A stretch of 64,000 nucleotides of DNA, taken from IMG/VR virus record IMGVR_UViG_2772190736_000001, positions 1 through 64,000 of that record. One strand, written 5' to 3'. This document shows, one piece after another, positions 1 to 64,000 of this stretch. Numbering within the stretch: the stretch's first letter is position 1; each line of letters begins with the position of its first letter. The notes under the pieces are model-generated. The model was not told the origin of the DNA and did not search any database. It saw only the letters and a list, made by a program, of their open reading frames with translations. Source of the stretch: a virus (Duplodnaviria; Caudoviricetes). The position numbers were made by a program, and so were the translations under genes.

Positions 1-531
1 GGTCGGGTCCGGGTCGGCGGCCGCGCGCTCGGGGTTCGTCAGGCAGGTGTCGGGATCGATGCCGTCGCAGTTGCTGCAGCTGTGCGTGGCGTCCGGCTGT
101 TGTCCGCTGGCCTGACGGGGCCACGTCTGCGCGTAGCCGACGCAGGGGCAGTTGGCGCAAGCACTGTTGTGCCGGTCGACGGGGTGGCTGCAGGCGCAGA
201 CGGGCTGTCCGCTGGCCTGACGGGCGGCGTCCCGGATCCCGGCGGGGAGGCGGTGGCGGACGTTGATGCCCGTGTCCGTGGGGATGCCGTCGTCGTGGTT
301 CTGGATCAGGTCGTACCAGTGGTCATGCTGGTCCCCGGTCGGCATCTCGACCCACTCCAGGGTCGCGGGGTCCTTGTCGCTCTGGGAGGTCAGCCAGGCG
401 ATGGCGGCGCCCTTGGCGGCGGCCTCGTCGTTGGCGTAGCCGATGAGGTAGTCGGAGACGTTGCCGGGCTCGTAGTTGGCCTCCCAGGCGGGGAGGAGGG
501 TGTTCAGGGCGTAGATGCGGGCGTCGTTCAT
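1..531 (-). CDS. Hypothetical phage protein, runs off window start (MNDARIYALNTLLPAWEANY...)
   Basis: Read manually; AGGAG RBS before ATG at 531; high GC3; Cys-rich C-terminal part. Confidence 0.65.
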   Translation of the reverse strand, partial: MNDARIYALNTLLPAWEANYEPGNVSDYLIGYANDEAAAKGAAIAWLTSQSDKDPATLEWVEMPTGDQHDHWYDLIQNHDDGIPTDTGINVRHRLPAGIRDAARQASGQPVCACSHPVDRHNSACANCPCVGYAQTWPRQASGQQPDATHSCSNCDGIDPDTCLTNPERAAADPDPT

Positions 532-592
532 GTGCTGCTCCTGGTGTTGGGGCTGGGCCGCCACAGCGACGACCCGGCAGACAGCGAGGGGG

Positions 593-838
593 TCAGGCGG
601 TGACGTGCTCGACGGCGTGGACGGCGCGGCCGGTCCAGGAGTGGCGCCCCTTGCGGTCCTTGTGGCGCGACATCAGGCGCCAGATCTGTCCGGGGACGTG
701 CTCGTCCCAGCGGTAGCTGTAGTCGGTGGCCGTCAGGTACTGGGTGTGGGCCGCCAGAGCGGCGTCCAGCGCGCCCTGGAGGGTGTCGGCGCTGAAGGTG
801 GGAGTGTCGCCGGAGAGGACGACGTAGGCGGTGGTCAC
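593..838 (-). CDS. Hypothetical protein
   Basis: GTG start after AGGAG; C-terminal part of ORF 593..1348. Confidence 0.6.
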   Translation of the reverse strand: MTTAYVVLSGDTPTFSADTLQGALDAALAAHTQYLTATDYSYRWDEHVPGQIWRLMSRHKDRKGRHSWTGRAVHAVEHVTA

Positions 839-906
839 GGTGTGCTCCTGTCGGGGGTAGTGTCGGGCCGCCCCGCACTTCGACTGCGGGGCGGACTGCG
901 GCGTAC

Positions 907-1143
907 TCAGGCGGTCGTGGCGACCCAGGCGCCGGCGTGGTCGTGCTCGGCCTTGGGCTGACCGACCGGGCATCCGGGGCAGTAGTCCCGGCCCTCCACG
1001 TCCGTCCACCCGTCGCGGGCGGCCTTCTGGTGGTGGCGGGCGGCCTGGTCGTCGGAGCGCTGGATGTGCGAGGTGAGGGCGTAGGACGTGCAGTCCTCGC
1101 AGTCGCAGGTGGTCTGGGTGGAGGCGTCGCGAACGCTGCGCAT
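907..1143 (-). CDS. Small Cys-rich (CxCxxC...CxxC) putative zinc-binding protein
   Basis: AAGGA RBS; phage-type DGW..DYCP motif. Confidence 0.65.
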   Translation of the reverse strand: MRSVRDASTQTTCDCEDCTSYALTSHIQRSDDQAARHHQKAARDGWTDVEGRDYCPGCPVGQPKAEHDHAGAWVATTA

Positions 1144-1178
1144 GGTGTGTCCTTCTGGGTGTGTGATGGCGGGGCGGG

Positions 1179-1379
1179 TCAGCTGGTGGCGGGGGTGCGC
1201 TTGCGGAGGATGTAGGCCTGCTCGTCGGCGGCCGACGGCGGGTTGATGCGGAGGGCGTGGAGGACAGCGGCGAGGACAGTCCCCGGGTCGGCGTCCTCCG
1301 CACCGGCAGCGCCTTCGATGGCGTGCCAGGCCCGGTCGTGCTCCTCAACGGTGAGAGTGCGGGCGGGCTGCTCGGTCAT
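1179..1379 (-). CDS. Hypothetical protein
   Basis: ATG coupled to upstream stop (ATGA); GAAGGA RBS. Confidence 0.6.
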   Translation of the reverse strand: MTEQPARTLTVEEHDRAWHAIEGAAGAEDADPGTVLAAVLHALRINPPSAADEQAYILRKRTPATS

Positions 1380-1756
1380 GTCGTGTCCTTCTGTCGGCGA
1401 AGGTGGAGACGGTTCGTGATGCGGTTCCACTGCCAGCAGGCGCTGGTGCCGCAGTCAGCGCAGTACTGGTCGGCGCTCTCGCCGTCCATGTCCGGCGCCC
1501 AGGCGGTGGCCGCGTGGTGCTGTGCGGGCGGGGCGTTGAGGCGGGCAGCACGACGGGCGCGCATGCGGGCGAGGACCTGCTCCCGGGTCGGCTGCTCCCA
1601 CGGGTGCATGCCGACGCTGGCCTTCCACCGCCGCCCGTGGCCGCTCTGCTCGGTGCCGCACCAGCGGCAGCCGTACGGGGTGGGCGGGTGGCCGTCACGG
1701 AAGCGGATCGGGTTCCGGCGGAGGCCGGTCGCAGGGTCACGGGTTACGAGGGTCAT
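1376..1756 (-). CDS. Hypothetical Cys/His-containing phage protein
   Basis: GCRWCG..H motif; 4-bp overlaps with neighbours. Confidence 0.6.
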   Translation of the reverse strand: MTLVTRDPATGLRRNPIRFRDGHPPTPYGCRWCGTEQSGHGRRWKASVGMHPWEQPTREQVLARMRARRAARLNAPPAQHHAATAWAPDMDGESADQYCADCGTSACWQWNRITNRLHLRRQKDTT

Positions 1757-2148
1757 CGGGTGTTCTCCGTGGTGAGGCCCTCCAGAGGGCCGAACGGGAT
1801 GGTCTTGGGGCGCGGCTCGACCGGGATGATGGCCGCGTTGTCGGGGAGCCGGTCACGGAAGTGGGCGGGGATCTCGCCCTGGCACATGACGTTGTTGGAG
1901 GAGATCTCGCTGCCGTCGTTGAAGCGGAAGGTGAAGAGCCGGCCGCCGAACCCGAGGAACTGCGGCGGGGTGGTGTGGTCCATGGGTCGGATGACGTAGT
2001 GCCAGCCGCCGGCTCGGGCCACACGGTCGTTGGGGCCGCCCGGGAGGCGGGAGGCCACCAGGTCGCCGTTCGCGGCCCATGCGACCTTCTCGTTCCAGAA
2101 GCGGCAGTCGAAGCAGGTCTCGTTGGTGCAGCAGGACTGGTCGAGCAT
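1753..2148 (-). CDS. Conserved-type hypothetical phage protein
   Basis: CFDC.FW, GFGGR.F, NNVMCQGEIP..FR motifs; start inferred. Confidence 0.6.
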   Translation of the reverse strand: MLDQSCCTNETCFDCRFWNEKVAWAANGDLVASRLPGGPNDRVARAGGWHYVIRPMDHTTPPQFLGFGGRLFTFRFNDGSEISSNNVMCQGEIPAHFRDRLPDNAAIIPVEPRPKTIPFGPLEGLTTENTR

Positions 2149-2275
2149 GTGGGTCTCCGAGTCTGGCGGGCCGCGCATTGACGAGCACGGCGTCAGGCGG
2201 TGGCGGTGGATCGGGTGAGGGACGGCCGGCCCGCGCATTCGAGGGCACGGGCTCAAGTCAGGGCCTACGCCTTGA

Positions 2276-3019
2276 TCAGGTAGAGGCCTGGATGTCGGCG
2301 ATAAGGACGGTGGCGTTGTCGGCGGAGGGGCGTCCCGGCCCAGCTTCGGCCGAGATACGCACAGCGCCGTCCACGAAGCGGTGGGCGGCAGCGTCCGTGG
2401 GACCGGCGAGTTCAGCGGCCAGGGGGCGCCCGCCGTCTTCGTACGGTTCGTAGGCGCCGTCGGAGGCGAGGACGAGGCGCAGAGGCTCCAGAGGGATGGT
2501 GAAGGCCTCGATGGCGGGGTGTCCGAAGGTGTTTACGCATTCGGCATCGGTCTCGGCGGCGCCGAGGTAAGAGGTGATGATGTTGCGGTTGCCGCGCGGC
2601 GGGCGAACACGGCGAAGGTTGTGATCCTGGGTGATCTTGACGGCCGGATGGTTGCCGACGATGACGTAGGCGCGGGAGTCTCCGCACCATGCAATGGTGA
2701 TGGGCTTGCCGGGAACAGTGACCGCGACGACGACGGCAGCGGCCGGAAGGTCGTATCGAGTGAAGGGGTCGTTGCGTGCGGGGATGGCGGCGTAGCGGTC
2801 GTATACGGCGCGGAGTCCGGCTTCGGCGCTGCCGCGTTGGGCAGCCGCGCGGGCTACACGGCGGGCCGTGTTGCGGGTCCAGGCACTGATGGTGTCGGTG
2901 GAACCGATGCCGTCGAGGAGAGCGTAGGCACGGATGCCGCCGGGGGAGGTGTGGACAGCGGTGGCGTCGCACTGGTGGCTGCGGAGGCCGATGTTCTGGG
3001 CGGTGGCGTAGGTGTCCAT
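2276..3019 (-). CDS. PP2C/PPM-family protein phosphatase-like protein
   Basis: LLDGIG, AWCGDSRAY, TQDH, LASDG and DNATV motifs. Confidence 0.8.
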   Translation of the reverse strand: MDTYATAQNIGLRSHQCDATAVHTSPGGIRAYALLDGIGSTDTISAWTRNTARRVARAAAQRGSAEAGLRAVYDRYAAIPARNDPFTRYDLPAAAVVVAVTVPGKPITIAWCGDSRAYVIVGNHPAVKITQDHNLRRVRPPRGNRNIITSYLGAAETDAECVNTFGHPAIEAFTIPLEPLRLVLASDGAYEPYEDGGRPLAAELAGPTDAAAHRFVDGAVRISAEAGPGRPSADNATVLIADIQAST

Positions 3020-3043
3020 GGTGGCCTCCGTGCGTGGGCGGGG

Positions 3044-3280
3044 TCAGAGGGTGGTGACGGTGATGGGCTGGAGGGACCGCTCGATCTCGCTGGTTGCGCT
3101 GGCGACCTCGTCGTCGGCCTCGTTGGCCGGCGCGATCCAGTAGGTGAGCGGCGAGGAGACGGTCTGGCCCTGGTCGTTGATGCTGTGGACGAACGCCTCG
3201 ATGACGTACTGGTTGTCCGGGGCGGGCGTGACGACGACGAATCCACCCGGGACGGAGTGGACGGTGGGCGTGGCGTGCAT
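3044..3280 (-). CDS. Hypothetical protein
   Basis: GAGGA RBS before ATG 3280; good codon bias. Confidence 0.55.
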   Translation of the reverse strand: MHATPTVHSVPGGFVVVTPAPDNQYVIEAFVHSINDQGQTVSSPLTYWIAPANEADDEVASATSEIERSLQPITVTTL

Positions 3281-3510
3281 CGGGTGGTCCTCTCGCCGTG
3301 TGTGGGCGGTGGCAGTAGGGCCGCACGCCCCGGGAAGGGGGTGCCGGGGCGTGCGGCCGGGGGTGAGGCGGCACTCGGCGGACTGCGGGCGGTGCACGGA
3401 GGGGGTCGTGCGGCCGTGTGTCCGGGTACCTGGCCCCGGGCGCCCTCCCCTGAGGGGGAGTCGGGGAGGGCGGGCGGCCCCCTTGGGGGGTGGGGCCGCG
3501 TCTGGGGATG

Positions 3511-3705
3511 TCAGAGGGCGCTGGAGATGTCCTCGGCGAGGCGCTCGATGGTGAGGTTCTCGGGGGCGTGGCCGTCGTGGGGGCGGGGGGTGGAGCGCTC
3601 GTGGACGGCGGTGACGAACCGGTCGTAGAGGTGGTCGTCGGTGGCGAGGAGCGCGATGACGTCGGCGAGGGTGTCGGCGGTGACGCGGGTCGTGATGGTG
3701 GCCAT
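3511..3705 (-). CDS. Hypothetical protein, first gene after palindromic promoter
   Basis: AAGGGG RBS; ATG at 3705. Confidence 0.6.
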   Translation of the reverse strand: MATITTRVTADTLADVIALLATDDHLYDRFVTAVHERSTPRPHDGHAPENLTIERLAEDISSAL

Positions 3706-3765
3706 GCGGTGTTCCCCTTCCGTGGTCCCGGTGTTGGTACCGGGTGGGTCGTTCTCGGTTCCACC

Positions 3766-3807
3766 ACCATAAGCCATAACCCATTGCGCTCGCAATGGGT
3801 TATGGCT
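3766..3807 (-). promoter_or_regulatory. Palindromic operator overlapping a putative promoter (copy 1)
   Basis: Perfect 17-bp arms AGCCATAACCCATTGCG-ct-CGCAATGGGTTATGGCT; minus strand TTGCGA-18bp-TATGGT. Confidence 0.75.
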
Positions 3808-3821
3808 GACTGGGGCCACGC

Positions 3822-3854
3822 AAAAGGGCCCGGCCCCACCCGGGACCGGGCCCT
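3822..3854 (-). terminator. Rho-independent terminator after ssb
   Basis: AGGGCCCGG...CCGGGCCCT stem followed by a T run on the minus strand. Confidence 0.7.
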
Positions 3855-3869
3855 CCCACCACCGCACAC

Positions 3870-4403
3870 TCAGAACGGCGGCTCCTCGCTGTACCCCCCA
3901 CCCTGCGGACCCGACGCACCAGTCGCCCACGGGTCATCAGCGGGAGCACCGCCACCACCCTGCCGGCCACCGCCACCACCCTGCCGGCCACCGCCACCAG
4001 CCTGCTGACCACCGCCGTACCCACCCTGACCACCACCACCGGTGGACTTGGTGACCTTGACCGTGGCGCTCTTGAGGCTGGGGCCGACTTCCTCCACGTC
4101 CAGCTCGTACACCGTCCGCTTCACACCCTCACGGTCCTCGTACGACCGCTGCTTCAGCCGACCCTGCACGATGACCCGCATCCCCCGCTGCAGGGACTCC
4201 GCCACGTTCTCCGCGGCCTGCCGCCACACCGAACAGGTGAGGAACAGGCCCTCCCCGTCCTTCCACTCGTTGGTCTGCTTGTCGAACACCCGCGGGGTCG
4301 ACGCGATACGGAACTTCGCCACCGCCGCGCCGGCCGGGGTGAACCGGAGCTCCGGATCGTCCACGAGGTTCCCGACAACCGTGATGACCGTCTCGCCTGC
4401 CAT
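3870..4403 (-). CDS. ssb: Single-stranded DNA-binding protein
   Basis: [23 protein letters not shown]; Gly-rich tail ending EEPPF; actinobacterial SSB. Confidence 0.97.
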
Positions 4404-4427
4404 GCTGATACTCCTTCGTCTCGGCCC

Positions 4428-4994
4428 TCAAGCCGCGTTGCTGATCTGTCCCACGGGCTGCACCGGCACATACCGGCCCTCCGCCCGCGCCTTGTCCTTC
4501 GCCCGCTCCCACGACCGCTTCACCGCGGCAACTGACAGACCAAGCCGTTCCGCCACCTGCTCGTACGACAAGCCCCGCCGGATTCCCCGGTCCACGCCCA
4601 GGCGCCGCTCATCGCGGTTGAGGTGGATGCCGGACGCGCCGTTCGGGTGGGACAGGGCACGCTCCACCGCCACCTCGTCCACTCCAGCGCCCCTCGGCAC
4701 CGAGCCCTCGGCCAGATCCCGAAGCGTCCGCCGGCTGGCTTGCACAGCCTGGATGGGCGCCCCGTACTCGTCGAAGTCCAGCCAGCCCAGCAGCGCGCCG
4801 AGGCTCCGGTCCGGGTCGACAAGGCCGGCCAGGACGACAAGGAGCGCGGTCTGCTGCTGCTGGTCCAGCGCCCCGAGGAGCTCCTCAACGTCCTGGACGC
4901 CACCGTCACCCTGCACGATCGTCGTCAGGCGGGCGGCGACCGGCAGCATGTCCTCCGCGAGGTCCCCGCGGTCCTGGGTGGTGAGCCGCTTCAT
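4428..4994 (-). CDS. HTH DNA-binding protein (sigma region 4-like C-terminus)
   Basis: GLSYEQVAERLGLSVAAVKRSW. Confidence 0.7.
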   Translation of the reverse strand: MKRLTTQDRGDLAEDMLPVAARLTTIVQGDGGVQDVEELLGALDQQQQTALLVVLAGLVDPDRSLGALLGWLDFDEYGAPIQAVQASRRTLRDLAEGSVPRGAGVDEVAVERALSHPNGASGIHLNRDERRLGVDRGIRRGLSYEQVAERLGLSVAAVKRSWERAKDKARAEGRYVPVQPVGQISNAA

Positions 4995-5461
4995 GCCGCC
5001 GCCTCCAGGTCCTGCTGCCTACGCTCGTCCCGGTCGAACCGCTGCACCGCAGCCCGGAGTACCGAACGGTCCACGTTCAGCACGCTGGCCATGTCGGCCT
5101 GCGACATCCCGGCCTTCCGCCATTCGGCGATGTGCTCCCGGGCTTCTATGCACCGGTCCATGGCCTGCCCCGGGCCGCGGGGCGTCACCTTCCGCAGTCC
5201 CCAGCGCTCGTCCTGTGTGAGACCGCCGAGAACACCGAACTGCTCCCCGGTGTCCAGGGCCCACTCCAGGCACGCAACCCTGACCGGGCACGCCATGCAG
5301 ACGGCCTTGGCCTGCGCGGCCTGCTTCTGCGCGGCCTTGCTGACGCCGACGGGGAAGAACAGCTCGGGGTCCGTGTGATGGCAGTTGGCCTGCTGGCTCC
5401 AACGGGGGTCCTTGGGGGTTGTGGCGGCGGGTGTTATGGCGCGGCGGGTTTCGGTGGTCAT
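4991..5461 (-). CDS. whiB: WhiB-family transcription factor with C-terminal HTH
   Basis: W...ANC..TDPELFFP, CMACPVRVAC, GVLGG. Confidence 0.92.
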   Translation of the reverse strand: MTTETRRAITPAATTPKDPRWSQQANCHHTDPELFFPVGVSKAAQKQAAQAKAVCMACPVRVACLEWALDTGEQFGVLGGLTQDERWGLRKVTPRGPGQAMDRCIEAREHIAEWRKAGMSQADMASVLNVDRSVLRAAVQRFDRDERRQQDLEAAA

Positions 5462-5501
5462 GCGGTTTCTCCGAGGGGATGTCGTAACCGGGCTGACGGG
5501 G

Positions 5502-6059
5502 CTATGCGGCGGACGCGATCGGCTCCGGCCAGGTGGCCTTGGTGATGGCGGCGCGGTGGGCTTGGGGCATGGGGGTGATGGGGTGGCCGAGCCAGTCGCG
5601 GCCGGCGGCCATGAGGACGACGGCGTCGGCGGCGTTGTCGTCGCCCTGGGTGGGCCAGTCGGGCCAGCGGCGGGCGACGGCGTCGACGATGAGGTTCTTG
5701 GTGGCGGTGCCCTTGCCGGTGGCGTAGAGCATGCGCTGGTTGGTCGACATGAGGCCGATGGGGATGTCCCGGGCGGTGAGGGTGTTGTAGACCTCCCACC
5801 AGAGCCAGCCTCGTTCGTGTCCTCCTCCGCCGCTGCGGGAGAGGGCGGGGGTTTCGAGGACGGCGAGGTCGGGGCGGCCGATGGTGTCGAGGACGAGGGT
5901 GCGTACGTGCTGGAGGGCTGTGGCGCGTTCGGGGTGGGAGAGCTTGGTGAGGGGGCGCTTCTTGTCGGTCCAGCCGACGACCTGGCACCAGCCGTTGCTG
6001 GAGGCGATGCCGGTGGCGGTGAGGCTGGTGTCGATGCCGATGACGGTGGGCGGGGTCAT
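5502..6059 (-). CDS. RuvC-like Holliday junction resolvase
   Basis: VIGIDTSLTATGIA, VLE, YATGKG, DDNAADA. Confidence 0.85.
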   Translation of the reverse strand: MTPPTVIGIDTSLTATGIASSNGWCQVVGWTDKKRPLTKLSHPERATALQHVRTLVLDTIGRPDLAVLETPALSRSGGGGHERGWLWWEVYNTLTARDIPIGLMSTNQRMLYATGKGTATKNLIVDAVARRWPDWPTQGDDNAADAVVLMAAGRDWLGHPITPMPQAHRAAITKATWPEPIASAA

Positions 6060-6277
6060 GGGGTGAGCTCCTGTACGGGTACGGGGCCGTTGAGGCGGGT
6101 GCGGAGGTAGGTGGCGTGGCCGGGCCTGTGTCCGAGGTGCCACTGGAGGCAGTACTGGCAGTGGTATGGGCGGAGGTTTGGGCCGCCGTTGCGGCGTATG
6201 CGGCTGGAGGCCTTCTTGGCGTAGGCGCGCTGGTGGTAGCGGACTTTGCCGAGGCAGGAGATCTCGTACTCGGTCAT
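6056..6277 (-). CDS. Small zinc-finger-like phage protein
   Basis: C.GKVRY...YHCQYC..WHL. Confidence 0.65.
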   Translation of the reverse strand: MTEYEISCLGKVRYHQRAYAKKASSRIRRNGGPNLRPYHCQYCLQWHLGHRPGHATYLRTRLNGPVPVQELTP

Positions 6278-6474
6278 CGCGGCTCGGGGAGGCCGAGGTC
6301 GCGGGCGAGGGCGGTGCGGGCGGTGGTGTCGTACGCGGGGTTGTGGATCCAGGCGGCGACGAGCGCGAGGCGTGCGCGGAGGAGGGCGAGGTCGTTCTCG
6401 GCGGTGGCGAGGAGGGCGGTGTGCCGGGTGCAGAGTTCGCCGGTGAGGGTGTTCTCGTAGCCGGGGTCAGCCAT
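6274..6474 (-). CDS. Hypothetical protein
   Basis: Overlapping stops/starts with neighbours. Confidence 0.55.
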   Translation of the reverse strand: MADPGYENTLTGELCTRHTALLATAENDLALLRARLALVAAWIHNPAYDTTARTALARDLGLPEPR

Positions 6475-7177
6475 GACCGTGCTCGTAGCCGGGTACGGGA
6501 TGGCTGGCCTTCGCCATCGCTCGCGTCAGGTCGTCCACGTCGACCTCGGTGTCGTCCTTGATCTGATCGATCCAGTGCCGCAGGACGTGCATGACAGTGG
6601 CGAGGTTCTCTTCGGCCTTCAGCCGGAACTGGTGGGGGGTGGTTCCGGTGCGGCGCTGGATGGTGACGGTGTACGAGTCGCGCGGGTCCGGTCCGTGCCG
6701 CAGGTCCATGGATACGGACGGCGCGCTCATCTCGGTCTCGACGTAGTTCTCGGCGCCGTACCCGTCGAGGACGCCACGCATGGAGGCGACGAAGATCTTG
6801 AGGATCTCGGTGGCTTCGTCGAGCTCGAGGGTGGCGACGCCGTCCTTGATGGTGAGGGAGCGCATCATCGTGCCGTCGGCGAGGATCTCGGCGGCGAGGT
6901 CTCCCAGGGCGTCGAGGGCGTAGTCGGCGAGATCGGCGGGCGTGGCGGTCTCAGTGCCAGGGGCGTTGACGAAGGCGGTCTCGATGGCGTCGCGGGCCTG
7001 CTTTCGACGCTTGGCGCGCTGGGCTTCGGTGAGCTCAGTCCTGGTGGTCATGACGGGTCTCCGTCCGGGGGGGTCCTGGGGTGGGGTGTTGCGGGTGCCA
7101 TGGCCGTGCTGGGAGAGCACGACCATGGCGATGGCGATGAGGCCGAGCGCGAGGGCGATGGCGGCGTTCCAGGTCAT
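6467..7177 (-). CDS. Hypothetical protein (alternative start 7051)
   Basis: ORF track; codon bias; hydrophobic N-terminus. Confidence 0.6.
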   Translation of the reverse strand: MTWNAAIALALGLIAIAMVVLSQHGHGTRNTPPQDPPGRRPVMTTRTELTEAQRAKRRKQARDAIETAFVNAPGTETATPADLADYALDALGDLAAEILADGTMMRSLTIKDGVATLELDEATEILKIFVASMRGVLDGYGAENYVETEMSAPSVSMDLRHGPDPRDSYTVTIQRRTGTTPHQFRLKAEENLATVMHVLRHWIDQIKDDTEVDVDDLTRAMAKASHPVPGYEHGHG

Positions 7178-8151
7178 GTGGCGGTGGGGAAGTCGCGGCA
7201 GGTCTCGAACCGCTGGTGGAGCGGCCCGTCGTGCTGGTCCTCGAGCTGCCGGGGCGGCGGCGTGATGCCGAGGCGCTTCCAGTGGGTGGCCTCAAGTTCG
7301 GCCATCGTGCGCTCGGCGAGGCGGCGCTTCCCCGGTCCCATGTCCTCCTGCTGGCGGGGTGGGGTGGGGGTCTCGGGGCCCGGCACCTCGGTCCAAGGCC
7401 CGTACCACTCGGAGCCGTCGTCCCAGGTGCGGACGGTGCGCTGCTGGGCGCGGGCGCCGCAGTGGGGGTAGGTCTGGAGTGCCTTGCGGACGAAGGCGAG
7501 GGCCTTCTCGGCGGTGTCGGCTCCGTCGACGCCCCAGTCGCCGACGACCTCGTACTGGATGTCTTCGACGGGGTCGTGGCCGGTCGGGGCGTACGGCTCG
7601 AGCTCGGCGAGCCGGTCATTGGTGACCCGCAGCTGCTCAACCACGTCGGACAGGGCCTCGTTCGTCGAATGCCGCTCCGCCCGAAGACGGTTGATCTCCT
7701 CTTCGGCCTGACGGCGGCGGCCCATCTCGTGCCCCAGGGCCGCACGCCACTTCTGCGCTTCGCCCTCGGCCGCCTTCAGCCAGCCCGCGTGCGAGTCCCG
7801 CTCCTCAACGTGACGCAGGATGCCCTCGCCGTACGCCTGCGCCCGCTCGCGGGCCGACCGCCACGCCAGCCGCAGCCGTGCGTTCTCCTGCTCCTCCTCG
7901 AAGAGGGCAAGCCCGGTACCAGCGATAACGTTGGACAGCTCGGCCTCCTTGGCGTGGAGCCGGGCCACCTCCTCGGCGTGATCCGGCGCCAGCCAATCAG
8001 CCACCTTCGTGCGGGCCTCCAGGTCCAGTAGCAGCGCCACCGGGCGACCGTCCTCGGCGATGGCGCCGATGGTGAGGATCGGCTCCTCTTCGATCGCGGG
8101 CTCCATGGCCACGTCGAACCGGGCGACGATCAGCGGGTCCGTGGTGCTCAT
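7174..8151 (-). CDS. Hypothetical coiled-coil phage protein
   Basis: ORF track; translational coupling. Confidence 0.65.
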   Translation of the reverse strand: MSTTDPLIVARFDVAMEPAIEEEPILTIGAIAEDGRPVALLLDLEARTKVADWLAPDHAEEVARLHAKEAELSNVIAGTGLALFEEEQENARLRLAWRSARERAQAYGEGILRHVEERDSHAGWLKAAEGEAQKWRAALGHEMGRRRQAEEEINRLRAERHSTNEALSDVVEQLRVTNDRLAELEPYAPTGHDPVEDIQYEVVGDWGVDGADTAEKALAFVRKALQTYPHCGARAQQRTVRTWDDGSEWYGPWTEVPGPETPTPPRQQEDMGPGKRRLAERTMAELEATHWKRLGITPPPRQLEDQHDGPLHQRFETCRDFPTAT

Positions 8152-8414
8152 GCGGCACTGCCGGCGTGGTCGGTGTGGGCGAGCTCGGTCTCGGCGGCGG
8201 TGACGGCGGCGTGCTCCATGCGCATCTCCAGGACGCGGTCGGCGTAGCCGAGGGCGCGGAGGAGGTGGGCGTGCTCGGCGTAGAGGGCGGCGCGGTCGGC
8301 GAGCTGGGCCAGGGTGAGGGTGCGGGTGTCGTCGTAGGCGTCGGCGCGGCCGGCGGCGTACTCGGGGTCGTGGCGGTAGCTGTCGGGCTTGGCGTTGAGG
8401 GTCAGTTCGCTCAT
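8148..8414 (-). CDS. Hypothetical protein
   Basis: ORF track; coupled to next gene. Confidence 0.6.
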   Translation of the reverse strand: MSELTLNAKPDSYRHDPEYAAGRADAYDDTRTLTLAQLADRAALYAEHAHLLRALGYADRVLEMRMEHAAVTAAETELAHTDHAGSAA

Positions 8415-8472
8415 GACGGGTCCGTTCTGGCTGGGGCGGGGCCTGGTTGGTGCCCCGCCCAGGGGTGGATGG

Positions 8473-8946
8473 TCAGGCAGCGCGGCGGGGGCCGGGGATG
8501 TGCACGGTGTGCGGGGTGTCCGTCGTGCGCTGGGCGGGGATGGAGCTGGCGCGGTCAGCGGCGAGGGCGGCGCGTTCGAGGAGGCCGATGACGTCGCTGG
8601 TGCCCGGGCGGCGGTGGCCGAGGTGGGGGTCGGTCTGGGCGAGCCAGCCGGCGAGGTGCTCGATGAGGTCGTCGCCGTTGCCGGAGTCCGGGGGGTCGGT
8701 GGGCAGGACGCGGGAGATCCAGGCGAGGGCGGCCATGGTGGGTTCGTTGGTCTCGACGAGGAGCCGGGCGTGGGCGGGGTTGCCGAGGAAGGCGTTGGGG
8801 GTCTTGCCCGTGGCGGCGCGGAACACGGCGGCGGTGATGTCGAGGCGGCCGTGCTCGTCGGCGAAGTGGCCGTGGTCGGGGTTGATGAGGCCGAAGTAGT
8901 TCACGAGCTGCTGGGCGGTACGGAGGATGAGGCCGGTTTCGGACAT
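8473..8946 (-). CDS. Hypothetical protein
   Basis: GGGAG RBS; codon bias. Confidence 0.65.
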   Translation of the reverse strand: MSETGLILRTAQQLVNYFGLINPDHGHFADEHGRLDITAAVFRAATGKTPNAFLGNPAHARLLVETNEPTMAALAWISRVLPTDPPDSGNGDDLIEHLAGWLAQTDPHLGHRRPGTSDVIGLLERAALAADRASSIPAQRTTDTPHTVHIPGPRRAA

Positions 8947-9049
8947 GGGTGTCTCCCGTGGCGTGCTGCGTGGGGTCTCTGGTTGGTCCGGCCCGGCCGC
9001 GAGGGAGTGGGTTCCTCGACCTGGCGGCCGGGCCGGTGCTGGAGGGGTG

Positions 9050-9394
9050 TCAGTCCTCGATGGGGGTGGGGTGCTCGTCGGCGCAGGCCGGGCACTGGTA
9101 GCGGGGGAGGTTGTACGGGCCGGACTGTTCGGCGCGGCGGAGGCCGGGGGCGGCGCTGTCGAAGATGGCGTCGCAGTAGCAGTCGGGGCAGGCGCACATG
9201 ACGATGCAGCCGCTGGTGGGGAGGTCGACCTTGATGGCCTTGGCCGCGATGGTCATGGCGCGGATGAACGCGTCGGTGTCGCGGGCGTTGTCGGCGTAGT
9301 CCATGCAGGTGTTGAAGATGTCCTGCTGGACGGGGAGGAGGTCGTTGTGGTGTGCGAGGGGCGGGGTGAGGCGGGGGGCGGTGAGCACGGTCAT
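9050..9394 (-). CDS. Cys-rich hypothetical protein
   Basis: CACPDCYC and CPAC; GGAG RBS; first gene after palindromic promoter. Confidence 0.6.
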   Translation of the reverse strand: MTVLTAPRLTPPLAHHNDLLPVQQDIFNTCMDYADNARDTDAFIRAMTIAAKAIKVDLPTSGCIVMCACPDCYCDAIFDSAAPGLRRAEQSGPYNLPRYQCPACADEHPTPIED

Positions 9395-9459
9395 GGCGGC
9401 GCTCCGGGGTGAGTTACTCCGTACCGGCCCGGGTGGGCTGGTGCGTTGTCGGCTCCACC

Positions 9460-9498
9460 ACCATAAGCCATATTCCATTGCGCACGCAATAGGTTATG
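9460..9498 (-). promoter_or_regulatory. Palindromic operator/promoter (copy 2)
   Basis: CCATATTCCATTGCG-ca-CGCAATAGGTTATG; shares TCCACCACCATAAGCCATA flank with copy 1; minus TTGCGT-18bp-TATGGT. Confidence 0.72.
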
Positions 9499-9578
9499 AC
9501 CGGGTTGGGGACAGCAGAAAGCCCCGCTCCCCTCGGGACGGGGAACGGGGCGACAGGGACGACCGGGGCTTCGCCAGG

Positions 9579-9815
9579 TCAGGGGACGGCGGCAGTGTTC
9601 GACGCCACCCACTCGGCGTGCGCGACCAGGAGGTCGGAGTACGACACGTAGACGACGCCGCCCCACTTCTCGACGTCGAGCTTTCGGTCCCTCACCCAGC
9701 GGCGGAGCGTTGATGTCGAGACGTCGTAGCCGGTTTCGGCGAAAAGGACCACGGCCTCCTTGTACGTCACCAGGTCGGTGTCGAGCGGGCACGGCTGGAT
9801 GGTGCTGATGGCCAC
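9579..9815 (-). CDS. Small winged-HTH (MerR/excisionase-like) DNA-binding protein
   Basis: LVTYKEA...VSTSTLRRWVR. Confidence 0.65.
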   Translation of the reverse strand: MAISTIQPCPLDTDLVTYKEAVVLFAETGYDVSTSTLRRWVRDRKLDVEKWGGVVYVSYSDLLVAHAEWVASNTAAVP

Positions 9816-9960
9816 GTGGGCTCCCGGGTCTCGGCGGCCGTCGTTCGCAGCTCCGGCGGCCGATATACGGGTGTGATGCGGGTGCTGACGGGTGATCGGG
9901 AAGCCCCGTCAGGTGATGAGGGTGTACGCGCGGGCGACTATTAGACCCGTGAGGGGCCCG

Positions 9961-10506
9961 TTAGGTTGCACGGGCCGCCAGAAAGTCTCGCCGCTTGATG
10001 TGGTGGTGCGCGATCTGCTTGAGCGTCCACGTCGTGTGCTGGCCGTCGTCGTCCGCGCAGTACCGGTTGAGGCAGACGACGGTCTCGCTGACGCGGTCCC
10101 AGACGAGGCCCCAGGTGTCGCAGCCGGGGCAGGAGTGCCGGCGGACCGTCTTCGCGTCGCCCATGAGGATGGCGTGCTCGAGGCCCTGGCGGTACATGAC
10201 GATGTCGCGGGCCTGCTGGCTGACGGCGCTGAGGTGGGCGGTCTCCTCGACCATCCACCGGTAGACGGCCTGGGCTTCCGCGGGGGCCGGGCGGGCCGGG
10301 CTGGCGCCGTCGCGCAGGACGGCGGTGACTTCGACGGCCTCGTCGACGGCGGCGCGGATGTAGTCGTAGACCTCGAGGCGGATGGGGGCCGAGGCCTCGG
10401 TGGTGGTGGCGGTGCGCTGGGCGCGATGGCCGGCGCGGGGCGTCAGGTACTCGTCGTGCAGGAGGCGGAGGCGTTCCGCCGGGGTGCTGGTGTCCCCACT
10501 GTGCAT
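9961..10506 (-). CDS. Hypothetical protein with C-terminal zinc ribbon
   Basis: CPGC...CLNRYC. Confidence 0.65.
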   Translation of the reverse strand: MHSGDTSTPAERLRLLHDEYLTPRAGHRAQRTATTTEASAPIRLEVYDYIRAAVDEAVEVTAVLRDGASPARPAPAEAQAVYRWMVEETAHLSAVSQQARDIVMYRQGLEHAILMGDAKTVRRHSCPGCDTWGLVWDRVSETVVCLNRYCADDDGQHTTWTLKQIAHHHIKRRDFLAARAT

Positions 10507-10731
10507 GCTGTCCCCGTCCGCTGTGCGGCCCTCGCGGGCGCGGGTGCGTGACGGGGTGCCAGGGACGCGCGCCCGGGGCCGGAGTTACTCACTCCGGGTT
10601 TGTTCCGGACGCCCCATCGTGGCACAGATGGGGCGAGAGGTGAACGCGCTGTGTTCGGATCGATCAAGTCGGTGATCGACGTTGCCAGGGGTTCTCCCGG
10701 TTAGACCGCAATGTCTATCGGCATATGCGAT

Positions 10732-11079
10732 TCACACGTGCTCGGGTGCGGCACGCATGTCGTCGAGCATGATGCGGAGCTGCTCCCACTGTTCGTGGCT
10801 GACGATGTCCTGGGCACGGGCGCCGTCGACGAGGAGGATCACCGCCTGCATCGTGGTGTCGAAGGTGCGCGCGGTCGCGGGGTCGGTGAGGCTCCCGCCG
10901 TCCGCAAGGAACATGCTCTGGATGGTGAGGGCGAGTTCGAACGCGGGTCTGGCCGGGTGGGCCGGCCCGGGGTCGACGGCGACAGGCCGGCGGCGTCGGT
11001 GCGCGAGGTGGATCACGGATCCTGCGCCGGGACCGGGCGGGCCGGCCTGGGGCACGGGGGCGTGTTCGGCTGAGGGCAT
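10732..11079 (-). CDS. Hypothetical protein (start uncertain)
   Basis: C-terminal half has coding-like bias. Confidence 0.45.
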   Translation of the reverse strand: MPSAEHAPVPQAGPPGPGAGSVIHLAHRRRRPVAVDPGPAHPARPAFELALTIQSMFLADGGSLTDPATARTFDTTMQAVILLVDGARAQDIVSHEQWEQLRIMLDDMRAAPEHV

Positions 11080-11455
11080 CGGGGGCGTCTCCGCTCCGGG
11101 CAGCTCGGGAAGGGTCCTTGGTCCGGGACTCCCCAGTCCGGGCCTCGGTTCCGAAGCGACTGCCTGACACTCCGGACTGCAAGGTTGCACTGCGGTTGGC
11201 CCATGTGGCCAGGATCTGGTTTGTTTTTCACACCACTCTCACCGCCCAAACCATAGCGTTCCAGCCATAATGTCCGCCGTTTGGCCGAAATCGGTACGGA
11301 AATCGGTCGGTGGCATGAAGAAACCCCCGCAGTCCTGGGTCGGAGTTTTGCCGACAACAACCCGGTGGCCTGCGGGGGCCAAGAGACCTCACGGGCACGC
11401 CCGTCAGATGACGGTGATTGTAGCCGCGGACCTCGCCACGGGGGTAGACCTTCAG

Positions 11456-12535
11456 CTAGCTCGCTGCGGCCTGGGCGGCCTGCAGGTGCGCGAGCAGGAT
11501 CTGCTGCTGCTCAGGCGGCATCCGCTGGATCACGATGCCCGCCACCGCCGCGCCGTCGTTCCACGGGATCGGAAGGCCGAAGGCACGAGGCTGCTCCGGG
11601 CGCTGCTCCGCAGAAGAGGACTCTGCCGTACGGACAGGTTCGCTTGGCTCGGGCCGGGGGTCAGGGACGGAGGTGAGGGGCTCATCCGGGGCGGGGGAGC
11701 CTGCCGGGTTCATTACGTCGTAATGAACAGCCTCGGACTGTGTCGACGGCGTCGGCTCTTCCCGCGGTGCGGGGGACGGCTCGGACCGTGTACGCGCCCG
11801 TACGGACTGCCGGGCTTCCTTGGCCGCCTTCTGCTCGGCTTTCAGCCGGGCCAGCGCCGACTCCTGTTCCTCGGCCGGCTTGCGTCCTACGGCGCGCAGG
11901 TTGCTGGCGGACTCCTCGCCCTTGACGAGGCGTTCCTGCAGCTCGGGGGTCAGAGTGAGCAGACCGAGGCGCTGGGAGATCCATCCCTGGCTGCGGTGAA
12001 GCCGGGCAGCGAGAGCTTCCTGGTTGCCGTGGACCTCGAGGAGCTGTTGCAGGGCGCGTGCCTCGTCGAGGGGATCCAGGTCCTTTCGGTGGACGTTGGC
12101 GACGAGCGCGGATTCGAGGAGCTCGTTGGGGTTGGCGCCCAGCTCGTCGTCGACCATGACCTTGATGGTCTTCAGGCCGGCTTCCCGAGTGGCTGCCAGG
12201 CGGGAGTTACCGTCGATGACGACGTAGCGCGTCTTGGGCTCGAGCGTGTCCGCGCGGCTGGGGTTGGCCGCTAGATAGGCCTCGCGGGCCATGATGGAGA
12301 TGGCGGCCTTCTGGCCGTGGTCGCGCAGGCTGGCTGCGAGGTCGGTCAGGTCGCCGAGTTCGCTGCGGGGGTTGTCGGGGTTGAGGCTGATGTCCTCGAC
12401 GGGCAGGTGGGTGATGGGCTGCGGCTCGTCCTGAATGCCGAGGGCACGGTTGAACTCGGCTCGGCGGTTGCTGCGGGCGCCGGCAGCGGCGCCGAATGCT
12501 GCGGAGGGGCCGAGGGTGGCGGCTTTCGAGGTCAT
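11456..12535 (-). CDS. parB: ParB-family partition protein
   Basis: ISLNPDNPR, LAASLR, IDGNSRLAA, ANVHRKDLDPLDEA, HTH; overlaps parA stop. Confidence 0.92.
   Translation of the reverse strand: MTSKAATLGPSAAFGAAAGARSNRRAEFNRALGIQDEPQPITHLPVEDISLNPDNPRSELGDLTDLAASLRDHGQKAAISIMAREAYLAANPSRADTLEPKTRYVVIDGNSRLAATREAGLKTIKVMVDDELGANPNELLESALVANVHRKDLDPLDEARALQQLLEVHGNQEALAARLHRSQGWISQRLGLLTLTPELQERLVKGEESASNLRAVGRKPAEEQESALARLKAEQKAAKEARQSVRARTRSEPSPAPREEPTPSTQSEAVHYDVMNPAGSPAPDEPLTSVPDPRPEPSEPVRTAESSSAEQRPEQPRAFGLPIPWNDGAAVAGIVIQRMPPEQQQILLAHLQAAQAAAS
11709..11727. promoter_or_regulatory. parS-like palindrome inside parB
   Basis: TTCATTACG-t-CGTAATGAA. Confidence 0.6.
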
Positions 12536-13695
12536 GCCGTCACCTGCTTCGCGATGTCTCGCATGGCTTCCGACTGCTCGCACGCGGGGGCGTAGGACAG
12601 CAGGGGCTCCTTCCTGCGGACGGCTTCTCGCTGCTCCTTGAGGTCGTTGATGACCGCGAGGACCGGCGGGTCGCCGAGGTTGCGCCACTCGGTGAGGGAC
12701 GAGGTGGCGATGGCGCCGCGGCGGCTGTCGTAGAGGTTGACGACGAGACCGAGGTAGTCGACTTCGACGCGCAGGTCGGTGCAGAGATCTCCTATCTGTC
12801 CGGCGAGCATCCCGTAGGCGGTGGCGGAGGAGTCCTCGGCGAGGACGGGAATGACGACGCCGGAGACACCGGCCGGCTCGCCGGTGCGACGGCGGCCGTA
12901 GTAGAGGGCCGCGTCCATGGCGATGCCGAGGCTGGGCGGGCAGTCGACGACCATTACGTCGTAATACGGCTCGACCGCGGCGAGCGCCAGCTCAAGGGCG
13001 CTTTCCTTCTGGAACCCTCGGACTTGGACGGCCTTGACGCCGACGCGGGCGTCGAGGAGGAAGCCGTCGAAGCAGGACGGCAGCAGGTCGAGGTTCTTAC
13101 CGAAGCGCGGGTCCTCGATGGTGACGATGAGGTCGCGGAGGTCGCCGTCGGTCTCGCCGCACATGTGGGCGATGAGGCTGTCGTGTCCGGGTGGGATCTG
13201 CTCGATGCCGAGCTGGTCGGACAGGTGGCCTTGCGGGTCGTAGTCGATGAGGAGGACCCGCTTGCCCATCTCGGCGTAGGCCTGGGCGATGCCGGCGGAG
13301 ATGGCGGTCTTGCCGACGCCGCCCTTCTGGTTGCAGACGATCTTCCGCTCGGGGATGCCGCCCTCGGGCCGGTCTCCGGGGGACGGGTTGACGTCGAGCC
13401 AGCGGCGTACGGCCTGGGCGAGGCCTTGGATGAAGGAGACGCCGCGGTCGGTGCAGGTCTCCTTGAAGGCGTCGTAGAGGCCGTACGGCAGCCAGGTGCT
13501 GAACGAGTCGGCACCGGTGGTGTCGACTGTGCTGGAAGACGCGGGTGCCTCACGCCAGTTCATGACGGCGGTGGTGACGGCGTCCTGGATGTCGAGCTGC
13601 AGCTCGGCGGCGCGGACCTTGAGTTCTTGCTTCAGCGCGGGCGGCAGCTTCGACGCCACCTTCTCCCTGTCGCTGGGGAGGTTTGGGGATGCCAT
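12532..13695 (-). CDS. parA: ParA-family ATPase with N-terminal tandem RHH-like extension
   Basis: NQKGGVGKT deviant Walker A, IDYDPQG, VDCPPSLG. Confidence 0.93.
   Translation of the reverse strand: MASPNLPSDREKVASKLPPALKQELKVRAAELQLDIQDAVTTAVMNWREAPASSSTVDTTGADSFSTWLPYGLYDAFKETCTDRGVSFIQGLAQAVRRWLDVNPSPGDRPEGGIPERKIVCNQKGGVGKTAISAGIAQAYAEMGKRVLLIDYDPQGHLSDQLGIEQIPPGHDSLIAHMCGETDGDLRDLIVTIEDPRFGKNLDLLPSCFDGFLLDARVGVKAVQVRGFQKESALELALAAVEPYYDVMVVDCPPSLGIAMDAALYYGRRRTGEPAGVSGVVIPVLAEDSSATAYGMLAGQIGDLCTDLRVEVDYLGLVVNLYDSRRGAIATSSLTEWRNLGDPPVLAVINDLKEQREAVRRKEPLLSYAPACEQSEAMRDIAKQVTA
12953..12965. promoter_or_regulatory. parS-like palindrome inside parA
   Basis: ATTACG-t-CGTAAT. Confidence 0.55.
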
Positions 13696-13770
13696 GGCGT
13701 CACCTTACTGACTCCTGAGGGTTTGGGATGCACCCGGTGTCGGAAATGCGCGTGTCCCCGCCCGAGCCCG

Positions 13771-13884
13771 GTATTACGTCGTAATACGAGGACGCCCGCG
13801 CTGCAGCACGAACTCCCTGTCCTTGCCGCCGAGCTGCGGCTCGGCTCTCAGGTCGGGGCGGGCCGTATTACGGCGTAATACGGC
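13771..13884. promoter_or_regulatory. Two parS-like palindromes upstream of parA (13771-13787, 13862-13884)
   Basis: GTATTACG-t-CGTAATAC and GCCGTATTACG-g-CGTAATACGGC. Confidence 0.7.
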
Positions 13885-13943
13885 TGGGGGCAGCCGGGAG
13901 ACACAGGTGGCAGACCCTGCTCGGCTTGCTGCGGCAGGCCCGA

Positions 13944-14747
13944 TCACGCTGCGCCGAAGACCTGCCGGGGCTCCTGGCGCCCGGTGGCCTGCCCGCTTCG
14001 GGCGTACAGGCGGGCAGCGTGGATGCTGGCCTCGATGCCGGCGGCGGGCTCCTTGGCCTGTTGCAGCTCGAGCTGGGCCAGATACTCGGAGTGCTCCTCG
14101 GGCGGGAGCCGGCGGGCGACGAGCGCGGCGTCCTGCCGGGCGCGCGCGGCCTCGACACGCTCGGCGAACTCCGTGAGGTTGACGGGCTCGCCGCGGTGCT
14201 GCTGGTGGGCGGCGAGCGCCCGGCGGTATCCGTCTGAGGCGGTCTCCCGGGTCCGGGCGGGCGCCGCGGCGGGTTCCGTTGGCGGCGATGACGTCCCATG
14301 GGCGGGTGCGCGGTCGAGGGCGGCAACGGGAAGCACCTTGAGCGCGCGGACCGCATCGGTGCCGATCTTGTCGTTGATCTGGCGGCAGAGCTGTCCGCCG
14401 AGGAGTCGGAGCTGGACGGCGTAGGCGTCGGATCCGGGGCGCAGGGCGAGGACGCGACGGTCGGGGTCATAGGCGACGGCCTGGATACGGCCGTCGTACT
14501 GGGGGCAGAGCTGGGTGAACTGGTCGAGGATGCTGCCGCCTTGGACGCCGGCGGCCCAGCCCTGCTCGGCACTGAGGCGGGTCAGGGTGGCGCCGAAGGT
14601 GACGGGGTCGCGGCCGTCGGATCCGCGGCGGGTCCCGGTGCGACGGGTGGGCTTGGTCGGGCCGGTGCCGGGGCGGCGGCCAGCCTTGTAGGCGGCGAGG
14701 GCCTGGCGGGCGAGGTCGGCGCCGGAGGTCTGCGGGGTCTCAGGCAT
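13944..14747 (-). CDS. DciA/DUF721-like protein (putative helicase-loading factor)
   Basis: SGADLARQALA, GRDPV, GW, SDAYAVQLRLL resemble actinobacterial DUF721; directly downstream of rep. Confidence 0.72.
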   Translation of the reverse strand: MPETPQTSGADLARQALAAYKAGRRPGTGPTKPTRRTGTRRGSDGRDPVTFGATLTRLSAEQGWAAGVQGGSILDQFTQLCPQYDGRIQAVAYDPDRRVLALRPGSDAYAVQLRLLGGQLCRQINDKIGTDAVRALKVLPVAALDRAPAHGTSSPPTEPAAAPARTRETASDGYRRALAAHQQHRGEPVNLTEFAERVEAARARQDAALVARRLPPEEHSEYLAQLELQQAKEPAAGIEASIHAARLYARSGQATGRQEPRQVFGAA

Positions 14748-16116
14748 AGGTGGCGTCCGTCCAGGTGCTGTTGAGGCGGATGGTGGTGGAGGCATCGAGG
14801 AGGGCAAGACGGACAGTCTCGGAGCCGTAGACCGCGCGGGCGCTGTCCTCGCCGGCGGTTGCGATCCAGGCCCGGACGAGCTCGAGGTTCCGTCGTCCCT
14901 GGAGACGCATCTCCTCAAGCTCGTCAGCGGTCAGATCGAGGGTGATGTCGCCTTCGACGATGGCGTCGCCGTCCGCCTTGGTGTCCTGCTGGGTCTGCAG
15001 GCGGTCGAAGCTAGGGGCTGCCCAGTCGCCGTCCTGGGTGAAGGTGCCCGTGGTCTCGAGGGTGGTGTCGAGGGTCGCCTGGTGGGCGGCATCGAGAGTG
15101 AGGGCAGCGTGGATGTACGCGACGGGGTTCTTCGGGCGCCAGCCCAGGCACATGCCGGTGAGCTCGTCGGCGATCTGGTGGCCGTTGAGTCCGCGGTCGA
15201 ACAGGGGCCGAAGGACGTGAGCGAGGCGCCGCAGCCGCCGTTCGCCCTGAGTCCAGTTCACCAGGGCACGGACGATGCGGGTCTGCTGGATCTCGTGGGC
15301 TACCTGAGCCGGAGTGCGGCGCTGGGTCCCGCTGTTGCTGCTGGTCTTGTTGGTCGAGGTCGAGGGGGATGCGGTTCTGCGCGCGCGCTTGCGCGTCGTG
15401 TCTGTAGAACCACCCACTACCTGAACCTGAACCTCTTCCTCTACCAAGTACAGGGAAGGGGGCTCACAGGCGTCCGAACCAGCGTTGTCCACAGGCCGGT
15501 TGTCCACAGGGAGGGCGGGGCGCTGGGCGAGGGTCCGGGCGGTGTAGCCGGTGCCGATGATGCGGTGGCCCATGGCGTGGTCGTAGACAGGGGGGATGGT
15601 GGCCGCGTAGACGGTGGCGGTGCCCGCGTACCCGCCGAGACCGAGCTTCCTGCGGACGTTCGTGCGGGTGCCGTGGACGACCCAGGCGAGGGCGCCGAGC
15701 TCTCGCAGGACCGCGATGTGCCGCTTGATCGTGGCCTTGGAGACGCCGATGCGGGCGACCATCTCGTCGAGGCAGTAGCGGACGTGCCCGGTCGTGTAGT
15801 CCATGCGGTCGGCCAGGTCGTCGGCGACCCGCTGGGTGGTGGAGTTGGCGCCGCGGTGGAGGCCGACGCTGATCAGCCAGGTGACGACGCGACGCCACCG
15901 ACGGGGGCCGGTACGGCGGGCAGAGGTGTGCTCGAGCTCCTGCCCGGAGCCGTGCACCGGGGCCCAAGTGAGGCCCTGAGTGCCGTGCGGAAGGCCCTGG
16001 GTGCCACCTACCGGGGGGGAAATAAGCCGCGAATCGCCCGTGCGGGCGTGCGGAAGCTGACAAGACGGTACGGCGTGCTGCAAGATGTACTCGCTTAGGT
16101 CGAAGGGCCGAGGCAC
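14740..16116 (-). CDS. Putative replication initiator (HTH Rep); start uncertain
   Basis: HTH (DEMVARIGVSKATIKRHIAVLRELG); internal DnaA boxes; adjacent to dciA-like and parAB. Confidence 0.65.
   Translation of the reverse strand: MPRPFDLSEYILQHAVPSCQLPHARTGDSRLISPPVGGTQGLPHGTQGLTWAPVHGSGQELEHTSARRTGPRRWRRVVTWLISVGLHRGANSTTQRVADDLADRMDYTTGHVRYCLDEMVARIGVSKATIKRHIAVLRELGALAWVVHGTRTNVRRKLGLGGYAGTATVYAATIPPVYDHAMGHRIIGTGYTARTLAQRPALPVDNRPVDNAGSDACEPPSLYLVEEEVQVQVVGGSTDTTRKRARRTASPSTSTNKTSSNSGTQRRTPAQVAHEIQQTRIVRALVNWTQGERRLRRLAHVLRPLFDRGLNGHQIADELTGMCLGWRPKNPVAYIHAALTLDAAHQATLDTTLETTGTFTQDGDWAAPSFDRLQTQQDTKADGDAIVEGDITLDLTADELEEMRLQGRRNLELVRAWIATAGEDSARAVYGSETVRLALLDASTTIRLNSTWTDATYA
15485..15508 (+). 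promoter_or_regulatory. Two tandem DnaA boxes (TTGTCCACA) inside rep; putative origin
   Basis: TTGTCCACA at 15485-15493 and 15500-15508, the Streptomyces DnaA box consensus; lower-GC tract nearby at about 15400-15460. Confidence 0.6.
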
Positions 16117-16142
16117 ACGAAAGCCCCGCTTCGGTGGGTGCT

Positions 16143-16310
16143 GGTTCCGCGAAGAACCTGAAGTCGCTCGAACGCTTGAGCCTCGTCGTCAAACGAGACT
16201 CGGGATTCGGGCCTTAGCTCGAAGCGTCAACTTCGAGCCGTAGGAAGTGGCCGCGACGGTGCGTCAACACCAAGCGGCCGGCGGTTGAGGATGAGCCCCC
16301 GTCAAAGGGC
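16143..16310 (-). repeat. Array of 4-5 hairpins with a shared hexaloop (TTGACG on minus strand)
   Basis: CGTCAA loops at 16187, 16225, 16262 and 16300 closed by unrelated stems; variant CGCGAA loop at 16148. Confidence 0.7.
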
Positions 16311-16336
16311 ACAAGCGCCTCCCGCCTAGAAAGTCG

Positions 16337-16759
16337 CTACGTCACTTGATCCCCCTCAGTGGGTTTCTTCTGCTGCCCCGCGGTGGTGTGGCGCGGGAAG
16401 TCTTTCGTCCAGCCGTAGCCTTCGGCGAGGTGCTGAATCACTGGGCACGTTTCGTGGTCGTAGAAGCGCGCCTGGTCGTTCAGATCTCCGTCGTGGTCGT
16501 AGGCCGGGCAGGCATGACCACGGTTGCCGTGGAGCTCAACGAGTCTGCGGTCGGAAGCGCACCGGCGCAGGATCATGGTCGGACCGGAGCAGTCGCAGAC
16601 CGCGCCGGGGACCTCAGCCGCCATTTGAAGAGTCATGAGGCTGGTCAGACTCAGCGCGTGAACTTCACACTCTCGGTCGTGCCAGTTCGTCACGGTCTGT
16701 TCGGCCTGCATGATGGCGCGTTCCAGGAAGGCGACTGGCTCGTCGGCCTGGGCGGTCAT
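16337..16759 (-). CDS. Hypothetical protein
   Basis: ORF track; LRRC...R.LVELH and CP....LA..YGW pattern of phage proteins. Confidence 0.55.
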   Translation of the reverse strand: MTAQADEPVAFLERAIMQAEQTVTNWHDRECEVHALSLTSLMTLQMAAEVPGAVCDCSGPTMILRRCASDRRLVELHGNRGHACPAYDHDGDLNDQARFYDHETCPVIQHLAEGYGWTKDFPRHTTAGQQKKPTEGDQVT

Positions 16760-17214
16760 CGCGTGGTGGCGGTAGAGGTGGTGTGACCCGTGCTCGCCGG
16801 TGTGATCTTCACGGCGGAGCGGAGGGTCCCACTGGTCGCGCCCCAAGGAGGGCGGCTACTCTGACGCACGTCGGTACGTCCTTTCATGCATGGGCGGCGT
16901 GCCGACGAGGCCGGCACCTTACTTAGCGGTTGTGTGTCGGCCACGGCCCCGCTCCCACGCTTGCCGGCGTAGGACTTCAGCGGGGCCTTCGCCCTTTCCG
17001 GGGCCCCGGCCAACTGGTGCTTCGGGCCGCTCGTGTGTGAGTGGTCGTCTGGCGCCAGGCGCAGCCTATCTGTTGGGCTCGCCACTAGGCCACCTTCCTT
17101 CCGGATCCGTTCGGCTGTGTCGTACGAGCCGACTTGTCATCAGATATCCAGGTCATCGGACAGTCGTGCGGATCCCCGGCGGTGTCCTACGAGAACTCAC
17201 ACTAAATAAGTCGT

Positions 17215-17622
17215 TCACGCAGCGATCCGGCCTGTCTGAGGAGAAGGACCGAGCAGCAAAAAGGAAGTAGGGGACTCCCGGGCGGTGTCGAGGTCGAGGA
17301 CCTGGCCATCGCGGATGGTCCGACGGCCGACGCGGCCGGCGGTGGCGGCCGTACGGCAGACGCCGCATCGGCATCCGAGGTGGTTGTAGCGGGACTCCCC
17401 ATGTGGTGTCCCATCCCGTCGCGCCTGGCGGCCGCGAACCTTCGCGACGTCGAGGGCCGCGGCGAAGGCCTTGTCGGTCTGGGCTCGGCGCGGGGGGACG
17501 TTGTAGTGGACGCCGACGACAGTTGAGGCGTTCTTGATGGTGGCGCCGGCTGCGACTTCGTCGAGGAACTGCTGGCGTACCTCGGGGGTGAATTGCGCGG
17601 TGCGGCCGCGACCCCGGGTCAC
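17215..17622 (-). CDS. HTH plus Cys/His-motif protein
   Basis: FTPEVRQQFL..VAAGATI..A; HG...Y...GCRC..CR. Confidence 0.55.
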   Translation of the reverse strand: MTRGRGRTAQFTPEVRQQFLDEVAAGATIKNASTVVGVHYNVPPRRAQTDKAFAAALDVAKVRGRQARRDGTPHGESRYNHLGCRCGVCRTAATAGRVGRRTIRDGQVLDLDTARESPTSFLLLGPSPQTGRIAA

Positions 17623-17993
17623 GGGTGCTGCCGGATGGGGTCGGTGTCGGCGGGGTGGACGGTGGTGAGGGACCGCCCGGTTTGGGCGGCCATGACCTCG
17701 TACCCGGCGTCCGCGAGCGCGGCCCTCAGTCGGCGGAGTCCGGCCGCGTCCCACTGGGGTTGTTCGACGATTCGACCGAGTCGGTAGCCGACGGCGAGGG
17801 CTTGCTTCCAGACGCGGTCGACGGCTTGCGGGTCCAGGTCGGGGAAGAGGAGCTCGGGGAGTTTGTCGGGCTGGCCGACGACGTGGAGCTCGGCGGTGTT
17901 GATGAGGCCGGCGAGGTACTCGCCGTGGGTGGCGGCGCGGTCGGCGAGGGCCTGGTCGACGTGGGCCGCGGTGGTGTCGGGGTGGGCGGTCAT
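17619..17993 (-). CDS. Hypothetical protein
   Basis: ATG coupled to upstream stop; GGAGG RBS. Confidence 0.6.
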   Translation of the reverse strand: MTAHPDTTAAHVDQALADRAATHGEYLAGLINTAELHVVGQPDKLPELLFPDLDPQAVDRVWKQALAVGYRLGRIVEQPQWDAAGLRRLRAALADAGYEVMAAQTGRSLTTVHPADTDPIRQHP

Positions 17994-18838
17994 GCGGCTC
18001 GGGCCTCCAGGGTGGTACGGACGGGCAGGAGTAGCGGGACGGGCCGGGCGGCGGCCGCGGGGCGGACGACTGCCAGGTGTCGGCGCGGGGCTGGGATGCG
18101 CGGCGCCGGGTGCGGGGTGCGGGGGTAGTCGGGCAGCCCGGGGATCACGAGCTGCACGGGGCGGTCGGGGGCGAGGCGGCGTTGGCGGGTGCCGTTGGTG
18201 TTCGGGGCGGCGGCGACCGGCCAGTGGCCGTCCGGTACGATCCGGGCCCCGGCCGACAAGAGACCGTGGTGCTGGGCGGCCTTCAGGAGATCGGCGCGGG
18301 TGGCGGTCTCCTTGTCGAGGCCCAGGAGCGTGCACAGCACCGCGCGGTGCCAGTTAGCAGTCCTCAGGTCCATCCCGGCCCGGTAGGCGACGAGTTCGGC
18401 GTCGGTCTCGCGGGCGAGCGCCCTCAGCACCGCGCGCTTCGTCGGGGACCCGGCCTCCGCGATCCGCTCTGCAGGAACAGGGGCCCCCGCCTGAGCGGGC
18501 TGGGTGGCGCGGCGGGTGATGAGCGCCCGGTGCCGGTCCAGAGACCGCTGCCCGCCCCAGATGCCGTCAGGCTCGACGAGCCCGCCGCCCGGGATCTCGG
18601 TGGCGGCGTACGACCGGCACGCGGCGAGGACGGGGCACCGGCCGCAGATCTCGATCGCGAGCCGCTGGTGCTCCAGGCGCTCGGCCGGCTCCTGGCCGCC
18701 GTCGACGGTGGAGCCGCCCCACGCGTCAAGCGGCAGGTCGGGGTCGGCGGCGGACTGGGTGGGCTGGTCCGGGTCGGGGGCGCAGCCGCGGTAGGCATAG
18801 TGGCGGTGCTCGGTGAGGTCGCGGTAGGTGGTGCTCAC
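17990..18838 (-). CDS. Second, divergent WhiB-family regulator with long C-terminal extension
   Basis: RGC...ICGRCPVLAAC...GIWGG. Confidence 0.8.
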   Translation of the reverse strand: MSTTYRDLTEHRHYAYRGCAPDPDQPTQSAADPDLPLDAWGGSTVDGGQEPAERLEHQRLAIEICGRCPVLAACRSYAATEIPGGGLVEPDGIWGGQRSLDRHRALITRRATQPAQAGAPVPAERIAEAGSPTKRAVLRALARETDAELVAYRAGMDLRTANWHRAVLCTLLGLDKETATRADLLKAAQHHGLLSAGARIVPDGHWPVAAAPNTNGTRQRRLAPDRPVQLVIPGLPDYPRTPHPAPRIPAPRRHLAVVRPAAAARPVPLLLPVRTTLEARAA

Positions 18839-19116
18839 GGGGTGGTTCCCCCTTCCTGGGAGCGGGTGAGGCGGGTGTAGGCGGCGTCGACGGTGTCGTT
18901 CGCGTCGGTGAGGACGTCCTTCTCGGCGCGCTGGCGGTCCAGCTGGGCGCGGAGAATGTTCACGTGGTGGGTGTCGCCGGCGCGGATGAGGCGCTCGGTG
19001 ACCGCACGGTGCCGGTCTCGACGTCGGTTCCGGCGTCGGTGGTAGGCGGCCGTGGCGGCGTATCCGGTGACGGCGCCGGCGAGCGCGGCGAGGGTGAGCA
19101 GGACGGGGTGGTCCAC
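18835..19116 (-). CDS. Small membrane-anchored protein
   Basis: Hydrophobic N-terminus then basic patch; AGGAGG RBS. Confidence 0.65.
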   Translation of the reverse strand: MDHPVLLTLAALAGAVTGYAATAAYHRRRNRRRDRHRAVTERLIRAGDTHHVNILRAQLDRQRAEKDVLTDANDTVDAAYTRLTRSQEGGTTP

Positions 19117-19167
19117 GGCGGGTCCTCCTAGAAGGGGTGGGTGGGTCCCGCCGTGGGGTAGCGGGTG

Positions 19168-20922
19168 TTACGCGGCGGCGGCCATGCGCGGCGCCTCGGG
19201 GGCGTACCGGTCGATCTCCTCGCCGGTGATGGCCTCGACGAGCGCGCAGACGAGGATCTCGGAGGCATTCGGCGTGACGGCGTTGCCGTACTGCTTGACG
19301 CGCTCGCGCTTGGAGCCGAGGACGATGTAGTCGTCCGCGAAGCTCATGGCGCGCCCGATCTCGTGCGGCTCCAGCATCCGGAACAGCACGTCGTCGAGGT
19401 TGATGTCGCCCTTCACGAGCGCGCACCGGTCCCGGGTCGACAGGGCGCCCACCGGGTCGGTCACCTGACGGGCGACGCCGGTCCCGTAGTACGGCACGAG
19501 CATGTGCTCCCAGGTGAGGAGCGACTGGTGGCCAGCTGTCGTAAGCGTGCGCAGCGGCTCGTCGACGGAGGTGCAGTGCTCGGCGCCGTTGCCCCTGCTG
19601 CCGTTGTTCCGCATCACCATCGCGGGGAGCGCTGGGGTGACGAGGCCGTGATGGTTTCCGGACGCGGTCACCGTGGCGAGCGCGTCGGTGACCGGGCGGG
19701 CCACCGAGCCTCCGCCGCGGAGCTCGGCGATGAACGGCAGCCACGCGAGGCCGGTCTCGTTCCGCGCGGTCTGCGTTCGCAGCGGTACAAGCGAGGACGC
19801 GGCGTCCTTCCCGTCCCTGCCCTCGACCGGAACCAGGAGCGGCGGGACGGCCAGGCCCTTGGTGAGCGATGCCGTCTGGGTTGTCAGCGGTGCGTCCACG
19901 GGCCACGTCCGGACCCCAGGGCGCCGTTCGAAGGTGTGGCCGGCGGCCTCCAGGGTGATCGGGCGGGAGAACTTCTCCAGGCCGGCCTTGATCCGGGCGA
20001 GGGTCTTGTCGGCGAGCGGCTTGGCCCGGTCACCGATCCGCTGCCCCGGGATGGACCAGTCGATCGCGGCCAGGGCCGGGAGCGCCTCGGGCTCGACGAT
20101 CTGGTTGCGGCACGAGGTGTTCGGGCACCGGTAGACGTACTGCTGCCGGTAGCGGCCCATGTCCCTCGTCGGGTCCTTGAACCGCTGGACCGCCTGCACC
20201 GTCCGATCGCACGTCGAGCACCAGGCCCGCGGGCGCAGCCACTTGTCCCAGTCCGGCGTCCGGCCGAGCGACCGGTGCCAGTACGCCACGTACAGCCGGT
20301 CGCGGGACTGCGGGGCGGCGTGCACGGACCGCGGGTTCGCGTGCATCGAGTTCAGCGCGATGATCCGCGTGAAGTAGCCGAGCTTGTGGATCTCGCCGAT
20401 CCAACGGGGCCAGTCCACCCACTGGCGCACGTCCACGACGTTCTCCACGACACCGGCCTTGACCAGGCTGCCGCGCTCGATGACACCGCGCAGGTAGAGG
20501 GGCACCTCCTCCATCAGCGCGCGGGACTCCTCCTCCGAGGTGGCCTCGCGCGGGTCCTCGTCGTCGCCGACGTGGGCGAACTTCCCGGCCTCCAGCTCGG
20601 CGTACAGCTCCAGCAGGTCGCCCTGCATCGCCTTGTCGAAGTCGCGCTGCTTGCCCTTCGCGATCGACCAGTTCGTGCACTCCGGGGATGCCCAGAAGAT
20701 GTCGGTGACCGGCCACGCCCACACCGGCGCCTGGCGGATGTCGCCGCGGTAGTGGGAGGCGTCGGGGAAGTTCGCCTCGTGGGACTGGATCGCGCGCTCC
20801 CAGTGGTTCGCGGCGCGCTCGACCCGCACACCCGGGACGGAGTGCATGCCCTGCGAGGAGCCGCCGGCACCGCAGAACCAGTCCATGACGGTGAGCGCGG
20901 TGTCGTCGTTGCGGTAGGCCAT
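19168..20922 (-). CDS. DNA (cytosine-5)-methyltransferase
   Basis: DWFCGAGG (I), WASPEC (IV), ENV (VI), PQSRDR (VIII), YGNAV (X). Confidence 0.93.
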   Translation of the reverse strand: MAYRNDDTALTVMDWFCGAGGSSQGMHSVPGVRVERAANHWERAIQSHEANFPDASHYRGDIRQAPVWAWPVTDIFWASPECTNWSIAKGKQRDFDKAMQGDLLELYAELEAGKFAHVGDDEDPREATSEEESRALMEEVPLYLRGVIERGSLVKAGVVENVVDVRQWVDWPRWIGEIHKLGYFTRIIALNSMHANPRSVHAAPQSRDRLYVAYWHRSLGRTPDWDKWLRPRAWCSTCDRTVQAVQRFKDPTRDMGRYRQQYVYRCPNTSCRNQIVEPEALPALAAIDWSIPGQRIGDRAKPLADKTLARIKAGLEKFSRPITLEAAGHTFERRPGVRTWPVDAPLTTQTASLTKGLAVPPLLVPVEGRDGKDAASSLVPLRTQTARNETGLAWLPFIAELRGGGSVARPVTDALATVTASGNHHGLVTPALPAMVMRNNGSRGNGAEHCTSVDEPLRTLTTAGHQSLLTWEHMLVPYYGTGVARQVTDPVGALSTRDRCALVKGDINLDDVLFRMLEPHEIGRAMSFADDYIVLGSKRERVKQYGNAVTPNASEILVCALVEAITGEEIDRYAPEAPRMAAAA

Positions 20923-22169
20923 CAGGCTGTTTCCCTTCCGTCGTTGCGGGCCTCGGCGGCCTGCTTCAGTTCGGCGAACCGCTGGTCGATGAGGGTGCGG
21001 AATGACATCCACGCGCAGCCGGGCGGCGGGCCCTGAACTTCGTGGTCGAGGACCTGGTGTCGCTCCGCATCGCCCTTGATCTGTGACAGGGCGAGCGGAC
21101 TGTTCCAGCAGTTCGGGTCGGCCACCTGCTTCATCAGCCGCTGCACATGGACCGACTTGTCCTTGTCAGCGGAGGTGGCCGCCTTGTCCGGCACTGACAG
21201 GGTGTCCTGCTTCTCCGCAGCGCCCGTCGGCGGTCCGGCGAGTTCGGCGATCCGGGCGGTGAGGAGATCCTCGACCCGGGTCGGGACCTTGTCCGGGCCG
21301 GCGGGGACCTGGTGGTCGGTGAAGTTCTTCTCGCTGGCCTCCGCCAGGTTCGCCCTGCAGAGGTCGGCGCTGTTCCAGCCCGCGCGGACCTTCTTCATGA
21401 AGTCGTCGGCCTTCCGGCGTCCCACGAGCACGAGGATCTGCTCGTCGAGCAGCTCAGCGAAGGGACGCAGGACGCCAGCCTCGTCATGAACGCGCGACTC
21501 GTGGAAGTCCTCCTGGCCGACCATCCCCTTCACGGCGCGGAGCCCTTCGAGGTTGCCCCAGCGCTTGTTCATCAGGCCGTAGAGCTCTTCGAGCCGCTCT
21601 TCGCGGGAGGGCGCGTCACTGAGGGCCTTCGCGTCGGCCTTGGCCTTGGCCGAGTCGCTCTTCGACCACAGCTCGGTGGCGACGCCGAAACGCATGGCAG
21701 CGTTGCGCAGCGCGTCGCCGATCACCTCCTTGACGGCGTTCGGGCCCTTCTTGCCCTGCGCGTCGCCGTACCCGAGCCGGGGGTGGCCCGCCACGGTGAG
21801 ACGGATCCACATGCCGCCGTTGTGGTCGAGCTTGGGCAGCCCGTCGGCGTCGAACGCCAGCGGCTCCCAGGTCCACAGCGGGTCGACTTCCAGGAGGCGG
21901 ATGGTGACGTCGGCGTGCCCGACGTAGTCGAGGTGGATGTGAGCGCTGGTGAGGCTGCCGTTGCAGTCCTCGCACTTCCGGCGCTCGTGCCGTTCGCAGA
22001 CCTTGAACTTGGCGTCGCGGCACGCGCCGCAGGTCACCTTGGGAAGCTTGGAGATCTGCTCGGGGGCGAACGGCTCGCGGAGCTTGGCGAGCGCTTCAGC
22101 CTGGTTCGGGACGTGCTGGGTCGGGCCCTCCGCCGTGATGCTGGCGGGGGCCTCGCTGGCCGTGGCCAT
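20922..22169 (-). CDS. Rad52/Rad22-like single-strand annealing protein with C-terminal extension
   Basis: LDYVGHADVT.RLL.VDP.W.WEP; KEVIGDALRNAAMRFG. Confidence 0.8.
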   Translation of the reverse strand: MATASEAPASITAEGPTQHVPNQAEALAKLREPFAPEQISKLPKVTCGACRDAKFKVCERHERRKCEDCNGSLTSAHIHLDYVGHADVTIRLLEVDPLWTWEPLAFDADGLPKLDHNGGMWIRLTVAGHPRLGYGDAQGKKGPNAVKEVIGDALRNAAMRFGVATELWSKSDSAKAKADAKALSDAPSREERLEELYGLMNKRWGNLEGLRAVKGMVGQEDFHESRVHDEAGVLRPFAELLDEQILVLVGRRKADDFMKKVRAGWNSADLCRANLAEASEKNFTDHQVPAGPDKVPTRVEDLLTARIAELAGPPTGAAEKQDTLSVPDKAATSADKDKSVHVQRLMKQVADPNCWNSPLALSQIKGDAERHQVLDHEVQGPPPGCAWMSFRTLIDQRFAELKQAAEARNDGRETA

Positions 22170-22252
22170 GAGGTCTCCTGTGTGGTTGTGGTCGTACTAC
22201 GCGGCTCGGGGCCCGGTTGTCGGCGTCCAGGCCCGCGGCTGCGTCAGGCCGG

Positions 22253-22819
22253 TCAGGCCTCGGCGAGCTTCTCGGCCGGCGCGATGTCGTACTTCTCGAT
22301 CAGCCAGGCCTTCGCGATGTGACTGAGGGCCGGCTTGTAGCCGAGCTCGTTCTCACGCTGTTCGGCGGCGGCCTGGAAGCGGGCCTTGAGGTCGGCGTCG
22401 ACGCGGACGTTGAGGTTGCCGGTCTCCAGACCGGTGTTCCGACGGGCGCGGTGAGCGTTCGCGGCCGGGGAGAACGTGCCGGCGATGAACGCCTCCAGGC
22501 CTTCGGCGACGTCTGCGGGCACGGTGCTGGACGCCTTCTGGATCGCGGCGCGGGTGACCAGCGGCATGTGGATCGGCACGTTGGGTGCGGCGGTCCCGGC
22601 CTCGGTGGCGTTGCGCAGGCGGCCCCAGCCGCCGGGGGCGAGGACCTCGTCGACGGCGGCGGCCAGTTCGGGGGCGCCGACTTCGGTGAGGCGGCTGGAG
22701 GCGGCGCGCAGGTCGGCGAGGAGGGTGTCCTTCTTGGAGGGCACGGTTCGGGGTCCCTTCGGGGGCCGCCCGATGCTCCGGCGTGGGGCCGCCGGCGGGC
22801 GGGTTCGGTTGATGGCCAT
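22253..22819 (-). CDS. Putative tandem ribbon-helix-helix regulator (candidate repressor)
   Basis: NVPIHMP..TRAAIQK and NLNVRVDADLKARF...LSHIAKAWL; operator beside its RBS. Confidence 0.6.
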   Translation of the reverse strand: MAINRTRPPAAPRRSIGRPPKGPRTVPSKKDTLLADLRAASSRLTEVGAPELAAAVDEVLAPGGWGRLRNATEAGTAAPNVPIHMPLVTRAAIQKASSTVPADVAEGLEAFIAGTFSPAANAHRARRNTGLETGNLNVRVDADLKARFQAAAEQRENELGYKPALSHIAKAWLIEKYDIAPAEKLAEA

Positions 22820-22835
22820 GCCAGTCTCCTTCTTT

Positions 22836-22857
22836 TCCTATTGCGCTCGCAATAGGA
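22836..22857. promoter_or_regulatory. Palindromic operator (copy 3)
   Basis: TCCTATTGCG-ct-CGCAATAGGA. Confidence 0.72.
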
Positions 22858-22901
22858 CATGAGGGTCTCTGCCGGGCGGCAGGTGCTGCTCGACATGGAG
22901 A

Positions 22902-22947
22902 ACACTACCCATAACCCATTGCGCACGCAATGGGTTATGGGTAGTGT
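22902..22947. promoter_or_regulatory. 46-bp palindrome forming a symmetric bidirectional promoter/operator (copy 4)
   Basis: Perfect 22-bp arms; TTGCGY-17bp-TAGTGT on both strands. Confidence 0.8.
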
Positions 22948-22976
22948 GAAGACACACCACAACGACGGGGGCACCG

Positions 22977-23369
22977 ATGAAGCACACCAACCGCCAGACC
23001 ACCCACCGCACCCTCGCCGATCTCTACCGCGCCATCGACCGCCAGCACGCCGTCACCATCACCTACCTCAAGCCCGGCGAGACCGAGCCCACCATCCGCA
23101 CCATCGAGCCGTTCGACATCCGCACCACCAAAAACGGCCGCATCGAGATCTACGCGATGTGCCGCCTGCGCGGCGACGCCCGCAAGTTCACCCTCGACGG
23201 TGTCCTCTCCTACACGCTCCACCGGATCGCCTTCGTCCTGGAGCGCGAGGAGCCCACCACCGTTGCCGGGCACGTCGTTCCCGCCCGGTCCGTCGCACAG
23301 TTCGTCGCCCGCGAGCTCGGCCGCGACGACTTCCCCCGCTACCGACGCCACTTCCAGACCGCCGCCTGA
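22977..23369 (+). CDS. Stand-alone WYL-domain protein
   Basis: AI.....VTITY......T.RTIEPFDI......IYAMCRLRGDARKFTLD. Confidence 0.82.
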   Translation: MKHTNRQTTHRTLADLYRAIDRQHAVTITYLKPGETEPTIRTIEPFDIRTTKNGRIEIYAMCRLRGDARKFTLDGVLSYTLHRIAFVLEREEPTTVAGHVVPARSVAQFVARELGRDDFPRYRRHFQTAA

Positions 23370-23382
23370 CCCCGGCAACGAC

Positions 23383-23417
23383 GAAGGCCACCACCCCGAA
23401 CCAGGGTGGTGGCCTTC
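23383..23417. terminator. Probable bidirectional terminator between convergent genes
   Basis: GAAGGCCACCACCC...GGGTGGTGGCCTTC 14-bp stem. Confidence 0.75.
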
Positions 23418-23470
23418 AAAGTTCACACGCATTGCGCACGCGCAGCGTAGCCCAGGTGCTCGCCAGAGCG

Positions 23471-24634
23471 CTACAGCGCCAACGGTTCGGCCTCGACCGC
23501 GCGCCGCAGCTGCTCCATCCGCGTCGGCAACGGCGACCACCCATACCGGCCGGCCATCACCATGTTCAGGGCGGTCACCCCCTTGGTGTACGCCATCAGC
23601 AGCCCCTGCGGGCGCAGCGTGATCCCCGGCGGGCCCGCCTTCGACGCGCGCAACGTCACCCACAGCGCCGACCGGCCGCCCTCCAACGGCAGCGCCTCCA
23701 CCACCTGCTCACGGACCGCCAGCCACTGTCGCACCGCGACCTGCGTACCCTCCCGCAGCGCGTACCACTCCACCTCCGGCAGCGGCTCCAGCTCGGCCAT
23801 CGCCGCCAGCACCCGCTGCCGCGTCGCCTCCGACCGCTGCTCCAGCCGGCCCGCCCGAATCACCCGGACCGCCGACGGATGAACCTGCGCGAGCGCGGCG
23901 ATCTCCTCCTCCCGGGACGGCGACGCGCGCTGCGGTCGCCGTCGTACCCCCACCGCCGCCACGCCGTCCGCGAGGTCGTCCAGGCGCAGCGCGGCCAGCT
24001 CACCCGACCGGGCCCCGCAGTCCAGGACGATCCCGACCATCGCCAGCACCCGGGCCCGCTCGGCCTCCGACATGCCCAGGCCGACCCGGTCCGCCGGTAC
24101 GGCCGCAGCCATGTCCGCCAGCCCCCGGTACAACGCCGCCCGGTCCCGCGCCGGGACCATCGCCTTCAGCTCCGGCTGCTCGACCACCGGCAACAGCACG
24201 TCCCGGTCGGGCACCACCAGCTCAGCCAGGATCCCCAGCACGTCCCGCACGATCCGCAGTGACGCCACCGGCAACGGCCGGCCCACATCCTGCGGCCGGA
24301 ACCGCAACTCCCCGGCCGCTGCCAGAGCCCAGAACGCGTGCAACGCAGGCCTCGTGAACAGCTGCGGCGCCGCCCTGCGAGCCCGGTCCGGGATTTCCTC
24401 TCGGTCGACGGCCCGGTCCCACATCCCCACGACCATCCACAGCTGGTCGGCCCGCTGCCGCGATACCTGCAGCAGTACGCCGCCCACGGACGGTACCGGC
24501 TCGCGCGCCTCCCACCGTTCCCGGTCCCTCGGGGCGACGCGCTCCACGACCGCGGCCAGCTGTCGCACCGAGACTGCGGCGTACCGAATGCCGGTCACCG
24601 GGACCGTACCCTTTCCAGCAACAGCTCCCGTCAC
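23471..24634 (-). CDS. Degenerate tyrosine-recombinase-like protein
   Basis: DCGARSGELAALRLDD box I present; HxxR replaced by EQLRR; ends before the His/Tyr box. Confidence 0.65.
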   Translation of the reverse strand: MTGAVAGKGTVPVTGIRYAAVSVRQLAAVVERVAPRDRERWEAREPVPSVGGVLLQVSRQRADQLWMVVGMWDRAVDREEIPDRARRAAPQLFTRPALHAFWALAAAGELRFRPQDVGRPLPVASLRIVRDVLGILAELVVPDRDVLLPVVEQPELKAMVPARDRAALYRGLADMAAAVPADRVGLGMSEAERARVLAMVGIVLDCGARSGELAALRLDDLADGVAAVGVRRRPQRASPSREEEIAALAQVHPSAVRVIRAGRLEQRSEATRQRVLAAMAELEPLPEVEWYALREGTQVAVRQWLAVREQVVEALPLEGGRSALWVTLRASKAGPPGITLRPQGLLMAYTKGVTALNMVMAGRYGWSPLPTRMEQLRRAVEAEPLAL

Positions 24635-25671
24635 AGTCCGATTCCGATCAAGGCATTGTCCTTCTCATCCCACCGGTCGACGATCTGCATGTACCCGTGC
24701 AGGACCTTGCTGTTCGGCTTGTGCCCCGTGACTTGGGCGATTGCCTTCGGGTCCTTCTTCGCCCGACGTGCCTCGGTTGCCATTCCGGACCGTACCGAGT
24801 GCCCGGTGAACAGCACGGGGATCCGGGCCCGCGCGCCGGCGGCGGTGATGATGTCGCCGACGCGCCCGGGGGTGATGCCCTTGGGCTGCACAGCGCCGCT
24901 GGCGTGGATGGCGCGGAACGCGTGCCGGTCGAGGTCGGTCAGCTGCGCGCGTTCGACCCACGCCTTCCACGCGCGCACCGGGCAGGTGGAGGGGCTCTGC
25001 CCGTAGGGCACCGGGACGGTCCTCGGGTCGGTCTTGGACACCATCACGTGCACCAGCAGCCCGTTGCCGTCCGGGTCCTCGACGACGTTCCGCAGCCGCA
25101 GGCCGGCCAGCTCGGCGCGGCGCGCGGCGATGGCGAACCCGAGCAGCAGCATGGCTCGGTCCCGTACGCCGAAGATGTCGTCGGAGCACTTCTCCACGAT
25201 CTGCCGCAACGCGTCGACCCGCATGGCCGGCGCCTTCCCACGGCCACGTGCGGGCTCCTCGTTCTCCTCCGCCTGGCGCCGGTAATCCTTCAGCAGCTCG
25301 CGGGCGGCCTTCGTTGCCTCGGGGTCAACGACGACGCCGTACTCCTGCCGCAGGGTGACCGTGACGCCGGCCAGCTTGCGGTCGATGGTGGCGTAGGCCC
25401 GCCTCTCCCGGTTCCAGAGGTAGTCGACGAAGGCGCGCAGGGTGCCGCGGGTGGCGGCGGTGGGCGGGATCTGGAGCTGGGCGCAGAACTTAGTCCAGGT
25501 CTTCCAGTCGGCCCGGTAGGCGAGGACGGTGTTCTCAGGGCGCTGCTCGGCGGCGTGGCCGTCGGAGGCCGCATCGAGGGCTGCGAGGCGCGCTCGCAGC
25601 TGGTCGTCGTACTCGGCCGGAAGCAGCGCCCGCCCCGAAGTGGGTGCGGGAGTCGGCAGGTTGCTGTCCAC
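24631..25671 (-). CDS. Tyrosine recombinase (Cre-like resolvase/integrase)
   Basis: RDRAMLLLGF..AARRAEL, SKTD, GHSVRSG, TGH...GY. Confidence 0.92.
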   Translation of the reverse strand: MDSNLPTPAPTSGRALLPAEYDDQLRARLAALDAASDGHAAEQRPENTVLAYRADWKTWTKFCAQLQIPPTAATRGTLRAFVDYLWNRERRAYATIDRKLAGVTVTLRQEYGVVVDPEATKAARELLKDYRRQAEENEEPARGRGKAPAMRVDALRQIVEKCSDDIFGVRDRAMLLLGFAIAARRAELAGLRLRNVVEDPDGNGLLVHVMVSKTDPRTVPVPYGQSPSTCPVRAWKAWVERAQLTDLDRHAFRAIHASGAVQPKGITPGRVGDIITAAGARARIPVLFTGHSVRSGMATEARRAKKDPKAIAQVTGHKPNSKVLHGYMQIVDRWDEKDNALIGIGL

Positions 25672-25677
25672 CGCGGG

Positions 25678-25917
25678 CTAGTTGTAGTGCGGGTTCGACA
25701 TGACGATCGCACCCTCCACGACGAAGCACGGCCAGGGGCCGCCGTCGCAGCCGGTGCATGTCGGTTCCGTCCGGTTGTTCGGTGCGTGCTCGACGAGGTC
25801 CTTCTCCGCGATGTGCCTGGCGGCTCGTTCGTCGGCGCTCATCCCCTTGTAGGTCTGGCGCGCGCGGAACAGTGCGTCGTCGTACTTGCCGAGGTCCTGC
25901 TGCAGTTTCTGGTTCAC
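25678..25917 (-). CDS. Hypothetical protein
   Basis: H.P......CTGC...WPC motif. Confidence 0.55.
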   Translation of the reverse strand: MNQKLQQDLGKYDDALFRARQTYKGMSADERAARHIAEKDLVEHAPNNRTEPTCTGCDGGPWPCFVVEGAIVMSNPHYN

Positions 25918-26033
25918 GATATGTGAGCTTATCGCGCATCAACCGCCACATGATTCCCCGGACGCCGTTCCAGGGAACACGAAAAGGAGAAGCCGTTGAG
26001 TGATCAACGACTTCTCCAGGAGCGATCCTAAGC

Positions 26034-26686
26034 TCAGCTCTCCGTCTCCTTGTTGCGCAGTTCGCGCCGAGTCGACTCTCTCGCAGAGCCCGCATCTCTG
26101 CCGGTCCCTGGTAGACCTCCTGCAGGATGGAGTCCATGAACTTCACGATGGCCTCCGCGTCCTCAGCGGGCATCGGCTCATCTGCCAGATCCCCATGAGC
26201 GATCTCATTTCCCCCATGACGGATCTCGTGGGCAACCTCCCTGGTGATCTCTCGGATGAGGCCCTGCCTGTGCATTTCATCGATCTTTGCGACGAGGTTC
26301 CCCTGAGTAATCCCCTGGTTCTTGGCTGTCGCCTCCACCACAGCACGCGCCAGAGCAACAGCGCCGCGGTAAGCCTGAATTGAGAGGCTGGCGTGTGCTT
26401 CCGTGGCAGCCGCCGCGATCTCTTCAGGCACGTGTGGAAAGTCAGGGCGCCGGACGTGCGCGGGTTCCCAGATGATCGTGGGATCCGTGAGCATGTTGGT
26501 CGAGGGGTTGCTGTATTGAGTAGTCCGTCTCACCAGACCGATGGACAGACGCTGGCATAGTTCGTTGCTGCACTTGAACGCCGTCATGTACAGCATGAAC
26601 GGGGGGTCATCGGGAAGCCTGTACGGCTCCGTCGCCTTGGCCATATGGGTGCGATCACCGCACCATCCACAGATCGTGCTTGCCAC
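26034..26686 (-). CDS. DUF4145/HEPN-like domain protein with N-terminal zinc ribbon; 3' end uncertain (frame reads on to 25535)
   Basis: EA..S.....YRGAVALARAVVE, L..KID, IRHGGNEIAH. Confidence 0.7.
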
Positions 26687-26859
26687 GCTGCCTCCTGAGC
26701 TGTACAGAGCACGCCGCCGTACGGTGGTCTGCTACGTGTCCGATGTTCCGACGGTAGCGACAACCACCGACAACTGCGGGGCAGCCCCGAGGGAAGCTTG
26801 ACCAACTTATTTAGTGTGAGAACTCGTAGGACAAGGCCATCCGGAACGGCCCGCAGGAT

Positions 26860-27579
26860 CTACTCGATGGTGTCGTCGGCGATGACGCCCACGGCCGCGA
26901 GCGCGGTGAGCAGGTTGGCGAGCGCGGTGCCGTCGGATCGAGAGCCGGTGACGGTCTGCGTGGAGGCGGGGGCTGCGCCTTCGAGAGCCACGATCCGTGC
27001 GAGCAGGTCGTTCCCCTGGGCGAGGGGGTAGAACTGGTCGCTGGCCCAGGAGCGATCTCCGTGCGGGTCGGTGGCCGCAGCGTGGTCGGCGATCTTTTCG
27101 AGCGTCCCGGCCGGGGTCTCGGCATCGGTCGCTGGAGGTCCCTGCGGCCCTTGTGGCCCGGACGGGCCCTGCTCACCGCGGGGACCGGGGACGGTGACGT
27201 AGAAGGCGCGGGAGGGAGCGACCTGGTCGACGTCGCCGAGGTCGACCTCGGTCTGGGTGGTGGACAGGGAGATGCAGAACCGGCGGGGGCCGGCGCCGAC
27301 GAGGTTGACGGTGACCTGCCACACCCACTCGGCCGGGTTCGCTCCGGGGATGTCGCAGGGCAGGAGGGGGACGCCCAGGGTGCCGTCGGTGTCGATGAGC
27401 CGGCCCTGCTCGTCGAGGGTGTAGACGCCGCGTCCGGAGAAGACGATCCCACGGTCGGGCAGGACGATGGCGGGGGCGACGGGGGTGAACTCGACGGTGC
27501 CCTGGGCGGGCTGGCCGCCGGCCGGATTGGCGGCGGTGTAGGTGACGAGGACGGTCGGTACCCCGGGAGGGAACGGCAC
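26860..27579 (-). CDS. Virion-associated protein with short collagen-like segment
   Basis: G.V.FTP...LD..G beta domain; GPRGEQGPSGPQGPQGP; H....DPHGD motif. Confidence 0.7.
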   Translation of the reverse strand: MPFPPGVPTVLVTYTAANPAGGQPAQGTVEFTPVAPAIVLPDRGIVFSGRGVYTLDEQGRLIDTDGTLGVPLLPCDIPGANPAEWVWQVTVNLVGAGPRRFCISLSTTQTEVDLGDVDQVAPSRAFYVTVPGPRGEQGPSGPQGPQGPPATDAETPAGTLEKIADHAAATDPHGDRSWASDQFYPLAQGNDLLARIVALEGAAPASTQTVTGSRSDGTALANLLTALAAVGVIADDTIE

Positions 27580-27591
27580 GGCGGGCTCCTG

Positions 27592-28335
27592 TCAGTAGCG
27601 GCGACGGTCGGGGGCGAGCGCGGCGAGAGCCTTGATCGCGGTGCGGTTCTGCTGGCCGGGAGTGGACGGGGCGGGGACCGCCGAGGGGGCGCAGGTGTAG
27701 CGGGGCGCGGTGGGGTCGAATCCCGTGGCGGGGGTGCAGGTGTAGGTGACGCCCTGGGGGTCGGTGTACGTCCATCCGGCGGGCGGGCGGCCGTCGGTGC
27801 CGTCTCGGCCGGGCGGTCCGTCCTGTCCGTCGGCTCCGTCTTGGCCCGGGGCGCCGTCCTGACCGTCGACCCCGTCGACCCCGTCGAGGCCGTTGATGCC
27901 GTCGGCTCCGTCTTGTCCTGGTGGGCCGCTGGCGCCGGGCGGCCCGGGCGGGCCGCTCTGGCCGGGCGACGGAGACGAGGCGGCTTGCCCGGGGTCTCCC
28001 TTGTCGCCCTTCTCTCCCTTGTCGCCCTTCGGGCCGGGGATCGGCACGGGGACGGCCGCGCGGTCGGGGAGGTTGTCGACGGCGGCCGTCGGATCGGGGG
28101 CGACTGGGGTCTTGCCGTCCGACGTGAGCTGGGTGCGGAGCTTGCGGACGTCGGTGGCGAGTGTGGTGACGGCGTTTCCGCGCAGGTCTGCCTCGGCCGC
28201 GAGCTCTTCGGCCCGCCGGTCGGCGCTGTCGATGCGGGCCCAGAGGATGGCGGCGATCCCGAAGAGGGCGACGAGGGCGCACGCGGTGGCGAGGCCGCGC
28301 CAGCGGGCGGCCAGGAACCGCTCGGTGCGGCTCAT
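27592..28335 (-). CDS. Membrane-anchored collagen-like protein (post-lysis cassette)
   Basis: TM helix, coiled coil, G-X-Y repeats, C-terminal YTC..YTC. Confidence 0.75.
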   Translation of the reverse strand: MSRTERFLAARWRGLATACALVALFGIAAILWARIDSADRRAEELAAEADLRGNAVTTLATDVRKLRTQLTSDGKTPVAPDPTAAVDNLPDRAAVPVPIPGPKGDKGEKGDKGDPGQAASSPSPGQSGPPGPPGASGPPGQDGADGINGLDGVDGVDGQDGAPGQDGADGQDGPPGRDGTDGRPPAGWTYTDPQGVTYTCTPATGFDPTAPRYTCAPSAVPAPSTPGQQNRTAIKALAALAPDRRRY

Positions 28336-28652
28336 CCGGGATCTCCTCCGAGGTGGGTGATGATCAGGCGTAGGCGGGAGTTCTCCGCCCTCGCGGCGGC
28401 CACGGCGGCGGTGGCCTCGGCCAGTGCGACGTCCTTCGCGACGAGCTGGCTGCGCAGGTCGACGTTCTCCTCCTTGAGGGCTGTCCGCTCCTCCTTGAGG
28501 TTCGTCCGTTCTTCCTGCAGCTCGTCCGTCAGCGTGCTCAAGCTGCTGAGGTTCAGCTCCCCGCGCTTGCCCACGTAAGCCACCACGGCGGTCGCCAGCA
28601 CGCCAGCGAAGGCGACGAGCGCCCCCGCCAGCGTGACGGTGGTCGGGTCCAT
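28332..28652 (-). CDS. Membrane protein with coiled coil (lysis-associated)
   Basis: N-terminal TM helix then heptad pattern. Confidence 0.7.
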   Translation of the reverse strand: MDPTTVTLAGALVAFAGVLATAVVAYVGKRGELNLSSLSTLTDELQEERTNLKEERTALKEENVDLRSQLVAKDVALAEATAAVAAARAENSRLRLIITHLGGDPG

Positions 28653-28690
28653 TCACGGGGTCCAGTCCATGTGCGTGGGGGAAGGTGAGG

Positions 28691-29050
28691 TCAGGCGCTC
28701 GGGAGCGGCTGCTTCGCCGGCACCTTGGCGGTGACCTGGCTGCGGTCCCACATGCCGACGGCGACGGTCACGAAGGCCATGACGACGGCCTGGCGTTCGG
28801 TGGACCAGTCGAGGCCGAAGCCGATGGACAGCGCGAGCGCGGCCTGCGCGAAGCCGACGATCGCGGCGCCGAGCCCGTCGTGGACGGCGAGCGCGATGAG
28901 GACGCCCATGACCGCCGCGGCGACGGCGTTGACGGAGGCCTGTACTTCCGGGGACGCGTTCCAGCCGAATGCGACGACGAGCTTGACGAGGACGGCGATG
29001 AGGGCCAGCCACGCGGCGGGTTCACGGCCGAGGAACAGGGGGGTCTTCAC
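28691..29050 (-). CDS. Putative holin
   Basis: GREPA start, four hydrophobic segments, directly after endolysin. Confidence 0.75.
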   Translation of the reverse strand: MKTPLFLGREPAAWLALIAVLVKLVVAFGWNASPEVQASVNAVAAAVMGVLIALAVHDGLGAAIVGFAQAALALSIGFGLDWSTERQAVVMAFVTVAVGMWDRSQVTAKVPAKQPLPSA

Positions 29051-29074
29051 GAGGTTCTCCTGGTGGTGGTCGGG

Positions 29075-30160
29075 TCAGAGCTGCTTGGGGACGCGGAGGC
29101 GGTCCCACGAGGTCTTGCCGGGGATGCCGTTGGCGTCCGTGCCGGAGTAGCCGAGCTTGCGCTGCCACTTGGCGTACGACTGCCGGTCTGAGCTGGTGAA
29201 ATGCGGGCCGGGCCCCTGGGCGTAGGCGGAGCAACCTTCGGCGACCAGGCGGCGTCCCATCGCGGTGATGATCGGGGAGCGGCGGCCGGGGCTGAAGAAC
29301 GCGGCGCCCGGAAACGGCTCGTTCGCCGGGGCAGCCGGAGCCTTGCCGGGGAGGGTGCCGAGGAGCTTCTTCAGGCTGGCCTCCCCCGGGATGCCGTCGG
29401 CGGCCTTCCCGGTGAGGCCCAGGGACTTCTGGTAGTCGGCGTAGTTCCGGGTGTCGGCGTCGGACCAGGTAGGGCTGGGGCCGTGTGCGTAGTGCTTGCC
29501 GAAGCCCTTGGCGACGAGGGCCTTGCCGACGCGGGTGACGTGGTCACCGACGGCGCCGTACCCGTATGGCAGGCCGTTGATGGTGACCTTGTAGCGGGCC
29601 GGGGTGGGGGTGCTGGTGGACGGCTTGCTGCCGCCGGTGCTTCCGCCAGGTGCGGGCTTCTTACCGACGATGGCGGCCGCGCGGCGGACGATCTCGTCGA
29701 GCTGGGCAACGATCTTCGGCCCGGGGCAGTCGGGGTGGTTGCCCCACGCCTTGCCGCCCATGCCGTGCCATCCGAGTCCCCGGTCGTCCGGCCCGGCGGC
29801 CCGCCGGAGAGGGACGTTGTCGTATGTCTGGTGGACCCAGGCGAAGATTTCGGCGTTGCGGTCGAGCTGCTGCTCGGTAAGGGCCTGGCCTCCGCGGCCC
29901 TCGTTCTCCGACGACAGCCAGGTTCGGTTGCCGTTGCCTTGCGCCCATGCGCGGTCGGCGGTGTCGACCCACTGGTAGAGCTCGCCGGCGCGGCCGGTGC
30001 CCCAGTGGGAGGAGGCTTCGGAGGCGGGGTTACGGAACCAGGAGTCGGTGCCCATGAGGGTGCCGGCCATGATGTGCACGACGAGGCCGCGGACTTCTTC
30101 CTGGCCGCCCTTGCGGAAGTTCGGGACGGGGCGCCACGTGGCACCAGGCATGCGTGCCAT
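29075..30160 (-). CDS. Endolysin: N-acetylmuramoyl-L-alanine amidase with two peptidoglycan-binding repeats
   Basis: VVH, ASSH, QWVDT...AWA, SENE, H..CPG; two YQ..LG..G..ADGIPG repeats. Confidence 0.9.
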   Translation of the reverse strand: MARMPGATWRPVPNFRKGGQEEVRGLVVHIMAGTLMGTDSWFRNPASEASSHWGTGRAGELYQWVDTADRAWAQGNGNRTWLSSENEGRGGQALTEQQLDRNAEIFAWVHQTYDNVPLRRAAGPDDRGLGWHGMGGKAWGNHPDCPGPKIVAQLDEIVRRAAAIVGKKPAPGGSTGGSKPSTSTPTPARYKVTINGLPYGYGAVGDHVTRVGKALVAKGFGKHYAHGPSPTWSDADTRNYADYQKSLGLTGKAADGIPGEASLKKLLGTLPGKAPAAPANEPFPGAAFFSPGRRSPIITAMGRRLVAEGCSAYAQGPGPHFTSSDRQSYAKWQRKLGYSGTDANGIPGKTSWDRLRVPKQL

Positions 30161-30288
30161 CAGGCGTCACCTCGCTCAGCGAGGTCGTCGGCGGTGGCCA
30201 TGTGGCTGACCTGGTTCTCGGGGGGCGTATCCCCGTCGTGAACGGGAAGGTCGGCCGAGTCGTTCTCGGTGTTCGCGGTGGCGGGCAT
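30160..30288 (-). CDS. 42-aa acidic ORF coupled to endolysin start
   Basis: AAGGAG RBS; TGATG overlap with endolysin. Confidence 0.45.
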   Translation of the reverse strand: MPATANTENDSADLPVHDGDTPPENQVSHMATADDLAERGDA

Positions 30289-30435
30289 GCCAGGCTCCTT
30301 GTCCCCATGCCGGTGGTCTGGATCGGCGCGCACCTGCGGGGGTGCGGTCCCTCGGGGGTTGGAGCGTGGGCGGAGGGTCGCCCTGTGATCAGCGTAGAGG
30401 CGGGGTGGCGGATCGTTCCCCCTGCTCCCCTGGCA

Positions 30436-31995
30436 TTACACGGCTCGGGCCAAGGGGTAGTCGGTGGCGAGACCGATGTCCTCGACCAGAAGCCACGCCG
30501 GGTTGGAGGCGTTGGCGACCAGCTGGACGTTGCCGGTGCCGGAGGTGCGCAGCAGGCTGCCGATCAGCGGGGCGACGATGCTCGACCCGGTGGAGTTGAT
30601 GACGATCTGGTCCATGTCCATGAGGACGTGCTGGCTGGCGACGGGGATCTGGTAGGAGTTGATGGAGTCGACGAGGGACACGCCAGCTCCGCCGATGCTG
30701 CCGCGCCAGACGCGGCAGCGGACGATGTCGTTGGCTACGGAAGACAGCAGTAGGCCGTGGAAGCTGATCCGGTAGGCGCGTCCGGCTTCGAAGGTGATGT
30801 TGGGGGTGGTGATGGCCGCGATCTCAGTGGTCGTGGTCGTCGCAGTGCTGGTCTGGCTCGCCTGGCACTTCTTGAGGCCCTTCCCCTGGTCGACGCTGCC
30901 GATCCGAAACAGCGTGGTGACGTCCAGGCTGGCGGCGGTGACCGGGCCATTGAGCTTGATGTCCGGGTCTCCGCCGTCGCGGGAGTCGATCCGGAATTCT
31001 GAGTTTCCGAGAGTTGAGGTGCCGAGCGTAAGGCGAGGCACGTTCACGCCGAGGGTGTAGGCCCCGGGGATGATCGTCATGCTGATCTCGTCGTCTTCGG
31101 CAGCGATGCCACTCAACGAGATCACGGGGCGGATGGCCAACGGCGTGTCCTCGTTGGTCCACTCGATCTGGCCGTTCCCGAAGAACGAGTAGATGTGGGG
31201 GACGGACTCGTACCGGGCTATGAAGCCGGGGTCGTTGAAGAAGCCGCCGGCCAGGGTGACCTCTGCCAGGAGTTTTGCACCCGTCGTGTCCCAGATCTTG
31301 TATCCGTCTTCAGAGATGGTGGAGACCACGGCGCCGGCCGTGTTGCGGATGGTGATCACGCCATCGGGGGTCAGCTCGATGCGCTGTCCTGTGGCGGCGG
31401 TACGCAAGGTGGCACCCGTGATGACCTTGCCGTCGATGGCGTCGGCAGCAAGCTTGGTGCCGGTGATGATCCCGTCGGCGACATCGTCGGCGACGATCAG
31501 GGCGGGGGCGATCGGCCCGTTCTCGGCGGAGGGGGCTGAGGCGGTGCCGGAGGTGGTGCGGGTGAGGAGCCGTACGTACACCGGGGTGGCGGTCGGGATG
31601 ACGACGATGGCGCCCTGCGCGGTTTCGATCGTGCCTACGAGGGTGGCCTCGGTCGGGGTGAAACCGGAGGTTGCGGCGGCGTGGACTTCGACGCGGGCGA
31701 AGTCGAGGGGGACGCCGACGGTGGTGATGAGCTGGCCGTCCCACTGGGCCATGACGCCTCCGATGACGGACGCGACGAGGGGCGCGGTGGGGGCGTCGGG
31801 GGTGGGGCCGTTGATGACGTTGACGGCGGTGGTGCCGTCGCCCTGCTGGCCGACGAGCGCGCGCAGGGATCCTGCGTTGTCGCGGACTTCGAGGGCGGTG
31901 TCGTCGATGGCGGCGGCTCCGAGGCGGGAGGACCGCTCGATGGACGCGATCTTGTTCTCGAGTCGGGTGAGGCGGGTGCCGAGGTCGGCGGTCAT
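30436..31995 (-). CDS. Minor tail / receptor-binding protein
   Basis: VGQQGDGT..V, FN3-like segment, ITG.KLAADAIDGK.ITGA, variable C-terminus. Confidence 0.8.
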   Translation of the reverse strand: MTADLGTRLTRLENKIASIERSSRLGAAAIDDTALEVRDNAGSLRALVGQQGDGTTAVNVINGPTPDAPTAPLVASVIGGVMAQWDGQLITTVGVPLDFARVEVHAAATSGFTPTEATLVGTIETAQGAIVVIPTATPVYVRLLTRTTSGTASAPSAENGPIAPALIVADDVADGIITGTKLAADAIDGKVITGATLRTAATGQRIELTPDGVITIRNTAGAVVSTISEDGYKIWDTTGAKLLAEVTLAGGFFNDPGFIARYESVPHIYSFFGNGQIEWTNEDTPLAIRPVISLSGIAAEDDEISMTIIPGAYTLGVNVPRLTLGTSTLGNSEFRIDSRDGGDPDIKLNGPVTAASLDVTTLFRIGSVDQGKGLKKCQASQTSTATTTTTEIAAITTPNITFEAGRAYRISFHGLLLSSVANDIVRCRVWRGSIGGAGVSLVDSINSYQIPVASQHVLMDMDQIVINSTGSSIVAPLIGSLLRTSGTGNVQLVANASNPAWLLVEDIGLATDYPLARAV

Positions 31996-33089
31996 GCGGT
32001 TCCTCCGTACTGGAATGTGTCGGCTGGTGCGAGGTGGACGGTGGCCTGGGGGCCGCCGGGGGCGTCTGGGCGAGTGGCCCAGCCGGTGATGCGGCACCAG
32101 CCGGTGTAGGACGTCCAGGCGTTGTGGATGCGGGTGTAGATGTCGTCGCCGATCTGCCAGGAGCCGAAGGGGGCGGCTGGGTGGTCGCGGATGACGATCT
32201 GGTCGACGGTGCCGAGCTTCTGTCGGCGGACGCGCTCGCGGGCCGCGCGGGAAGCGAGGACGTCGTTGGCCTTGATGTCGGGCAGGTCCAGGACGTGCTC
32301 CAGGCGGAGCCGGCCGTTTCGTACGGCGGAGGTCTGGCGGCGCTTGGCGGAGCCGTCGCCTTGGCCGGAGGCGATGACGACCTGGGCGTAGTCGTCGCCG
32401 GAGAGGACGATCTCGGGGTCCTCGAGGATGTTCACGCCGGAGGCGAAGGAGATGTCGGTGCGGCGGGCGCCGAGGCGTGGCCAGCCGATCCTGATCCGCT
32501 TGATGACGGCGGTGCGGGATGTGTTCCAGCTGGTTGCGCAGGTGTAGTCGGGGGTGGCGTCTCCGTCGGCGAGTTCGTCGAAGCGTTCCCCGAGGTTGGG
32601 GGTCTCCCAGGCGTTGAACTTGTACGGGTCGGCGGGCGTGCCGATGGTGGCGCCGGAGGTGGTGGTGTCGACGATGACGCCGAGGGAGCCGTCGGCGACG
32701 GACTGCGCGTAGGACCAGATGTCCCGCATCACGTTCGTGCGGTCGGCGTAGGTGTAGGGGCCGCGGCCGTTGAGCTCGCCGTGGAGGTCGTGGCGGCAGT
32801 GCAGGTAGGAGGACCAGGAGGCGGCCTCCAGGGTGAGTGTGTTGCCGCGGGGGCGGGCGTCCCAGACGAGGCCGCCCCATCGGATCTCGTCGTTCTCCTC
32901 CACGTACAGCAGGGTGGTGCCGGGGTCGACGAGGCGGGTGGCCTGGGCGGCCAGCTTGGGTGCGAGAGTGCCGGTGAGGCTGCCGGGACCGTTGAGGTCG
33001 GGCCCGTATTCGAGGCCTTCGAGGGGGAGGTCGTGGGTGAGCCACTCCCCCGTGACGGCGTGCTGGGTGAGGATCCGCCGGTTGGTCAT
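31992..33089 (-). CDS. Minor tail protein (baseplate hub-like)
   Basis: DLP...LNGPG.L, IRWGG, IGD motifs; synteny. Confidence 0.8.
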   Translation of the reverse strand: MTNRRILTQHAVTGEWLTHDLPLEGLEYGPDLNGPGSLTGTLAPKLAAQATRLVDPGTTLLYVEENDEIRWGGLVWDARPRGNTLTLEAASWSSYLHCRHDLHGELNGRGPYTYADRTNVMRDIWSYAQSVADGSLGVIVDTTTSGATIGTPADPYKFNAWETPNLGERFDELADGDATPDYTCATSWNTSRTAVIKRIRIGWPRLGARRTDISFASGVNILEDPEIVLSGDDYAQVVIASGQGDGSAKRRQTSAVRNGRLRLEHVLDLPDIKANDVLASRAARERVRRQKLGTVDQIVIRDHPAAPFGSWQIGDDIYTRIHNAWTSYTGWCRITGWATRPDAPGGPQATVHLAPADTFQYGGTA

Positions 33090-34021
33090 CGCGGGGCCTC
33101 TTCGAACTCGACATCGGCGATCAGCGTCGATGCCGTGTCGACGCTCATGTTTCCGGCGTTGCCGGGGAAGCAGCGGGCGCGGGCGCGCAGGAGCTGGGTG
33201 GTGCCGCGGTAGAGCGGGGGGATGGCGAGGGTGTCGCCCATGAGGTGGGCGTAGCGGCGCGTGGCTGTCTGGTTGTCGTCGACGCCGACGGCTTCGACGA
33301 TGAGGAAGGCTCCGTAGGTGGCGGAGATGTCGCCAAAGACGGCGCCAGAGGCGAGGCGGAGGCCGCCGATGTCGAGGCGGATGCGTGCGGTGGAAGCCCA
33401 GGAGGGGACGGGGATGTTCCAGCCGGCGGCGGTGGAGAAGTAGGAGTAGGTGCTGGCGGTGCCGCCGATGGCGGTGGAGGACGCGGAGGGGGTCTGGGTC
33501 CACTGGCGGCGTTCGCGGCGGGGGTTCGCGATCTTCCGTACGTCTACGACCATGGCGTCGGTGATGGTGGCGGTGGACGCGGGGATGTCGATGCGGGCGA
33601 GCGGGATGCCGGTGCGGCCGTCGGGGATCGCCGTGGTGCTGGAGGAGACGTTGGAGATGACTTGGAAGTAGGTGACGGGGTCGACGGCCGGGTTGAGGGT
33701 GCCCTCGTACTGAGGGTCTTCGACGCGGAGGATGACCAGGTCGGAGCGTGGTGTTCCTGCGGTGGGGGCGATCTCGATGGTGGCGGCGCCGACGTTGCAG
33801 GCGGCGTAGGAGCCCTGGAAGGTGTTGGCGCGGCCGCGGATGATGCCGGAGCCGTCGGCGATCTGGACGCCGCCTCCGGGGGTGGGCATCTGGGTCACCT
33901 TGAGGTCGTCGCCTTGGGTGATGCCTTCGGAGCCGAGGGACAGGTCGCGCACGAGCATGCGGAAGACCTCGGCGGGGTGGGTGGCGCCGTTGACGAGGAT
34001 CGGCGCGGGGTACAGGGTCAC
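33086..34021 (-). CDS. Minor tail protein
   Basis: RSDLVILRVEDP, IPLARIDIPA.T.TIT..M..D.R. Confidence 0.8.
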   Translation of the reverse strand: MTLYPAPILVNGATHPAEVFRMLVRDLSLGSEGITQGDDLKVTQMPTPGGGVQIADGSGIIRGRANTFQGSYAACNVGAATIEIAPTAGTPRSDLVILRVEDPQYEGTLNPAVDPVTYFQVISNVSSSTTAIPDGRTGIPLARIDIPASTATITDAMVVDVRKIANPRRERRQWTQTPSASSTAIGGTASTYSYFSTAAGWNIPVPSWASTARIRLDIGGLRLASGAVFGDISATYGAFLIVEAVGVDDNQTATRRYAHLMGDTLAIPPLYRGTTQLLRARARCFPGNAGNMSVDTASTLIADVEFEEAPR

Positions 34022-34033
34022 GGTCGCGTCTCC

Positions 34034-34936
34034 TCAGAGGGCGGTGTAGGCGTCGCGCCAGGTCAGGCGCAGTCGGGCGGTGTTGGTGTTGTCGACGGCT
34101 GTCCAGCGCATCTCGGACTGCCCGGGTGGCAGGGAGAACTGGTCGATGCGTGAGGCGGGGCTCAGGTAGGAGAGGGCGTTGCCGCCGGTCTCGCGGGTGA
34201 CGGTGCGAAACCCGGGCCGGGTGTCGATGTCGATCCACTGGCCGGCTGTGAGGGCGAGGGTGGGCAGTTGCAGGGTGCGGCCGGTGGGGACGTGGGTGAT
34301 CGTGACCTGGGCGCAGGGTCCGGTGATGCGGATGATCGGCCAGGTGTCGGTCGTGCCGGCGTTGGTGACCCAGCCGGGGCGGTCGGCGGCGACGGTGCCG
34401 TCCTGGACGTAGACCGGGGCGACGACGGGGGCGGCGAATCCGCCGCCGGTGAGCCAGCCGAGGGGGATCTCGGCGACGGTTGTGGTGTCGGCGTACCAGA
34501 GGGGGTCGGTGGCGAGGTACTCGATGTCGAGGGGGATGTAGCCGTGGATGGAGCGCTGCATGTCGGCGTCGAGGCGGCGCACACGGCCGTGGAGGCGCTT
34601 GACGGGGCGGCCGGGCCATGCCAGGCGCAGGTCCTGGGTGGTGCCGGCGGTGAGGCGGATGGCGGCGGTGTGCAGGGGCTGCTGGAGGTCGGCGAGGAGG
34701 TTGAGTGCGGCCGCGCGGTCGCCGGGGATGCGGATCGCCGCGTCGATCTGTACGGGGCGGGCGGCGTAGTAGTCGGGGCCGGGCCAGGCGCCGTCGAGGG
34801 ACGGCTGATCGACGTCGTTGTCGCGTACGGGGGGCCGGCCGAGGCCGGTGATGTCGCGGATCTGCACGGCGGTGTCGGCGCCGATGACGATGCCGGCGAG
34901 GTCCAGTTGTCCGGTGGTCAGGATCGGGTCGGTCAT
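34034..34936 (-). CDS. Distal tail protein (Dit-like)
   Basis: Directly after tape measure; DG..PG.DY, ATDP.WY, N.G....WP.I.ITGP. Confidence 0.8.
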   Translation of the reverse strand: MTDPILTTGQLDLAGIVIGADTAVQIRDITGLGRPPVRDNDVDQPSLDGAWPGPDYYAARPVQIDAAIRIPGDRAAALNLLADLQQPLHTAAIRLTAGTTQDLRLAWPGRPVKRLHGRVRRLDADMQRSIHGYIPLDIEYLATDPLWYADTTTVAEIPLGWLTGGGFAAPVVAPVYVQDGTVAADRPGWVTNAGTTDTWPIIRITGPCAQVTITHVPTGRTLQLPTLALTAGQWIDIDTRPGFRTVTRETGGNALSYLSPASRIDQFSLPPGQSEMRWTAVDNTNTARLRLTWRDAYTAL

Positions 34937-37900
34937 CGGGTCGCCACTCCCCCTCTGCGTGCGCGGCGCTGCTGACGGTCGATCTCGGCGGCGATCTGGT
35001 GGGCGGTGGCGCCCGTACGGAGGGTGGAGACGTTGATGTTGGTGTCGCCGGTGCTGCCGGGCAGGACGACGATCTGCTGAGAGGAGCGGGCGTCGGTCAG
35101 GCCGACGCCCATGCGGCGGGCAGCTTCGCGCAGGACGGGCAGGGCGCGGGAGCGTTTGTGTGAGCCGAGGGGGATGTAGGCCTCGCCGCCGGTGGAGGGT
35201 TCAGCGAAGGTGACGGCGCCGGCGCGGGTGGAGTAGATGCCTTCGCGGATGCCGCCGTTGGCGTAGGCGAGGCCCCGGTTGGCTCGGGCGAGGTCGGCCA
35301 GGAACTTCGTCGAGCGGCTTCCGAGGGACTTCTTGATCTGTGCGGAGGCCTTGTTGGCGATGGTGATGATCTCGTCCTCGCCGAGACCGGTGGTGGCGGC
35401 GACGTCGTGGATGCCGATCCTGGACGTCTTTACGGCAGCGATGATCTGCACGAGGGAGGCGAGCTCGTCCTGGCTGAGCTGCTTGTTGGCGGTCTTCGCG
35501 GAGTCGTTGGCGGCCGAGGCCTTCTTCTTGTCCTTCACCGCCTCGACGGCAAGCTTCTGCGCGGCTTCGTCGCCCTGCGCCGCGAGCATCGTGGCGAGGT
35601 CGCCGAAGCCCTGGGCGCTCAGGGTGGCGAGGTTCTGCTGGAAGGCGGCCGTGGTCTGATTGGAGCCGTTCAGCTGCTTGGTGAGGTCGGCGAGGGTGGC
35701 CTTGGCGAGCGGGCCGAGTTTGCGCAGGTTGGAGACGATCTCCCGGAACTGCTTGTTCGACGACTTGGCGAGCGCTGCGACCATCGCGGCGCCTTCTTCG
35801 CCGAGGTCGCGGAGCATGCCGATGATGTCGCCGCCGCCCCGGGCCGCGATCTTCTGCAGGTTCGACTCCCAGGCGCCGTTCGCGGAGATGGCGTCCTTGA
35901 GGGTCTTGGCCCAGTCGGTGAGGCTGAACTTCTGCCGGTAGCGGGTCTCGGCCTTGCTCGCGTTCTCGGTGGCGGTGGTGAGGGCGCGGCGGGCGGAGGC
36001 GACCTGCCGTTCGGCGGCCGCGAGCTGCGCGGCGGTGTGCTTCTTGCTGCGGACCTCGCGGAGTTTGGCCTCGGCGTCCCGCAGCCGGTCGACCGCGTCC
36101 GCGCGGGCCCGGATGGCCTTGTTGTAGTCCTCGCGGGTGATGGGCTGGTGTGTCTCGTCGTAGCGGGACTGCACGTCGCCGGCGCTGCGGCGCAGGGCGG
36201 TGGGGGTGTAGGAGAAGCCGCCGGACGCGAAGGCGTGGATGCCGCCGTTGGCGTTCCATACGATCGCGCGGGGGTCACCGCCCAGGCGCCGGATGGTCTC
36301 CTCGGCGATGGCGCGCGAGCGGGGCCGCTTGGACGGGGCGAGGGGGATGTACGACTCGCCGCCGGTCTCGGGTTCGGCCCAGATGCGGTAGGTCGCGTGA
36401 GGCCGTGCGATCTGCGCGGTGTGCTTCTCCCGCATGCCGCCGTCGGCGAAGGTCTCAGCGCCGGCCAGCACGTTGCCGTTCGCGTTGACGACGTTGCGGC
36501 TGGTCTGCTGGCGGTTGATGTGCTCGGTGATGCGTACGTCGCGAGTGGTGATGGTGATGGTGCGGTCCTGCAGCCGGTCGCGTGCTTCCTGCACGGCGCT
36601 GATCCCCGCGAGCGCGGTACCGGTCTGGGCGGTAACCCGGACCTGCCCGTTGGGGAGCTTCTCGGTCTTGTAGCCGAGCTGCTGGAGCAGGGAGATCGCT
36701 TCAGCGGTGATCGCCGAGACGACGACCGACTTGGTGCCCGGGGTCGCCTGGATCTTCTCGATGACCTGGTCGAGTCCCGCGAGGGCGTCCTCGCGGTCCA
36801 TCTCGACCTTGGTCTCGGTGACGTCAGGGATGGTGATGATCTGCGCGGCCAGGAGCGCGGCCTGCTCTTTGGTCAGGCCCATGGCCCGCGCGGTGGCGAT
36901 GAGGCTGGTCTGGCCGCGCCGGTAGATGTCATTGATCTGCGTCCACGGCGCGTCTGCTTCGCGGGCGGCGGCCGCGGCCTCGTCGGTCTTGGTGCCGAGT
37001 GTCTGCAGGGCGGCGGCGGCGTCGCGGGCCTTCTGGCTGTTCAGGTCGAGCTTGCCGCCGGTCATGGTGAGTGCGCCGGCGTTCTTCTTCGCGGCCTCGG
37101 CGGCGTCGTCGATGGCTTGCTCGAAGCCGATCATGCCGCCGAGCGCGGCCCGGTTCACGTCATTGAGGGCCTGGATGGCATTCCTGAGCCCGTCGGCCGA
37201 CTGCTTCTGGGCGTCCAGCTTGACCTTGGTGTCGAGGGCCTGCTGGCCGAAGACGCCCATGGACTGGGCGGCGAGTTGCTGCTCTGCCTTCAGGTTCTCG
37301 ACGGCCGCCTGGTACTGCGGCATCAGGCCCTGGACGTCCTTGAGGCTGTGGCCCTCCGCGCGGGCGGCTGCTGCGATCTTCTGGAAGTTCGCAGCGGCGA
37401 GCTCGGCGTGGCCGGACTGGACGAGCTGGGCCATGGCCTCGTCGAGGCCGTTGAAGTCCTCTTCGAGCGCGTTGAGGGACTTCTCGCCCTGGGAGAGCTG
37501 GTCGAAGAAGGGCTTCGACTGGCGACGCAGGTCGTCGAACCAGTCAATGCCGATGGATCCCTCGTCGATGAACTTGTCGAGCTTGTGGCGGGCATAGGCG
37601 ATCTGGCCCATTTTCTCGATGAGGCCGTCCATGTCGCCGAACGTCTTGCCCAGCTCGCCGGTGAACTGGGCGGCGACGCCGAGGTTCTTCAGCGACGTCG
37701 TGAGCTTGTCGACTTCCGGCGGCGCGCCCTTGGCTGCTTCGCCGATGGCGGTGACGCCGACCGCCACGAGCGCGAGGACCGCCAGGACGACGGAGGCCCT
37801 CTGCATGAGGGTGAGCTGCTGGGTGACGCCGGCGATGGCGGAGGCGACGCCGCCGAACCTGGCTGCGCGAACGAAGCGGCTGGTGTTGGCGGCGACCAAG

Positions 37901-39438
37901 GCCATGCCGGGCGCCATCGCTCCGAACGCCATTCCTGCGAGCTGGACGGCTTTGAGCGCGAAAGCGACCTGCAGGAGGGTGGAGAGGACGTCGGTGGGGA
38001 TCGCGTTGACGAGCTGGGCGAAGGCGTTGACGACGGTGAGCATGGTGACGCCGGCCTCGGAGCCGGCCGCGACCAGCTTGAGGAGCATACTGAACAGCTC
38101 GGACAGGGTGTCGGCGACGGCCGGGCCGTTCTGGCGGGCGTAGTCGAGGAACTCCCGGAGGTTCTGGCCGACCTTCCCGGTGCTCAGGCCGCGCGTGAGG
38201 CTGACGATGCCGGTGTTGGCCCGCGCGAGGGTCTCGACCGCGAACGTGGTGAAGCGGTCCATGAAGCTGTCGAAGGTCTGGGTGTTCATGCCGCCGGCCA
38301 GGATCGTCATGAACCGGCTGGCCTCGCGCGAGGCTCCCTTCGCCAGGGGCGCCGACCGCTGCATTAGGCCGCTGAAGACGCCCATGGTCTTGATGGCGAC
38401 GGGCATCGTGTCGCCGGCCAGGGCGTCGGAGAAGGCCTTGTAGTCGTCGGTGAACACCTCGTACGCGGCGGCGGCCTTCCGGGTCGCGGCCGGGGTGTCG
38501 CGCAGGATGCGGAGCCGCTCCTTCTCGGCCTGGGCGGCTTCCGGGGAGGAGCGGCCGTGCTCGCGGACGGCCTCGTCGTACTTGGTTTGCGCCTCGGCGG
38601 CGTCGGCGAGGGCCTTGATCTGGCCGCCGATCGCGATCCCGAACACTCCGACCGCGATACCGGCCGCCCCCAGACCGGCGGCGATCGGCCCAGCGGTCGC
38701 GGCGATCGGCAGCAGGGCGGTGGCGAGCATGCCGGCGACGACGAGGAGCTGCTGGCCGCTGCCGGTGGTCTGGTTCATCGCGTTGCTGGCGGTGCCGAGG
38801 CTGCCCCGTAGGCCGCCCATGCGGCCTCGGACGTTCCCGAGGGCACCGTTGAGGTCCCCCATGCTGCTCGTCAGCGTCGTGGTACGGGTGTTGAGGGACT
38901 CCAGGCGGCCATCGGCGATCCGCGCGGCGGTGTTGAGGGACCTGAGTCCCCCTGCGGCGAGCAGGGCCCGGTTGCGCAGCTCGTCGAACGCGGACGCGGT
39001 CGCGGAGGCGCGGCCGCGGAGGGTCCGCAGGACGCGTGCGGTGTCCTGGGCCGCTTCCTGGACCTGCCGCAGGGCCAGGGCGGCGCCGTTGCCGGTGCGG
39101 TCGTCGAGGCGGAGCTCGATGGTGACGTTGGTGTCGAGGCGGCGAAGGCGTTCCTCCGCGCGCCGGGCCTGCTCGGCGATCTGCCGCAGGTTGGTGGCGG
39201 CACGGGCGGACTGCCGCTCCAGCCGCTGGAGACGGCCGGCGGCCGTGCTCGCCGCGCCCCCCATGCCGCGCAGCGCGCTCTGGGAGGTGCGGGCCGCTGT
39301 CCCGAGTTGTCGGATCTCCGTGCGGGCATCGCGTACGGCGGAGCCGAGGTCGCGGGCGTGGCCGGCGTTGCGGCGCAGGGTCTGCGCGAGGTTCGTTCCC
39401 CGGCCGCGCAGGTCGACGGACAGATTCCACTGGGCCAC
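34933..39438 (-). CDS. Tail tape measure protein
   Basis: 1501 aa, Ala-rich helical; two AEP.TGGE.YIPL motifs; follows tail chaperones. Confidence 0.93.
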   Translation of the reverse strand: MAQWNLSVDLRGRGTNLAQTLRRNAGHARDLGSAVRDARTEIRQLGTAARTSQSALRGMGGAASTAAGRLQRLERQSARAATNLRQIAEQARRAEERLRRLDTNVTIELRLDDRTGNGAALALRQVQEAAQDTARVLRTLRGRASATASAFDELRNRALLAAGGLRSLNTAARIADGRLESLNTRTTTLTSSMGDLNGALGNVRGRMGGLRGSLGTASNAMNQTTGSGQQLLVVAGMLATALLPIAATAGPIAAGLGAAGIAVGVFGIAIGGQIKALADAAEAQTKYDEAVREHGRSSPEAAQAEKERLRILRDTPAATRKAAAAYEVFTDDYKAFSDALAGDTMPVAIKTMGVFSGLMQRSAPLAKGASREASRFMTILAGGMNTQTFDSFMDRFTTFAVETLARANTGIVSLTRGLSTGKVGQNLREFLDYARQNGPAVADTLSELFSMLLKLVAAGSEAGVTMLTVVNAFAQLVNAIPTDVLSTLLQVAFALKAVQLAGMAFGAMAPGMALVAANTSRFVRAARFGGVASAIAGVTQQLTLMQRASVVLAVLALVAVGVTAIGEAAKGAPPEVDKLTTSLKNLGVAAQFTGELGKTFGDMDGLIEKMGQIAYARHKLDKFIDEGSIGIDWFDDLRRQSKPFFDQLSQGEKSLNALEEDFNGLDEAMAQLVQSGHAELAAANFQKIAAAARAEGHSLKDVQGLMPQYQAAVENLKAEQQLAAQSMGVFGQQALDTKVKLDAQKQSADGLRNAIQALNDVNRAALGGMIGFEQAIDDAAEAAKKNAGALTMTGGKLDLNSQKARDAAAALQTLGTKTDEAAAAAREADAPWTQINDIYRRGQTSLIATARAMGLTKEQAALLAAQIITIPDVTETKVEMDREDALAGLDQVIEKIQATPGTKSVVVSAITAEAISLLQQLGYKTEKLPNGQVRVTAQTGTALAGISAVQEARDRLQDRTITITTRDVRITEHINRQQTSRNVVNANGNVLAGAETFADGGMREKHTAQIARPHATYRIWAEPETGGESYIPLAPSKRPRSRAIAEETIRRLGGDPRAIVWNANGGIHAFASGGFSYTPTALRRSAGDVQSRYDETHQPITREDYNKAIRARADAVDRLRDAEAKLREVRSKKHTAAQLAAAERQVASARRALTTATENASKAETRYRQKFSLTDWAKTLKDAISANGAWESNLQKIAARGGGDIIGMLRDLGEEGAAMVAALAKSSNKQFREIVSNLRKLGPLAKATLADLTKQLNGSNQTTAAFQQNLATLSAQGFGDLATMLAAQGDEAAQKLAVEAVKDKKKASAANDSAKTANKQLSQDELASLVQIIAAVKTSRIGIHDVAATTGLGEDEIITIANKASAQIKKSLGSRSTKFLADLARANRGLAYANGGIREGIYSTRAGAVTFAEPSTGGEAYIPLGSHKRSRALPVLREAARRMGVGLTDARSSQQIVVLPGSTGDTNINVSTLRTGATAHQIAAEIDRQQRRARRGGVATR

Positions 39439-39453
39439 GCTCCGCTCCCTTCT

Positions 39454-39855
39454 CTACTCGTCGTCTTCGTCGTGGTGGCGTCTGGTGCGGAGGTTCTTCT
39501 CGGCGTCGAGGGCGGCCTTCACCGCGGCGGGCAGGAGGCCGACCTTCAGCCCGTTGGGGTCGATGCCGGTCTTCTGCAGCTCGTCCTGCTTGTCGGCGAT
39601 GACTTGGCATCCGACGCACCGCTGGACGGTGACGTCGTAGGCGTCTTCTTCGTCGTCGTGGCCGTGGTCCCAGTCGTCGTACCGGGTGCCACACTGCGCG
39701 CAGAGGGTGAGCTGGTAGGCCTGGTAGGCGAGGGCTTTCTCGCGGTCGCGGGCGGTCCAGCGGCCTTCGCCGGCGCCGAGGAACTGGGAGTGAGGGATGC
39801 CCCACCGGTCGCACAGCTCCAGCTCTGCGCGCAGGCGCTCATCGTGGATCAGCCT
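39454..39855 (-). CDS. Tail assembly chaperone, -1 frameshift extension (gpGT-like)
   Basis: Open in the -1 frame right after G-GGA-AAA; W...DR..ALAY, CxxC. Confidence 0.78.
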   Translation of the reverse strand, partial: RLIHDERLRAELELCDRWGIPHSQFLGAGEGRWTARDREKALAYQAYQLTLCAQCGTRYDDWDHGHDDEEDAYDVTVQRCVGCQVIADKQDELQKTGIDPNGLKVGLLPAAVKAALDAEKNLRTRRHHDEDDE

Positions 39856-40385
39856 TTTCCCAGGTCGGACCGGACGTGGTTCTGGATGTCCCAGGCGGCG
39901 AGGAACAGCTGGCTCGCTTCGCCTTCGGCCCATTCGGTCAGGAAGGAGAGGGCGTCATCGGCGGTCAGGCCGTCCAGCGACGAGGCGGCGATCAGCTCCG
40001 GTCCGAGGGTCTCGACGTTGAAGCTCTGACCGTCCTCGGCCTGCGCTTCGGTCGGGGGGTGGGCGCGCTTGAGGGCTTCGAAGTCGGGCCGCGGCAGGGC
40101 CTGGAACGTCAGGACGATCGAGACGGCGTCGAACTCGGCCTGGGCGGCGTCCAGGGCGGTGGCGGCGGCCTGCTGCTCAGTGTCATCGCCGAGGACCTGG
40201 GCGCGGTCGACGCGCCTCTTGGCGGCGTTGAGCGCCTCGCGGACGGCGGGGTCGTCGCAGATCGTCAGGGGGGTGGTGGGGCGGGTGCGGGCGCGGAGCC
40301 GTTCGAGCTTGGCGGCCCAGTGCGCGTCCTGGGCGACGGCGGCCGGCGGCGGCACGATGGTGCTGGTGGCGGTGGTCTTGGGCAT
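39849..40385 (-). CDS. Tail assembly chaperone (gpG-like)
   Basis: Between major tail and tape measure; ends DLGKG. Confidence 0.8.
   Translation of the reverse strand: MPKTTATSTIVPPPAAVAQDAHWAAKLERLRARTRPTTPLTICDDPAVREALNAAKRRVDRAQVLGDDTEQQAAATALDAAQAEFDAVSIVLTFQALPRPDFEALKRAHPPTEAQAEDGQSFNVETLGPELIAASSLDGLTADDALSFLTEWAEGEASQLFLAAWDIQNHVRSDLGKG
39855..39861 (-). other. Programmed -1 frameshift slippery site G GGA AAA
   Basis: CTG GGA AAA GGC TGA at end of chaperone gene; established site type in actinophages. Confidence 0.8.
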
Positions 40386-40473
40386 GAGGTGTTCTCCAGG
40401 TGGGAAGGGCCCGGCCGGGCCCGAGGCGCCCCTTCCCGAGCGCGTCGGGACCGGCCGGGGATCAGGGGGTGGG

Positions 40474-41262
40474 TCAGCCGCCGGGCGTGGTCGTGGTGAC
40501 CTCGACCGCCGGGGTGGTGCCGCCGGTCAGGGAGGAGGTGGCGGTCATCTCGGCGACGTTCTGGCCGTCGTACTGGCCGCCGAACGTGACCGTGACGGCC
40601 GTGCCCGGGAGCGCTCCGCCCGCGCAGACAACGTCGCCGGGGTTGATGTTCGACAGGCCCTCGAGCGCGGTCTGCACCGCGGCGGCCGCTGCGTCGTAGG
40701 AGATGGCGGCGGTGGTCTGGCCGGTGAAGGTCAGGGTGAACGTGCCGCCGGTCGGCGTGCCGGTGATGGTGATCGTCTGGACCTCGTCGGTCCCGGCCGC
40801 GGGGACGGCGGAGTCGAGCACCGGGGTGTCGGTGATCGAGAACCGGGCGGTCCACTTCGCGGCCTCGTTGTCCACCGTGATCTGCGACGACTTCGAGGCG
40901 ACACGGACCGGGTAGATGTCCATGGACTGGGAGGTCGGCACGTCGCCCTTGCGGAGGATGACGATGAAGCCGGTGGTGCCCTTGGCGAGGGCCAGCTCGA
41001 GGGTGTTGCTGGTGTCGTCCTCGTAGAACGTCAGCGAGGAGTCGGCGGCCTGGTCGTCGCCCGGGATCTTCGAGGTGAACGTGCTCTCGAGGTCCGGGGT
41101 CTCGATCTCCTGGTTCTCCAGGGCGAAGCCCTCGACCTCGGCGATCTGCTTGGTCAGCTTCGTCGCGCTGGTCAGCTCGGCGCGGGTCGGAACGTAGTTG
41201 GTGTCGGCGATCGTCTCGAGAAACAGGATCTTCGTGACGCCCTTGCGGGAGAAACGCGGCAT
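40474..41262 (-). CDS. Major tail protein with extra C-terminal domain
   Basis: PTRAEL, TPDL...F...IPG, LTFY; synteny. Confidence 0.85.
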   Translation of the reverse strand: MPRFSRKGVTKILFLETIADTNYVPTRAELTSATKLTKQIAEVEGFALENQEIETPDLESTFTSKIPGDDQAADSSLTFYEDDTSNTLELALAKGTTGFIVILRKGDVPTSQSMDIYPVRVASKSSQITVDNEAAKWTARFSITDTPVLDSAVPAAGTDEVQTITITGTPTGGTFTLTFTGQTTAAISYDAAAAAVQTALEGLSNINPGDVVCAGGALPGTAVTVTFGGQYDGQNVAEMTATSSLTGGTTPAVEVTTTTPGG

Positions 41263-41360
41263 GGTGGGGACCCCTTGGTGCGTACGGCTGTGGGCGGCCA
41301 CCCGATGTGGTGGCGTCCGCGTGGGGTCCCGCCGCGGTGCGGTGTGGGCCTGACCAGAGG

Positions 41361-41810
41361 TCAGGCGGGAGTCAGGTCGAACCTGAACCGCTGCACATTG
41401 CTGATGATGGCATCCGGTGGGGCAGATGATCCCCCCGGTTCGATGTCCAGGCTCCGGCCCATCACCTTCACGCCGTCGATCGTCAGGGCGTGCATCCACT
41501 GGCCCGTCGCGGGGTCGCGGGCGAGGAACGCACGACGGGCCTTGTCCGCCATCCACTCCGTCTGATCCGCCGATCCGTACGAGCCGGGCGTGCTGGTGGT
41601 GGGCCCGGAGACGGCGGTGACCTGATAAACGACGCTGAGGTCCTCGCTCTCGTCGGCGAGCGGGGCGCCGGACACGGTGGTGGAGATCGAGTCGAGCAGG
41701 TAGTACGGCGGTTCGGCGTCGAGCGGCCGGGCACCGCGGCCGACCTTCATGCCGGACACGGTGGCGAGCAGGTCGGCGACTGCGTTGGAGACGGGGAGTC
41801 GGTCGATCAC
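41361..41810 (-). CDS. Tail terminator-like protein
   Basis: P...PPYYLL, YQVT; position. Confidence 0.7.
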   Translation of the reverse strand: MIDRLPVSNAVADLLATVSGMKVGRGARPLDAEPPYYLLDSISTTVSGAPLADESEDLSVVYQVTAVSGPTTSTPGSYGSADQTEWMADKARRAFLARDPATGQWMHALTIDGVKVMGRSLDIEPGGSSAPPDAIISNVQRFRFDLTPA

Positions 41811-42193
41811 GACAGTGCCTCCTGGATCGCGTTGCGCATCTGGCTCTTCAGGGCCTGTTCGATGAACGGGATGACGGGCCCAACGTGCGGAAAGGGGGGC
41901 TGCGCGTACACGCGGCCCAGACTGTCCGGACCGTAGAACCCGAACTCCAGGCGGCGACCTTGAGGCTGCCGGGTGCCGATGGTGCACTCGGCGCCGTACG
42001 GGATCCGTCGGCCTTCCGCATTCCAGGAGGAGCGGTAGCGGCCGGTGATGACGTTGGGTCCCGGGCGTCCGGAGGCGTTCGCGCGGATACGGCCGATGCC
42101 GACCATGGCGGTGTGCGCCACGCCCCGTTCAATGGCGCCCGGGAGGGCGTCGGCGGCCGCGTCGAGACGGTCGGCAAGCTCGTCGGGGGTCAC
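41807..42193 (-). CDS. HK97 gp10-like tail completion protein
   Basis: PNVITGRYRSSW, LEFG, QPPFPH..P. Confidence 0.8.
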   Translation of the reverse strand: MTPDELADRLDAAADALPGAIERGVAHTAMVGIGRIRANASGRPGPNVITGRYRSSWNAEGRRIPYGAECTIGTRQPQGRRLEFGFYGPDSLGRVYAQPPFPHVGPVIPFIEQALKSQMRNAIQEALS

Positions 42194-42639
42194 GGGGCGC
42201 CTGCCGGAGACCGGTTCTGGTCGAGGTAGGTACGGCGGACGACTTCCACGGTGGAGGCCTGCCCGGTGTCGACAGCCAGCCAGCTGCGCCCGATCAGCGC
42301 GGCACGGGCCGGGTCGTGGACGGAAACGACCTCGATGAGCGCGCCTTCCGGCGGAATGGGCGCGGTGAGCGGGGTGAGGAGGATGTAGCTGTAGCGGTAC
42401 TGGCGGGGCCATGGCTGGGTCTGGTCGGGCGCGACGGTCCGGTCGGTGCCTCCGACGGCCGGGATGACTGCGCCGTCGCCTTCGTAGAGCACCTCGCCTG
42501 GCGGGTACTCCAGTTGGCCGGTGTCCGGGTTGAGGACGGGCTCGCCCGTGGGCACGGCGCGGACGCGGACAGTGTCGATGAGGAGGTTCGTGCCGAGCCA
42601 GCGGGTGACGCCAGCGAGCGCCTGATCGAGGCCGGGCAT
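42190..42639 (-). CDS. Head-tail stopper-like protein
   Basis: D.V........LNPDTG......LYEG; position. Confidence 0.7.
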   Translation of the reverse strand: MPGLDQALAGVTRWLGTNLLIDTVRVRAVPTGEPVLNPDTGQLEYPPGEVLYEGDGAVIPAVGGTDRTVAPDQTQPWPRQYRYSYILLTPLTAPIPPEGALIEVVSVHDPARAALIGRSWLAVDTGQASTVEVVRRTYLDQNRSPAGAP

Positions 42640-43034
42640 CAGCCGGTCGCCTTTCCGAGGGCCCAGTCGGCGAGCTGGGCGAGCATGGCGCGGGTGAGTT
42701 CGTGGCGGGAGCCGTCGAGGTCGTCCCGGTCAAGGGCGGCCCGCTCCAGGGCGGCGGGGTCGACGGCGCGGAGGAACTCGGCGACGGCCGGGCCCGGGTC
42801 AGGGGCGTCGCCGATGACCACGTGCGCGAAGCCCTCGAAGACGGCGGGGGTGGCATGCCCGGAGGCGTAGAGGACGAGGAGTGGTGGCTCGTTGACCCGG
42901 TGCTCCAGGGTGTAGCCGCGGAGCTGTCGGGACATGTCAACGCCGCCGATCTCCACCTTCGCGCTGGCGCCGTCGGTGGTGATGCGAACGCCTCGGGTCT
43001 GGTCCCCGAGAGAGGGCTCGGCCGGGGTGGTCAT
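42639..43034 (-). CDS. Hypothetical protein
   Basis: Coupled starts/stops. Confidence 0.6.
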   Translation of the reverse strand: MTTPAEPSLGDQTRGVRITTDGASAKVEIGGVDMSRQLRGYTLEHRVNEPPLLVLYASGHATPAVFEGFAHVVIGDAPDPGPAVAEFLRAVDPAALERAALDRDDLDGSRHELTRAMLAQLADWALGKATG

Positions 43035-43264
43035 GCGTCTTCGTCCTCGTCGTCGGCGGCGGATTCGGGGCTGGGAGCACGTTCCGTGTCGGATTCCACG
43101 GACCCGGCGAACCCGATCGGCGGCTTCCCCGATTCCGGAATCGGATCGGGAAGTGCCTTGAACAGGCGTAGGGCGGCGGCCTCGGCGTCGGCGAGCGGGG
43201 TCCGCTCCTTGGGGCTGGTGACGATCTGCACGGTGCGGCCTTCGGTGCTGAGGTAGATACGCAT
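43031..43264 (-). CDS. Hypothetical protein
   Basis: TGATG overlap; AGGAG RBS. Confidence 0.55.
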   Translation of the reverse strand: MRIYLSTEGRTVQIVTSPKERTPLADAEAAALRLFKALPDPIPESGKPPIGFAGSVESDTERAPSPESAADDEDEDA

Positions 43265-43545
43265 CAGGCGTGGGCTCCTGTCGTGCACGGTTCGCACAAG
43301 CAAGCGGCAGCCGCGGCAGCCTTGGTGTGTCGCCATATGGCGTACAGCTTGATGGCGGCCTCATCGGCTCCTCCACCCTCTACCTTCTCGCCCAAGGCGA
43401 TGCCGACCGCCCCCTTCAAGCCGATCAGTTCGCCTCGAATCTGTTCGCCTTGGAGGAAGGTGAGGTTCGCAGCCTGGTTGTCGAAGTGGCTCTGCCGTCG
43501 GTGGTACTCGCGCAGGAGCGCCCGGGCGGTAGGCGGGATACGCAT
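43264..43545 (-). CDS. Hypothetical protein
   Basis: GGAGG RBS; TGATG overlap with upstream gene. Confidence 0.55.
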   Translation of the reverse strand: MRIPPTARALLREYHRRQSHFDNQAANLTFLQGEQIRGELIGLKGAVGIALGEKVEGGGADEAAIKLYAIWRHTKAAAAAACLCEPCTTGAHA

Positions 43546-45374
43546 CAGAAGGGTCCTCCGAAGGCGTAGTCGGGGCGGGAGATGATGTCGGGCCGGGGCC
43601 GGAACTCTCTGCGGCAGTTCGGGTGCGCGACGGGGTGGGCGAGCGCGTCCTGGACGGTGCGCAGGGTGCCGGCGGCCCGGTCGTCATCGTCGTGCGAGGT
43701 CCAGCCGCAATTCGCTACGATGATTCCATCAACGGTGAAGGTGCCACCGCTTGTTGTCGCGTCGTAGACCCATCCCTCGTAATGCTCTACGTCGACTGAC
43801 ACCACCTGCGAAAGGGTGAACCTGTGGGGAAGCTGGACAGTCGCAAGGACAGCGTCGTCGTCAGCTGTGAGACCTGTGGCACGTCGTTCCAGCCGCTCTA
43901 CAACAGCGCGGCCCGGTTCTGCGGGCAGGCATGCTCGAGGTCCGGCAGTATCCGGCTCCCCCGTGAGGAGATACGCCGCCTCTACGTCGAAGACGGACGC
44001 CAGCCGGGCGAGATCGCTGATGTCCTCGGCCTTCGCGTGTCCCAGGTCTATACAGCCGTCAAGCGCATGGGTATCTCCCGAAGCCGCTCTGAAGCTCTGT
44101 CGCTGTGGCATGCGAACGCCGGGGCCGGCGCCAGGGAAGAACGTGCCAAGGCAGCCCACGACGCCAAGCGCGGACGCCCCTCCAAGCCCGAGAGCTTCGT
44201 CAGAAGCGCTATCACCAAGCAGTCCATCGCTTCGATCATCGGACCGCATGAGGTCAGATTTGCCGAGATGCTGCGAGCCAGAGGCGTCGGATACTCCCAG
44301 CAAACTCCGCTGGACGTCTACAACATCGACTTCACCCTGACCGAATACCCCGTCGCCGTGGAGATCGTCACCGGTGGCGGTTCGAACGGATACTGGCAGC
44401 GCCTTCACAAGCGACGCATACACGTCCTCCACCATTGGCACCTGTTTGAGATCAAGTTCCGCAAGGGCCGCCGAGTCCTCACAGAGCCCGTCGTGGACAA
44501 GCTGATCGCCTTCGCGGAGAAGGTGAGCGCGGACCCAACCCCGTACGGTCAGTACGGGATGGTTTGGCCCAACGGTGAAGACATCCGTACCAACGCTCGT
44601 ACGCCGCGCTATGCGGTAGGCCGGCCCTGAGAACCAGGCTCTGACCATCTGCTTCAGGTGTCCATGCGGAAGGAACGCGCCTCCAGGCATCACGCACTCG
44701 GGCCCGTCGCGGACTTCGACCCAGTCGGCGCCGACTTCGTCCGCGCAGGTGCGGAGGAAGCCGGTGTTCGCGGTGGTGTAGGTCTGCCAGGAGGTGGCCG
44801 CGCGGGCCCAGGATTCGACGGGGTGGCGGGAGGAGCCGGCGTAGATGACGGTGTCGAGCGGGTGGTCCTGGAGGAGGCGGGCGCGTCCGGGCCATGGCTG
44901 GCGGATGCGGTCGACGTGGCCGCGGGCGGCGGTCAGGGCGTCGCGGAGGAACGCGCGGGCTCGGCGTACGGCTTCACGGATCCGGCCGGTGAGGTCGGCG
45001 TAGTACTGCGCGGACAGGGTGGTGATGTGGGCCTGGTGTCGTGCGGTCCAGGACCATCGGGAGGGGCGGCCGGCGCGGTCCAGGGCGGCGAGGGCACCTT
45101 CCCGGTAGGCGATGGGCAGGTCGGTGGCGGCCCAGCGCTCGACGAGCGCGAGGGCGGCGCGGTCGAAGGCGGCGATCTGCTGCTGGAACGCCTCGCCTGC
45201 GGTACGGATCGCGGCGTAGGCGGTGCGGCCGGGCCGGATGCGGGCGAGGGCGGTGAGGAGCGTGTTCTGGGCGCGGGTGAGGATCCGCCAGGCGGCCGCG
45301 AGGGCGTCGGTGGCACCGATGATGAGGGCCAGGAGCCGGGCCCGTAGGGAGCGGCGGCGTACGGGGGTGGTCAT
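43545..45374 (-). CDS. Minor head protein (MuF/SPP1 gp7-like), intein-containing; about 280 aa after splicing
   Basis: VEVRDGPE|CGW...HPNCRR motif restored when the 329-aa insert is removed; located in head module. Confidence 0.8.
   Translation of the reverse strand: MTTPVRRRSLRARLLALIIGATDALAAAWRILTRAQNTLLTALARIRPGRTAYAAIRTAGEAFQQQIAAFDRAALALVERWAATDLPIAYREGALAALDRAGRPSRWSWTARHQAHITTLSAQYYADLTGRIREAVRRARAFLRDALTAARGHVDRIRQPWPGRARLLQDHPLDTVIYAGSSRHPVESWARAATSWQTYTTANTGFLRTCADEVGADWVEVRDGPECVMPGGAFLPHGHLKQMVRAWFSGPAYRIARRTSVGTDVFTVGPNHPVLTVRGWVRAHLLREGDQLVHDGLCEDSAALAELDLKQVPMVEDVYASLVKALPVSVRTATGDDLHGDGVFGQGEVDVVDVQRSLLGVSDASGSQHLGKSDLMRSDDRSDGLLGDSASDEALGLGGASALGVVGCLGTFFPGAGPGVRMPQRQSFRAASGDTHALDGCIDLGHAKAEDISDLARLASVFDVEAAYLLTGEPDTAGPRACLPAEPGRAVVERLERRATGLTADDDAVLATVQLPHRFTLSQVVSVDVEHYEGWVYDATTSGGTFTVDGIIVANCGWTSHDDDDRAAGTLRTVQDALAHPVAHPNCRREFRPRPDIISRPDYAFGGPF
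43710..44696 (-). mobile_element. Intein (329 aa)
   Basis: Cys1 (CVMPG), block B TVGPNHPVLT.RGW, block F YEGWVYDATT, block G IIVAN followed by Cys+1. Confidence 0.85.
43824..44630 (+). CDS. Putative homing endonuclease (Zn finger + HTH + Vsr/DUF559-like nuclease) encoded antisense within the intein
   Basis: CETCG..F......RFCGQAC; EIRRLY..G....EIA..LG; E..F...L...G....Q......IDF......AVEI; GC3 bias on + strand; AAAGGG before GTG. Confidence 0.75.
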   Translation: MGKLDSRKDSVVVSCETCGTSFQPLYNSAARFCGQACSRSGSIRLPREEIRRLYVEDGRQPGEIADVLGLRVSQVYTAVKRMGISRSRSEALSLWHANAGAGAREERAKAAHDAKRGRPSKPESFVRSAITKQSIASIIGPHEVRFAEMLRARGVGYSQQTPLDVYNIDFTLTEYPVAVEIVTGGGSNGYWQRLHKRRIHVLHHWHLFEIKFRKGRRVLTEPVVDKLIAFAEKVSADPTPYGQYGMVWPNGEDIRTNARTPRYAVGRP

Positions 45375-45700
45375 CGGCGGGGCCGTGCGACGAGCTGGAT
45401 GACGCCGAGGCCGTCCGGGGTGCTGGTGGCGGGGTCGTCGGGTGCTGGGGGTTCGCCGTTCTCGAGCTGGGCGATCTGTCGTTCGATCGCGCGGACGTTC
45501 TCGGTGTAGGAGAGGGCGACGACGCCGGTCACGTTGATGGTGGTCGGCTGGTCGTGGACGAGGGCCGCGAGCCGCTCGCGGAGGACTTCGAGGGCGACGG
45601 CGCGCGCGGTGCCGAGGCGGGCGTAGCGGGTGTCGAGGTCGGCGGGGTCGGTGCTGGTGCCGAGCTGCGAGATGAGCCAGGCGCGTGTCGCGACGTCCAT
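45371..45700 (-). CDS. Head-tail adaptor-like protein
   Basis: Position after capsid genes; GGAGAG RBS. Confidence 0.65.
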   Translation of the reverse strand: MDVATRAWLISQLGTSTDPADLDTRYARLGTARAVALEVLRERLAALVHDQPTTINVTGVVALSYTENVRAIERQIAQLENGEPPAPDDPATSTPDGLGVIQLVARPRR

Positions 45701-45742
45701 GCGGCTCTCCTCCGGTGGTGGTGTGGGTGGGAAGGGGTGCGG

Positions 45743-45788
45743 GTACGGGCCCGGCTCCTGGCGCCCCCACCGGGGGCCGGGCCCGTAC
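45743..45788 (-). terminator. Hairpin terminator after capsid cluster
   Basis: GTACGGGCCCGGC...GCCGGGCCCGTAC. Confidence 0.6.
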
Positions 45789-45792
45789 GCGC

Positions 45793-46167
45793 TTACTGAC
45801 CGCCGGTGCCCTCGGCGGCGGTCTCGGCCGGCTTCTTCGCGGCCGTCTTCTTGGCCGCGGTGCGCGCGGCCGGCTTGTCCTCGGCGGCGGCCCCGGTGGG
45901 GTCAGCGTTGCCGGAGTCGGGTCCCGATCCGTCGCCAGAGGCGTCGTCCGGGTCGTCGCCGGAAGGGCTGCTGTCGCCCTCCGGGTCCTTGTCGGTCTCG
46001 GTCTTGGTCGGGGTCTTCAGGCGGGGCATCTTGCCGTCGACCCAGGCGGCCGGGTTCGTCACCAGGGCCGCGAGGCGCGGCTCCGGCAGCGTTCCCAGGG
46101 CAAGCTCGACCGTCTGGTGGGTGTCCGGGTCCTTCACGAACACCGTGCTGCGCAGCTGGTAGCCCAT
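45793..46167 (-). CDS. Hypothetical capsid-adjacent protein
   Basis: LVTNP..W; low-complexity AAKK tail. Confidence 0.65.
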   Translation of the reverse strand: MGYQLRSTVFVKDPDTHQTVELALGTLPEPRLAALVTNPAAWVDGKMPRLKTPTKTETDKDPEGDSSPSGDDPDDASGDGSGPDSGNADPTGAAAEDKPAARTAAKKTAAKKPAETAAEGTGGQ

Positions 46168-46170
46168 GGG

Positions 46171-47235
46171 TCACCACACCGTCGCGGCGATGTGGATGTC
46201 GGGGGTGTACATGACCGGCATCGCGGCCGCGTTGCACTTCGTCCACACCTGAACCGGGTCGTCCTGGTAGCCGGAGGTGACGATGATGCCCGGTGCGACC
46301 TCGGCCTCGATGGACGGGTTGCCGCCGGAGGACAGGACGATGCCTTCGGCGGTGAGCCCGTACTGGGTCTCGGCCATCTGCCGGGTGTTCGGCGGCAGGA
46401 GGAAGAACATGTTCTCCGGCAGGGGCCGCTTGTTGGTGCCGTCGTCCAGGGGGACCTGCACGTCGTAAACGGTGATCGGCGGCAGTCCGTACCGGCCGCG
46501 GACGACGTTGACCTGGTCGGGCGCGAGGACGGACGTCGGGATGGTGGACGCGGAGTTCACCGAGCCGTAGTAGGCGGCGCGGTAGGAGTCGTTGCCCATG
46601 GCGAGCGCCATCGTCTTGTACGAGGTGAGGGCACGGGAGGGCATCGGGGCGCCAGACTTGCGGAGGACCTCGATCCAGGCCATCTCGTCCGCGAGCATGT
46701 CGGCGGTCGGGTCGGTCCAGACGGTGGCCGCGGTCGGCATGTTCGCCGCAGGGACCTTGTGGTCGGCCTCCAGGGTGAGACCGTTCTCGCCGGTGAGGGT
46801 GAACTTGCCGTCGACGAGGAGGTCGCCAGCCGCCAGTTCCATGCGGTTCTGGATCGACAGGACGTGGGCGGCGACGTCGTCGTAGATGGCGCTGACGAGG
46901 TCCTCACCGTCCATGCCGCGGGAGACGTTCTGCAGGATCGTCTCGAGCTCGCCGACGATGTACTTCTGGCCGAGAGGCAGGAGCTTGCCCTCGGTCACGA
47001 CGCTCGTGATCTCACGGGACGCGACCTTGGTCTGGGCGTCCCACGCGCGGTAGGACGCGGCGGCGACCCGACGGCGGGTGGAGCGGGTCTGCCACTTCAC
47101 CGAGTTGACCGTGCGCTCGGGGATGACGGACTGGGTGAGCTCGTAGTCGGCCGGGGTCTGGATCTCGCGGACGAACGCGTTGATCTCGGTCGGGTTGATG
47201 CCCCGCAGGAGGACCTCAAGCATGTCGTTAGGCAT
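46171..47235 (-). CDS. Major capsid protein (lambda gpE-like)
   Basis: I..RME...G..L..GK, W.D...D...D, DDPVQVW....A..MPV. Confidence 0.88.
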   Translation of the reverse strand: MPNDMLEVLLRGINPTEINAFVREIQTPADYELTQSVIPERTVNSVKWQTRSTRRRVAAASYRAWDAQTKVASREITSVVTEGKLLPLGQKYIVGELETILQNVSRGMDGEDLVSAIYDDVAAHVLSIQNRMELAAGDLLVDGKFTLTGENGLTLEADHKVPAANMPTAATVWTDPTADMLADEMAWIEVLRKSGAPMPSRALTSYKTMALAMGNDSYRAAYYGSVNSASTIPTSVLAPDQVNVVRGRYGLPPITVYDVQVPLDDGTNKRPLPENMFFLLPPNTRQMAETQYGLTAEGIVLSSGGNPSIEAEVAPGIIVTSGYQDDPVQVWTKCNAAAMPVMYTPDIHIAATVW

Positions 47236-47248
47236 GGGGGGTCCCCTC

Positions 47249-47983
47249 TCAGACCTTGTAGATGAACTGGGTGTTGGAGCCGGCCGGGACGTCGGTCGGG
47301 TCGAAGGCGACGGGGAGCTTGGCGACGTCGATCTGGCCGTGGACCATGAGCGGCGCGGCGGCCTTGGTGGAGCCGGGGTAGAAGGACACCTCGGTGAAGA
47401 GGAACCCGGCGAAGATCTGGGAGCCGTCGGTGGCGGTCGCGGTGTCGCCGCCGGTCGTGGTGGCGATCGTGATGTCCGGGGTGGTGCCGCCGGTGAACGT
47501 CTCGGTGGTGGTGGGCGCGGCGACGTTCTCGCCGAGCTGGGTGCCGCCCCAGGTCAGGGTCCAGGGGCCGCCGGCGTTGCCGGTGACGACGACGTCGCCG
47601 GGAGCGATGTTGGACAGGGCCTCGAGCGCGGCCTGGACCTGCGCGGCGGTGGCGTTGTAGGCGAGGGCGGTTGTGGTCTGTCCGGACCAGGTGATCGTGA
47701 AGGTGCCGCCGGTGGGGGCGCCGGTCACGGTGAGGGTCTGGATCTCGTTGGTGACGGCCGCGTACGGCGCGTACAGCCCCGAGGCAGACAGCTTGCCGAG
47801 GGGGATGCCGGACTTCAGCTTCCGCTCGGGCTGGTGGGCCGAGGCCTCGGTCCAGTGCAGGGTCTCGGAGAACTTCGACAGGTCGAGGGTGATGGTCTGG
47901 TTCGCTTCGATGCCGAGCATGCTCATCAGCCACGGGCGGCCGACGGCGAGCGTCTCGGTGGTGGTGTACGGCTGGATGTCCAC
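47249..47983 (-). CDS. Head decoration protein with inserted domain
   Basis: TITLD.S.F, LKSGIPLG, GLY.PY, AGFL, HG.I...KLP. Confidence 0.8.
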   Translation of the reverse strand: MDIQPYTTTETLAVGRPWLMSMLGIEANQTITLDLSKFSETLHWTEASAHQPERKLKSGIPLGKLSASGLYAPYAAVTNEIQTLTVTGAPTGGTFTITWSGQTTTALAYNATAAQVQAALEALSNIAPGDVVVTGNAGGPWTLTWGGTQLGENVAAPTTTETFTGGTTPDITIATTTGGDTATATDGSQIFAGFLFTEVSFYPGSTKAAAPLMVHGQIDVAKLPVAFDPTDVPAGSNTQFIYKV

Positions 47984-48088
47984 GCCGTGACCCCTTTCGC
48001 GTGAGCGCGTGATGGGTGCGGGCACCGGGTGTGGTGCCGTCCACGGGGGTCAGGGCGTGGTCCCTCGGGTGGTGCTGGTCTTGTGGGG

Positions 48089-48898
48089 TCAGGCTGCGTC
48101 GTCGGTGCGCAGGCCCATCCGGATAGCGCGGGCGCGGGCAGCGTCGCGGAGCGTGTCCTTGCCCGCGGCCGGGGTGCGGGCGGGAGGTCCGCCGGCCGGG
48201 GCGCCGCTGGGGGCGGGCGGCAGACCCTGGGGGGTGGGGGTGCCACCGAACAGGGTGCTGCGGCGCTCCTTGAGGGCTTCGGCGGCCGCGGTGATGGCGG
48301 CGTCGTCGGCGTCCTCAGCCACGCGGGACCGGACGAGTTCGAAGGCGTCGTCCAGGTCGTCGCCGGTGGCGCCGAGCTTGACGAGCGCGGCGCGGACGCG
48401 GGTCTCGCGCTCTCGTACGGCGGCGGCCTGTTCCTGTGCCTTTGCGGCGGCCTCGCGGGCGGCGAGCTGCTGCTCCCGGGTATTGAGCTCCTCGGCGCGG
48501 CGCTGCTCTTCGGTGAGCTGGGCCTGCCGGGCGGTCTGGGCGTCCTTGAGGAGCTGGGCGACCTGGGTGGGGTCGAGGTTGTCGGTGGGGAGGCCGGCGG
48601 CTTCGGCGATGGCGCGGAGCGCGGCGTTGCGGCCTTCGTCCTTCTCGTTCTTCATCAGGACGTTCAGGCGCCGCTGGGTGATAGTGACCTTGTCCTCGTC
48701 GTCGCCGGTGGCCGCGGTGGCGGGCGGTACGGCGGGCGGGGTGACGGCGGCCTGCTGCGGCATGTTCGCCGGTGTCGGCGGCGCGGGCGGGGTGGCGGGG
48801 TCGCCGTTGTAGAAGACGGCCATGCCCTGGATGCCGGTGTAGGGGCGGGCCCAGGCAGTGTCGTGCACGGTGGGGCGGTACAGCGCGGGGCGGCGCAT
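48089..48898 (-). CDS. Capsid scaffolding protein
   Basis: Coiled coil, LTE.QR, LF, Pro-rich tail; between portal and decoration gene. Confidence 0.75.
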   Translation of the reverse strand: MRRPALYRPTVHDTAWARPYTGIQGMAVFYNGDPATPPAPPTPANMPQQAAVTPPAVPPATAATGDDEDKVTITQRRLNVLMKNEKDEGRNAALRAIAEAAGLPTDNLDPTQVAQLLKDAQTARQAQLTEEQRRAEELNTREQQLAAREAAAKAQEQAAAVRERETRVRAALVKLGATGDDLDDAFELVRSRVAEDADDAAITAAAEALKERRSTLFGGTPTPQGLPPAPSGAPAGGPPARTPAAGKDTLRDAARARAIRMGLRTDDAA

Positions 48899-49040
48899 GG
48901 GGGCACTACCTCCCAAGGAGTGTGTCGTCGGCCCCGCGCCTTGATCCAAGGAGAGCACACTCCATACGGATCGGTCCCCCTGCTCCTCCTGGACCCCGAA
49001 ATCTCAGCGCGTTCCGCCCCTCGGCCCGTATGTTTCTCCG

Positions 49041-49958
49041 ATGAGACGCGGATGGAAAGAGCTGGCCGAACCCATCGAGCAGCTGTGCCGGGTTTTCGAG
49101 ACCAGCGCGTCCGTGCATGAGGGATTCTCCTCAACGTCCCGTGCCGCTGATGAGGCGCGAGACCGAACGCTCGATGGCCCCTGGGGCGCTCGTGTCACAC
49201 GAGACGCAAACGTCACTGCTCAGGCCATTGCGGTGCTGATGATGGACAACCTGGGCTCGCTCGTCGACATCATCAACAGCCCGCGTGGGGTCTACTCGGG
49301 ATTCACCATGACGCGCGCTGTGGTCGACTCTGCGACTGGGGCCTGGTACCTCATGGATCCGGAAATTGACGTCCGCGAACGAGTTCGTCGGTTCATGAAC
49401 TTTCGCCTTGTCAGCTCTCACGAGCGCGGGCGGCTGCTCCCTGAGGAATGGGACGATCGCCGAGCCCGGATGATTCGCGAGGAGTCGCGCGAGGAGACCG
49501 AGAGGATCCTTCAGGGCGCCCGGCTGCACGGCTACCAGGTGACGGCAGCGAGCGGCATGAGGGCCCCGTTTCTAGGGGACCGCCTGCCAAGCACGACTGC
49601 GTTGGCCAGCCAAGTCGTTCCCCGGGACAACCCTCTTGGACGAACGTCCTGGAAGCTCACCTCTGCAGTCACTCACGGGACTCTGTATGCCATCTCCATG
49701 GCTTTCGAGACGGTCGGCGTAAGCGAGGACCCTACTCACGGCGATGTAGCCGTACGTCCTCGCCTCAGCCCTCGTAACGCTGCGGCACAGTTCTCCGCAG
49801 CGCCCTTGGCAGCGATCTCGACTCTGGTACGGCTGTACCGCCAGTTCGGTTGGGACATGCAGGAGCTGGTCCAAGCATCTGCCGCAGTGGAGGCGATGCT
49901 GTGGGAGTTCATGCGCGTTCTGTCTCCTCGGGAGACTCCAGCGACGTTTCGTCCGTGA
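49041..49958 (+). CDS. Accessory (moron-like) helical protein, possible HEPN-like defence gene
   Basis: Opposite strand, lower GC; R..VD..A..WY..DP and WK..S..THG motifs. Confidence 0.6.
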   Translation: MRRGWKELAEPIEQLCRVFETSASVHEGFSSTSRAADEARDRTLDGPWGARVTRDANVTAQAIAVLMMDNLGSLVDIINSPRGVYSGFTMTRAVVDSATGAWYLMDPEIDVRERVRRFMNFRLVSSHERGRLLPEEWDDRRARMIREESREETERILQGARLHGYQVTAASGMRAPFLGDRLPSTTALASQVVPRDNPLGRTSWKLTSAVTHGTLYAISMAFETVGVSEDPTHGDVAVRPRLSPRNAAAQFSAAPLAAISTLVRLYRQFGWDMQELVQASAAVEAMLWEFMRVLSPRETPATFRP

Positions 49959-51777
49959 CCGGGAGCTGGACGACAGGCGGGGCGGGGTCGGGGTTGATGT
50001 CGATGCCGAGGTAGGTGGCGACCGCGTCGGTGGAGCCAGTGGCGTCGGCGAGGTAGCGGGCCTGTTCGAAGCGGCGGGCCTGGATCTGGGCGATCTCGGT
50101 CTCGGCGTCGTCCATCGGCCAGCCTGCTTCGGCGAGGATCCTTACGGCGGTCTCGAGGGACATGACGCCGGCGGTGACGGCCTCGGAGACCTGGGTGAGG
50201 ACGGCGGCCTTGTCGGTGGGGGTGTACGGGCCGAAGGAGAGCAGGGCCCGCTGGGTCTGGACGCCGGTCCAGTCGGGGTGCGCTCCGGCGAGGGACATGC
50301 GTTGGACGAACTTGAGGAGCAGGGCGTACTTGTGGGCGCGGGCGAGGCGCATGGAGCCGACGAGGGAGTCAAGCGGGCCGAGGGAGATCTCCAGGGCGTA
50401 GCCGGAGGGGACTTCGGAGGGGTTGACGGTGCCGAGGGTTACGGCGGGCAGGCGGGCGATCGTGGCGGCCCGTTCGGACAGGTCGGTGCGCTGGTTGCGG
50501 AGCTCGGCGAGCTGGGGGGAGGTGTCGACGGCGTCGAGGCGGCCGCCTTCGGGGAGCTCGAGGACGGTGCCGGGGGCGACGGCGAGTTCGCTGCGGCCGT
50601 TGGATCGTCCGCCGGAGAGCGCGATGATCGGGGAGCCGGTGGTGGCGGAGGCCTTTGCGGAGTCGGTGTCGGTGCCGGCCAGCTCGTCGAAGACCTGCAG
50701 CACCTTCGCCAGGCTGGATGTGCCCCAGTGCTCTTCGGCGTCGGGGACGGTGTTGGGGACGTGGATCACTGGGATGAAGTCGAGGTAGAGGTCGAGGTGG
50801 TCGAGGACTTCGCCGGTCGGGCCGGTGGCGTACTGGGCCTTGTCCATGGGGAGGTTGTCGACGTCGTGGGGGGCTTTGAGGTCGCCGAGGTCCCAGGTGG
50901 CGTCGGTGAGGTAGCAGGTGACGTACGACGGGGTGTCGTTCCACAGGTACTGGCGGGCGATGAACCCGGACTCGGTGGGGATGTCGCCGCGGCCGAGGAC
51001 CGGTTGGGCGGGGGCGTCGCCGTCGGTGTCGGTCATGACGGGGGCGCGGACGGGCCGGCCGGTGCGGTCGACGCCGGAGGCGGTGACGGGCCGGATCCAG
51101 TCGAGTTCGTAGGTGATGCGGCGCAGCCGCGCGGGCAGGCCGCGCTTCTTGTCTGCGGGAAGGTCCCAGGCGAGGTGGACGCGTTCGGGGTAGTCGGAGG
51201 CGTCGCCGTCTTCGGCGAGGACCGGGTAGTAGAAGCCGGGGTCGAACGCCTTGAGGCGCACCCTGCCCTTGTTGGGGTCCCAGGCCAGGAGGTAGACGCC
51301 GTCGCCGAGGGTCACGGCCTTGCGTTCGGTCTGGATCATCCGCATGGACAGGAGCTCGTCCTCGGCCCAGTCGCGCAGGAGGGTTTGGACGCGTTCGGCC
51401 ATCGCCTGGTCGGTGTCGGGGGTGTCGGTGTCGGTCTGTTCGGCGCTGGGGACGACGATGGTCTGCTCGCGGCCGAGGACGTTGGCGAGGATGGTCTCGA
51501 TGAACATGGACGGGTCGCCGAACTCGCGGCGGTCGCTGGCGGTGGGGTCGCGTAGCTGGGCGAGTTCGGCGGCCTGGTTGTTGGCGTAGGCGGCGAGGAG
51601 CTTGTAGGCGGCCAGGCGTCGCTCGTCGCCGGCCGGGACCCAGGAAGCGGCGGCTTCGGGGAAGGCGCGGCGGTGGGGCATGCCGAGGGTGTCGGAGTAG
51701 ATGGGCTTGTAGTTTGCCCATCCCCAGGCGTCGATGACGACGTCCTTGATGCCACTGAGCAGGCCCACGGGGCGCAC
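49909..51777 (-). CDS. Portal protein
   Basis: LGDG.Y...WD, DP..YYP, IPVIHVPN, WG.S, SG.AL, MSLETAV; first gene of head module. Confidence 0.82.
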   Translation of the reverse strand: MRPVGLLSGIKDVVIDAWGWANYKPIYSDTLGMPHRRAFPEAAASWVPAGDERRLAAYKLLAAYANNQAAELAQLRDPTASDRREFGDPSMFIETILANVLGREQTIVVPSAEQTDTDTPDTDQAMAERVQTLLRDWAEDELLSMRMIQTERKAVTLGDGVYLLAWDPNKGRVRLKAFDPGFYYPVLAEDGDASDYPERVHLAWDLPADKKRGLPARLRRITYELDWIRPVTASGVDRTGRPVRAPVMTDTDGDAPAQPVLGRGDIPTESGFIARQYLWNDTPSYVTCYLTDATWDLGDLKAPHDVDNLPMDKAQYATGPTGEVLDHLDLYLDFIPVIHVPNTVPDAEEHWGTSSLAKVLQVFDELAGTDTDSAKASATTGSPIIALSGGRSNGRSELAVAPGTVLELPEGGRLDAVDTSPQLAELRNQRTDLSERAATIARLPAVTLGTVNPSEVPSGYALEISLGPLDSLVGSMRLARAHKYALLLKFVQRMSLAGAHPDWTGVQTQRALLSFGPYTPTDKAAVLTQVSEAVTAGVMSLETAVRILAEAGWPMDDAETEIAQIQARRFEQARYLADATGSTDAVATYLGIDINPDPAPPVVQLPVTDETSLESPEETERA

Positions 51778-51818
51778 CTTTCCGGTGTCGGGCCCCGCGC
51801 CTTGTGATCAGCGTACGG

Positions 51819-52715
51819 CTACACGCCGCTGGCACTCCCCCGGGCTCGCTCCAGAGCCTTGCGGTACTTGCGGAGCCGGTTGTTCTGGTACCAGTCGAAG
51901 CGCCGGATGGTGAAGGAGTCTCTCCACCCGGCGATCCTGCTGTGTACGAGCTGCATGCGCGGATCGAGGAGCCGGGTCTGGTCCTGATCGGGTCCGAAGG
52001 AGTTACCGAAGAGCGATGCGTCTCCGGCCTCGCGGAAGAACGCGGTGCCCACGAGGACAGTGTTGATGCGGGCAACCGACCGGAATGCCTTGTGCTCGGC
52101 ATCGGTCATCCCCTTCTCCACGTTGATCGGGGGCATGGGTTCGTAGCCGATGTCGTTGACGCCGACGTACCAGGTCCGGTAGCCGCCCGGGTTGCCGAAG
52201 TAGAAGGACTCGATGTAGGTGAAGCGACGGGCCCCAATCCAGGGCCAAAAGTCGTCTGGCTCCGGCATCGCACCAATGCGGGTTTTACCGAGTTTCACCA
52301 GGGTGTTTCCGACGAGAAGTCGGGGGCGGAACCACCGGCTGGTGGTGGTGATGCCGTAGATCTCAACAGTGCTCTCGGTCGACCAGGTGACCAGATAGCC
52401 GAACCGACCGAGCTTCCACGTCCGCTTGGTGAGTTCTACCTCCAGGTCCTTGTCGGGCACCGGGTTCTCGGGCTGGTACCGGTGGACCGTGCACGGGGAG
52501 ACCCACGTCGGCTCGCCAAAGAGCTCCTGCATGTAGTCCGGGCTGACCCAGGGGGCGACCTTCCGGACCCGAGATATGACGTGGCGGCGTCGTCCGAGGG
52601 TGCTGCGCCAACCGGCCGCCGCCGTCTTCATCAGGGTGAGGGTGGCAACGATGGTGGCGGCAAGGGTCCACACGTTCAAGGTGGTGCTGTACCAAGGCTG
52701 ATCAGCTACGGGCAT
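51819..52715 (-). CDS. Accessory membrane-anchored hypothetical protein
   Basis: N-terminal hydrophobic segment; LFGEP, GARRF.Y.E..YFGNPG.Y; atypical codon usage. Confidence 0.65.
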   Translation of the reverse strand: MPVADQPWYSTTLNVWTLAATIVATLTLMKTAAAGWRSTLGRRRHVISRVRKVAPWVSPDYMQELFGEPTWVSPCTVHRYQPENPVPDKDLEVELTKRTWKLGRFGYLVTWSTESTVEIYGITTTSRWFRPRLLVGNTLVKLGKTRIGAMPEPDDFWPWIGARRFTYIESFYFGNPGGYRTWYVGVNDIGYEPMPPINVEKGMTDAEHKAFRSVARINTVLVGTAFFREAGDASLFGNSFGPDQDQTRLLDPRMQLVHSRIAGWRDSFTIRRFDWYQNNRLRKYRKALERARGSASGV

Positions 52716-52970
52716 GGCGGAAGCATGCAACACAGCGCGGCTGCGCGGTACGGCATTTGACAGGGCTCATCGGCTCTACGCTCCCGAAGCTGCCACGAAG
52801 TGACAAGTAGCTCTCTGTAATCGCGCTTGACCTGCGGTGATGCTGTGGTACCTGGTGCCGACTTCACGGCGAAGGCAACACGCTGACATCGGATCAGCGC
52901 GTTGACCTGCAAGGTTCTCGAAGCTCCGGATTCGTGAACTCACCGCATGGCCCGGTACTCCCGAAGGTGT

Positions 52971-53001
52971 CGCCCGCCCCGTGTGTTGCCCGGGGCGGGC
53001 G
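52971..53001 (-). terminator. Hairpin after type III PKS
   Basis: CGCCCGCCCCG...CGGGGCGGGCG. Confidence 0.6.
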
Positions 53002-53019
53002 CGGCTGCTCGGTGGACCT

Positions 53020-54159
53020 TCAGGTGGTGTGCCAGGTGCCGCGGAGGGCGGCGGTGGTGAATCCGGGGCCGTAGGCGACGACCACGCCGGCGGCGCCATC
53101 CTCGGGCGGGTCGGCGTAGGTGCGCTCGAGGACGCGGAGGATCGATACGCCGCCGAGGTTGCCTTCTTCGGTGAGGGTGGCGGTGGAGTGGCGGGTGTCG
53201 ACGTCGTCGAGGCCGAGGGCGCGTGCGGTGTCGGTGATGATGCGGGGGCTGCCGGGATGGATCGCGGCCCAGTCGACGCTCTGGTCGGGGCCGATCCAGT
53301 CGAGGACGGTGGGCAGGACGTCGTCGGCGGCGGTGAGGGCTTCCTTCGTGGAGTCGAAGTGGAAGCCGTCGGTTCCGATGCGGCCGCTGTAGCGGTCGAC
53401 GCTGCCGGGCAGGACGTATTCGAGGGTGTCGTCGGGGCCGGCGATGTGGAGGCCGGGGCCGAGGGGCTGGTCGGAGACGATGCAGGCGGCGGCGGAGTCG
53501 CCGAACAGAGCCTTGTAGATCATCGCCTCGATCGAGGTGTCGTTGTGGTTGTAGACGCTCGAGATGATCTCGGCGGCGATGACGAGGACCTTGGAGCCGG
53601 GTCGGGCGGCGATGAGGTCGACGGCGCGGGTGAGGGCCTGGGTGCCGCCGGCGCAGGCCATGGTGGTCAGGGCGATCCGGCGGACGGTCGGTCTGAGGCC
53701 GAGGGCGGCTATGAGGTGGATGTCGAGGTTGGGGACGGACCAGCCGGTGGAGTGGGTGGTGATGATCGCGTCGATGTCCGGATAGCTGCCGGGGTCGGGT
53801 CCGGGCGTGAGGCCGGCGGCGGCAAGGGCCTGCTGGGCGGCGTTGGTGGCCAGGGCCAGGGCGTCGGTGAAGGCGGCGGTGGAGCGTTCCTCGATGGTGG
53901 CGTCGCCGGACACGGTGGCGGCGGTGAGCGGCCGGCTGAAGTAGCGGGTCTGCACGCCGAGGTTCCCGATGACGCGGGGTATGACGCGCAGCTGCGGGTG
54001 GTCGGGGTGGCGGCCGGCGATGTCGTCGATGATTTCGCTGGTCGTCACCTTGTGGGTGGGCAGGGTTGTGATGGGGCGGGAGATGTAGGGCACGTGGTCC
54101 TCCGGCACGGTGGCGGTCGTCGTGGGGGTGCGGAGTGGGGGTGCGGTCAACGTACACAC
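53020..54159 (-). CDS. Type III polyketide synthase (chalcone synthase/RppA/PhlD superfamily); start may be 54108 or 54093
   Basis: Catalytic Cys (MACAGG), His (IHPGS), Asn (GNLGG); ALFGD.AAA; AYGPGFT. Confidence 0.92.
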   Translation of the reverse strand: MCTLTAPPLRTPTTTATVPEDHVPYISRPITTLPTHKVTTSEIIDDIAGRHPDHPQLRVIPRVIGNLGVQTRYFSRPLTAATVSGDATIEERSTAAFTDALALATNAAQQALAAAGLTPGPDPGSYPDIDAIITTHSTGWSVPNLDIHLIAALGLRPTVRRIALTTMACAGGTQALTRAVDLIAARPGSKVLVIAAEIISSVYNHNDTSIEAMIYKALFGDSAAACIVSDQPLGPGLHIAGPDDTLEYVLPGSVDRYSGRIGTDGFHFDSTKEALTAADDVLPTVLDWIGPDQSVDWAAIHPGSPRIITDTARALGLDDVDTRHSTATLTEEGNLGGVSILRVLERTYADPPEDGAAGVVVAYGPGFTTAALRGTWHTT

Positions 54160-54192
54160 ATGCGGCGGAGTTGGTCCCCCCTGACCTGCGGC

Positions 54193-55029
54193 TCAGGTGG
54201 TCCGGCGGGCGCGGAGCATGGGCAGTCTGGTGTGCTGCTTCTTCTGCCCGGGGTGGTAGATGAGGACGATCAGACGAGCTCCTGGGGCGCCGAGGGGCAT
54301 GGCTGCGCACATGGTGACGTGCCCGGGGCCTTGGAGGGCGTGGTGTATGGGGCGTTCGTCGCCGTCGGGGTGGATGTGGGCGCCGCCGGATTCCCAGAGG
54401 GGTGCGAGATCGGGGTCGGCGCGGGCGTCTTCCGCGATTTTGAGGAGGGTTTCGTCTTCGGGGCGGAGGGCGAGCGCGGCGCGGAGCTGGGGCAGGACGA
54501 GGGGGGCCCAGACTGCTTTCCAGTCGGTGAGCATGGTGCGGCCGCGGGGGTCGAGGAGCATCCAGCGCATCGTGTTGGCGGGGACGTGGCTGTCGGGGAA
54601 GAGGTCGGCGAAGGCGGCGTTGTGGGCTATGAGGTTCCAGGAGGCGTCGTTGACGTAGGCGGGGTGGGCGATGCCGTCGACGGCTTCCTGCCAGACGCCG
54701 GGGATCTCGAGGCCGGAGGACGGGTTGAGGGGGTAGGGCGGGTCACCGATGCCGGCGTACCTGCACAGGCAGCCCCACTCCTGCTCGTTGAGGCCGAAGA
54801 GGCGGCCGACCTGCTCGAGGTAGTCGACCGGGGGGTTGGGGTAGCGGCCCGATTCGAGGCGGTAGTACGTGTTGGCGGCGCGGCCGGTGAGTTCGTCGAC
54901 CTGCTGCTGAGAGAGGCCGGCGGCGCGGCGGCCTTGACGGCTGGGCCGGGTGAGGCCGTGGTCTTCCGGTTCGATGAGATCGCGGCGCTCGGAGAGGAGC
55001 GCCTTGAGGGCCTTGCGGTTCATCTTCAT
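54193..55029 (-). CDS. XRE-family regulator with MmyB-like ligand-binding domain
   Basis: L..RR..I.P...GL......GRR..GLSQ..V...Y.RLESGR; PAYV.D..WNL.AHN; N..RW. Confidence 0.88.
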   Translation of the reverse strand: MKMNRKALKALLSERRDLIEPEDHGLTRPSRQGRRAAGLSQQQVDELTGRAANTYYRLESGRYPNPPVDYLEQVGRLFGLNEQEWGCLCRYAGIGDPPYPLNPSSGLEIPGVWQEAVDGIAHPAYVNDASWNLIAHNAAFADLFPDSHVPANTMRWMLLDPRGRTMLTDWKAVWAPLVLPQLRAALALRPEDETLLKIAEDARADPDLAPLWESGGAHIHPDGDERPIHHALQGPGHVTMCAAMPLGAPGARLIVLIYHPGQKKQHTRLPMLRARRTT

Positions 55030-55528
55030 CGTTGCCTTTCCCCCGTGTACCGTGCACGCGTGCCCTGGGAGTGTATTTATTGGTGCGCCGTTTCGTAATA
55101 AAAACTGCGCGTGGATTTCTGTCGGTTGAACGGTGAAGCTGTGCCCTGTGGGCGCGCTGACCTGCCGGGAAGCGGGGTAGGGCGGCCACACTGCAACACC
55201 CCAGGACGGTCCTGCGAGCGGCGGATACGCAATCCGTCAAATCGCCTTGTGGGAAAGTCCTGTTGCCCTCGTCGGGCTCCGGCAGGGGCGTTGCCGGACG
55301 GTGCTGTATTCCGTGCTTCGGTGCGGATTTCGCAGCTCGGCACCGTTCCGGTTCGCCTTGCCGGGGCTTTGAGGGCCCCTAGAGCTACGGTCGGCGTCGA
55401 CAATCGCCCCGATGCCGCGTCCTCGGTGCCGACCGTGAAGTACGGGTCAGGTGGCGCTTCCCCCGGCGCCCTCTGGCCAGCCGAGAAGGCCCCGGACGGT
55501 CACTCCACCCCCGTTCGGGGCCTTCGGT

Positions 55529-55861
55529 CTACCCGCCTTCGGATTCCGTGTCGTCGTCGACGAGCGCGTGCTCGGCGTGCGGGTAGCCGCAGGCGCCGGC
55601 GCCGAAGTAGCGGGCCTGGCACGGTCCGGGGCCTTCGTAGGTGTGGTGGGTGATCAGCCGGTGCTGGCCCTCCTCCTTCCGGACCGCGGCCATCACGTCC
55701 TTGGCGAGCGTCTCCGCCCATCCCCCGGGGACCATGGGCTGACCGGCTGGCCAGGTCAGCTTCTGCACCTGCTCGAGGACGGCCCTGTACCGAGGGTCCT
55801 TGCGGGCGTCGGCTCGGGCTCCGGGGTTGAAGTCGGTGAGGGCGGGTTCTGCGTCGGCCAC
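55529..55861 (-). CDS. Hypothetical protein
   Basis: AGGAGG RBS; C-terminal C...CG....H. Confidence 0.55.
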   Translation of the reverse strand: MADAEPALTDFNPGARADARKDPRYRAVLEQVQKLTWPAGQPMVPGGWAETLAKDVMAAVRKEEGQHRLITHHTYEGPGPCQARYFGAGACGYPHAEHALVDDDTESEGG

Positions 55862-55995
55862 AGGGCCTCCTGGTCGTAGGGCGGGCAGGTCCAGTCGAGG
55901 GCGATGGCGATCTGGCCATCGAGCGGGGCCGGCGTCGGGGCGGTGAGCTGCTGCTCCAGGGCGCCGAGGCGGGCGCGGGTCTCAGGCGTCGTCAC
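55756..55995 (-). CDS. Small hypothetical protein
   Basis: PLDGQ motif of small actinophage ORFs; overlaps next gene. Confidence 0.35.
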   Translation of the reverse strand: MTTPETRARLGALEQQLTAPTPAPLDGQIAIALDWTCPPYDQEALWPTQNPPSPTSTPEPEPTPARTLGTGPSSSRCRS

Positions 55996-56004
55996 CTGCT
56001 GTCC

Positions 56005-56697
56005 TCAGATCAGGGCGAGGGCGGACCGCTGAACGGTTTCCCCATGGGAGGCGATCAGGCGGAGCTTCGGGAACGACTTGACCGGCTCCTGCCCGGGAAC
56101 AGCGGGCCACTCGTCGGCGGACAGTCCGTACCCCGGCGGTCCCCAGCCTGAGTCGAACAGGATGTGCTTCGCGGCCTTCCGGTACTTCGGCTCCCAGTCC
56201 CAGGTGAAGAACAGCGGCAGGAGACCGCCGCGGTTCGGAATGGGTTCCGGTGCCACGGTGCAGCTGTGCCTGGCGCGCTTGTAGATCGGCGTGGCGTACT
56301 CGCGGCAGCGTTGGCGGTTGCAGAAGCCCCAGTGTCGAGACCAGCCGGTGACCGGGTCCCGTTCGCTGAAGCCGTGGACGGTGTTGCGTCCGCAGAGCCG
56401 GTCGACGCGGACCATGGGGGCCTGGCATCCGTTCGGGGTCTGGTCGTGGAGCTTGGAGTCGTAGCGGGGGACGTCGTCGGCGAGGTGGCGCCACATCTGC
56501 TCGTTGGTGGCGTTGAGGACTTCGCGGGTGCGGGTCCAGGTGGTGATCGTGGGGTCGTGGCGGCGGAGGTCCCGGAGACCGACCCAGCCGAGGGCGAGGA
56601 TGAGGTCGCGGGTGCCGGTGGGCATGCGGCGCTCGGTGTAGACGCGAGCGAGGAGCTGGTCGTAGCGGGCGAGCGCGTTCTTGTCGTCGATGCTCAC
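56005..56697 (-). CDS. Hypothetical Cys-containing protein
   Basis: GAGGAGG RBS; codon bias. Confidence 0.65.
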   Translation of the reverse strand: MSIDDKNALARYDQLLARVYTERRMPTGTRDLILALGWVGLRDLRRHDPTITTWTRTREVLNATNEQMWRHLADDVPRYDSKLHDQTPNGCQAPMVRVDRLCGRNTVHGFSERDPVTGWSRHWGFCNRQRCREYATPIYKRARHSCTVAPEPIPNRGGLLPLFFTWDWEPKYRKAAKHILFDSGWGPPGYGLSADEWPAVPGQEPVKSFPKLRLIASHGETVQRSALALI

Positions 56698-56698
56698 C

Positions 56699-57007
56699 TC
56701 AGTCCTCCTCTCCGGTCTTCTTCTGCCGGTGCAGGGGCCAGGCGGAGGCTCCGCGGAGGCGGTCGGCGTCGATGTCGATGACGCCGAGTTCCAGGAGGTG
56801 GAGAAGGGCTTCGTGGACGGCGCCGTCGATGGCGGTCATGAGAGGCATGGGGTTCTTCAGCGGGCCGTCGGGGCTGTTGCAGGCCCAGGCCATCGCGGCG
56901 GAGCCGGCGACCCGGTTGATGATGGCGAAGTCGCTGCCTTTGCCGGTGTCGACCGGGATGCGGCCCCAGTCGTTGAGGCCGGTGGGAGTCGGGGGCTTGG
57001 TCGTCAT
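56699..57007 (-). CDS. Hypothetical protein
   Basis: GAGGA RBS. Confidence 0.6.
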   Translation of the reverse strand: MTTKPPTPTGLNDWGRIPVDTGKGSDFAIINRVAGSAAMAWACNSPDGPLKNPMPLMTAIDGAVHEALLHLLELGVIDIDADRLRGASAWPLHRQKKTGEED

Positions 57008-57009
57008 GG

Positions 57010-57717
57010 TCAGTCCTCTCCGTCGACAGTGCGGGCGGCAGCGGCTTCGGTTTCGCCGTTCGGGCCGACCTGGGCGAGTGCGGTGCGGTGCTTCCGGATG
57101 ATGCGGACGATCTCGGACGACCAGCCGTGCTTGGTGGCGGTGTCGTCGAGGGCGGCGGGACAGTCGCCGTCGTGGTCGTGGTGCTGTTCGCAGTCCCAGC
57201 CGATGAGGAGGGCGTACAGGCGGGCGTCGGTGGGGTCCTGGGCCCAGTCCCGTTTGCCGTGCTTGATGTGGAGGCGGAGGGACAGCAGGGCGTTGCGGAC
57301 GCCCGCCGTGAGGGTGGCGCCAGCGTTGAGAAGGGCGTTCTGGTCCTGCCAGGCCTGGTAGAAGGAGCGACCGACCTCACGGCACTCGGCGTACTGGTCC
57401 TCGGCGTCCCAGAGCCTGTCGTACAGCTCGGCCAGGGTGGCGTCGGTGTGCTCGGCGAGCGGGACGCGAGGGTCCGGCTCGGCGGGCGGGGGCGGTTCCA
57501 TGTCGGGAAGGGTGCTCGCCGTCTTCAGCTGGCTGTACTTGGCGTGCCACCGCTTGGCGCGGTGCTTGTACGTATCGCGGTCGGCGATGGCACTCTCTCG
57601 GTCGACCTGCAGCTGGTGAAGGGCTTCCGGGGTGATGGTGTCCATCGTGTACCGGGACTCTTCGGGGCCGAGGAGCTGCGCTTCATCTGTGCCTGAGGCT
57701 GGGGAAGGACTGGTCAC
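57010..57717 (-). CDS. Hypothetical protein
   Basis: GTG coupled to upstream stop; RDW.....DA.LY....GW. Confidence 0.6.
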   Translation of the reverse strand: MTSPSPASGTDEAQLLGPEESRYTMDTITPEALHQLQVDRESAIADRDTYKHRAKRWHAKYSQLKTASTLPDMEPPPPAEPDPRVPLAEHTDATLAELYDRLWDAEDQYAECREVGRSFYQAWQDQNALLNAGATLTAGVRNALLSLRLHIKHGKRDWAQDPTDARLYALLIGWDCEQHHDHDGDCPAALDDTATKHGWSSEIVRIIRKHRTALAQVGPNGETEAAAARTVDGED

Positions 57718-58061
57718 TGTCCCCCGCTTTCGTTGACGTTCTTTCGGTAGGCGATGAGCGCTGATGCGAGGGCGGACTGGTGGATGTCGGAGAACATGAC
57801 CGCTGCGTGCTCGCCAAAGGCGTTCCGGGCGTCCTGGAGGGTGACCATGTAGGCGCCCCATGCCTTCTCGAAGGAGTCGTTCTCGCGTTCGTCCTGGATG
57901 GCGGCGCGGTGCTCGGGGGTGAGCAGGGCGCGACACCCGGCGCAGGGGACGCCCTTTTCGTGGCCGGGCGTGCGGCAGGGACGGGTTCCATCGGGCTGGA
58001 GGTCGTGGTCTTCGACGGGGTGGGAGCATGCCCAGCAGTGGGTGGGGGCTTGGTCGGTCAC
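57714..58061 (-). CDS. Hypothetical zinc-binding protein
   Basis: CWAC.H...H...C...C..C. Confidence 0.55.
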   Translation of the reverse strand: MTDQAPTHCWACSHPVEDHDLQPDGTRPCRTPGHEKGVPCAGCRALLTPEHRAAIQDERENDSFEKAWGAYMVTLQDARNAFGEHAAVMFSDIHQSALASALIAYRKNVNESGGQ

Positions 58062-58595
58062 GGCATCGGCTCCTCGGGGCTTGGGGTGATACGGCGGATG
58101 CGGAGGGGCGGTCCCAGCGGCGGAGGCGGGTCGTTGCGGTGCTTCCACGCCTTGAGGGTGCGTACGGGGTGGACAGCGAGAAGGGCGGCGATCTCAACGG
58201 CCAACACGGGTTGCGCGGCCCACCAGCGCCAGTCCCGGCGGGTGATGCGTCGTCCGTACGTCAGCCAGTGGGCCCAGTCGGAGGCGCGGTGGCCGAGGCG
58301 GACCCGGCCGAGGGCGTAGCCGACGGCCAGAGAAGTCAGGATGATGGCCGTCGTCGCTGGAGTAGGCGGGGAGGTGATGCTGGCAGGTCTTGCAGGCGCG
58401 GACGGCGGGGTTCTTCCAGCAGCGTCCGATGTGCGCGATGGCGGCGGTCTTCTTGCTGCGGGACTGCCGGCAGTGGGGGCACTGGTACCGGGTGACCTGG
58501 ATGACGAGGGGGTCCTCGGCGGGGATGGGCGGTGTGACCGGCGCCGGGTCGGGGTTGGGGGTGTTCCAGGGCAGGAGGTCGAGGTCGGTCGTCAT
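58058..58595 (-). pseudogene. Probable deletion fusion of a zinc-finger gene and a headless membrane-protein gene
   Basis: YQCPHC..H..C..NP...CKTC ORF loses coherence near 58360, where another frame (TAIILTSLAVGYALGR...) without a start codon runs to 58058. Confidence 0.45.
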
Positions 58596-58981
58596 CGGCG
58601 CGGCTCCTGGGCGGGAATGTAGCCGAGGCGGCTGGCGGCGTTGAGGGCTGCGTCGGCGATGGTCTGGCAGTCGTCGAGGGAGTGCCAGCACTTGAGGGCG
58701 TTCAGGGTGGTGCTGACGGCGTTGGTGGCGAGGGCGCGCTGTTCTTCGCTGTGGGTGGTCTGGTCGTCCCAGATGAGTTCGGTGGCGCCGTTGTGGCCGT
58801 GGATGGCGATGGCGTCGTCGAGGTTGTTCCAGGAGACGGTGGAGGGGCGTTCGCCACGCCAGCGGATGGCGACGGTGCCGTCGGGCCACTGGATGCCGTC
58901 GGCGATGCGGCCGCAGCCGGAGACGCCGGAGATGTCGGTGTGGCGTTGGAGGTGGAAGCGGCGGGGTTCGGGGTCGGCCAT
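58592..58981 (-). CDS. Conserved-type actinophage protein
   Basis: RRF.L.R..DISGVSG.G..A.G..W.DG.V..RW...IHGH.G.T; GGAGGAG RBS. Confidence 0.75.
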   Translation of the reverse strand: MADPEPRRFHLQRHTDISGVSGCGRIADGIQWPDGTVAIRWRGERPSTVSWNNLDDAIAIHGHNGATELIWDDQTTHSEEQRALATNAVSTTLNALKCWHSLDDCQTIADAALNAASRLGYIPAQEPRR

Positions 58982-59086
58982 GTGGCGTCTCCTCCGGGGA
59001 AGGGCGGGGTGGGTCAAGGGTCGCGCGGTTCGGCGCGGTTGATGCCCCTGCTCGGCTTGCCCTCGATTGGGGTGGCCGGTGTCCAC

Positions 59087-59128
59087 ACTCTACCCATACC
59101 TCATTGCGTACGCAATGGAATATGGGTA
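59087..59128 (-). promoter_or_regulatory. Palindromic operator/promoter (copy 5)
   Basis: TACCCATACCTCATTGCG-ta-CGCAATGGAATATGGGTA; minus TTGCGT-17bp-TAGAGT. Confidence 0.72.
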
Positions 59129-59160
59129 CTTGGGGTGTCCCGTACGGCAGGATGACGCTC

Positions 59161-59763
59161 ATGGACCAGGGGTGGGCGGCTGTCATTGCCGCGGGGGTAG
59201 CAGCTGTCGTTGCAGTGGCCGCGAGTTTCATCGGTGTCTGGCTGGGCCGGCGCACCGTTCGCGACCAGGCGCAGGTCGAGCACGGGCAATGGCTCCGGAA
59301 CCAGCGCCAGGAGGCCTACGTGCAGTGCCTCGACACGTGGGACGGGGCGATGCGCGCCTTCGAGGCGCTCATCGATGAAGCCGAAGAGCGGAAGCGGCAG
59401 TACCGATGGGAGACCGACAATGTCGGCGGCAACCCGTTCTTTGCCCAGGAGATCTTCGGCGTGGTGGAGGAGATCTCCGGCCCTGTGAATGAGGCCCTGG
59501 AACGCGTGCGGCTGCTCGGGCCGGATGCGGTGGAGAGGGCAGCGAAGAACCTGGAAGACGCCTTGAACGGCATCGGCGGCGCGGTCCGGGCTGGCACCAG
59601 TGAGGAGGATTGGGAGGAGTGGCCCAACCACGCCTTCTGGTACGAGGCGCGAAGAAACGCCACTGAGTGCCGCCGGAATTTCTTCGACGAGGCGCAGGCC
59701 GTTATCCGGACTGCGCCAGACACAGCACGGCGCTCGCTCTGGCGCTCGCGCTCTCCACGCTGA
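59161..59763 (+). CDS. Membrane-anchored helical accessory protein
   Basis: N-terminal TM helix, QWLR.QR.EAY, V.L.GP. Confidence 0.75.
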   Translation: MDQGWAAVIAAGVAAVVAVAASFIGVWLGRRTVRDQAQVEHGQWLRNQRQEAYVQCLDTWDGAMRAFEALIDEAEERKRQYRWETDNVGGNPFFAQEIFGVVEEISGPVNEALERVRLLGPDAVERAAKNLEDALNGIGGAVRAGTSEEDWEEWPNHAFWYEARRNATECRRNFFDEAQAVIRTAPDTARRSLWRSRSPR

Positions 59764-60180
59764 CCAGACGCAAAGGGCCCCGAACGGGGGTGGACATGAC
59801 GGATCTGTCGAATGGGAGCCTGCTGACCGGCCGGATTCCCGCAGTCCCTGTCAGCGGAACGCCCGCCCGGTGCAACGTGCGACGGCTTCCCGGGCGGGCC
59901 ATGCCCTCATCCTCCGCTGGAGCGGCCACGGGCGCGCGTGGAGCGGTACTTCGGAAGCGAGAGACAGTCACGCATTGCGCCCCCGTACCGGGGATCAATC
60001 GGCACGGGGGCGCACAGGGGGTAGCGGGTCAACGACCAGTCGGCCCGGCCTCCCGCAGAGCACGGTAGCTGCCTGTCGGCGGCGTCCAGGCGGCGTATCG
60101 GTTCGCCGCCGCCCTCACGGGCGACAGGAGCGTGCGGCTGGTGACGTGCTTGTTGACGACTGCTGTCTCGTAGGGCGGGG

Positions 60181-60576
60181 TCAGGCTGCGGGGGTGGTAC
60201 GGGAGCGCGGGCGTTCGGTCGACAGGACCGCCCACACCCGGCGGCCGTCCTCGGAAGCATCTGTGCCGCAGCTGGCGGTGCCAGGGACTGCGGCGAGGTC
60301 GGACAGGATCGTCTGGTCGGGTTCGCCGCCGGTGTGGCTGAGGACGACGACGAGCAGCATGCCGTCCTGGTCGGCGAGATGGACGCTGATCCGCCGGCCG
60401 TCGTCGGCGGTGGCCGCGCCGACGAGGATGCGCACGGTCCGCTCGAGGACATCGTCGGTGGGGTGGGCGTACCCCCAGGCGCGGACGGTCTCGAGGACCT
60501 TCGTGACGGCCTGGGTCCCGGTCCATGGGTAGGCGGTCAGTGCCCAGTTCGCGGCGCGCCGGTCTCTGATGGCCAT
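60181..60576 (-). CDS. Degenerate HATPase_c / anti-sigma-like protein (ORF extends to 60762)
   Basis: R.WG...LV..A...V.L...V.V...G..VWA.L pattern, but N-box and G-box residues missing. Confidence 0.5.
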   Translation of the reverse strand: MAIRDRRAANWALTAYPWTGTQAVTKVLETVRAWGYAHPTDDVLERTVRILVGAATADDGRRISVHLADQDGMLLVVVLSHTGGEPDQTILSDLAAVPGTASCGTDASEDGRRVWAVLSTERPRSRTTPAA

Positions 60577-60852
60577 GCGCGGCCGGCGAGTCTCGAGGCG
60601 GGCCTGACGGGGCCCGGGGAGCGGGAGTGTCGAGGTGACGGGCTTGGTCGACGGCTGCGGCCGCGGGGCCTCGACGGGCTTCTTCTGCGGGGGCGGGGTG
60701 CGGGGCGGGTAGGTCGGCGGCACCTTCGGGCCCTTGTCGTTCATGGGCAGCGGATCGGTCACGACAGCCTCCTTGCGCTCCCGACCATCCTGGCAGCCGC
60801 CACCGGCCCGTCGAGGCTGATTGCGCAGGTTCCCCCTGGCGTGCGCCGGTGG

Positions 60853-61263
60853 TCAGTCCTTGTAGCCGATCGGCCCGAGCCCGCTGTGCGCCCGGTTCAG
60901 GCCCGCGTACAGCTGCTCCGCCGCGATGCGCGCGGTCTCCAGGCCGAGCAGCGTCTCGCGCAGATCGTCCTGAAGCTGGTTCTTGTCGCTGCGCAGGTTG
61001 CCGCCCCCGTCGAGTTCGGCGATCAGCTGCTGGGCTTGGTCCAGGGCCTGGGGCAGCTTCATCGCCATCTGCGACAGGCCGGCGACGAGGCTGTAAACGT
61101 CGCCGGGGTACTCCCAGCCGTCCCGGGGGCTGCGGGTCAGGTGGTTGATGGCGCGGATCGCCTCGTCAGCGGCGTCGGCGTGCTGGGCGGGCGTCTTGTC
61201 GGTCACGGGCGCGGCCTCCGTCGTTGTGCTGGGGCCGCCGAGTATGTCAGCGGCCACCGACAC
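60853..61263 (-). CDS. Hypothetical helical protein
   Basis: EAIRAINH.T...P.DVY.L motif. Confidence 0.65.
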   Translation of the reverse strand: MSVAADILGGPSTTTEAAPVTDKTPAQHADAADEAIRAINHLTRSPRDGWEYPGDVYSLVAGLSQMAMKLPQALDQAQQLIAELDGGGNLRSDKNQLQDDLRETLLGLETARIAAEQLYAGLNRAHSGLGPIGYKD

Positions 61264-61299
61264 CCACGTCTGCTTTCCGCCAGGCGAGTATGACCCCTG

Positions 61300-62610
61300 C
61301 TAGCCAGATGGGTGCAGCCGCCGCAGAAGTGCGCCGTCGGTGACATGGCCGATGAGGAAGTCCGCCAGGGCCGCAGTGTCTTCGCCGGGCGGGGCGGGCA
61401 CCGTCGGCACAGCCACCGCGAACCGGCGCCGACGTTTCGGAGCGGGACCGCGTCGGCGCAGCGGCTTGCCGATGACGGTGGCGTAGAGCTTCTTCGCCTC
61501 GGCGTCGATGACGTGGATGCCCGTCTCGGCCGGGGGCGTCTGGCGGGGCTCGTCCCAGGCATCGGGGTGCGGGGCGGGGGCGTCGATATGAGGCAGGGGG
61601 TCTGTGCCGGCTACCGCAGCTCTATACGCCGCCAGCGCGGCTGCCAGGTAGGCGCGGGCGGCACGTTCAGCCAGGTCATGCAGTTCGGCGGTGTGTGTAG
61701 CGGCGAGCTCGGCCCGCTGCCGGGCGGTGTCTTGCCACAGGTGGTGTCGCGCAGCAGCCTGTTCGACGACCACAGGCGGAAGCGGTTCGGGGAGCTTCGG
61801 CGGGTCGCTGGCGGCCTCCTTCTCGGCTGCCTGGCAGGATTCGCTGGCCAGGGTCCACGCCTTGCGCAACGCGCGGTAGGTGCTGCGGTGGTCGTGGAGC
61901 AGCTCGTCCGCCTTCTTCGGCCAAGGCTCGGCCTCGGCGCCGTCGGGGTGCAGAGCGCGGACCTCGGGGTGCGCGGCAGTGTGGGCGGCGTAGTGCTCGC
62001 GGTAAAAGTCCCGGCCTCGGTCCGTGATCTGGTAACCGCAGTAGTCGGTGGTGTGCTCGGCCAACGGCGGCTGATGCTTCTCGATCAGCACGAACTCGAT
62101 GGTCCTGGAGTAGCCCCACTTCAGCGCTGTTTTCCGCCGGTCAGCCGCCCATAGAAGGGCCAGGATTTCCCAGGATCTGGCGCTCAGAGCGGCTTTGGGC
62201 GCCCCGTCCGGGCGCAGGGAGAGCCCGGCGCGGGCGGCGGCGCGGCCGGCTCGGGTCAGCGTCACGGTGCGCATGACGCCGAACTGGGTGCCGTAGGCGT
62301 CCCTGGTGATGAGGTCGCGTGCGGCGAGCGCCGCGACGGTGGAACCGTTTCCCTGGTTGTGCCAACCGCGGACCGCGAGCCGGTCCTGCATCTCGGTGGT
62401 GCCGAAGATGTCCCTGAGGGATGGGTCGTGGGCGAAGTCGATGCGGCGCCAGATCGCGGCTGGCGTGTCGTCGAAGTTCCCCTTTGCCGCACGTCGCCCG
62501 CGACCGGCTTCATTCTCCTGATCGAGCTCGTAGATGACGGCGAGAGTGCCCTGCTGGCGATCGTTCAGCTCGGTCCAGGCGGCCAACGCCTGTGACGTAC
62601 GCGCTGCCAT
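61300..62610 (-). CDS. Hypothetical protein with two winged-helix-like segments
   Basis: LN.RQ..TL...LT.AGR and LS.RSW..L...IT.RGR. Confidence 0.65.
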   Translation of the reverse strand: MAARTSQALAAWTELNDRQQGTLAVIYELDQENEAGRGRRAAKGNFDDTPAAIWRRIDFAHDPSLRDIFGTTEMQDRLAVRGWHNQGNGSTVAALAARDLITRDAYGTQFGVMRTVTLTRAGRAAARAGLSLRPDGAPKAALSARSWEILALLWAADRRKTALKWGYSRTIEFVLIEKHQPPLAEHTTDYCGYQITDRGRDFYREHYAAHTAAHPEVRALHPDGAEAEPWPKKADELLHDHRSTYRALRKAWTLASESCQAAEKEAASDPPKLPEPLPPVVVEQAAARHHLWQDTARQRAELAATHTAELHDLAERAARAYLAAALAAYRAAVAGTDPLPHIDAPAPHPDAWDEPRQTPPAETGIHVIDAEAKKLYATVIGKPLRRRGPAPKRRRRFAVAVPTVPAPPGEDTAALADFLIGHVTDGALLRRLHPSG

Positions 62611-62714
62611 CGTTCTGCGTCCTCCCGAGCCGGGCCCGTAGCCCCGCGGTCAGCGTAACGAAAGCCACCGACACCCGTGCCCGTTCGTCAGACCCTCGTG
62701 GCAGGATCCGCCGT

Positions 62715-62895
62715 ATGAGTGAGTGGGGGATCGCCCTGATCGCCGCCGGGTCGGCCATCTTGGGCAGCATCACGACAGGGTTCTTCGCGTGGCGAGCCGG
62801 CCACCGGCAAGCCGCCGCCGCAGAAGCTGCGGGGCAGGCACAGGCGCAGGCGCTGATATCGACCGTGCAGGCCACCCTCGACGAGCAACGGCAGG
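62715..62895 (+). pseudogene. Truncated membrane-anchored accessory gene
   Basis: MSEWGIALIAAGSAILG... runs directly into the antisense of the neighbouring gene. Confidence 0.5.
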
Positions 62896-63124
62896 CGTCA
62901 GTGCACTCGATCATCCACCCGCCGCCCGGAATGGCAGAGACCACCGGCGTTGAATCCTCATACAGAGCCGCGAACTTCCCCATGTCTTCTGCACGCGTAA
63001 GCCCCCGCGGACCTACGACCAGGGGATGCCCGTCGTTGTCCCAGGCGATAACGGGCCGCTTGGCTGTCTGCCGGCCCTCCGCGTCCTTGTAGATGGCGTA
63101 GTGCGATCGGTCAGCGGGGATCAA
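62895..63124 (-). pseudogene. Truncated hypothetical gene (LIPADR...PVIAWD..G.PLV)
   Basis: AAGGAG RBS plus TTG; coherent sequence ends near 62895. Confidence 0.5.
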
Positions 63125-63317
63125 TCCACGCTCCTTCAAGTCGATGTGCGGAAAACGGTATGAGCGGGCGAAGGCGTCTGTCAGGCGATCCGCTGTACAC
63201 ATAACGCGTCCCCTGGCAGCTACGGAATGGCCCGCCACCGACTGGTGAGGGCCATGCGCTGCCGCGATCAGTTGTCCTGGAGGCGCTGGCTGAACTCCTG
63301 GACGCTCCGGTCCGGGT

Positions 63318-64000
63318 TCATGCCCTGGAGGCGTCGACGTCCATGATCCGCCCAATCTGCTCGACCAGCTGGTGAGGGTGGACGATGGCGTCCTTGACGT
63401 CGAGACGGCTGCTTCCGGTCCAGCTCATGTTGCCCTCCGCGTCGGTCACGGCAGCGCCGTGACGGAGCAGGGACCATCCGCCGTCCGAGTAGTCGAAGAA
63501 GTACCGCTCGCCCGGGGCCGAGATTTCAAGGACACAGCCGCAGGGGTCATCTGCGTCCCCTTGATCGGCACGGCAGTCCTCCAGGTTGGTGATGGTCTTC
63601 GCCTGGTCGCCGAGCAGCGCTGCTACTGCCATCACGGTGGCGTGGACGTCTTGGGGCGCCTGGTAGGTGCAGGGGGATGCGTCCAGAGTACGGATAGCCG
63701 GACGGAGCAGCTTGAGGTGGGCCTGGATCTCGTCTGCGGCACCGGTGAGACGGTCCAGCGCGTCGGCCAGGGTGTCCTCACCGGATACCGAGGGGGCCGG
63801 GATAGAGACATCACCGCGCGCAGCAATGTGGCGGACTGCCTGCTCGAGGAGGCGGAGGTTCTCCACCGAGCCTTGAAGGGTGGCGTTGATGGCCGAAGCG
63901 ACCACCGCGGCATCCTGGGGTGTGTAGATGGCCCACTCGTGTCCCAGCGCCTTTCCCAGGCCTTCGCTGGCGATCGCGGCTGTGACGGCAAGGGCCAGGG
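63318..64000 (-). CDS. Hypothetical protein, start probably beyond the window end
   Basis: ORF 63318..63905 with frame apparently open further upstream. Confidence 0.5.
   Translation of the reverse strand, partial: LALAVTAAIASEGLGKALGHEWAIYTPQDAAVVASAINATLQGSVENLRLLEQAVRHIAARGDVSIPAPSVSGEDTLADALDRLTGAADEIQAHLKLLRPAIRTLDASPCTYQAPQDVHATVMAVAALLGDQAKTITNLEDCRADQGDADDPCGCVLEISAPGERYFFDYSDGGWSLLRHGAAVTDAEGNMSWTGSSRLDVKDAIVHPHQLVEQIGRIMDVDASRA

Follow-up and report, generated by a model that had tools for sequence, protein, structure and literature searches.

The immI region of phage P22 places two RHH repressors, Arc and Mnt, at closely spaced divergent promoters, with the gene for the antirepressor Ant under RHH control. 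In the P1 plasmid prophage the repressor is C1, not an RHH protein, which works through many scattered, asymmetric operators and is modulated by Coi and Lxc. Omega of pSM19035 is an autoregulated RHH protein that reads arrays of heptads, and KorA and KorB of IncP plasmids exert multi-operon control via repeated sites. WYL domains occur in the HTH-WYL-WCX regulators PafBC, DriD, BrxR and CapW, for which ssDNA is given as a known ligand in the portion of PMC11804915 drawn on here, and in RspWYL1 (PDB 6OAW), a Cas13d accessory protein described in sections of PMC6547453 as a fusion of RHH and WYL domains that binds ssRNA and boosts Cas13d. Our literature search found no published account of the choice between plasmid carriage and lytic growth in elements of the pZL12/pSAM1 type, phage-plasmids that are common in Streptomyces.

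Here we describe a divergent locus in a 64,000-nucleotide stretch of viral DNA (IMG/VR record IMGVR_UViG_2772190736_000001, positions 1 to 64,000; hereafter the window), which is part of a circular, 90.6-kb Streptomyces phage-plasmid of this type. The locus appears to form a compact circuit in which a single operator would serve a probable repressor of unusual build, with a lone WYL protein alongside. It resembles P22 immI in having a predicted RHH protein at divergent promoter-like sites and, as proposed below, the gene for a repressor antagonist under RHH control; unlike immI, with its two small homodimeric RHH proteins, it has one predicted single-chain tandem RHH protein and six operators across the element, and its neighbouring gene encodes a WYL domain, not Ant. 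As in P1, a plasmid prophage would hold off its early functions through many copies of one operator, and the small proteins that modulate the P1 repressor offer a likeness to the role proposed for WYL; the operators here are palindromic, unlike those of P1, and the likeness drawn is one in the way of working. With omega and KorA/KorB the proposed circuit shares one autoregulated plasmid protein that governs several operons through repeated sites, and the operator arms may be readable, as for omega, as xCAxxxC heptads (ACACTAC, CCATAAC, CCATTGC); unlike those systems, the setting is a phage-plasmid and the targets would be phage early genes. Tandem RHH units in one chain are common to RspWYL1 and the present protein, whose model aligns to 6oaw_B with Z 5.7 over 96 residues (rmsd 3.3), whereas RHH and WYL are here the products of separate divergent genes in a phage-plasmid.

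The element and its gene neighbourhood

The contig that constitutes the element (C27) has overlapping ends and carries ParA and ParB genes. Homologues of its WYL gene fall into 418 protein clusters, and 40 complete plasmids carry the gene, almost all of them measuring some 86-102 kb; among 50,697 phage records searched it occurred only in ZL12, with an additional weak match in Galactica. Leftward of the divergent junction, here termed the hub, lie an SSAP gene (phrog_3290, E 6.7e-56) and genes for a C-5 methylase (PF00145) and a WhiB-like protein (PF02467), the latter two as the first-pass annotation had proposed from the sequence of the window. Its remark that no CI-like HTH-peptidase repressor is visible also holds: neither an S24 peptidase nor a CI-like protein was found among the called proteins of the window, and Peptidase_S24 had no matches in the proteins called on C27. 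The locus thereby departs from a CI/Cro switch, with no HTH-S24 repressor among the proteins called on that contig and with a rightward product, WYL, that has no recognisable DNA-binding domain, so that two competing DNA binders are not found.

The same annotation had named a conventional repressor outside the window as part of what would overturn its switch. A candidate is encoded at C27:66357-67562, a 401-aa XRE-type protein that carries HTH_31 at its N-terminus (E 6.9e-14) but no S24 peptidase domain, and whose gene sits at another divergent junction. At the settings used no inverted repeats were found in the flanks of this gene, and tblastn detected no homologue of its product in pSAM1 or in any of five related elements, although each of these retains the operator system described below. 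Since the gene occupies the place of the pSAM1 GntR regulator beside transfer-like genes, its product would seem to serve the plasmid transfer module, and we consider it very improbable that this protein is the repressor controlling the element. As a repressor common to the family, the HTH_31 protein was rejected together with a GerE and an HTH_17 protein, each being found in none of the five relatives.

A symmetric operator-like site at the hub

The hub operator, O2, is a 46-bp perfect palindrome (22902..22947) with two 22-nt arms (22902-22923 and 22926-22947), 100% complementary, around a 2-nt centre, exactly as first reported. It is the longest perfect palindrome of the window, in which arms of 22, 17, 11, 10 and 10 nt were seen, while 20 first-order Markov simulations gave longest arms of 8-13 nt. 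Within it lies the operator core ATTGCGCACGCAAT (22918..22931), and it extends over two back-to-back promoter-like sites. The rightward site, TTGCGC-17-TAGTGT (22919..22947, plus strand; hexamers at 22919-22924 and 22942-22947), ends 30 nt before the WYL ATG; the leftward site, TTGCGT-17-TAGTGT (22902..22930, minus strand; hexamers at 22925-22930 and 22902-22907), would leave the RHH gene a 5'UTR of about 76 nt. The earlier claim of a symmetric promoter stands in part: the palindrome is exact and the hexamers stand 17 nt apart on both strands, but a consensus scan for sigma-70-type promoters returned none at threshold, because its consensus is that of E. coli, which each hexamer equals at just three of six positions. 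TAnnnT is the actinobacterial -10, and the hub hexamers fit it, making the label 'promoter' plausible for these predicted sites. The two -35 hexamers are adjacent, back to back, so that one bound complex would shut both directions; RNA polymerase, for its part, would be unable to occupy both hub promoters simultaneously.

A second, shorter palindrome, O1 (CCTATTGCG-CT-CGCAATAGG; 22837..22856, core 22840-22853), is situated in the 5'UTR of the RHH gene, 5 nt from its AAGGAG RBS (22826-22831), where a second operator had indeed been claimed. Its centre is 78 bp from that of O2, a spacing identical in the relatives G001 and G005, and since it has no TAnnnT in either direction it would be an operator only. 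On the other side of the hub, the terminator attributed to the WYL gene corresponds to a terminator-like hairpin on the plus strand (23383..23417; 14-bp stem, 7-nt loop; -31.8 kcal/mol, z -5.5, equalled by 0/200 shuffles), which has no T run and for that reason is missing from the terminator-scan list. A putative half operator, ACGCATTGCGCACGC (23427..23441), is 93% identical to the left half and centre of O2.

Candidate operators scattered across the element

Three further operators occur in the window, each with a leftward promoter-like site. The first, a 17+2+17 palindrome (3772..3807, core 3783-3796; TTGCGA-18-TATGGT), separates the SSB gene from gene 3511-3705(-); the second (core 9477..9490; TTGCGT-18-TATGGT) is upstream of gene 9050-9394(-); and the third (core 59103..59116; TTGCGT-17-TAGAGT) is upstream of gene 58592-59017(-) and divergent from gene 59215-59763(+), the product of which has an N-terminal hydrophobic stretch. 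The first two are positional orthologues of two of the three scattered sites of pSAM1, 34228 and 40172, respectively. Five exact copies of the core are present in the window, and six matches with up to two mismatches, a number reached in 0/100 shuffles. When the 8.1-Mb genome was searched with ATTGCG-N2-CGCAAT, all six matches fell on C27; the looser ATTGC-N4-GCAAT was likewise confined to that contig, and a reversed-pattern control had no match genome-wide. At five of the six sites a TAnnnT stands 17-18 nt past TTGCGN, directed toward a gene 44-99 nt away. The placement of all six copies on one element, five of them at predicted promoters, is what the scattered operators of a plasmid prophage would lead one to expect. 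A host regulator was discarded as the binder, there being no sites beyond C27 in the 8.1 Mb, and the motif is presumably unlike LexA and PafBC boxes.

It might be argued that no dedicated regulator exists and that the symmetry merely reflects two back-to-back promoters sharing sequence, since the stretch conserved across relatives (TTGC...GCAA) is also where two -35-like hexamers stand, and the spacing of the core varies from 13 to 14 bp. However, the one-way sites at 3783, 9477 and 78066 retain both palindrome arms in the absence of a second -10, and O1 has no -10 whatever; promoters alone therefore do not explain the symmetry. That flanks are common within an element and different between elements, and that every match in the genome is on the element, likewise speaks against this explanation, which we find scarcely credible.

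A predicted single-chain tandem RHH protein

The left gene (22253..22819, minus strand; 188 aa) has homologues in 20 clusters; its product matched no Pfam family at E <= 0.01 and no PHROG. The earlier description of it as RHH-like gains support from an AF2 model (pLDDT 82.9 overall, 84-96 over residues 81-180), in which a basic, conserved N-terminal arm (residues 1-28, including IGRPPKGPR) and three helices (29-76) precede RHH1 (80-113) and RHH2 (133-176). These regions form two beta-alpha-alpha units (E80-86/H87-96/H100-113 and E133-139/H142-159/H165-176) with strands paired into one sheet, as in a single-chain tandem RHH. Foldseek returned nothing at E <= 0.001 for the model (top match 8.2e-2, probability 0.96). 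With residues 78-180, the top VIA-align structures were 9f0x_E (Z 6.5), which we take to be a chain of the F relaxosome, DndE (Z 6.2) and 6oaw_B of RspWYL1, with further matches to a permuted single-chain Arc (Z 4.2), VirC2 (Z 4.2) and AvtR (Z 3.4); RHH-type or single-chain RHH proteins made up 7 of the top 25 entries, at Z of just 3.4-6.5, within the range (Z < 8) where the tool warns of mere common arrangement. The protein has no detectable sequence relation to these structural counterparts, and to our knowledge none of AvtR, VirC2, DndE, single-chain Arc or 9f0x_E is a phage-plasmid repressor. As modelled, then, the left gene product is a single-chain tandem RHH protein of unusual build.

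Strand 2 of the protein reads N135-L-N137-V-R139, with N137 and R139 invariant across 21 sequences, and strand 1 reads N80-V-P-I-H84, its last position being R in 8/25 homologues. According to the passages of PMC6547453 used here, RHH proteins that read DNA are polar but uncharged at position 4 of the strand and carry a positive residue at position 2 or 6; strand 2 conforms to this rule at positions 4 (polar) and 6 (positive), and so keeps canonical DNA-reading residues that WYL1 is described in the same passages as lacking. Taken with its adjacency to the operators, the autoregulatory layout and its conservation, this protein probably binds the operators.

Conservation among related loci

The first-pass annotation had proposed co-occurrence of the two genes and the palindrome as a check, and the association extends to ZL12, pSAM1 and nearly every WYL locus compared: an HMM detected a divergent RHH-like homologue at 22 of 24 loci, to which L010 was added by eye (23/24), and ZL12 has one as well. 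Six of the RHH homologues are of a duplicated type with four RHH units. Like the gene pair, the two-site layout of O2 and O1 recurs in 23 of the 24 related loci, in ZL12 and in pSAM1, and O1 stands beside the RBS of the RHH gene itself in the window, in ZL12, in pSAM1 and in most loci. Four of five relatives that were fetched contain 5-6 scattered operator copies with flanks of their own; in the fifth, G002, no convincing scattered site was found with the pattern used. At the one exception, the distant locus L024, the partner of WYL is a small HTH-like protein, and the palindromes differ.

Two observations sit awkwardly with a strict match of protein to site: the RHH protein of G003 is just 37% identical to that of the window, yet its scattered sites resemble those of the window, and the hub cores of some relatives measure 13 bp rather than 14 bp. 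Among 25 homologues the residue at the H84 position varied with the operator (W/F/G/S with CTTGC, H/R with ATTGC, with one exception), a covariation left out of the evidence because the sequences are not independent.

Expression of the homologous element pSAM1

Existing transcriptome data for pSAM1 in S. ambofaciens fit the proposed model. They comprise RNA-seq counts for 37 samples in rows covering about 14-82 kb of pSAM1 (PMC11302927, supplementary table s018), and describe a homologue rather than the window's own element. RS36555, the pSAM1 RHH homologue (profile E 3.7e-42), had 288-1483 raw counts across all 37 samples, and RS36560 (WYL) 2-71, the RHH RNA being about tenfold or more above the WYL RNA. 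In HT relative to MP24 the log2 fold change was +1.03 for RHH and +2.98 for WYL. Across all three scattered operator-like sites of pSAM1 the fold change jumped, from +1.57 to +5.65, from +2.13 to +7.49 and from +3.62 to +7.95, and the genes behind these sites are the most strongly induced in the rows covered. The tables thus fit RHH as a maintenance regulator and WYL as an induced gene. The pSAM1 genes just downstream of RHH (Bet, methylases) remain low, so that the leftward operon may extend no further than RHH itself. In the window, a hairpin considered as a terminator in the RHH-SSAP interval folded no better than shuffles (z -1.8, 8/200). The left/right asymmetry of RNA, despite symmetric hub core promoters, is left unexplained by the repressor model.

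These data also bear on the identity of the binder. Another protein of the element could bind the palindromes, the RHH protein having instead a TraY-like or DndE-like accessory DNA job: its top structural matches are relaxosome and DndE proteins, and HTH dimers, too, would be suited to a palindrome of 14 bp. Candidates include a WhiB-like protein, a 181-aa protein (9961-10506) with homologues in 5/5 relatives and a weak PHROG 'DNA binding protein' match (E 1.7e-4), and an MmyB-like regulator present in 4/5 relatives. The gene for the last is missing from G004 and pSAM1, however, where the sites are still there; the position of O1 at the RHH RBS is that of an operator through which a repressor regulates itself; and expression of the RHH homologue in 37/37 pSAM1 samples is as expected of a maintenance regulator. 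We judge a different binder improbable.

A WYL-only protein with an Ala-Ala end

The right gene (22977..23369, plus strand) encodes a protein of 130 aa that is WYL-only, as had been claimed. It matches PF13280 over residues 12-79 (E 2.9e-11; 43.6 bits, cut-off 21.8), has no HTH Pfam match, with only a single helix (9-22) ahead of the barrel, and in the predicted structure has no WCX domain after residue 85, where a low-confidence linker and helices 106-126 are all that follow. Helix 9-22 is succeeded by an Sm-like barrel (24-85) described as Arg-rich, a disordered linker and a conserved C-terminal helix (AQxxARELGRD), and the chain ends in -TAA. Foldseek comparison of the barrel with PafBC, CapW, BrxR and DriD gave E of 6.7e-5 to 1e-2 at probability 1.00, with rmsd of 2.1-2.9 over 70-80 columns for BrxR, CapW and DriD. 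While its barrel matches theirs, the protein is set apart from the HTH-WYL-WCX regulators by the lack of HTH and WCX, by its C-terminal Ala-Ala and by its ligand positions: the PafB ssDNA-binding residues R181, Y196, R204, R208, R211 and R214 correspond to R41, E57, R65, R69, T72 and G75, of which R41, R65 and R69 are kept (3/6) and the others differ. Position 75 is R in 70/120 homologues, and position 57 is never aromatic. C-termini are AA in 115/120 homologues and LAA in 108/120, an ssrA-like ending that suggests rapid ClpXP-type turnover.

The RHH protein might be the repressor and WYL mere cargo of its regulon, taking no part in the switch. Made early and soon degraded, WYL would then sequester ssDNA or a nucleotide signal, for instance to blunt host regulators of the PafBC, BrxR or CapW type or to aid the neighbouring recombination genes. 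Its behaviour as an induced regulon member in pSAM1, a fold that matches ssDNA-binding WYL domains and the nearby SSAP gene would all agree with this. So would the nine other WYL matches of the host genome (all in frames of 320-1157 aa, and including an adjacent pair on C54) and the abundance of lone short WYL proteins, with 652 cluster representatives at E <= 1e-3, many of 90-190 aa. Against it stand the tight linkage to a divergent DNA-binding gene at 23/24 loci; the exceptional locus L024, whose HTH-like partner and different palindromes point to a functional tie between WYL and a regulator; the retention of PafB ssDNA-binding residues at only 3/6 positions; and the fusion of tandem RHH and WYL in RspWYL1, with intramolecular contacts noted in the parts of PMC6547453 drawn on here. 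On balance we hold the cargo explanation to be unlikely, if a serious contender. Numerous as they are, lone WYL proteins have been assigned no role; a clear phenotype in this system would supply one.

The proposed circuit

We tentatively favour a model, to which we give slightly less than even credence, in which an element-wide regulon has the RHH protein as its carrier-state repressor and WYL as a repressed, labile member that may antagonise this repressor. Copies of ATTGCG-N2-CGCAAT, with element-specific flanks, overlie the -35 hexamer and spacer at five promoter-like sites that each head an early or accessory operon, and a sixth copy is in the 5'UTR of the RHH gene. Bound to these sites, the RHH protein would silence the operons while the element is carried as a plasmid (the carrier state) and regulate its own synthesis via O2 and O1. 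The WYL gene, itself a regulon member, would be silenced by the repressor, and its product would antagonise that repressor as an antirepressor or sensor; any loss of repression would be amplified via WYL and then reset by proteolysis. Whether WYL acts on the switch at all is nearly in balance, tilting slightly toward no, and that it does so as an antirepressor is doubtful. The most specific version, which we think quite unlikely, has WYL as a trans-acting, ClpXP-timed sensor that is triggered by ssDNA, a nucleotide signal or saturated proteolysis, docks via its C-terminal helix on the RHH protein and frees the six operators.

Were this last version true, a trans-acting WYL sensor with its RHH partner would be a split form of the fused RHH-WYL architecture of WYL1, and the first WYL domain to decide plasmid versus lytic fate in a phage, its family being represented on no fewer than 40 complete Streptomyces plasmids. 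The pair of operator and repressor could also find use in Streptomyces as an orthogonal regulatory part. Both the six-copy, element-wide regulon and the Ala-Ala tail of WYL lie beyond the account given in the first-pass annotation.

A symmetric promoter-like hub between divergent RHH-like and WYL genes

Between the leftward gene encoding a predicted 188-aa tandem-RHH protein (22253-22819, minus strand) and the rightward gene encoding a 130-aa WYL protein (22977-23369, plus strand) lies the longest perfect palindrome of the window, here termed the hub or O2, whose 22-nt arms (22902-22923 and 22926-22947) are complementary throughout and separated by 2 nt. Perfect palindromes in the window have arms of 22, 17, 11, 10 and 10 nt; when 20 sequences were simulated with a first-order Markov model, their longest arms measured 8-13 nt. 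The first-pass annotation had described TTGCGY-17-TAGTGT on both strands of this palindrome, and both arms and hexamers were located as claimed: TTGCGC (22919-22924), 17 nt and TAGTGT (22942-22947) rightward, and TTGCGT (22925-22930), 17 nt and TAGTGT (22902-22907) leftward on the minus strand, with the two -35-like hexamers abutting back to back. A sigma-70 consensus scan called no promoter at O2, because each hexamer agrees with the E. coli consensus at only three of six positions. The -10 element TAnnnT is typical of actinobacteria and is fitted by the O2 hexamers, which from their sequence are plausible putative promoters in both directions.

A second operator-like palindrome had been noted beside the ribosome binding site of the RHH gene, and was confirmed: O1 (22837-22856; CCTATTGCG-CT-CGCAATAGG) lies 5 nt from the AAGGAG of that gene, is followed by TAnnnT in neither direction, and is 78 bp from O2, a spacing identical in two relatives. 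Downstream of the WYL gene is a strong hairpin (23383-23417; -31.8 kcal/mol, z -5.5). Just past it, ahead of a convergent gene for a 375-aa protein, occurs a half operator, ACGCATTGCGCACGC (23427-23441), which comprises only the left half and centre of O2 and is not accounted for by the model proposed below.

Operator copies across the element

Exact copies of the core ATTGCG-N2-CGCAAT occur in the window at 3783, 9477, 22840, 22918 and 59103; with up to two mismatches there are six window matches, a number reached by none of 100 shuffles. The whole 8.1-Mb genome contains six exact cores, all on contig C27 (of which the window is bases 1-64000), the sixth being at 78066. A looser form, ATTGC-N4-GCAAT, was likewise confined to C27, and a reversed control pattern had no match in the genome. 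Since no core occurs elsewhere in the 8.1 Mb, the binder is unlikely to be a host regulator that has targets on the chromosome.

All six sites are intergenic. Five have TAnnnT 17-18 nt past TTGCGN, pointing at a gene 44-99 nt off, and the hub alone has it in both directions. The one-way sites at 3783, 9477 and 78066 retain both arms (e.g., the 17+2+17 palindrome at 3772-3807), and these arms, together with the lack of a -10 at O1, indicate a symmetry that exceeds a pair of promoters. The palindrome centre would fall near -30 relative to the predicted start, overlapping the -35 element and the spacer, a region where repressors act. A regulon built on the six operator copies is, in our judgment, very probably real.

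Other features adjoin these sites. A second divergent pair flanks operator 59103: the product of 59215-59763 (plus strand) has a hydrophobic, membrane-like N-terminal stretch, and that of 58592-59017 (minus strand; phrog_7499) has a homologue adjoining the distant WYL module of locus L024. Operator 78066 heads a rightward operon beyond the window (C27:78066-79287) encoding HIT-family and nucleoside 2-deoxyribosyltransferase-like proteins, which may represent a co-controlled nucleotide or DNA-modification function.

Relatives of the locus

A profile scan of genome contigs identified 24 loci with a WYL relative. The co-occurrence of the two genes, singled out at first pass as a check, holds among them: a divergent RHH-like homologue was present in 22 of the 24 by HMM and by eye in one more (L010), and at L024 its place is taken by a small HTH-like protein, the palindromes there also being different. 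Five loci and the phage-plasmids ZL12 and pSAM1 have a duplicated, four-RHH version, which would span a full palindrome with one chain. The two-site layout is repeated across loci, with one site at the ribosome binding site and, some 60 nt ahead of the WYL ATG, a TTGC...GCAA core between -10s. Scattered copies, five to six each, occur in four of five relatives fetched whole, their flanks common within an element and different between elements; the same pattern search revealed no convincing sites in the fifth, G002. In some relatives the core measures 13 bp instead of 14 bp, for which our model does not account. WYL was present in all five, and an RHH-like protein (tblastn) and an MmyB-like regulator in four each; the HTH_31 protein of C27:66357-67562, the GerE protein and the HTH_17 protein were found in none of the five.

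Predicted structures of the two proteins

The RHH protein had no match in Pfam or PHROG, and its 20 homologue clusters all come from Streptomyces, most of them from contigs close to 90 kb long. In an AF2 model based on homologue sequences (pLDDT 82.9), an N-terminal arm that is basic and disordered precedes three helices (29-76) and two beta-alpha-alpha units (80-113 and 133-176). Foldseek returned no match to this model at E <= 0.001. A fold-wide VIA-align search, in which residues 78-180 were aligned, ranked 9f0x_E (F relaxosome chain; Z 6.5) and DndE (Z 6.2 and 4.5) best, followed by RspWYL1 (6oaw_B; Z 5.7), permuted single-chain Arc and VirC2 (both Z 4.2) and AvtR (Z 3.4), a list that, though its Z values are modest, points coherently to single-chain or tandem RHH proteins. 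In strand 2 the sequence is N-L-N-V-R, of which N137 and R139 do not vary; the WYL1 paper (PMC6547453) assigns this pattern to DNA-reading RHH strands. Among relatives the arm (IGRPPKGPR) is kept at the protein level, as read from DNA upstream of the loci, and this conservation favours the ATG at 22819 as the real start over the shorter one assigned to the NCBI homologues.

The description of the rightward product as WYL-only was borne out by its model (pLDDT 72.5), in which a helix (9-22) precedes a five-stranded barrel (24-85) resembling those of PafBC, CapW, BrxR and DriD; a linker modelled with low confidence then leads to the conserved helix AQxxARELGRD at the C-terminus, and neither HTH nor WCX is present. 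The nine other WYL matches of the host each lie within frames of 320-1157 aa. Six residues needed for ssDNA binding by PafB, according to PMC11804915, were placed through a HMMER alignment to 9fnd_X: three are kept (R41, R65, R69) and three positions differ (E57, T72, G75), position 75 being Arg in 70 of 120 homologues. Homologues end in Ala-Ala (115/120), most in Leu-Ala-Ala (108/120), and the window protein in Thr-Ala-Ala. A C-terminal Ala-Ala directs ssrA-tagged proteins, as well as PopR and ClgR of Streptomyces, to degradation that depends on ClpP; by analogy, we take the WYL terminus as a lead to a possible ClpP-type degradation signal.

Expression of the module in pSAM1

Plasmid pSAM1 of S. 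ambofaciens ATCC 23877 carries the same module: RS36555 matches the RHH profile (E 3.7e-42, two domains) and RS36560 is 62% identical to the window WYL protein. Over the 37 samples of spreadsheet s018 of PMC11302927, raw counts were 288-1483 for RS36555 and 2-71 for WYL, and log2 fold changes in HT medium versus MP24 were +1.03 and +2.98. The core promoters of the hub are perfectly symmetric, yet these RNAs are strongly unequal, which our model does not explain. Downstream of the RHH gene, the Bet and methylase genes stayed low. Operator-like sites at 19697, 34228 and 40172, the latter two orthologous by position to 3783 and 9477 of the window, coincide with jumps in induction: from +1.57 (RS36255) to +5.65 (RS36260), from +2.13 (RS36400, SSB) to +7.49 (RS36395) and from +3.62 (RS36465) to +7.95 (RS36460). 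In the published rows, covering about 14-82 kb of pSAM1, only early and accessory genes rose in HT; structural genes (tail, capsid) were silent and uninduced, in agreement with the remark of the authors of PMC11302927 that they observed no pSAM1 particles. That paper reports that pSAM1 is strongly expressed in HT and that purified particles yielded almost no reads from it. Phage-plasmids of this family may be induced only in part, or else pSAM1 may carry a defective phage.

A proposed switch and its known counterparts

We propose that the tandem-RHH protein would act as a carrier-state repressor on the six sites, keeping the early operons off together with the WYL gene and limiting its own synthesis via O2 and O1; WYL, as a regulon member, would itself be repressed and short-lived, and might, as a guess, antagonize the repressor and so create positive feedback upon induction. 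Binding of the RHH protein to the six sites is probable, any action of WYL on the switch is a tentative suggestion, and its specific role as an antirepressor is rather unlikely. In working, and not as a test of membership, the hub may be likened to P22 immI, with RHH repressors at divergent promoters controlling an antagonist, and the element to P1 immunity, with operators scattered on a plasmid prophage. A fusion of RHH and WYL domains is known from RspWYL1; here the two genes are separate and divergent, an arrangement that we did not find at a phage-plasmid control hub in literature on pZL12, pSAM1 or WYL, phage and RHH.

The phage-plasmid and its accessory genes

Contig C27 (90,633 bp) has overlapping ends and is therefore a circular replicon. 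It encodes ParA, ParB, SSB, an SSAP, a C-5 methylase, two WhiB-like proteins, a tyrosine recombinase and a complete siphovirus structural block, with terminase and Ku genes outside the window. Nearly all genes are leftward, WYL being among the very few rightward. The closest phage record, Streptomyces phage-plasmid ZL12, shows about 70% identity and an identical gene order around the locus.

The tyrosine recombinase (PF00589) is followed by the 375-aa protein (phrog_6657; 4/5 relatives) at 23471-24598 and 24631-25671 (both minus strand), a pair that may serve plasmid dimer resolution rather than element integration. A type III polyketide synthase with Chal_sti_synt domains lies together with the MmyB-like HTH regulator (53020-55029, minus strand), flanked by the structural block on one side and operator 59103 on the other; this pair, kept in four of five related phage-plasmids and absent from pSAM1, could produce a small-molecule signal or be host-benefit cargo. 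Outside the window, a 401-aa XRE-type HTH_31 protein with a helical C-terminal part (C27:66357-67562) occupies the place of the pSAM1 GntR regulator beside transfer-like genes, and probably regulates the plasmid transfer module. Additional ORFs encode a PP2C-like phosphatase, a sigma-70 region-4-like helix protein (PHROG 'endonuclease'), the WhiB-like pair and the Ku homologue (2276-3019, 4428-4994, 4991-5461 and 17990-18838, all minus strand; C27:84140-85024).

What the first reader, a model, noticed from the sequence alone, without database searches (positions are those of the whole stretch)
43545..45374. Intein carrying its putative homing endonuclease on the antisense strand (fully dual-coded selfish element)
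Seen: the MuF-like head gene has a 987-nt in-frame insert (44696-43710) with intein blocks A, B, F, G and Cys+1. Removing it restores DGPE-CGW...HPNCRR. The intein centre has no LAGLIDADG or HNH motif and reads like antisense translation. The opposite strand holds a 268-aa ORF (43824-44630) with its own RBS-like sequence, GC-rich third positions, a CxxC...FCxxxC finger, an HTH and a Vsr/DUF559-like nuclease segment. The two frames are codon-aligned, and the 3' end of the + ORF overlaps conserved block B. Established: intein endonucleases are normally fused in frame on the same strand. Inference: an endonuclease gene invaded a mini-intein in inverted orientation, tolerated because in-register antisense frames stay open in high-GC DNA. 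This would separate nuclease expression from late structural gene expression.
Basis: partly seen in the sequence, partly recalled or inferred. Interest (0 to 1): 0.92.

Follow-up and report, generated by a model that had tools for sequence, protein, structure and literature searches.

The report
Intein with antisense-encoded homing endonuclease
A self-splicing protein insert (intein) in a head-region gene of a Streptomyces phage carries its DNA-cutting homing enzyme on the opposite DNA strand; the arrangement is real, was first described for phage inteins in a 2025 preprint, and appears to be common in phages.

Summary
The - strand gene 45374..43545 holds a 329-codon in-frame insert (44696..43710). 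It has Cys1, a block-B His, terminal Asn and Cys+1. Streptomyces phage ZL12 has the same gene without the insert. The + ORF 43824..44630 (268 aa) lies inside the insert, codon-aligned with it. Its model has a Vsr/I-Bth0305I-like nuclease fold (VIA Z 11.0 and 9.2), an HTH and a CxxC..CxxxC finger.

Selection switches strand along the element. In the centre the + frame is constrained (omega 0.28-0.44) and the - frame is not (1.1-1.2). At the splicing-domain ends the reverse holds.

The same arrangement is present in 100 of 100 related loci examined, at 41-67% GC. These include Salmonella, Klebsiella, Vibrio, Pseudomonas, Gordonia and Rhodococcus phages.

High GC does not explain the open antisense frame across the family. 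The "MuF" label for this host gene is weak.

The architecture is not new. A 2025 bioRxiv preprint (10.1101/2025.01.02.630785) reports antisense VSR-like endonucleases in minor-capsid inteins of actinobacteriophages. It cites antisense LAGLIDADG cases from 1998 and 2002. This element is a new member of that kind. Splicing, cleavage and expression are untested.

The parts
43545..45374 (-). Host gene precursor (609 aa plus stop). It is a head-region gene of family phrog_37388 that carries the intein. The start at 45374 matches the start of the ZL12 homologue (MTTPVRRRSLRARLL vs MSTPTRRRTLRARLL).
   Evidence: (phrog_37388 E 8e-90). Major head protein (phrog_29) lies upstream at 47235..46171.
44697..45374 (-). 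N-extein (226 aa), ending ...VEVRDGPE.
   Evidence: (58.7% identical to ZL12).
43710..44696 (-). Intein, 329 aa, with Cys1 ... Asn329, followed by Cys+1.
44478..44696 (-). N-terminal splicing (HINT) part, intein residues 1-73 (blocks A and B; GPNHPVLT). The - frame is under purifying selection here.
   Evidence: pLDDT 58-78, beta strands. (window-L006: - omega 0.14, + omega 1.59)..
43824..44477 (-). Intein centre, residues 74-291. It is translated as a linker without confident fold. Its sequence is set by the + strand gene.
   Evidence: pLDDT below 50. (- omega 1.10-1.21, + omega 0.28-0.44).
43710..43823 (-). C-terminal splicing part, residues 292-329 (blocks F and G; GWVYDATT...IIVAN).
   Evidence: (window-L007: - omega 0.24, + omega 2.04).
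43545..43709 (-). C-extein (54 aa plus stop), CGWTSHDD...HPNCRREF...
43824..44630 (+). Antisense endonuclease gene, 268 aa, GTG start, TGA stop.
43810..43816 (+). Shine-Dalgarno-like GAAAGGG, 7 nt before the GTG start.
   Evidence: read from the sequence; function not shown.
43866..43934 (+). CxxC-(14)-CxxxC zinc-finger-like module (residues 15-37).
   Evidence: 7 of 7 close homologues. (weak matches, E 0.002-0.06, to ends of PHROG 'HNH endonuclease' families). Model confidence is low here.
43959..44171 (+). Helical HTH-type DNA-binding region (residues 46-116).
   Evidence: helices 47-116, pLDDT 70-86.. (Z 4.5-5.0 to HTH domains). Pfam HTH_29 E 0.038 is below cutoff.
44211..44609 (+). Vsr-like / PD-(D/E)xK-type nuclease domain (residues 130-262). 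Family-invariant residues are E143, Y166, N167, D169, E180 and R197.
   Evidence: 1cw0_A Z 11.0, 1vsr 10.4, 3hrl 9.5, 3r3p_A 9.2.. (3hrl E 2.5e-5, 3r3p E 2.6e-4)..

Best explanation
This is a composite selfish element: a class-1-type intein plus a separate homing-endonuclease gene, written on the two strands of the same 987 bp.

The - strand is translated as part of the head-region protein. The first ~73 and last ~38 intein residues form the HINT splicing domain. The ~218 residues between them are a tolerated, unstructured linker. The intein then excises itself (Cys1, Asn329, Cys+1) and restores ...DGPE-CGW....

The + strand of that linker region encodes a 268-aa zinc-finger, HTH and Vsr-like nuclease protein with its own start codon and ribosome-binding site. 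This protein is inferred to cut intein-less alleles of the host gene near the DGxx|CGW codons, as in phage ZL12. Repair would then copy the intein and endonuclease together into the cut allele.

Because the two frames are codon-aligned, the endonuclease gene only has to avoid the codons TTA, CTA and TCA to keep the intein frame open.

Shown here: the anatomy, the folds, the empty allele, the strand-specific constraint, and conservation of the arrangement. Inferred: splicing, cleavage, target site, expression and its timing.
For: Insert and empty allele.

HINT identity. A profile of 9 relatives hits only inteins at the top of the PDB list: NrdJ-1 4.5e-6, PI-MtuI 1.8e-4, MJ0781 5.9e-4. Pfam Intein_splicing hits 5 of 9 members. 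In the AF2 model the ends are beta-rich at pLDDT 58-78 and the centre (residues 74-291) is below 50.

Endonuclease. The AF2 model has mean pLDDT 67. The three best Foldseek hits are Vsr (two entries) and I-Bth0305I (E 7e-3 to 5e-2). VIA gives Z 11.0, 10.4, 9.5 and 9.2 to 1cw0_A, 1vsr, 3hrl and 3r3p_A. Profile hits are 3hrl 2.5e-5 and 3r3p 2.6e-4. D169 aligns with the essential Asp196 of I-Bth0305I, which is Ala in the crystal (PMC3239194 passages).

Selection (Nei-Gojobori), window clade, 3 pairs. Centre: + omega 0.28-0.44, - omega 1.10-1.21. N-HINT: - omega 0.14-0.28, + omega 0.94-1.59. The same switch appears in three other groups (Jerseyvirus, short Ala1 inteins, L013 group).

Comparison of the window with Salmonella phage BPS11Q3. 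The + frame scores 81.6 bits over 248 aa. The - frame scores 56.2 bits over 116 aa only.

Conservation. Both frames are open and codon-aligned in 20 of 20 loci and in 80 of 80 further IMG/VR loci. N-HINT hits occur in 80 of 80 of the latter and C-HINT hits in 73 of 80. Over 51 lineages, 211.5 stop-making codons are expected and 0 are seen.

The same architecture is described independently in 10.1101/2025.01.02.630785 (abstract, sections 8 and 15). That preprint names phage REQ3, whose antisense ORF is 41.6% identical to residues 129-251 of the window's protein.
Against: No experiment or expression data supports it. No listed sequencing run holds the stretch as RNA (uninformative). No sigma-70-like promoter was found for the + ORF.

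The window's intein scores below Pfam's gathering cutoff (20.6 vs 35.8 bits). It has Gly where block B usually has Thr, and Ala where the penultimate residue is usually His (the usual residues are recalled), so splicing efficiency is uncertain.

The 'GG(G)WH' histidine is present in the large subfamily. It corresponds to the general-base His213 of I-Bth0305I and His69 of Vsr (PMC3239194). It is not evident in the window's clade, so the catalytic mechanism or activity may differ.

Foldseek E-values are weak (above 1e-3), and the + model is poor for residues 1-42 and 115-138.

Shared ancestry means the 100 loci are not independent events. The omega values in overlapping frames are confounded and are meaningful only as a contrast between frames.
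Confidence: 0.85

Rival explanations
1. The dual coding is real, but in this window the endonuclease is a catalytically disabled or decaying remnant. On this reading the element is inherited vertically in this phage-plasmid lineage and is no longer homing.
For: The window's clade lacks the conserved GG(G)WH histidine of the large subfamily (role of the His from PMC3239194 passages). Few close relatives were found: 5 full-length proteins, 1 genome locus and 1 viral contig. The preprint says most VSR-like cases look vertically inherited (section 15).
Against: The + frame in the centre is under purifying selection in all 3 pairs of the clade (omega 0.28-0.44, dS about 1.0), while the - frame is not. 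The family-invariant residues E143, D169, E180 and R197 are kept. An intein-less allele exists in a related phage (ZL12), so targets are available.
Confidence: 0.15
2. The + ORF protein is functional but has been recruited for something other than homing. Possibilities are a DNA-binding regulator, or a nuclease acting on competing phages or on host DNA.
For: It has its own start codon and ribosome-binding site. It carries a three-module DNA-binding and nuclease architecture. It is kept under selection in a lineage where spread is not demonstrated.
Against: Every relative examined sits inside an intein at a conserved catalytic-type site of a head gene (100 of 100). That pattern is expected for a homing enzyme. 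No free-standing copy was seen, and the genome holds only this one copy.
Confidence: 0.08
3. The head-region gene is dead. On this reading a free-standing endonuclease gene, or an intein that no longer splices, disrupted it, and the - frame stays open only because of high GC.
For: In the window alone the chance of an open in-register antisense frame is about 0.3-0.4. The block B and penultimate residues are non-canonical.
Against: The HINT ends evolve under purifying selection in the - frame (omega 0.14-0.28 for N-HINT in the 3 pairs). Cys1, Asn329 and Cys+1 are kept in window, L006 and L007. The insert is exactly in frame, with exteins matching the ZL12 allele on both sides.
Confidence: 0.04
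4. The + ORF is a spurious antisense ORF. On this reading the real endonuclease domain, if any, is the in-frame centre of the intein on the - strand.
For: Long antisense ORFs are common in high-GC DNA (many are listed).
Against: The - frame centre has no Pfam domain and no confident fold, and it evolves at omega about 1.1-1.2. The + frame folds as a Vsr-like nuclease. It is conserved down to 25-30% identity in phages of Proteobacteria at about 50% GC. It also has the gene-like GC3 (0.78 vs 0.62).
Confidence: 0.02

Closest known systems
Inteins with an anti-sense VSR-like homing endonuclease in actinobacteriophage minor capsid proteins (Gosselin, Arsenault and Gogarten, bioRxiv 10.1101/2025.01.02.630785; I read the abstract, sections 8 and 15, and passages)
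   Same: The architecture is the same: a full intein in a phage head or minor-capsid gene, an unstructured in-frame centre, and a VSR-like (EDxHD-like by HHpred to 3R3P) endonuclease ORF on the antisense strand. Phage REQ3, named there, carries an antisense ORF 41.6% identical to the window's nuclease domain.
   Different: The window's intein is 329 aa, starts with Cys, and sits at DGPE|CGW in a phrog_37388 gene of a ZL12-like Streptomyces phage. REQ3 and most relatives sit at the HPN|C(R/G)C-type site of MuF or minor capsid 2 genes. The window's endonuclease has an extra N-terminal zinc finger. The preprint surveyed PhagesDB only and calls these architectures rare. Its main text does not mention Streptomyces or Salmonella. 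Its supplementary tables could not be seen.
Antisense LAGLIDADG endonucleases in inteins (Synechocystis DnaX, Chloroflexus SpoVR-like). These are cited in the preprint to Gorbalenya 1998 and Gogarten 2002, which I did not read.
   Same: The endonuclease gene is on the strand opposite to the intein frame.
   Different: The nuclease family (LAGLIDADG), the hosts and the exteins all differ.
Cyanobacterial dnaX intein with out-of-frame LAGLIDADG endonuclease (bioRxiv 10.64898/2026.09.14.751524; abstract and passages)
   Same: It has overlapping reading frames with frame-dependent dN/dS: low in the endonuclease frame and high in the intein frame over the overlap. It carries the same 'secondary invasion of a mini-intein' hypothesis.
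   Different: Its text calls the endonuclease frame a '+2 ORF' and never uses 'antisense', 'reverse' or 'opposite strand'. The nuclease is LAGLIDADG and the gene is cellular.
Fractured genes: split inteins with a free-standing Vsr-like or GIY-YIG endonuclease gene between the halves (Dassa et al. 2009, PMC2677866; passages)
   Same: A Vsr-like endonuclease gene lies inside an intein locus as a separate ORF with its own signals. The best PDB sequence match of the window-family HINT profile is NrdJ-1, one of the inteins named in that paper's text.
   Different: There the intein frame is broken into two genes, and the passages describe the host gene halves as keeping the parent gene's orientation. 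Here the intein stays contiguous because the antisense frame is kept open.
I-Bth0305I, prototype of the EDxHD homing endonucleases (Taylor et al. 2011, PMC3239194; abstract and passages)
   Same: It has a bipartite design, with N-terminal DNA-binding modules including an HTH and a C-terminal Vsr-like nuclease. The fold matches (Z 9.2, 94 of 97 residues). The Glu and the essential Asp align.
   Different: I-Bth0305I is encoded in a group I intron of a phage recA gene, not in an intein and not antisense. The His and second Asp of the EDxHD motif are not evident in the window's protein.
Antisense homing endonuclease genes in nuclear group I introns (PMC9548176; title and abstract start from the search listing only)
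   Same: The endonuclease gene is on the strand opposite to the self-splicing element's host gene.
   Different: An intron is removed as RNA, so the antisense gene imposes no protein-coding constraint on the other strand. In an intein both strands must stay translatable.

Membership tests
Intein (HINT splicing domain, class 1 type) | In-frame insertion in a conserved host protein that is absent from homologous alleles | tested here: met
   The ZL12 allele reads ...VRDGNSCGWRTHDD... with no insert. The window has 329 codons between DGPE and CGW.
Intein (HINT splicing domain, class 1 type) | Nucleophile at position 1 (Cys/Ser), C-terminal Asn, and Cys/Ser/Thr at +1 | tested here: met
   Cys1, Asn329 and Cys+1 are present. 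They are also present in L006 and L007.
Intein (HINT splicing domain, class 1 type) | Block B TxxH and penultimate His (motif definitions recalled) | tested here: inconclusive
   His46 is invariant in 9 of 9 sequences. The Thr position is Gly (GPNH) in the window, and the penultimate residue is Ala.
Intein (HINT splicing domain, class 1 type) | Sequence or profile match to known intein splicing domains | tested here: met
   Pfam Intein_splicing gives E 4.1e-4 but 20.6 bits, below the cutoff of 35.8. The profile of 9 relatives hits NrdJ-1, PI-MtuI and MJ0781 inteins at 4.5e-6 to 5.9e-4. Relatives reach the Pfam cutoff in 4 of 10 sampled.
Intein (HINT splicing domain, class 1 type) | Protein splicing activity | not testable with these tools
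   Needs expression of the precursor.
Vsr-like / EDxHD homing endonucleases | Vsr-type nuclease fold | tested here: met
   VIA gives Z 11.0 (1cw0_A, 120 aligned, rmsd 3.5), 10.4 (1vsr) and 9.2 (3r3p_A, 94 aligned). The next unrelated folds score Z 6.7 or below, apart from two mitoribosomal chains at 9.2 and 8.4.
Vsr-like / EDxHD homing endonucleases | Catalytic motif residues E, D, H, D (PMC3239194) | tested here: inconclusive
   E143 and D169 align with Glu170 and Asp196, and E180 with the extra conserved acidic residue. The His213 equivalent is seen as GG(G)WH in the large subfamily but not in the window's clade. The second Asp was not located.
Vsr-like / EDxHD homing endonucleases | Site-specific cleavage of the element-free allele | not testable with these tools
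   Needs a cleavage assay.
Non-canonical inteins with antisense endonuclease (preprint 10.1101/2025.01.02.630785) | Endonuclease ORF on the opposite strand within the intein, with the in-frame centre lacking a recognisable fold | tested here: met
   The + ORF 43824..44630 lies inside 43710..44696. The centre of the - frame model is below pLDDT 50. There is homology to the REQ3 antisense ORF.
Phage MuF / minor capsid protein 2 (host gene) | Match to Pfam Phage_Mu_F (PF04233) or Phage_min_cap2 (PF06152) | tested here: not met
   No hit at E <= 10 for the window's exteins or for the intein-less ZL12 protein. The family is phrog_37388, 'unknown function'. L007, which shares the insertion site, hits PF06152 at 2e-9. 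It aligns to the window's N-extein only weakly (E 0.015).

The most novel reading that the evidence does not exclude
The HTH plus Vsr-like endonucleases related to this ORF may form a lineage that is encoded essentially only antisense, and codon-aligned, inside inteins of phage head-assembly genes. On this reading one ancient capture produced a stable dual-coded selfish element. That element has since radiated through phages of Actinobacteria and Proteobacteria. It has persisted to 25-30% protein identity. It has also moved to at least one new insertion site, DGxx|CGW in Streptomyces phage-plasmids. If so, it is common rather than a rare evolutionary dead end, and standard gene callers miss it systematically.
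Probability: 0.55. Interest if true: 0.65.

Novelty: new member of a known kind. Interest (0 to 1): 0.5.

Why it matters
An intein needs a continuous reading frame. An endonuclease gene on the other strand therefore forces true dual coding of several hundred base pairs. This window gives a clean, checkable case with a natural empty allele (phage ZL12).

The comparative data add two things to what the papers I read show. First, constraint switches strand along the element: the HINT ends are owned by one strand and the centre by the other. Second, the arrangement is kept open by selection at 41-55% GC in many phage lineages outside the actinobacteriophages.

Practically, annotation pipelines that allow one gene per locus will miss these endonucleases. 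They will also label such inteins as 'decaying' or 'mini'.

It does not open a new category. The kind was reported for phage inteins in 2025, and according to that preprint it was anticipated in 1998.

Tried and rejected
I used the search for related loci instead.
- The metagenome-contig scan with A1 confirmed no relative. The single-sequence scan of viral contigs gave only L004, a 36-residue zinc-finger match with no covering antisense frame. L004 is excluded from all counts.
- No RNA holder was listed for the stretch, and read laying was not used.
- The promoter scan found no sigma-70-like site and one terminator-like hairpin, which is at chance level.
- A search for longer, fused forms of the endonuclease found none, which is weak evidence. 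Among the 150 best of 4796 library hits, none looked like an in-frame fusion of the nuclease into a long host protein. Three long hits matched only repeated HTH units.
- Whether free-standing family members exist could not be settled, because that library has no genomic context.
- Megablast of the region against phages gave no match.
- In one search the rows for L007 and L010 were invalid, because my extein coordinates were out of frame. They were recomputed.
- In one search the boundary estimates are approximate. Some C-HINT hits fell on block B, and the printed C-terminal cut is off by one in many rows.
- A class 3 reading of the window's intein was not pursued, because it starts with Cys.
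- The split-intein reading was rejected, because there is no stop or restart in the - frame.
- Supplementary tables of the 2025 preprint (its list of VSR-like clusters 60 and 91) could not be seen. They may already include Streptomyces phages or this insertion site.


Full report
**What is there**

The window is high-GC DNA (0.66-0.79 in 300-nt windows outside the insert region). It lies on contig C27 of an 8.1-Mb, 190-contig genome.

On the - strand, downstream of a major head protein gene (phrog_29, E 6e-58), lies a gene that runs from 45374 to 43545. Its product reads ...VEVRDGPE|CVMPGG...GIIVAN|CGWTSHDD...HPNCRREF.

The 987 nt from 44696 to 43710 are an in-frame insert of 329 codons. GC drops to 0.59-0.64 there, and the GC skew changes sign.

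Streptomyces phage ZL12 (90,435 bp, circular) has the same gene without the insert. Its gene pZL12.60c (277 aa) reads ...VRDGNSCGWRTHDD...HPNCQREF, and its N-terminal part is 58.7% identical to the window's. So the insertion, its exact borders and a natural empty allele are established.

**The - strand insert is an intein**

- It has Cys1, an invariant block-B His (GPNHPVLT), a terminal Asn and Cys+1.
- Pfam Intein_splicing matches at E 4.1e-4, but below its curated cutoff (20.6 vs 35.8 bits).
- A profile of nine relatives finds inteins as its best PDB matches: NrdJ-1 4.5e-6, PI-MtuI 1.8e-4, MJ0781 5.9e-4. Five of the nine members hit the Pfam model.
- In the AlphaFold model built on that alignment, residues 7-73 and 292-329 are beta-rich at pLDDT 58-78. 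Residues 74-291 are all below 50.
- Pfam finds no LAGLIDADG or HNH domain in this frame.

**The + strand ORF is a Vsr-like endonuclease gene**

ORF 43824..44630 (268 aa) starts with GTG, 7 nt after GAAAGGG. It lies wholly inside the intein and overlaps intein residues 23-291, including block B. It is codon-aligned with the - frame.

Its relatives:
- Full-length homologues at 77, 73, 56 and 55% identity, plus two partial ones.
- A Streptomyces angustmyceticus contig (L006, 65%).
- An IMG/VR contig (L007, 53%).
- All begin at the same MGKLD.

The AlphaFold model (mean pLDDT 67) shows three parts:
- An N-terminal CxxC...CxxxC module, modelled at low confidence but conserved in 7 of 7 close homologues.
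- A helical HTH-type region.
- A C-terminal alpha/beta domain.

For that C-terminal domain, the three best Foldseek hits are E. coli Vsr (two entries) and the I-Bth0305I catalytic domain. Their E-values are weak, 7e-3 to 5e-2. VIA-align gives Z 11.0 (1cw0_A), 10.4 (1vsr), 9.5 (3hrl) and 9.2 (3r3p_A). A nuclease-domain profile hits 3hrl at 2.5e-5 and 3r3p at 2.6e-4.

In that alignment D169 falls on the essential Asp196 of I-Bth0305I, which is Ala in the crystallised mutant. E143 falls on Glu170 (PMC3239194 passages).

The residues E143, Y166, N167, D169, E180 and R197 are invariant in 14-18 diverse relatives.

One caveat applies. The GG(G)WH histidine of the larger subfamily is the counterpart of the general-base His. 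It is not evident in the window's clade.

**Which strand is selected where**

I aligned the whole intein by codon, which is valid for both frames because they are in register. I then computed Nei-Gojobori dN and dS in each frame for three zones.

| Zone (window, L006, L007; 3 pairs) | + frame omega | - frame omega |
|---|---|---|
| Centre (216-218 codons) | 0.28-0.44 (dS about 1.0) | 1.10-1.21 |
| N-terminal HINT zone | 0.94-1.59 | 0.14-0.28 |

- In the C-terminal HINT zone the - frame has the lower dN. Its dS is saturated in two of the three pairs.
- The same switch is seen in Jerseyvirus alleles. In the centre, + omega is 0.10-0.20 and - omega is 0.63-1.56.
- It is also seen in the short Ala1 inteins and in the near-identical L013/L014 pair. 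In that pair 8 of 9 central differences fall on + third positions.
- These omegas are confounded by the overlap. They are meaningful only as a contrast between frames, but the contrast is consistent.
- Between the window and Salmonella phage BPS11Q3 the + frame keeps 81.6 bits over 248 residues. The - frame keeps 56.2 bits over 116 residues: the HINT N-terminal part plus the mirror image of the nuclease motif.
- In the window's centre GC3 is 0.78 in the + frame and 0.62 in the - frame.

**Is the double open frame more than chance?**

In the window alone it is not. From the host gene's own codon usage, the chance that 329 codons contain no TTA, CTA or TCA is about 0.3-0.4. Those are the only codons that make a stop in the in-register antisense frame.

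The relatives decide the question. tblastn of the + ORF finds 103 phage records: 61 Salmonella, 14 Pseudomonas, 8 Klebsiella, 7 Gordonia, 4 Vibrio and others.

I opened 9 of them: BPS11Q3, Angelicage, RCIP0015, UPWr_S5, SaI_NFG_5577, SGP009, PvVp04_M, REQ3 and CF74b. In 9 of 9 the match lies antisense to one annotated CDS that spans it. That CDS is named head morphogenesis, MuF-like or minor capsid protein where it has a name.

Counting the window, these nine, L006 and L007-L015, both frames are open and codon-aligned in 20 of 20 loci, at GC 0.44-0.67. At about 50% GC the individual chance values are small: BPS11Q3 2e-6 to 1e-5, RCIP0015 1.5e-4 to 4e-4, L008 3e-5 to 3e-4.

**How wide is the family?**

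- A profile search of 1.84 billion representative proteins with the close homologues gave 4796 clusters at E <= 1e-3, 1811 at <= 1e-10 and 64 at <= 1e-30.
- With 25 of them as a query alignment, IMG/VR held 554 confirmed stretches, of which the tool kept the best 80. These 80 form 53 clusters at 70% identity and 17 at 50%.
- In 80 of 80 the - strand has an open frame that covers the whole match, always in register, at GC 0.41-0.67.
- An HMM of the N-terminal HINT part hits 80 of 80 of those - frames. The C-terminal HMM hits 73 of 80. The junctions mostly read HP(N/R/G)|C..LPGN and (H/K/S)N|CRC (boundaries approximate).
- Of 10 sampled - frames, 10 hit Intein_splicing (4 at or above the cutoff) and 8 hit Phage_Mu_F (7 above the cutoff). 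Two are portal-MuF fusions.
- Using N-extein codon usage in 51 of the 53 lineages, 211.5 stop-making codons are expected in the endonuclease matches and none is observed. In 19 of the 51 the individual chance is below 0.01.
- The loci share ancestry, so this shows sustained selection, not 100 independent origins.

**Insertion site and host gene**

Most relatives sit at the HPN|CRC-type site of MuF (PF04233) or minor capsid 2 (PF06152) genes. The window, L006 and L007 sit at DGxx|CGW, about 35 residues upstream of the HPxC motif.

The window's host protein is not recognised by either Pfam family. It belongs to phrog_37388, 'unknown function'. L007 hits PF06152 (2e-9) but aligns to the window's N-extein only weakly (E 0.015). 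So the 'MuF-like' label is an inference.

**What is known**

A bioRxiv preprint describes this architecture in actinobacteriophage inteins (10.1101/2025.01.02.630785; version of 20 Oct 2025). I read its abstract, sections 8 and 15, and passages.
- It reports 'anti-sense VSR-like' endonucleases, among other non-canonical types, in minor capsid and three other host proteins.
- It reports an unstructured in-frame centre and an HHpred match to 3R3P.
- It names REQ3, and it proposes invasion of an intein by a free-standing endonuclease gene.
- It cites antisense LAGLIDADG cases to Gorbalenya 1998 and Gogarten 2002, which I did not read.
- It calls these architectures rare but suspects they are under-counted.
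- Its main text mentions neither Streptomyces nor Salmonella.

A 2026 preprint (10.64898/2026.09.14.751524; abstract and passages) shows frame-dependent dN/dS for an out-of-frame LAGLIDADG gene in the dnaX intein.

Dassa et al. 2009 (PMC2677866, passages) describe Vsr-like endonuclease genes between split-intein halves. Those passages describe the host gene halves as keeping the parent gene's orientation.

My four literature searches found no paper on such inteins in phages of Proteobacteria, and none on this insertion site.

**Verdict**

The element works, most likely, as an intein plus a separately encoded antisense homing endonuclease. Splicing, cleavage and expression remain inferred.

It is a new member of a recently described kind. 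The additions here are:
- the strand-switch in constraint for this family;
- evidence that openness is selected, and is not a by-product of high GC;
- the breadth of the family outside actinobacteriophages;
- a second insertion site.

Noticed in passing
L008:907-1572, L009:2881-3543, L010:2337-2999, L011:2896-3570, L013:574-1320, L021 (REQ3): Relatives of 221-249 aa at the HPN|C site begin with Ala, not Cys (AVMAGG..., AILGDH...). They must therefore splice by a non-class-1 route. The preprint calls the REQ3 intein class 3. I did not test the class.
   Followed up: no
L081:2402-5398 and L092:2384-5383 (- strand): ORFs of about 1000 aa combine Phage_portal (E 8e-50 and 2.5e-51), Phage_Mu_F and the intein with its antisense endonuclease. 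These are portal-MuF fusion proteins that carry the element.
   Followed up: partly
L011:2098-6462 (- strand; 117.6-kb IMG/VR contig): An open frame of at least 1455 aa, cut by the locus end, carries the intein near a MuF-type HPN|CR site. It looks like a very large polyvalent head protein.
   Followed up: no
window 43600-44650: GC falls to 0.59-0.64, against 0.72-0.76 further out on either side. The GC skew changes sign exactly over the antisense gene. This simple compositional flag could be used to find such elements.
   Followed up: partly
window 43545-47235 and L016 (phage ZL12): The gene order is major head protein, two small ORFs, then the host gene. It matches ZL12 genes 63c-60c. The protein's longest contig is 90,633 bp, close to ZL12's 90,435-bp circular genome. 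The window therefore probably belongs to a ZL12-like phage-plasmid.
   Followed up: partly
window 45371-45374: The host gene's ATG overlaps the stop of the upstream 109-aa ORF (45700..45371) in an ATGA arrangement, which suggests translational coupling.
   Followed up: no
phage records H38/H39 (vB_StyS-sam) and H60 (PK1): Under the match these records list 'head morphogenesis protein | hypothetical protein (x2)'. Some annotators may therefore already have called ORFs inside the intein. I did not open these records.
   Followed up: no
(alignments A5, A6): The large subfamily keeps a GG(G)WH..G.H motif after the VAVE strand. The window's clade (TGGGSNGYWQRLH) and the short Ala1 clade do not. This is a possible difference in catalytic residues within the family.
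   Followed up: partly

Follow-up and report, generated by a model that had tools for sequence, protein, structure and literature searches.

Violapyrones are produced in Streptomyces somaliensis SCSIO ZH66 by the vio cluster, which consists of two genes on a circular plasmid of about 85 kb (PMC4924298). Deletion of vioA abolishes violapyrone B, and deletion of vioB raises it about 8-fold, making VioB a negative regulator; the ORFs flanking the cluster have no effect on violapyrone B (PMC4924298). VioA and VioB share 95% identity with the proteins pCQ3.110c and pCQ4.19c, respectively (Huang et al. 2016, PMC4924298). Cpz6, which is 53% identical to VioA, also makes violapyrone B, another name for which is presulficidin A (PMC4924298). 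Mutagenesis of VioA indicated that I174, Y229, and S242 matter, the I174 Ala mutant being severely impaired, and that L190 is neutral (Hou et al. 2018, PMC5898002). The same paper groups VioA with Cpz6, DpyA, and Gcs, apart from a malonyl-only subclade, and lists 21 genomes with vioAB loci in its Table S3 (PMC5898002).

The same gene pair is annotated on two other elements. In pZL12 (GQ919031), a circular element of about 90 kb that also encodes phage structural proteins, it consists of pZL12.99 and pZL12.100. A second copy is found on pSLE1 (LN831788), and the available text on that element reports no sign of a cluster among the neighbours of the type III polyketide synthase (PKS) (PMC4487206). 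The records of pZL12 and pSLE1 annotate genes only.

The locus described here lies in a window of 64,000 nucleotides, positions 1 to 64,000 of IMG/VR record IMGVR_UViG_2772190736_000001. As judged by sequence, its PKS and regulator pair is not new; it is a further copy of the published two-gene vio unit making alkyl-pyrone antibiotics.

Results

The window carries a vioAB-type cassette that resembles the S. somaliensis cluster in content and carrier. Both consist of a PKS gene and an XRE regulator gene directly upstream on the same strand and nothing else, and both are on circular plasmids of about 85 to 90 kb. The features of the cassette are listed in Table 1. Identity to VioA and VioB was gauged through the 95%-identical proxies. 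The PKS is 65% identical (229/352) to pCQ3.110c (WP_012840496.1) and the regulator is 61% identical (169/276) to pCQ4.19c (WP_015060958.1), levels that are moderate. Identities to the pZL12 pair are 66.2% for the PKS and 64.5% for the regulator, and both genes are 59% identical to their counterparts in pSLE1. The flanks of the cassette in pZL12 and pSLE1 are unlike those in the window.

Table 1. Features of the cassette in window coordinates
Feature	Position	Strand	Comment
GC-rich hairpin, terminator-like, without U-tract	52971..53001	(-)	11-bp stem; begins about 18 nt past the PKS stop
vioA-like type III polyketide synthase	53020..54093	(-)	357 aa; Pfam and homology to pCQ3.110c
PKS ribosome-binding site GGAGG	54099..54103	(-)	kept in most homologous regulator-PKS gaps compared
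Putative vioA promoter in regulator-PKS gap	54137..54183	(-)	architecture common to most homologous gaps; predicted function
vioA promoter element CGCACCCCC	54145-54137	(-)	part of putative promoter
vioA promoter -10-like TACGTT	54154-54149	(-)	part of putative promoter
vioA promoter upstream element CAGGGGGG	54183-54176	(-)	part of putative promoter
vioB-like regulator, XRE-type HTH and MmyB-like (PAS-like) ligand-binding domain	54193..55029	(-)	278 aa; Pfam, homology, and fold match
Palindrome GCACGCGTGC	55054..55063	(-)	between regulator -10 and Shine-Dalgarno; candidate operator or 5'-UTR stem
Putative vioB promoter	55070..55098	(-)	TTACGA (55098-55093), 17 nt, TACACT (55075-55070); AT-rich patch; predicted function
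Upstream non-coding region	55099..55528	(-)	proximal ~100 nt (about 55099-55180) conserved with other cassettes

The synthase gene is intact and retains most of the VioA residues tested by mutagenesis. The longest ORF (53020-54159, minus strand) encodes 379 aa from a GTG at 54159. The true start is likely the GTG at 54093, which has GGAGG 5 nt upstream and gives a protein of the same length as a database copy (P0001). The domains Chal_sti_synt_N (2.3e-20) and Chal_sti_synt_C (1.2e-6) both score over the Pfam cut-off. The catalytic triad is C169/H301/N334 in the 379-aa numbering, and it is invariant in 48 of 48 PKS homologues including the window's own copy. The domains and the invariant triad confirm an earlier note on this DNA, which had described the PKS as type III and intact, with Cys-His-Asn as its catalytic residues. 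S242, Y229, and L190 of VioA are identical in the window PKS, and the equivalents of S242 and L190 are invariant in all 48 homologues. The residue corresponding to I174 is Val in the window PKS and in 39 of the 48, a conservative change. Since Cpz6 makes the same compound at 53% identity, 65% falls inside the range that keeps the product class, and with Val in place of I174 the chain-length preference may differ.

The regulator combines an XRE-type helix-turn-helix with an MmyB-like ligand-binding domain. Translation starts at an ATG at 55029 with the Shine-Dalgarno sequence GGGGGAAAGG. Pfam identified HTH_31 (6.6e-10) and MLTR_LBD (5.2e-21; 75.9 bits, cut-off 26.3), both scoring over their cut-offs. 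A sequence search against the PDB gave no match. An AlphaFold2 (AF2) model (pLDDT 82.5) has as its top PDB fold match 3pxp (Caur_2278), with a Foldseek E-value of 9.4e-11 over 280 columns, spanning the full length, and 18-19% sequence identity; the global TM-score is just 0.43, which probably reflects how the domains are oriented. The Pfam and Foldseek results place the protein in the MmyB-like class, whose members (MLTR_LBD; 3pxp) have the same N-terminal XRE helix-turn-helix and C-terminal PAS-like domain. MmyB itself is an activator. VioB differs in being a negative regulator (PMC4924298). It was also termed an XRE regulator, its MmyB-like ligand domain going unmentioned ('MmyB' appears 0 times in the available text of that paper). 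The regulator and PKS genes are co-oriented, with 99 nt from the regulator stop to the PKS start, and the domain hits, strand, and gap bear out the co-oriented XRE/MmyB-like regulator that the earlier note had placed directly upstream.

Each of the two genes is preceded by a conserved promoter-like block. The architecture of the putative vioA promoter is present in most of 46 homologous gaps, in phage-plasmids and chromosomes alike, and the vioB promoter block is also kept in both phage-plasmid and chromosomal loci. A consensus scan of 51700-56100 returned 0 promoters and 0 terminators; inspection of the sequence itself supplied the hairpin and the two promoter-like blocks. The strict vioA promoter motif and the 47-nt stretch are single-copy, and the runner-up match in the contig reaches 28/47. 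This leaves the idea that a phage late promoter drives the PKS unsupported; the test covered those two sequences, and a looser bipartite motif may still be shared. Imperfect palindromes with CACGTG-like cores, related to that of the window, occur in several phage-plasmid loci. Within the window the palindrome GGCACGCGTGCAC has 3 matches at up to 2 mismatches against 7.35 expected. These copies are not above chance, which argues against a regulon.

A structured element follows the cassette, and conserved non-coding sequence precedes it. The earlier note had reported a terminator-like hairpin for the pair, and an 11-bp GC stem is indeed found after the PKS, although it lacks a U-tract, which explains why the consensus scan missed it. 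The MFE of this stem has a z-score of -3.4, with 1 in 200 shuffled sequences folding equally well. Hairpins of -22 kcal/mol or lower follow the PKS stop in 28 of 47 loci versus 48 of 188 random windows. With the threshold at -18 kcal/mol, the numbers are 33/47 and 111/188, a small difference. On the other side, no gene was called in 55030-55528 on the basis of GC3, in agreement with the long upstream intergenic region of the earlier note, about 500 nt. Its proximal part contains the conserved motifs GCAGGTCAGCG, CAGC(A/T)TG, and GTTCAAC. Rfam gave no family at E <= 0.1 for 52600-55700. Among the sequencing runs listed for 51800-56000 there was none of RNA, and two DNA runs shared 0.07-0.09 of its words.

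The carrier is a Streptomyces phage-plasmid of the pZL12/pCQ3 type, with a size of about 90.5 kb and, as the assembly indicates, a circular form. The contig is 90,633 b long with an 85-b terminal overlap. Virion and packaging genes and a partition gene can be read on this one replicon. The portal gene (49909-51777) is downstream of the PKS with one 304-aa ORF between them, and beyond it are genes for capsid, scaffold, decoration, major tail, and tape-measure proteins. TerL and ParA are encoded elsewhere on the contig. The vioAB papers call the carrier a plasmid ('phage' is found 0 times in the available text of PMC4924298), while here the carrier encodes a tailed-phage virion. Genes just upstream of the cassette (55529-58148) have no Pfam match and have homologues in related phage-plasmids. 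Phage genes on both sides of the pair had been described in the earlier note. The neighbours, 51819-52733 among them, have no Pfam match. PHROGs gave no match for 51819-52733 and 56005-56697, the two neighbours scanned, and PADLOC assigned 0 defence families among five proteins, the pair and its neighbours. These results agree with the reported lack of a tailoring enzyme or transporter; the pair stands alone. Just 13% of window positions 40000-64000 aligns to pZL12 DNA, at 74.7% identity.

The cassette is common among related phage-plasmids and uncommon in Streptomyces genomes at large. The capsid is common to 34 Streptomycetaceae plasmids. Both genes are present in 26 of these and neither in 8, and none (0/34) has a single gene; two positive controls matched in this presence/absence survey. 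Among 400 evenly sampled Streptomyces genomes, the PKS is found in 30 (about 7.5%), and most of the copies are not on plasmid-sized contigs. The pair is therefore enriched on phage-plasmids (26/34 versus 30/400), the outcome for which the earlier note had asked. That note had also considered that the pair might not be conserved in related elements, and both its frequency on the capsid-related plasmids and its identity to the pZL12 pair (66%/64.5%) show that it is. Conservation, enrichment, and the absence of tailoring genes mark the pair as a real functional unit.

The pairing of the two genes is strong but not absolute. All 43 loci with a PKS homologue have the regulator gene immediately before it in the same orientation; these include two partial ones, L053 at a contig end and the frameshifted L057, and a 44th locus, L059, has just a 41-residue fragment. 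In the 400-genome sample the regulator is directly upstream at 30 of 34 PKS places, and at 2 of the 34 the PKS has no regulator inside 4 kb. The regulator accompanies the PKS in 35 of 40 cases among the plasmid matches listed. Solo VioB-like regulators (61-63% identical) with no PKS occur in 6 of 60 among the plasmids listed, and the two of these six that were inspected, CP108296 and CP109039, are both linear. Unpaired synthases and solo regulators are what make the pairing less than absolute. The two genes have diverged together, as their pairwise identities co-vary (Mantel r 0.62, with 0 of 999 permutations as high).

The surroundings of the cassette vary from element to element, and the same two genes are also found in chromosomes. 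The flanking genes differ among phage-plasmids. In the window the cassette adjoins the portal gene, in Kitasatospora CP108485 it adjoins the terminase gene, and in pSLE1 it lies among Ku/DUF6233 genes. With both promoter blocks it is also present on chromosome-sized contigs with ordinary flanks (TetR, SDR, kinase, helicase), and these two genes alone are common to the chromosomal loci. In the PKS tree the phage-plasmid copies are paraphyletic, with chromosomal clades nested within them. Five label changes are needed, at least 3 of them forced by starred branches, compared with a mean of 15 after shuffling. The tree was made by a quick method with the outgroup on a very long branch, and no transfer direction is drawn from it. 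L057, L059, and L053 (regulator only) were dropped from the tree and alignments, and in L009 and L044 the regulator was represented by the longest stretch free of stops in its tblastn-derived translation.

Discussion

The comparisons suggest that the locus is most likely a vioAB-type cassette. Its two genes form a complete unit by themselves, carried as accessory cargo by a pZL12/pCQ3-type phage-plasmid and probably giving a violapyrone-type product. The VioA-like PKS would condense fatty-acid-derived beta-ketoacyl starters with methylmalonyl-CoA. By analogy with the S. somaliensis homologue, the products in the window strain would be 3-methyl-4-hydroxy-6-alkyl-alpha-pyrones (violapyrones, or presulficidins), and the VioB-like XRE/MmyB-like regulator would repress the synthase gene. 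A lipophilic ligand bound in the PAS-like domain presumably frees the synthase. Each gene appears to have its own cassette-borne promoter, with promoter and operator functions predicted from sequence. The cassette may be described as a moron-like insert adjoining the portal gene. It most likely serves the lysogen, with the pyrone as an antibacterial or physiological metabolite, and service to the phage's own decision-making is unlikely. The cassette is neither a novel unit nor phage-specific: it is of the published vioA/vioB type (PMC4924298, PMC5898002), and there are chromosomal copies too.

The identity of the product and the use made of it can be read in other ways. An RppA/PhlD-like synthase using malonyl-CoA only would give THN, flaviolin pigment, or phloroglucinol. 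The nearest solved structure to the PKS is THN synthase (1u0m, E 6e-45), the pZL12 and pSLE1 annotations read 'similar to RppA', and the RefSeq name for the homologues is 'PhlD', presumably a generic label. However, the PKS reached no NCBIfam equivalog, RppA/THN synthase and PhlD included (the top match, DpgA, scored 87 bits where 425 are required), and the sole other type III PKS in the same genome is only 30% identical to it. The identity to the VioA proxy with S242, Y229, and L190 kept, the loss of violapyrone B in the vioA knock-out (PMC4924298), and the position of VioA with Cpz6, DpyA, and Gcs and not in the malonyl-only subclade (PMC5898002) make such a product very improbable. Cpz6 itself differs from the window PKS in its setting, since it is inside the large caprazamycin cluster and its pyrone carries a sulfonate, while no such partner genes are seen beside the window PKS.

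A synthase with a ligand-binding regulator and nothing else, frequent on capsid-related phage-plasmids and infrequent in genomes, could also form a communication circuit. A pyrone made by the lysogen and sensed by the MmyB-like regulator would then set lysis-lysogeny, copy number, or superinfection as a counterpart of arbitrium, one of the roles suggested in the earlier note. Photorhabdus uses alpha-pyrones for signalling, and spore germination is affected by germicidins. Against this, the identical cassette and promoters are found among ordinary genes on chromosome-sized contigs, 8 related phage-plasmids lack the cassette, and its position is variable. Neither the 47-nt promoter stretch nor the palindrome turns up a second time in the contig or window above chance, and no further target for the regulator is apparent. 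In the published work VioB simply represses vioA (PMC4924298). The cassette is thus neither phage-specific nor wired to lysis-lysogeny genes as an arbitrium-like system would be, and there is very little likelihood that it controls lysogeny or copy number. A chemical defence or weapon, with pyrones shielding the lysogen from other phages or killing rival bacteria and the cassette kept for that purpose, is somewhat less improbable but still doubtful. It overlaps the lysogen-benefit part of the preferred reading, the cassette is frequent on phage-plasmids, and violapyrones weakly inhibit MRSA (best MIC 25 ug/mL, PMC4924298) and are active against influenza in cell-based tests (PMC5898002). Their antibacterial potency as published is low, though, and a literature search found no anti-phage data for pyrones. 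The available text of PMC10023795 reports no clusters for known antiphage molecules in prophages, and PADLOC matched neither the pair nor the neighbouring proteins, which speaks against the chemical anti-phage trait that the earlier note had offered. Any arbitrium-like or anti-phage role is speculation. An autoinducing circuit has a similarly small chance of being correct. The regulator would sense violapyrones or their acyl precursors, and phage-plasmids of this family would keep the cassette because the germicidin-like pyrones change how spores germinate or hyphae first grow, in the host and in its neighbours. Streptomyces phages infect at this stage, and such a circuit would therefore shape who is infectable and the lysogen would be favoured.

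Biosynthetic genes are rare on phages. The vio cluster was described as 'plasmid-situated' in 2016 (PMC4924298), and 'T3PKS only in plasmid prophages' was reported in 2023. No statement linking the vio cluster, the T3PKS of plasmid prophages, and the pZL12 and pSLE1 annotations was found in the literature consulted on them. Likewise, a literature search returned no paper joining MmyB with a type III polyketide synthase, and none that, judged by title, treats carriage of violapyrone genes by phage. For the window alone, the result is the routine annotation of a vioAB-type cassette. For the phage-plasmid family it means that a chemically characterised mini-cluster is common cargo of one temperate lineage (26 of 34 capsid-related plasmids). 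This makes the cassette a tractable system for the role of a secondary metabolite in the life of a phage-plasmid and for the ligand of an MmyB-like sensor.

Relation of the cassette to the violapyrone cluster

The PKS and regulator genes of the window are a vioAB cassette on a phage-plasmid, a type that is already known. Pfam matches, the catalytic triad (Cys169/His301/Asn334 in longest-ORF numbering), and the gene layout confirm the earlier note's description of an intact Cys-His-Asn type III PKS directly downstream of a co-oriented MmyB-like regulator. The terminator-like hairpin and the long intergenic region upstream that it described were also found, the latter being about 500 nt without a gene ahead of the regulator. 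The PKS likely starts at GTG 54093, which has GGAGG ahead of it, and the 357 aa counted from this codon equal the length of the window's own entry in the protein collection (P0001). The MLTR_LBD domain of the regulator is the MmyB-like ligand-binding domain of Pfam. An AlphaFold2 model of the regulator, built with 26 homologues as input, has a mean pLDDT of 82.5, and its top fold match in the PDB, spanning the full length, is 3pxp (Caur_2278), an HTH-plus-PAS protein (E 9.4e-11).

Huang et al. (2016, PMC4924298) describe vioA of S. somaliensis SCSIO ZH66, encoding a type III PKS of 350 aa, next to vioB, encoding an XRE-family regulator of 272 aa, both carried by a circular plasmid of roughly 85 kb. 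They present the two genes as the complete cluster for violapyrones, 3-methyl-4-hydroxy-6-alkyl-alpha-pyrones, and the flanking ORFs as irrelevant to these compounds. In their account deletion of vioA abolished violapyrone B, deletion of vioB raised it about eightfold, and deletion of wblA lowered vioB transcripts and raised vioA transcripts. They give 95% identity of VioA to pCQ3.110c (WP_012840496.1) and of VioB to pCQ4.19c (WP_015060958.1), which serve here as proxies; the window's PKS and regulator are 65% (229/352) and 61% (169/276) identical to them, respectively. Plasmids pCQ3 and pCQ4 are phage-plasmids by gene content, since each has a gene for the capsid homologue. Hou et al. (2018, PMC5898002) found vioAB loci in another 21 genomes, "most" of them on plasmids. 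They report that VioA is severely impaired by I174A and Y229A, inactivated by S242A, and unaffected by L190I. S242, Y229, and L190 are identical in the window's PKS, while I174 is replaced by Val. Cpz6, 53% identical to VioA, is reported to make the same compound (PMC4924298). These kept residues and the Cpz6 precedent make a violapyrone-type product the best prediction for the window's PKS at 65% identity.

Positions of the cassette and of other features discussed in the text
Feature	Sequence	Positions	Strand	Details
Cassette	window	53020-55029	-	two genes, same orientation; PKS downstream
Type III PKS	window	53020-54093	-	357 aa; Chal_sti_synt_N 2.3e-20, Chal_sti_synt_C 1.2e-6 (Pfam)
Regulator	window	ATG 55029 to 54193	-	278 aa; XRE-type HTH (HTH_31, 6.6e-10), MLTR_LBD 5.2e-21 (Pfam)
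GC hairpin, 11 bp	window	52971-53001		3' of PKS stop; z-score -3.4; without U-tract
Conserved upstream region	window	55099-55180	-	upstream of putative regulator promoter
304-aa ORF	window	51819-52733	-	between portal gene and cassette; hydrophobic N-terminal stretch
Major tail protein	window	40474-41556		
Head decoration protein	window	47249-48025	-	
268-aa ORF	window	43824-44630	+	amid minus-strand head genes; no Pfam match
Solo VioB-like regulator	CP108296 (L065)	5001-5837		61-63% identical; linear plasmid
Solo VioB-like regulator	CP109039 (L066)	4001-4837		61-63% identical; linear plasmid
Two small hypothetical genes	pCQ4, NC_019307 (L061)	4165-4820		between regulator and PKS; gap 963 bp
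Most divergent cassette	Kitasatospora CP108485 (L010)	5087-7160		42%/40% identity
TetR/SDR/acyltransferase-3 run	L048	11120-13958	PKS strand	chromosomal sub-clade
TetR/SDR/acyltransferase-3 run	L050	11103-13823	PKS strand	chromosomal sub-clade

Conservation of the gene pair

The PKS and the regulator form a conserved unit. The same pair is present in pZL12, where pZL12.99 and pZL12.100 are 64.5% and 66.2% identical to the window's regulator and PKS, respectively. Among the 40 PKS matches listed from PLSDB, 35 have a co-oriented regulator match upstream at a distance of up to 1.3 kb, and in 31 of these the distance is no more than 600 bp. Four of the five unpaired records are outside the 60 regulator matches listed, and the fifth has its regulator 3.7 kb away on the opposite strand. 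Capsid-related plasmids have both genes (26/34) or neither (8/34), and none has one alone (0/34); the eight were checked by whole-record searches, in which two positive controls matched both genes. Within species-representative genomes the regulator lies directly upstream in all 43 PKS-homologue loci, with gaps of 81-583 bp; these include two partial loci, one cut by a contig end (L053) and one frameshifted (L057), and a 44th locus is a fragment only. Across 47 loci, pairwise identities of the PKS correlate with those of the regulator (Mantel r 0.62, a value reached in 0 of 999 permutations).

VioB-like regulators without a PKS occur on six plasmids among those listed, and the genus sample described below has two places with a PKS and no regulator, which argues against the two genes being strictly coupled. 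The two solo regulators inspected are each followed by a 76-aa ORF, with ParA/ParB and primase genes nearby. They may be orphans left after PKS loss or regulators of another target.

Spacing within the pair varies. Gaps like that of pCQ4, 1.1-1.2 kb long, are found in CP108821, CP108098, and CP108397. In Kitasatospora CP108485 the two genes of the cassette nearly abut and are oriented divergently to the terminase operon, and downstream of the PKS there is a perfect 20-bp hairpin (-42 kcal/mol).

The phage-plasmid carrier

The carrier belongs with the pZL12/pCQ3 phage-plasmids. The window covers the initial 64 kb of a contig of 90,633 b; the 85 starting bases of this contig are repeated at its end, which suggests a circular molecule of about 90.5 kb. 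The contig has 69.6% GC and the genome 71.9%. The contig encodes portal, scaffold, head decoration, major capsid, major tail, tape-measure, and minor tail proteins, as well as large terminase, ParA, Ku, a C5 methylase, and a 401-aa XRE regulator. Among deposited phages, Streptomyces phage/plasmid ZL12 is the closest, with patchy DNA likeness (13% of 24 kb at 74.7%). The capsid protein is common to 34 Streptomycetaceae plasmids at 43-92% identity; 33 of these are 85-94 kb in size and one is 152 kb.

The major tail and head decoration proteins match the same PHROG families (phrog_10909, 2839, and 5042) over about 100 residues, which suggests an Ig-like display domain shared by head and tail. The 304-aa ORF beside the cassette has no Pfam, PHROG, or PADLOC match, and L017 is the sole one of the 44 related loci with a homologue of it (67%). 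The location of this ORF looks like a variable cargo slot.

Control regions

The gap between regulator and PKS has a layout kept in phage-plasmid and chromosomal copies alike: CAGGGG, 17-20 nt, TA(C/G)GTT, G..CGCACCCCCCAC, GGAGG, and the start codon. Ahead of the regulator are an AT-rich patch with TTACGA, 17 nt, and TACACT, then a palindrome (GCACGCGTGC in the window's copy), and then a Shine-Dalgarno sequence, all conserved among cassettes. Judged by sequence, these blocks comprise a putative promoter for each gene and a candidate operator.

A stretch of about 100 nt ahead of the putative regulator promoter is conserved in phage-plasmid and chromosomal cassettes (loci L001-L058). It contains the words GCAGGTCAGCG, CAGC(A/T)TG, GTTCAAC, and ATCTACG and has no match in Rfam. 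The putative PKS promoter block begins with a similar word, CAGGTCAG.

Copies outside phage-plasmids

The pair is not phage-specific. Other genes of the contig have homologues in the 10-kb flanks at 16 of the 43 loci and at none of the other 27, which have just the PKS and regulator genes in common; 23 of the 27 are on contigs longer than 100 kb, including two complete chromosomes. Ten flanking genes from five of the 27 loci, compared with Pfam, are of ordinary kinds (TetR, SDR, acyltransferase-3, helicase, Ser/Thr kinase, and oxidoreductase). When 400 other Streptomyces genomes, sampled evenly, were searched, 30 of them (7.5%) had a PKS match at E <= 1e-80, at 34 places in all; identity at these places is 44-80% by tblastn and 47-80% in the table of the genome search itself. 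The regulator is upstream at 30 of these places (gaps 76-212 bp). Contigs of 90-100 kb account for 3 places, and contigs longer than 100 kb for 22, five being complete chromosomes. The PKS tree requires five switches between phage-plasmids and other contexts, at least three of them forced by well-supported branches; its root is too uncertain for a donor to be named. The neighbours of the cassette vary among phage-plasmids: it adjoins the portal gene in the window and its closest relatives, is beside terminase in a Kitasatospora plasmid, and lies amid hypothetical, Ku, and DUF6233 genes in pSLE1 and others.

One chromosomal sub-clade of five loci has TetR, SDR, and acyltransferase-3 genes 3' of the PKS on the same strand. 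These may serve to tailor the pyrone into a modified form.

Possible functions

The signalling or defence module proposed in the earlier note stands in part: the pair is a conserved two-gene unit, but it is also chromosomal, belongs to the known vioAB type, and has no match in PADLOC. That it serves the phage-plasmid as a communication circuit is very unlikely, given the chromosomal copies, the eight related phage-plasmids without the pair, its varying position, and the published phenotype of VioB, which is that of a simple repressor in PMC4924298. The lack of further operator copies counts against it as well: a sequence search of the element gave no second copy of the palindrome or of the 47-nt PKS promoter stretch. 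A role of the pyrones in chemical defence or as a weapon, which overlaps with a benefit to the lysogen, is somewhat less improbable though still unlikely; weak antibacterial activity has been published, and the PADLOC result speaks against it. As to the compound itself, generic database names and the nearest solved structure, and nothing else, suggest an RppA- or PhlD-type product; no NCBIfam equivalog was reached, and we consider such a product highly improbable.

Parts of this picture are in print. The pZL12 record carries annotation of both genes, PMC4487206 mentions the PKS of pSLE1 and sees no sign of a cluster in its neighbours, and PMC10023795 reports type III PKSs solely in plasmid-borne prophages. 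The words "phage" and "MmyB" are absent from the 2016 vio paper (PMC4924298), and a literature search, in which most matches were judged by title, found no paper calling the violapyrone cluster phage-plasmid cargo or VioB MmyB-like.
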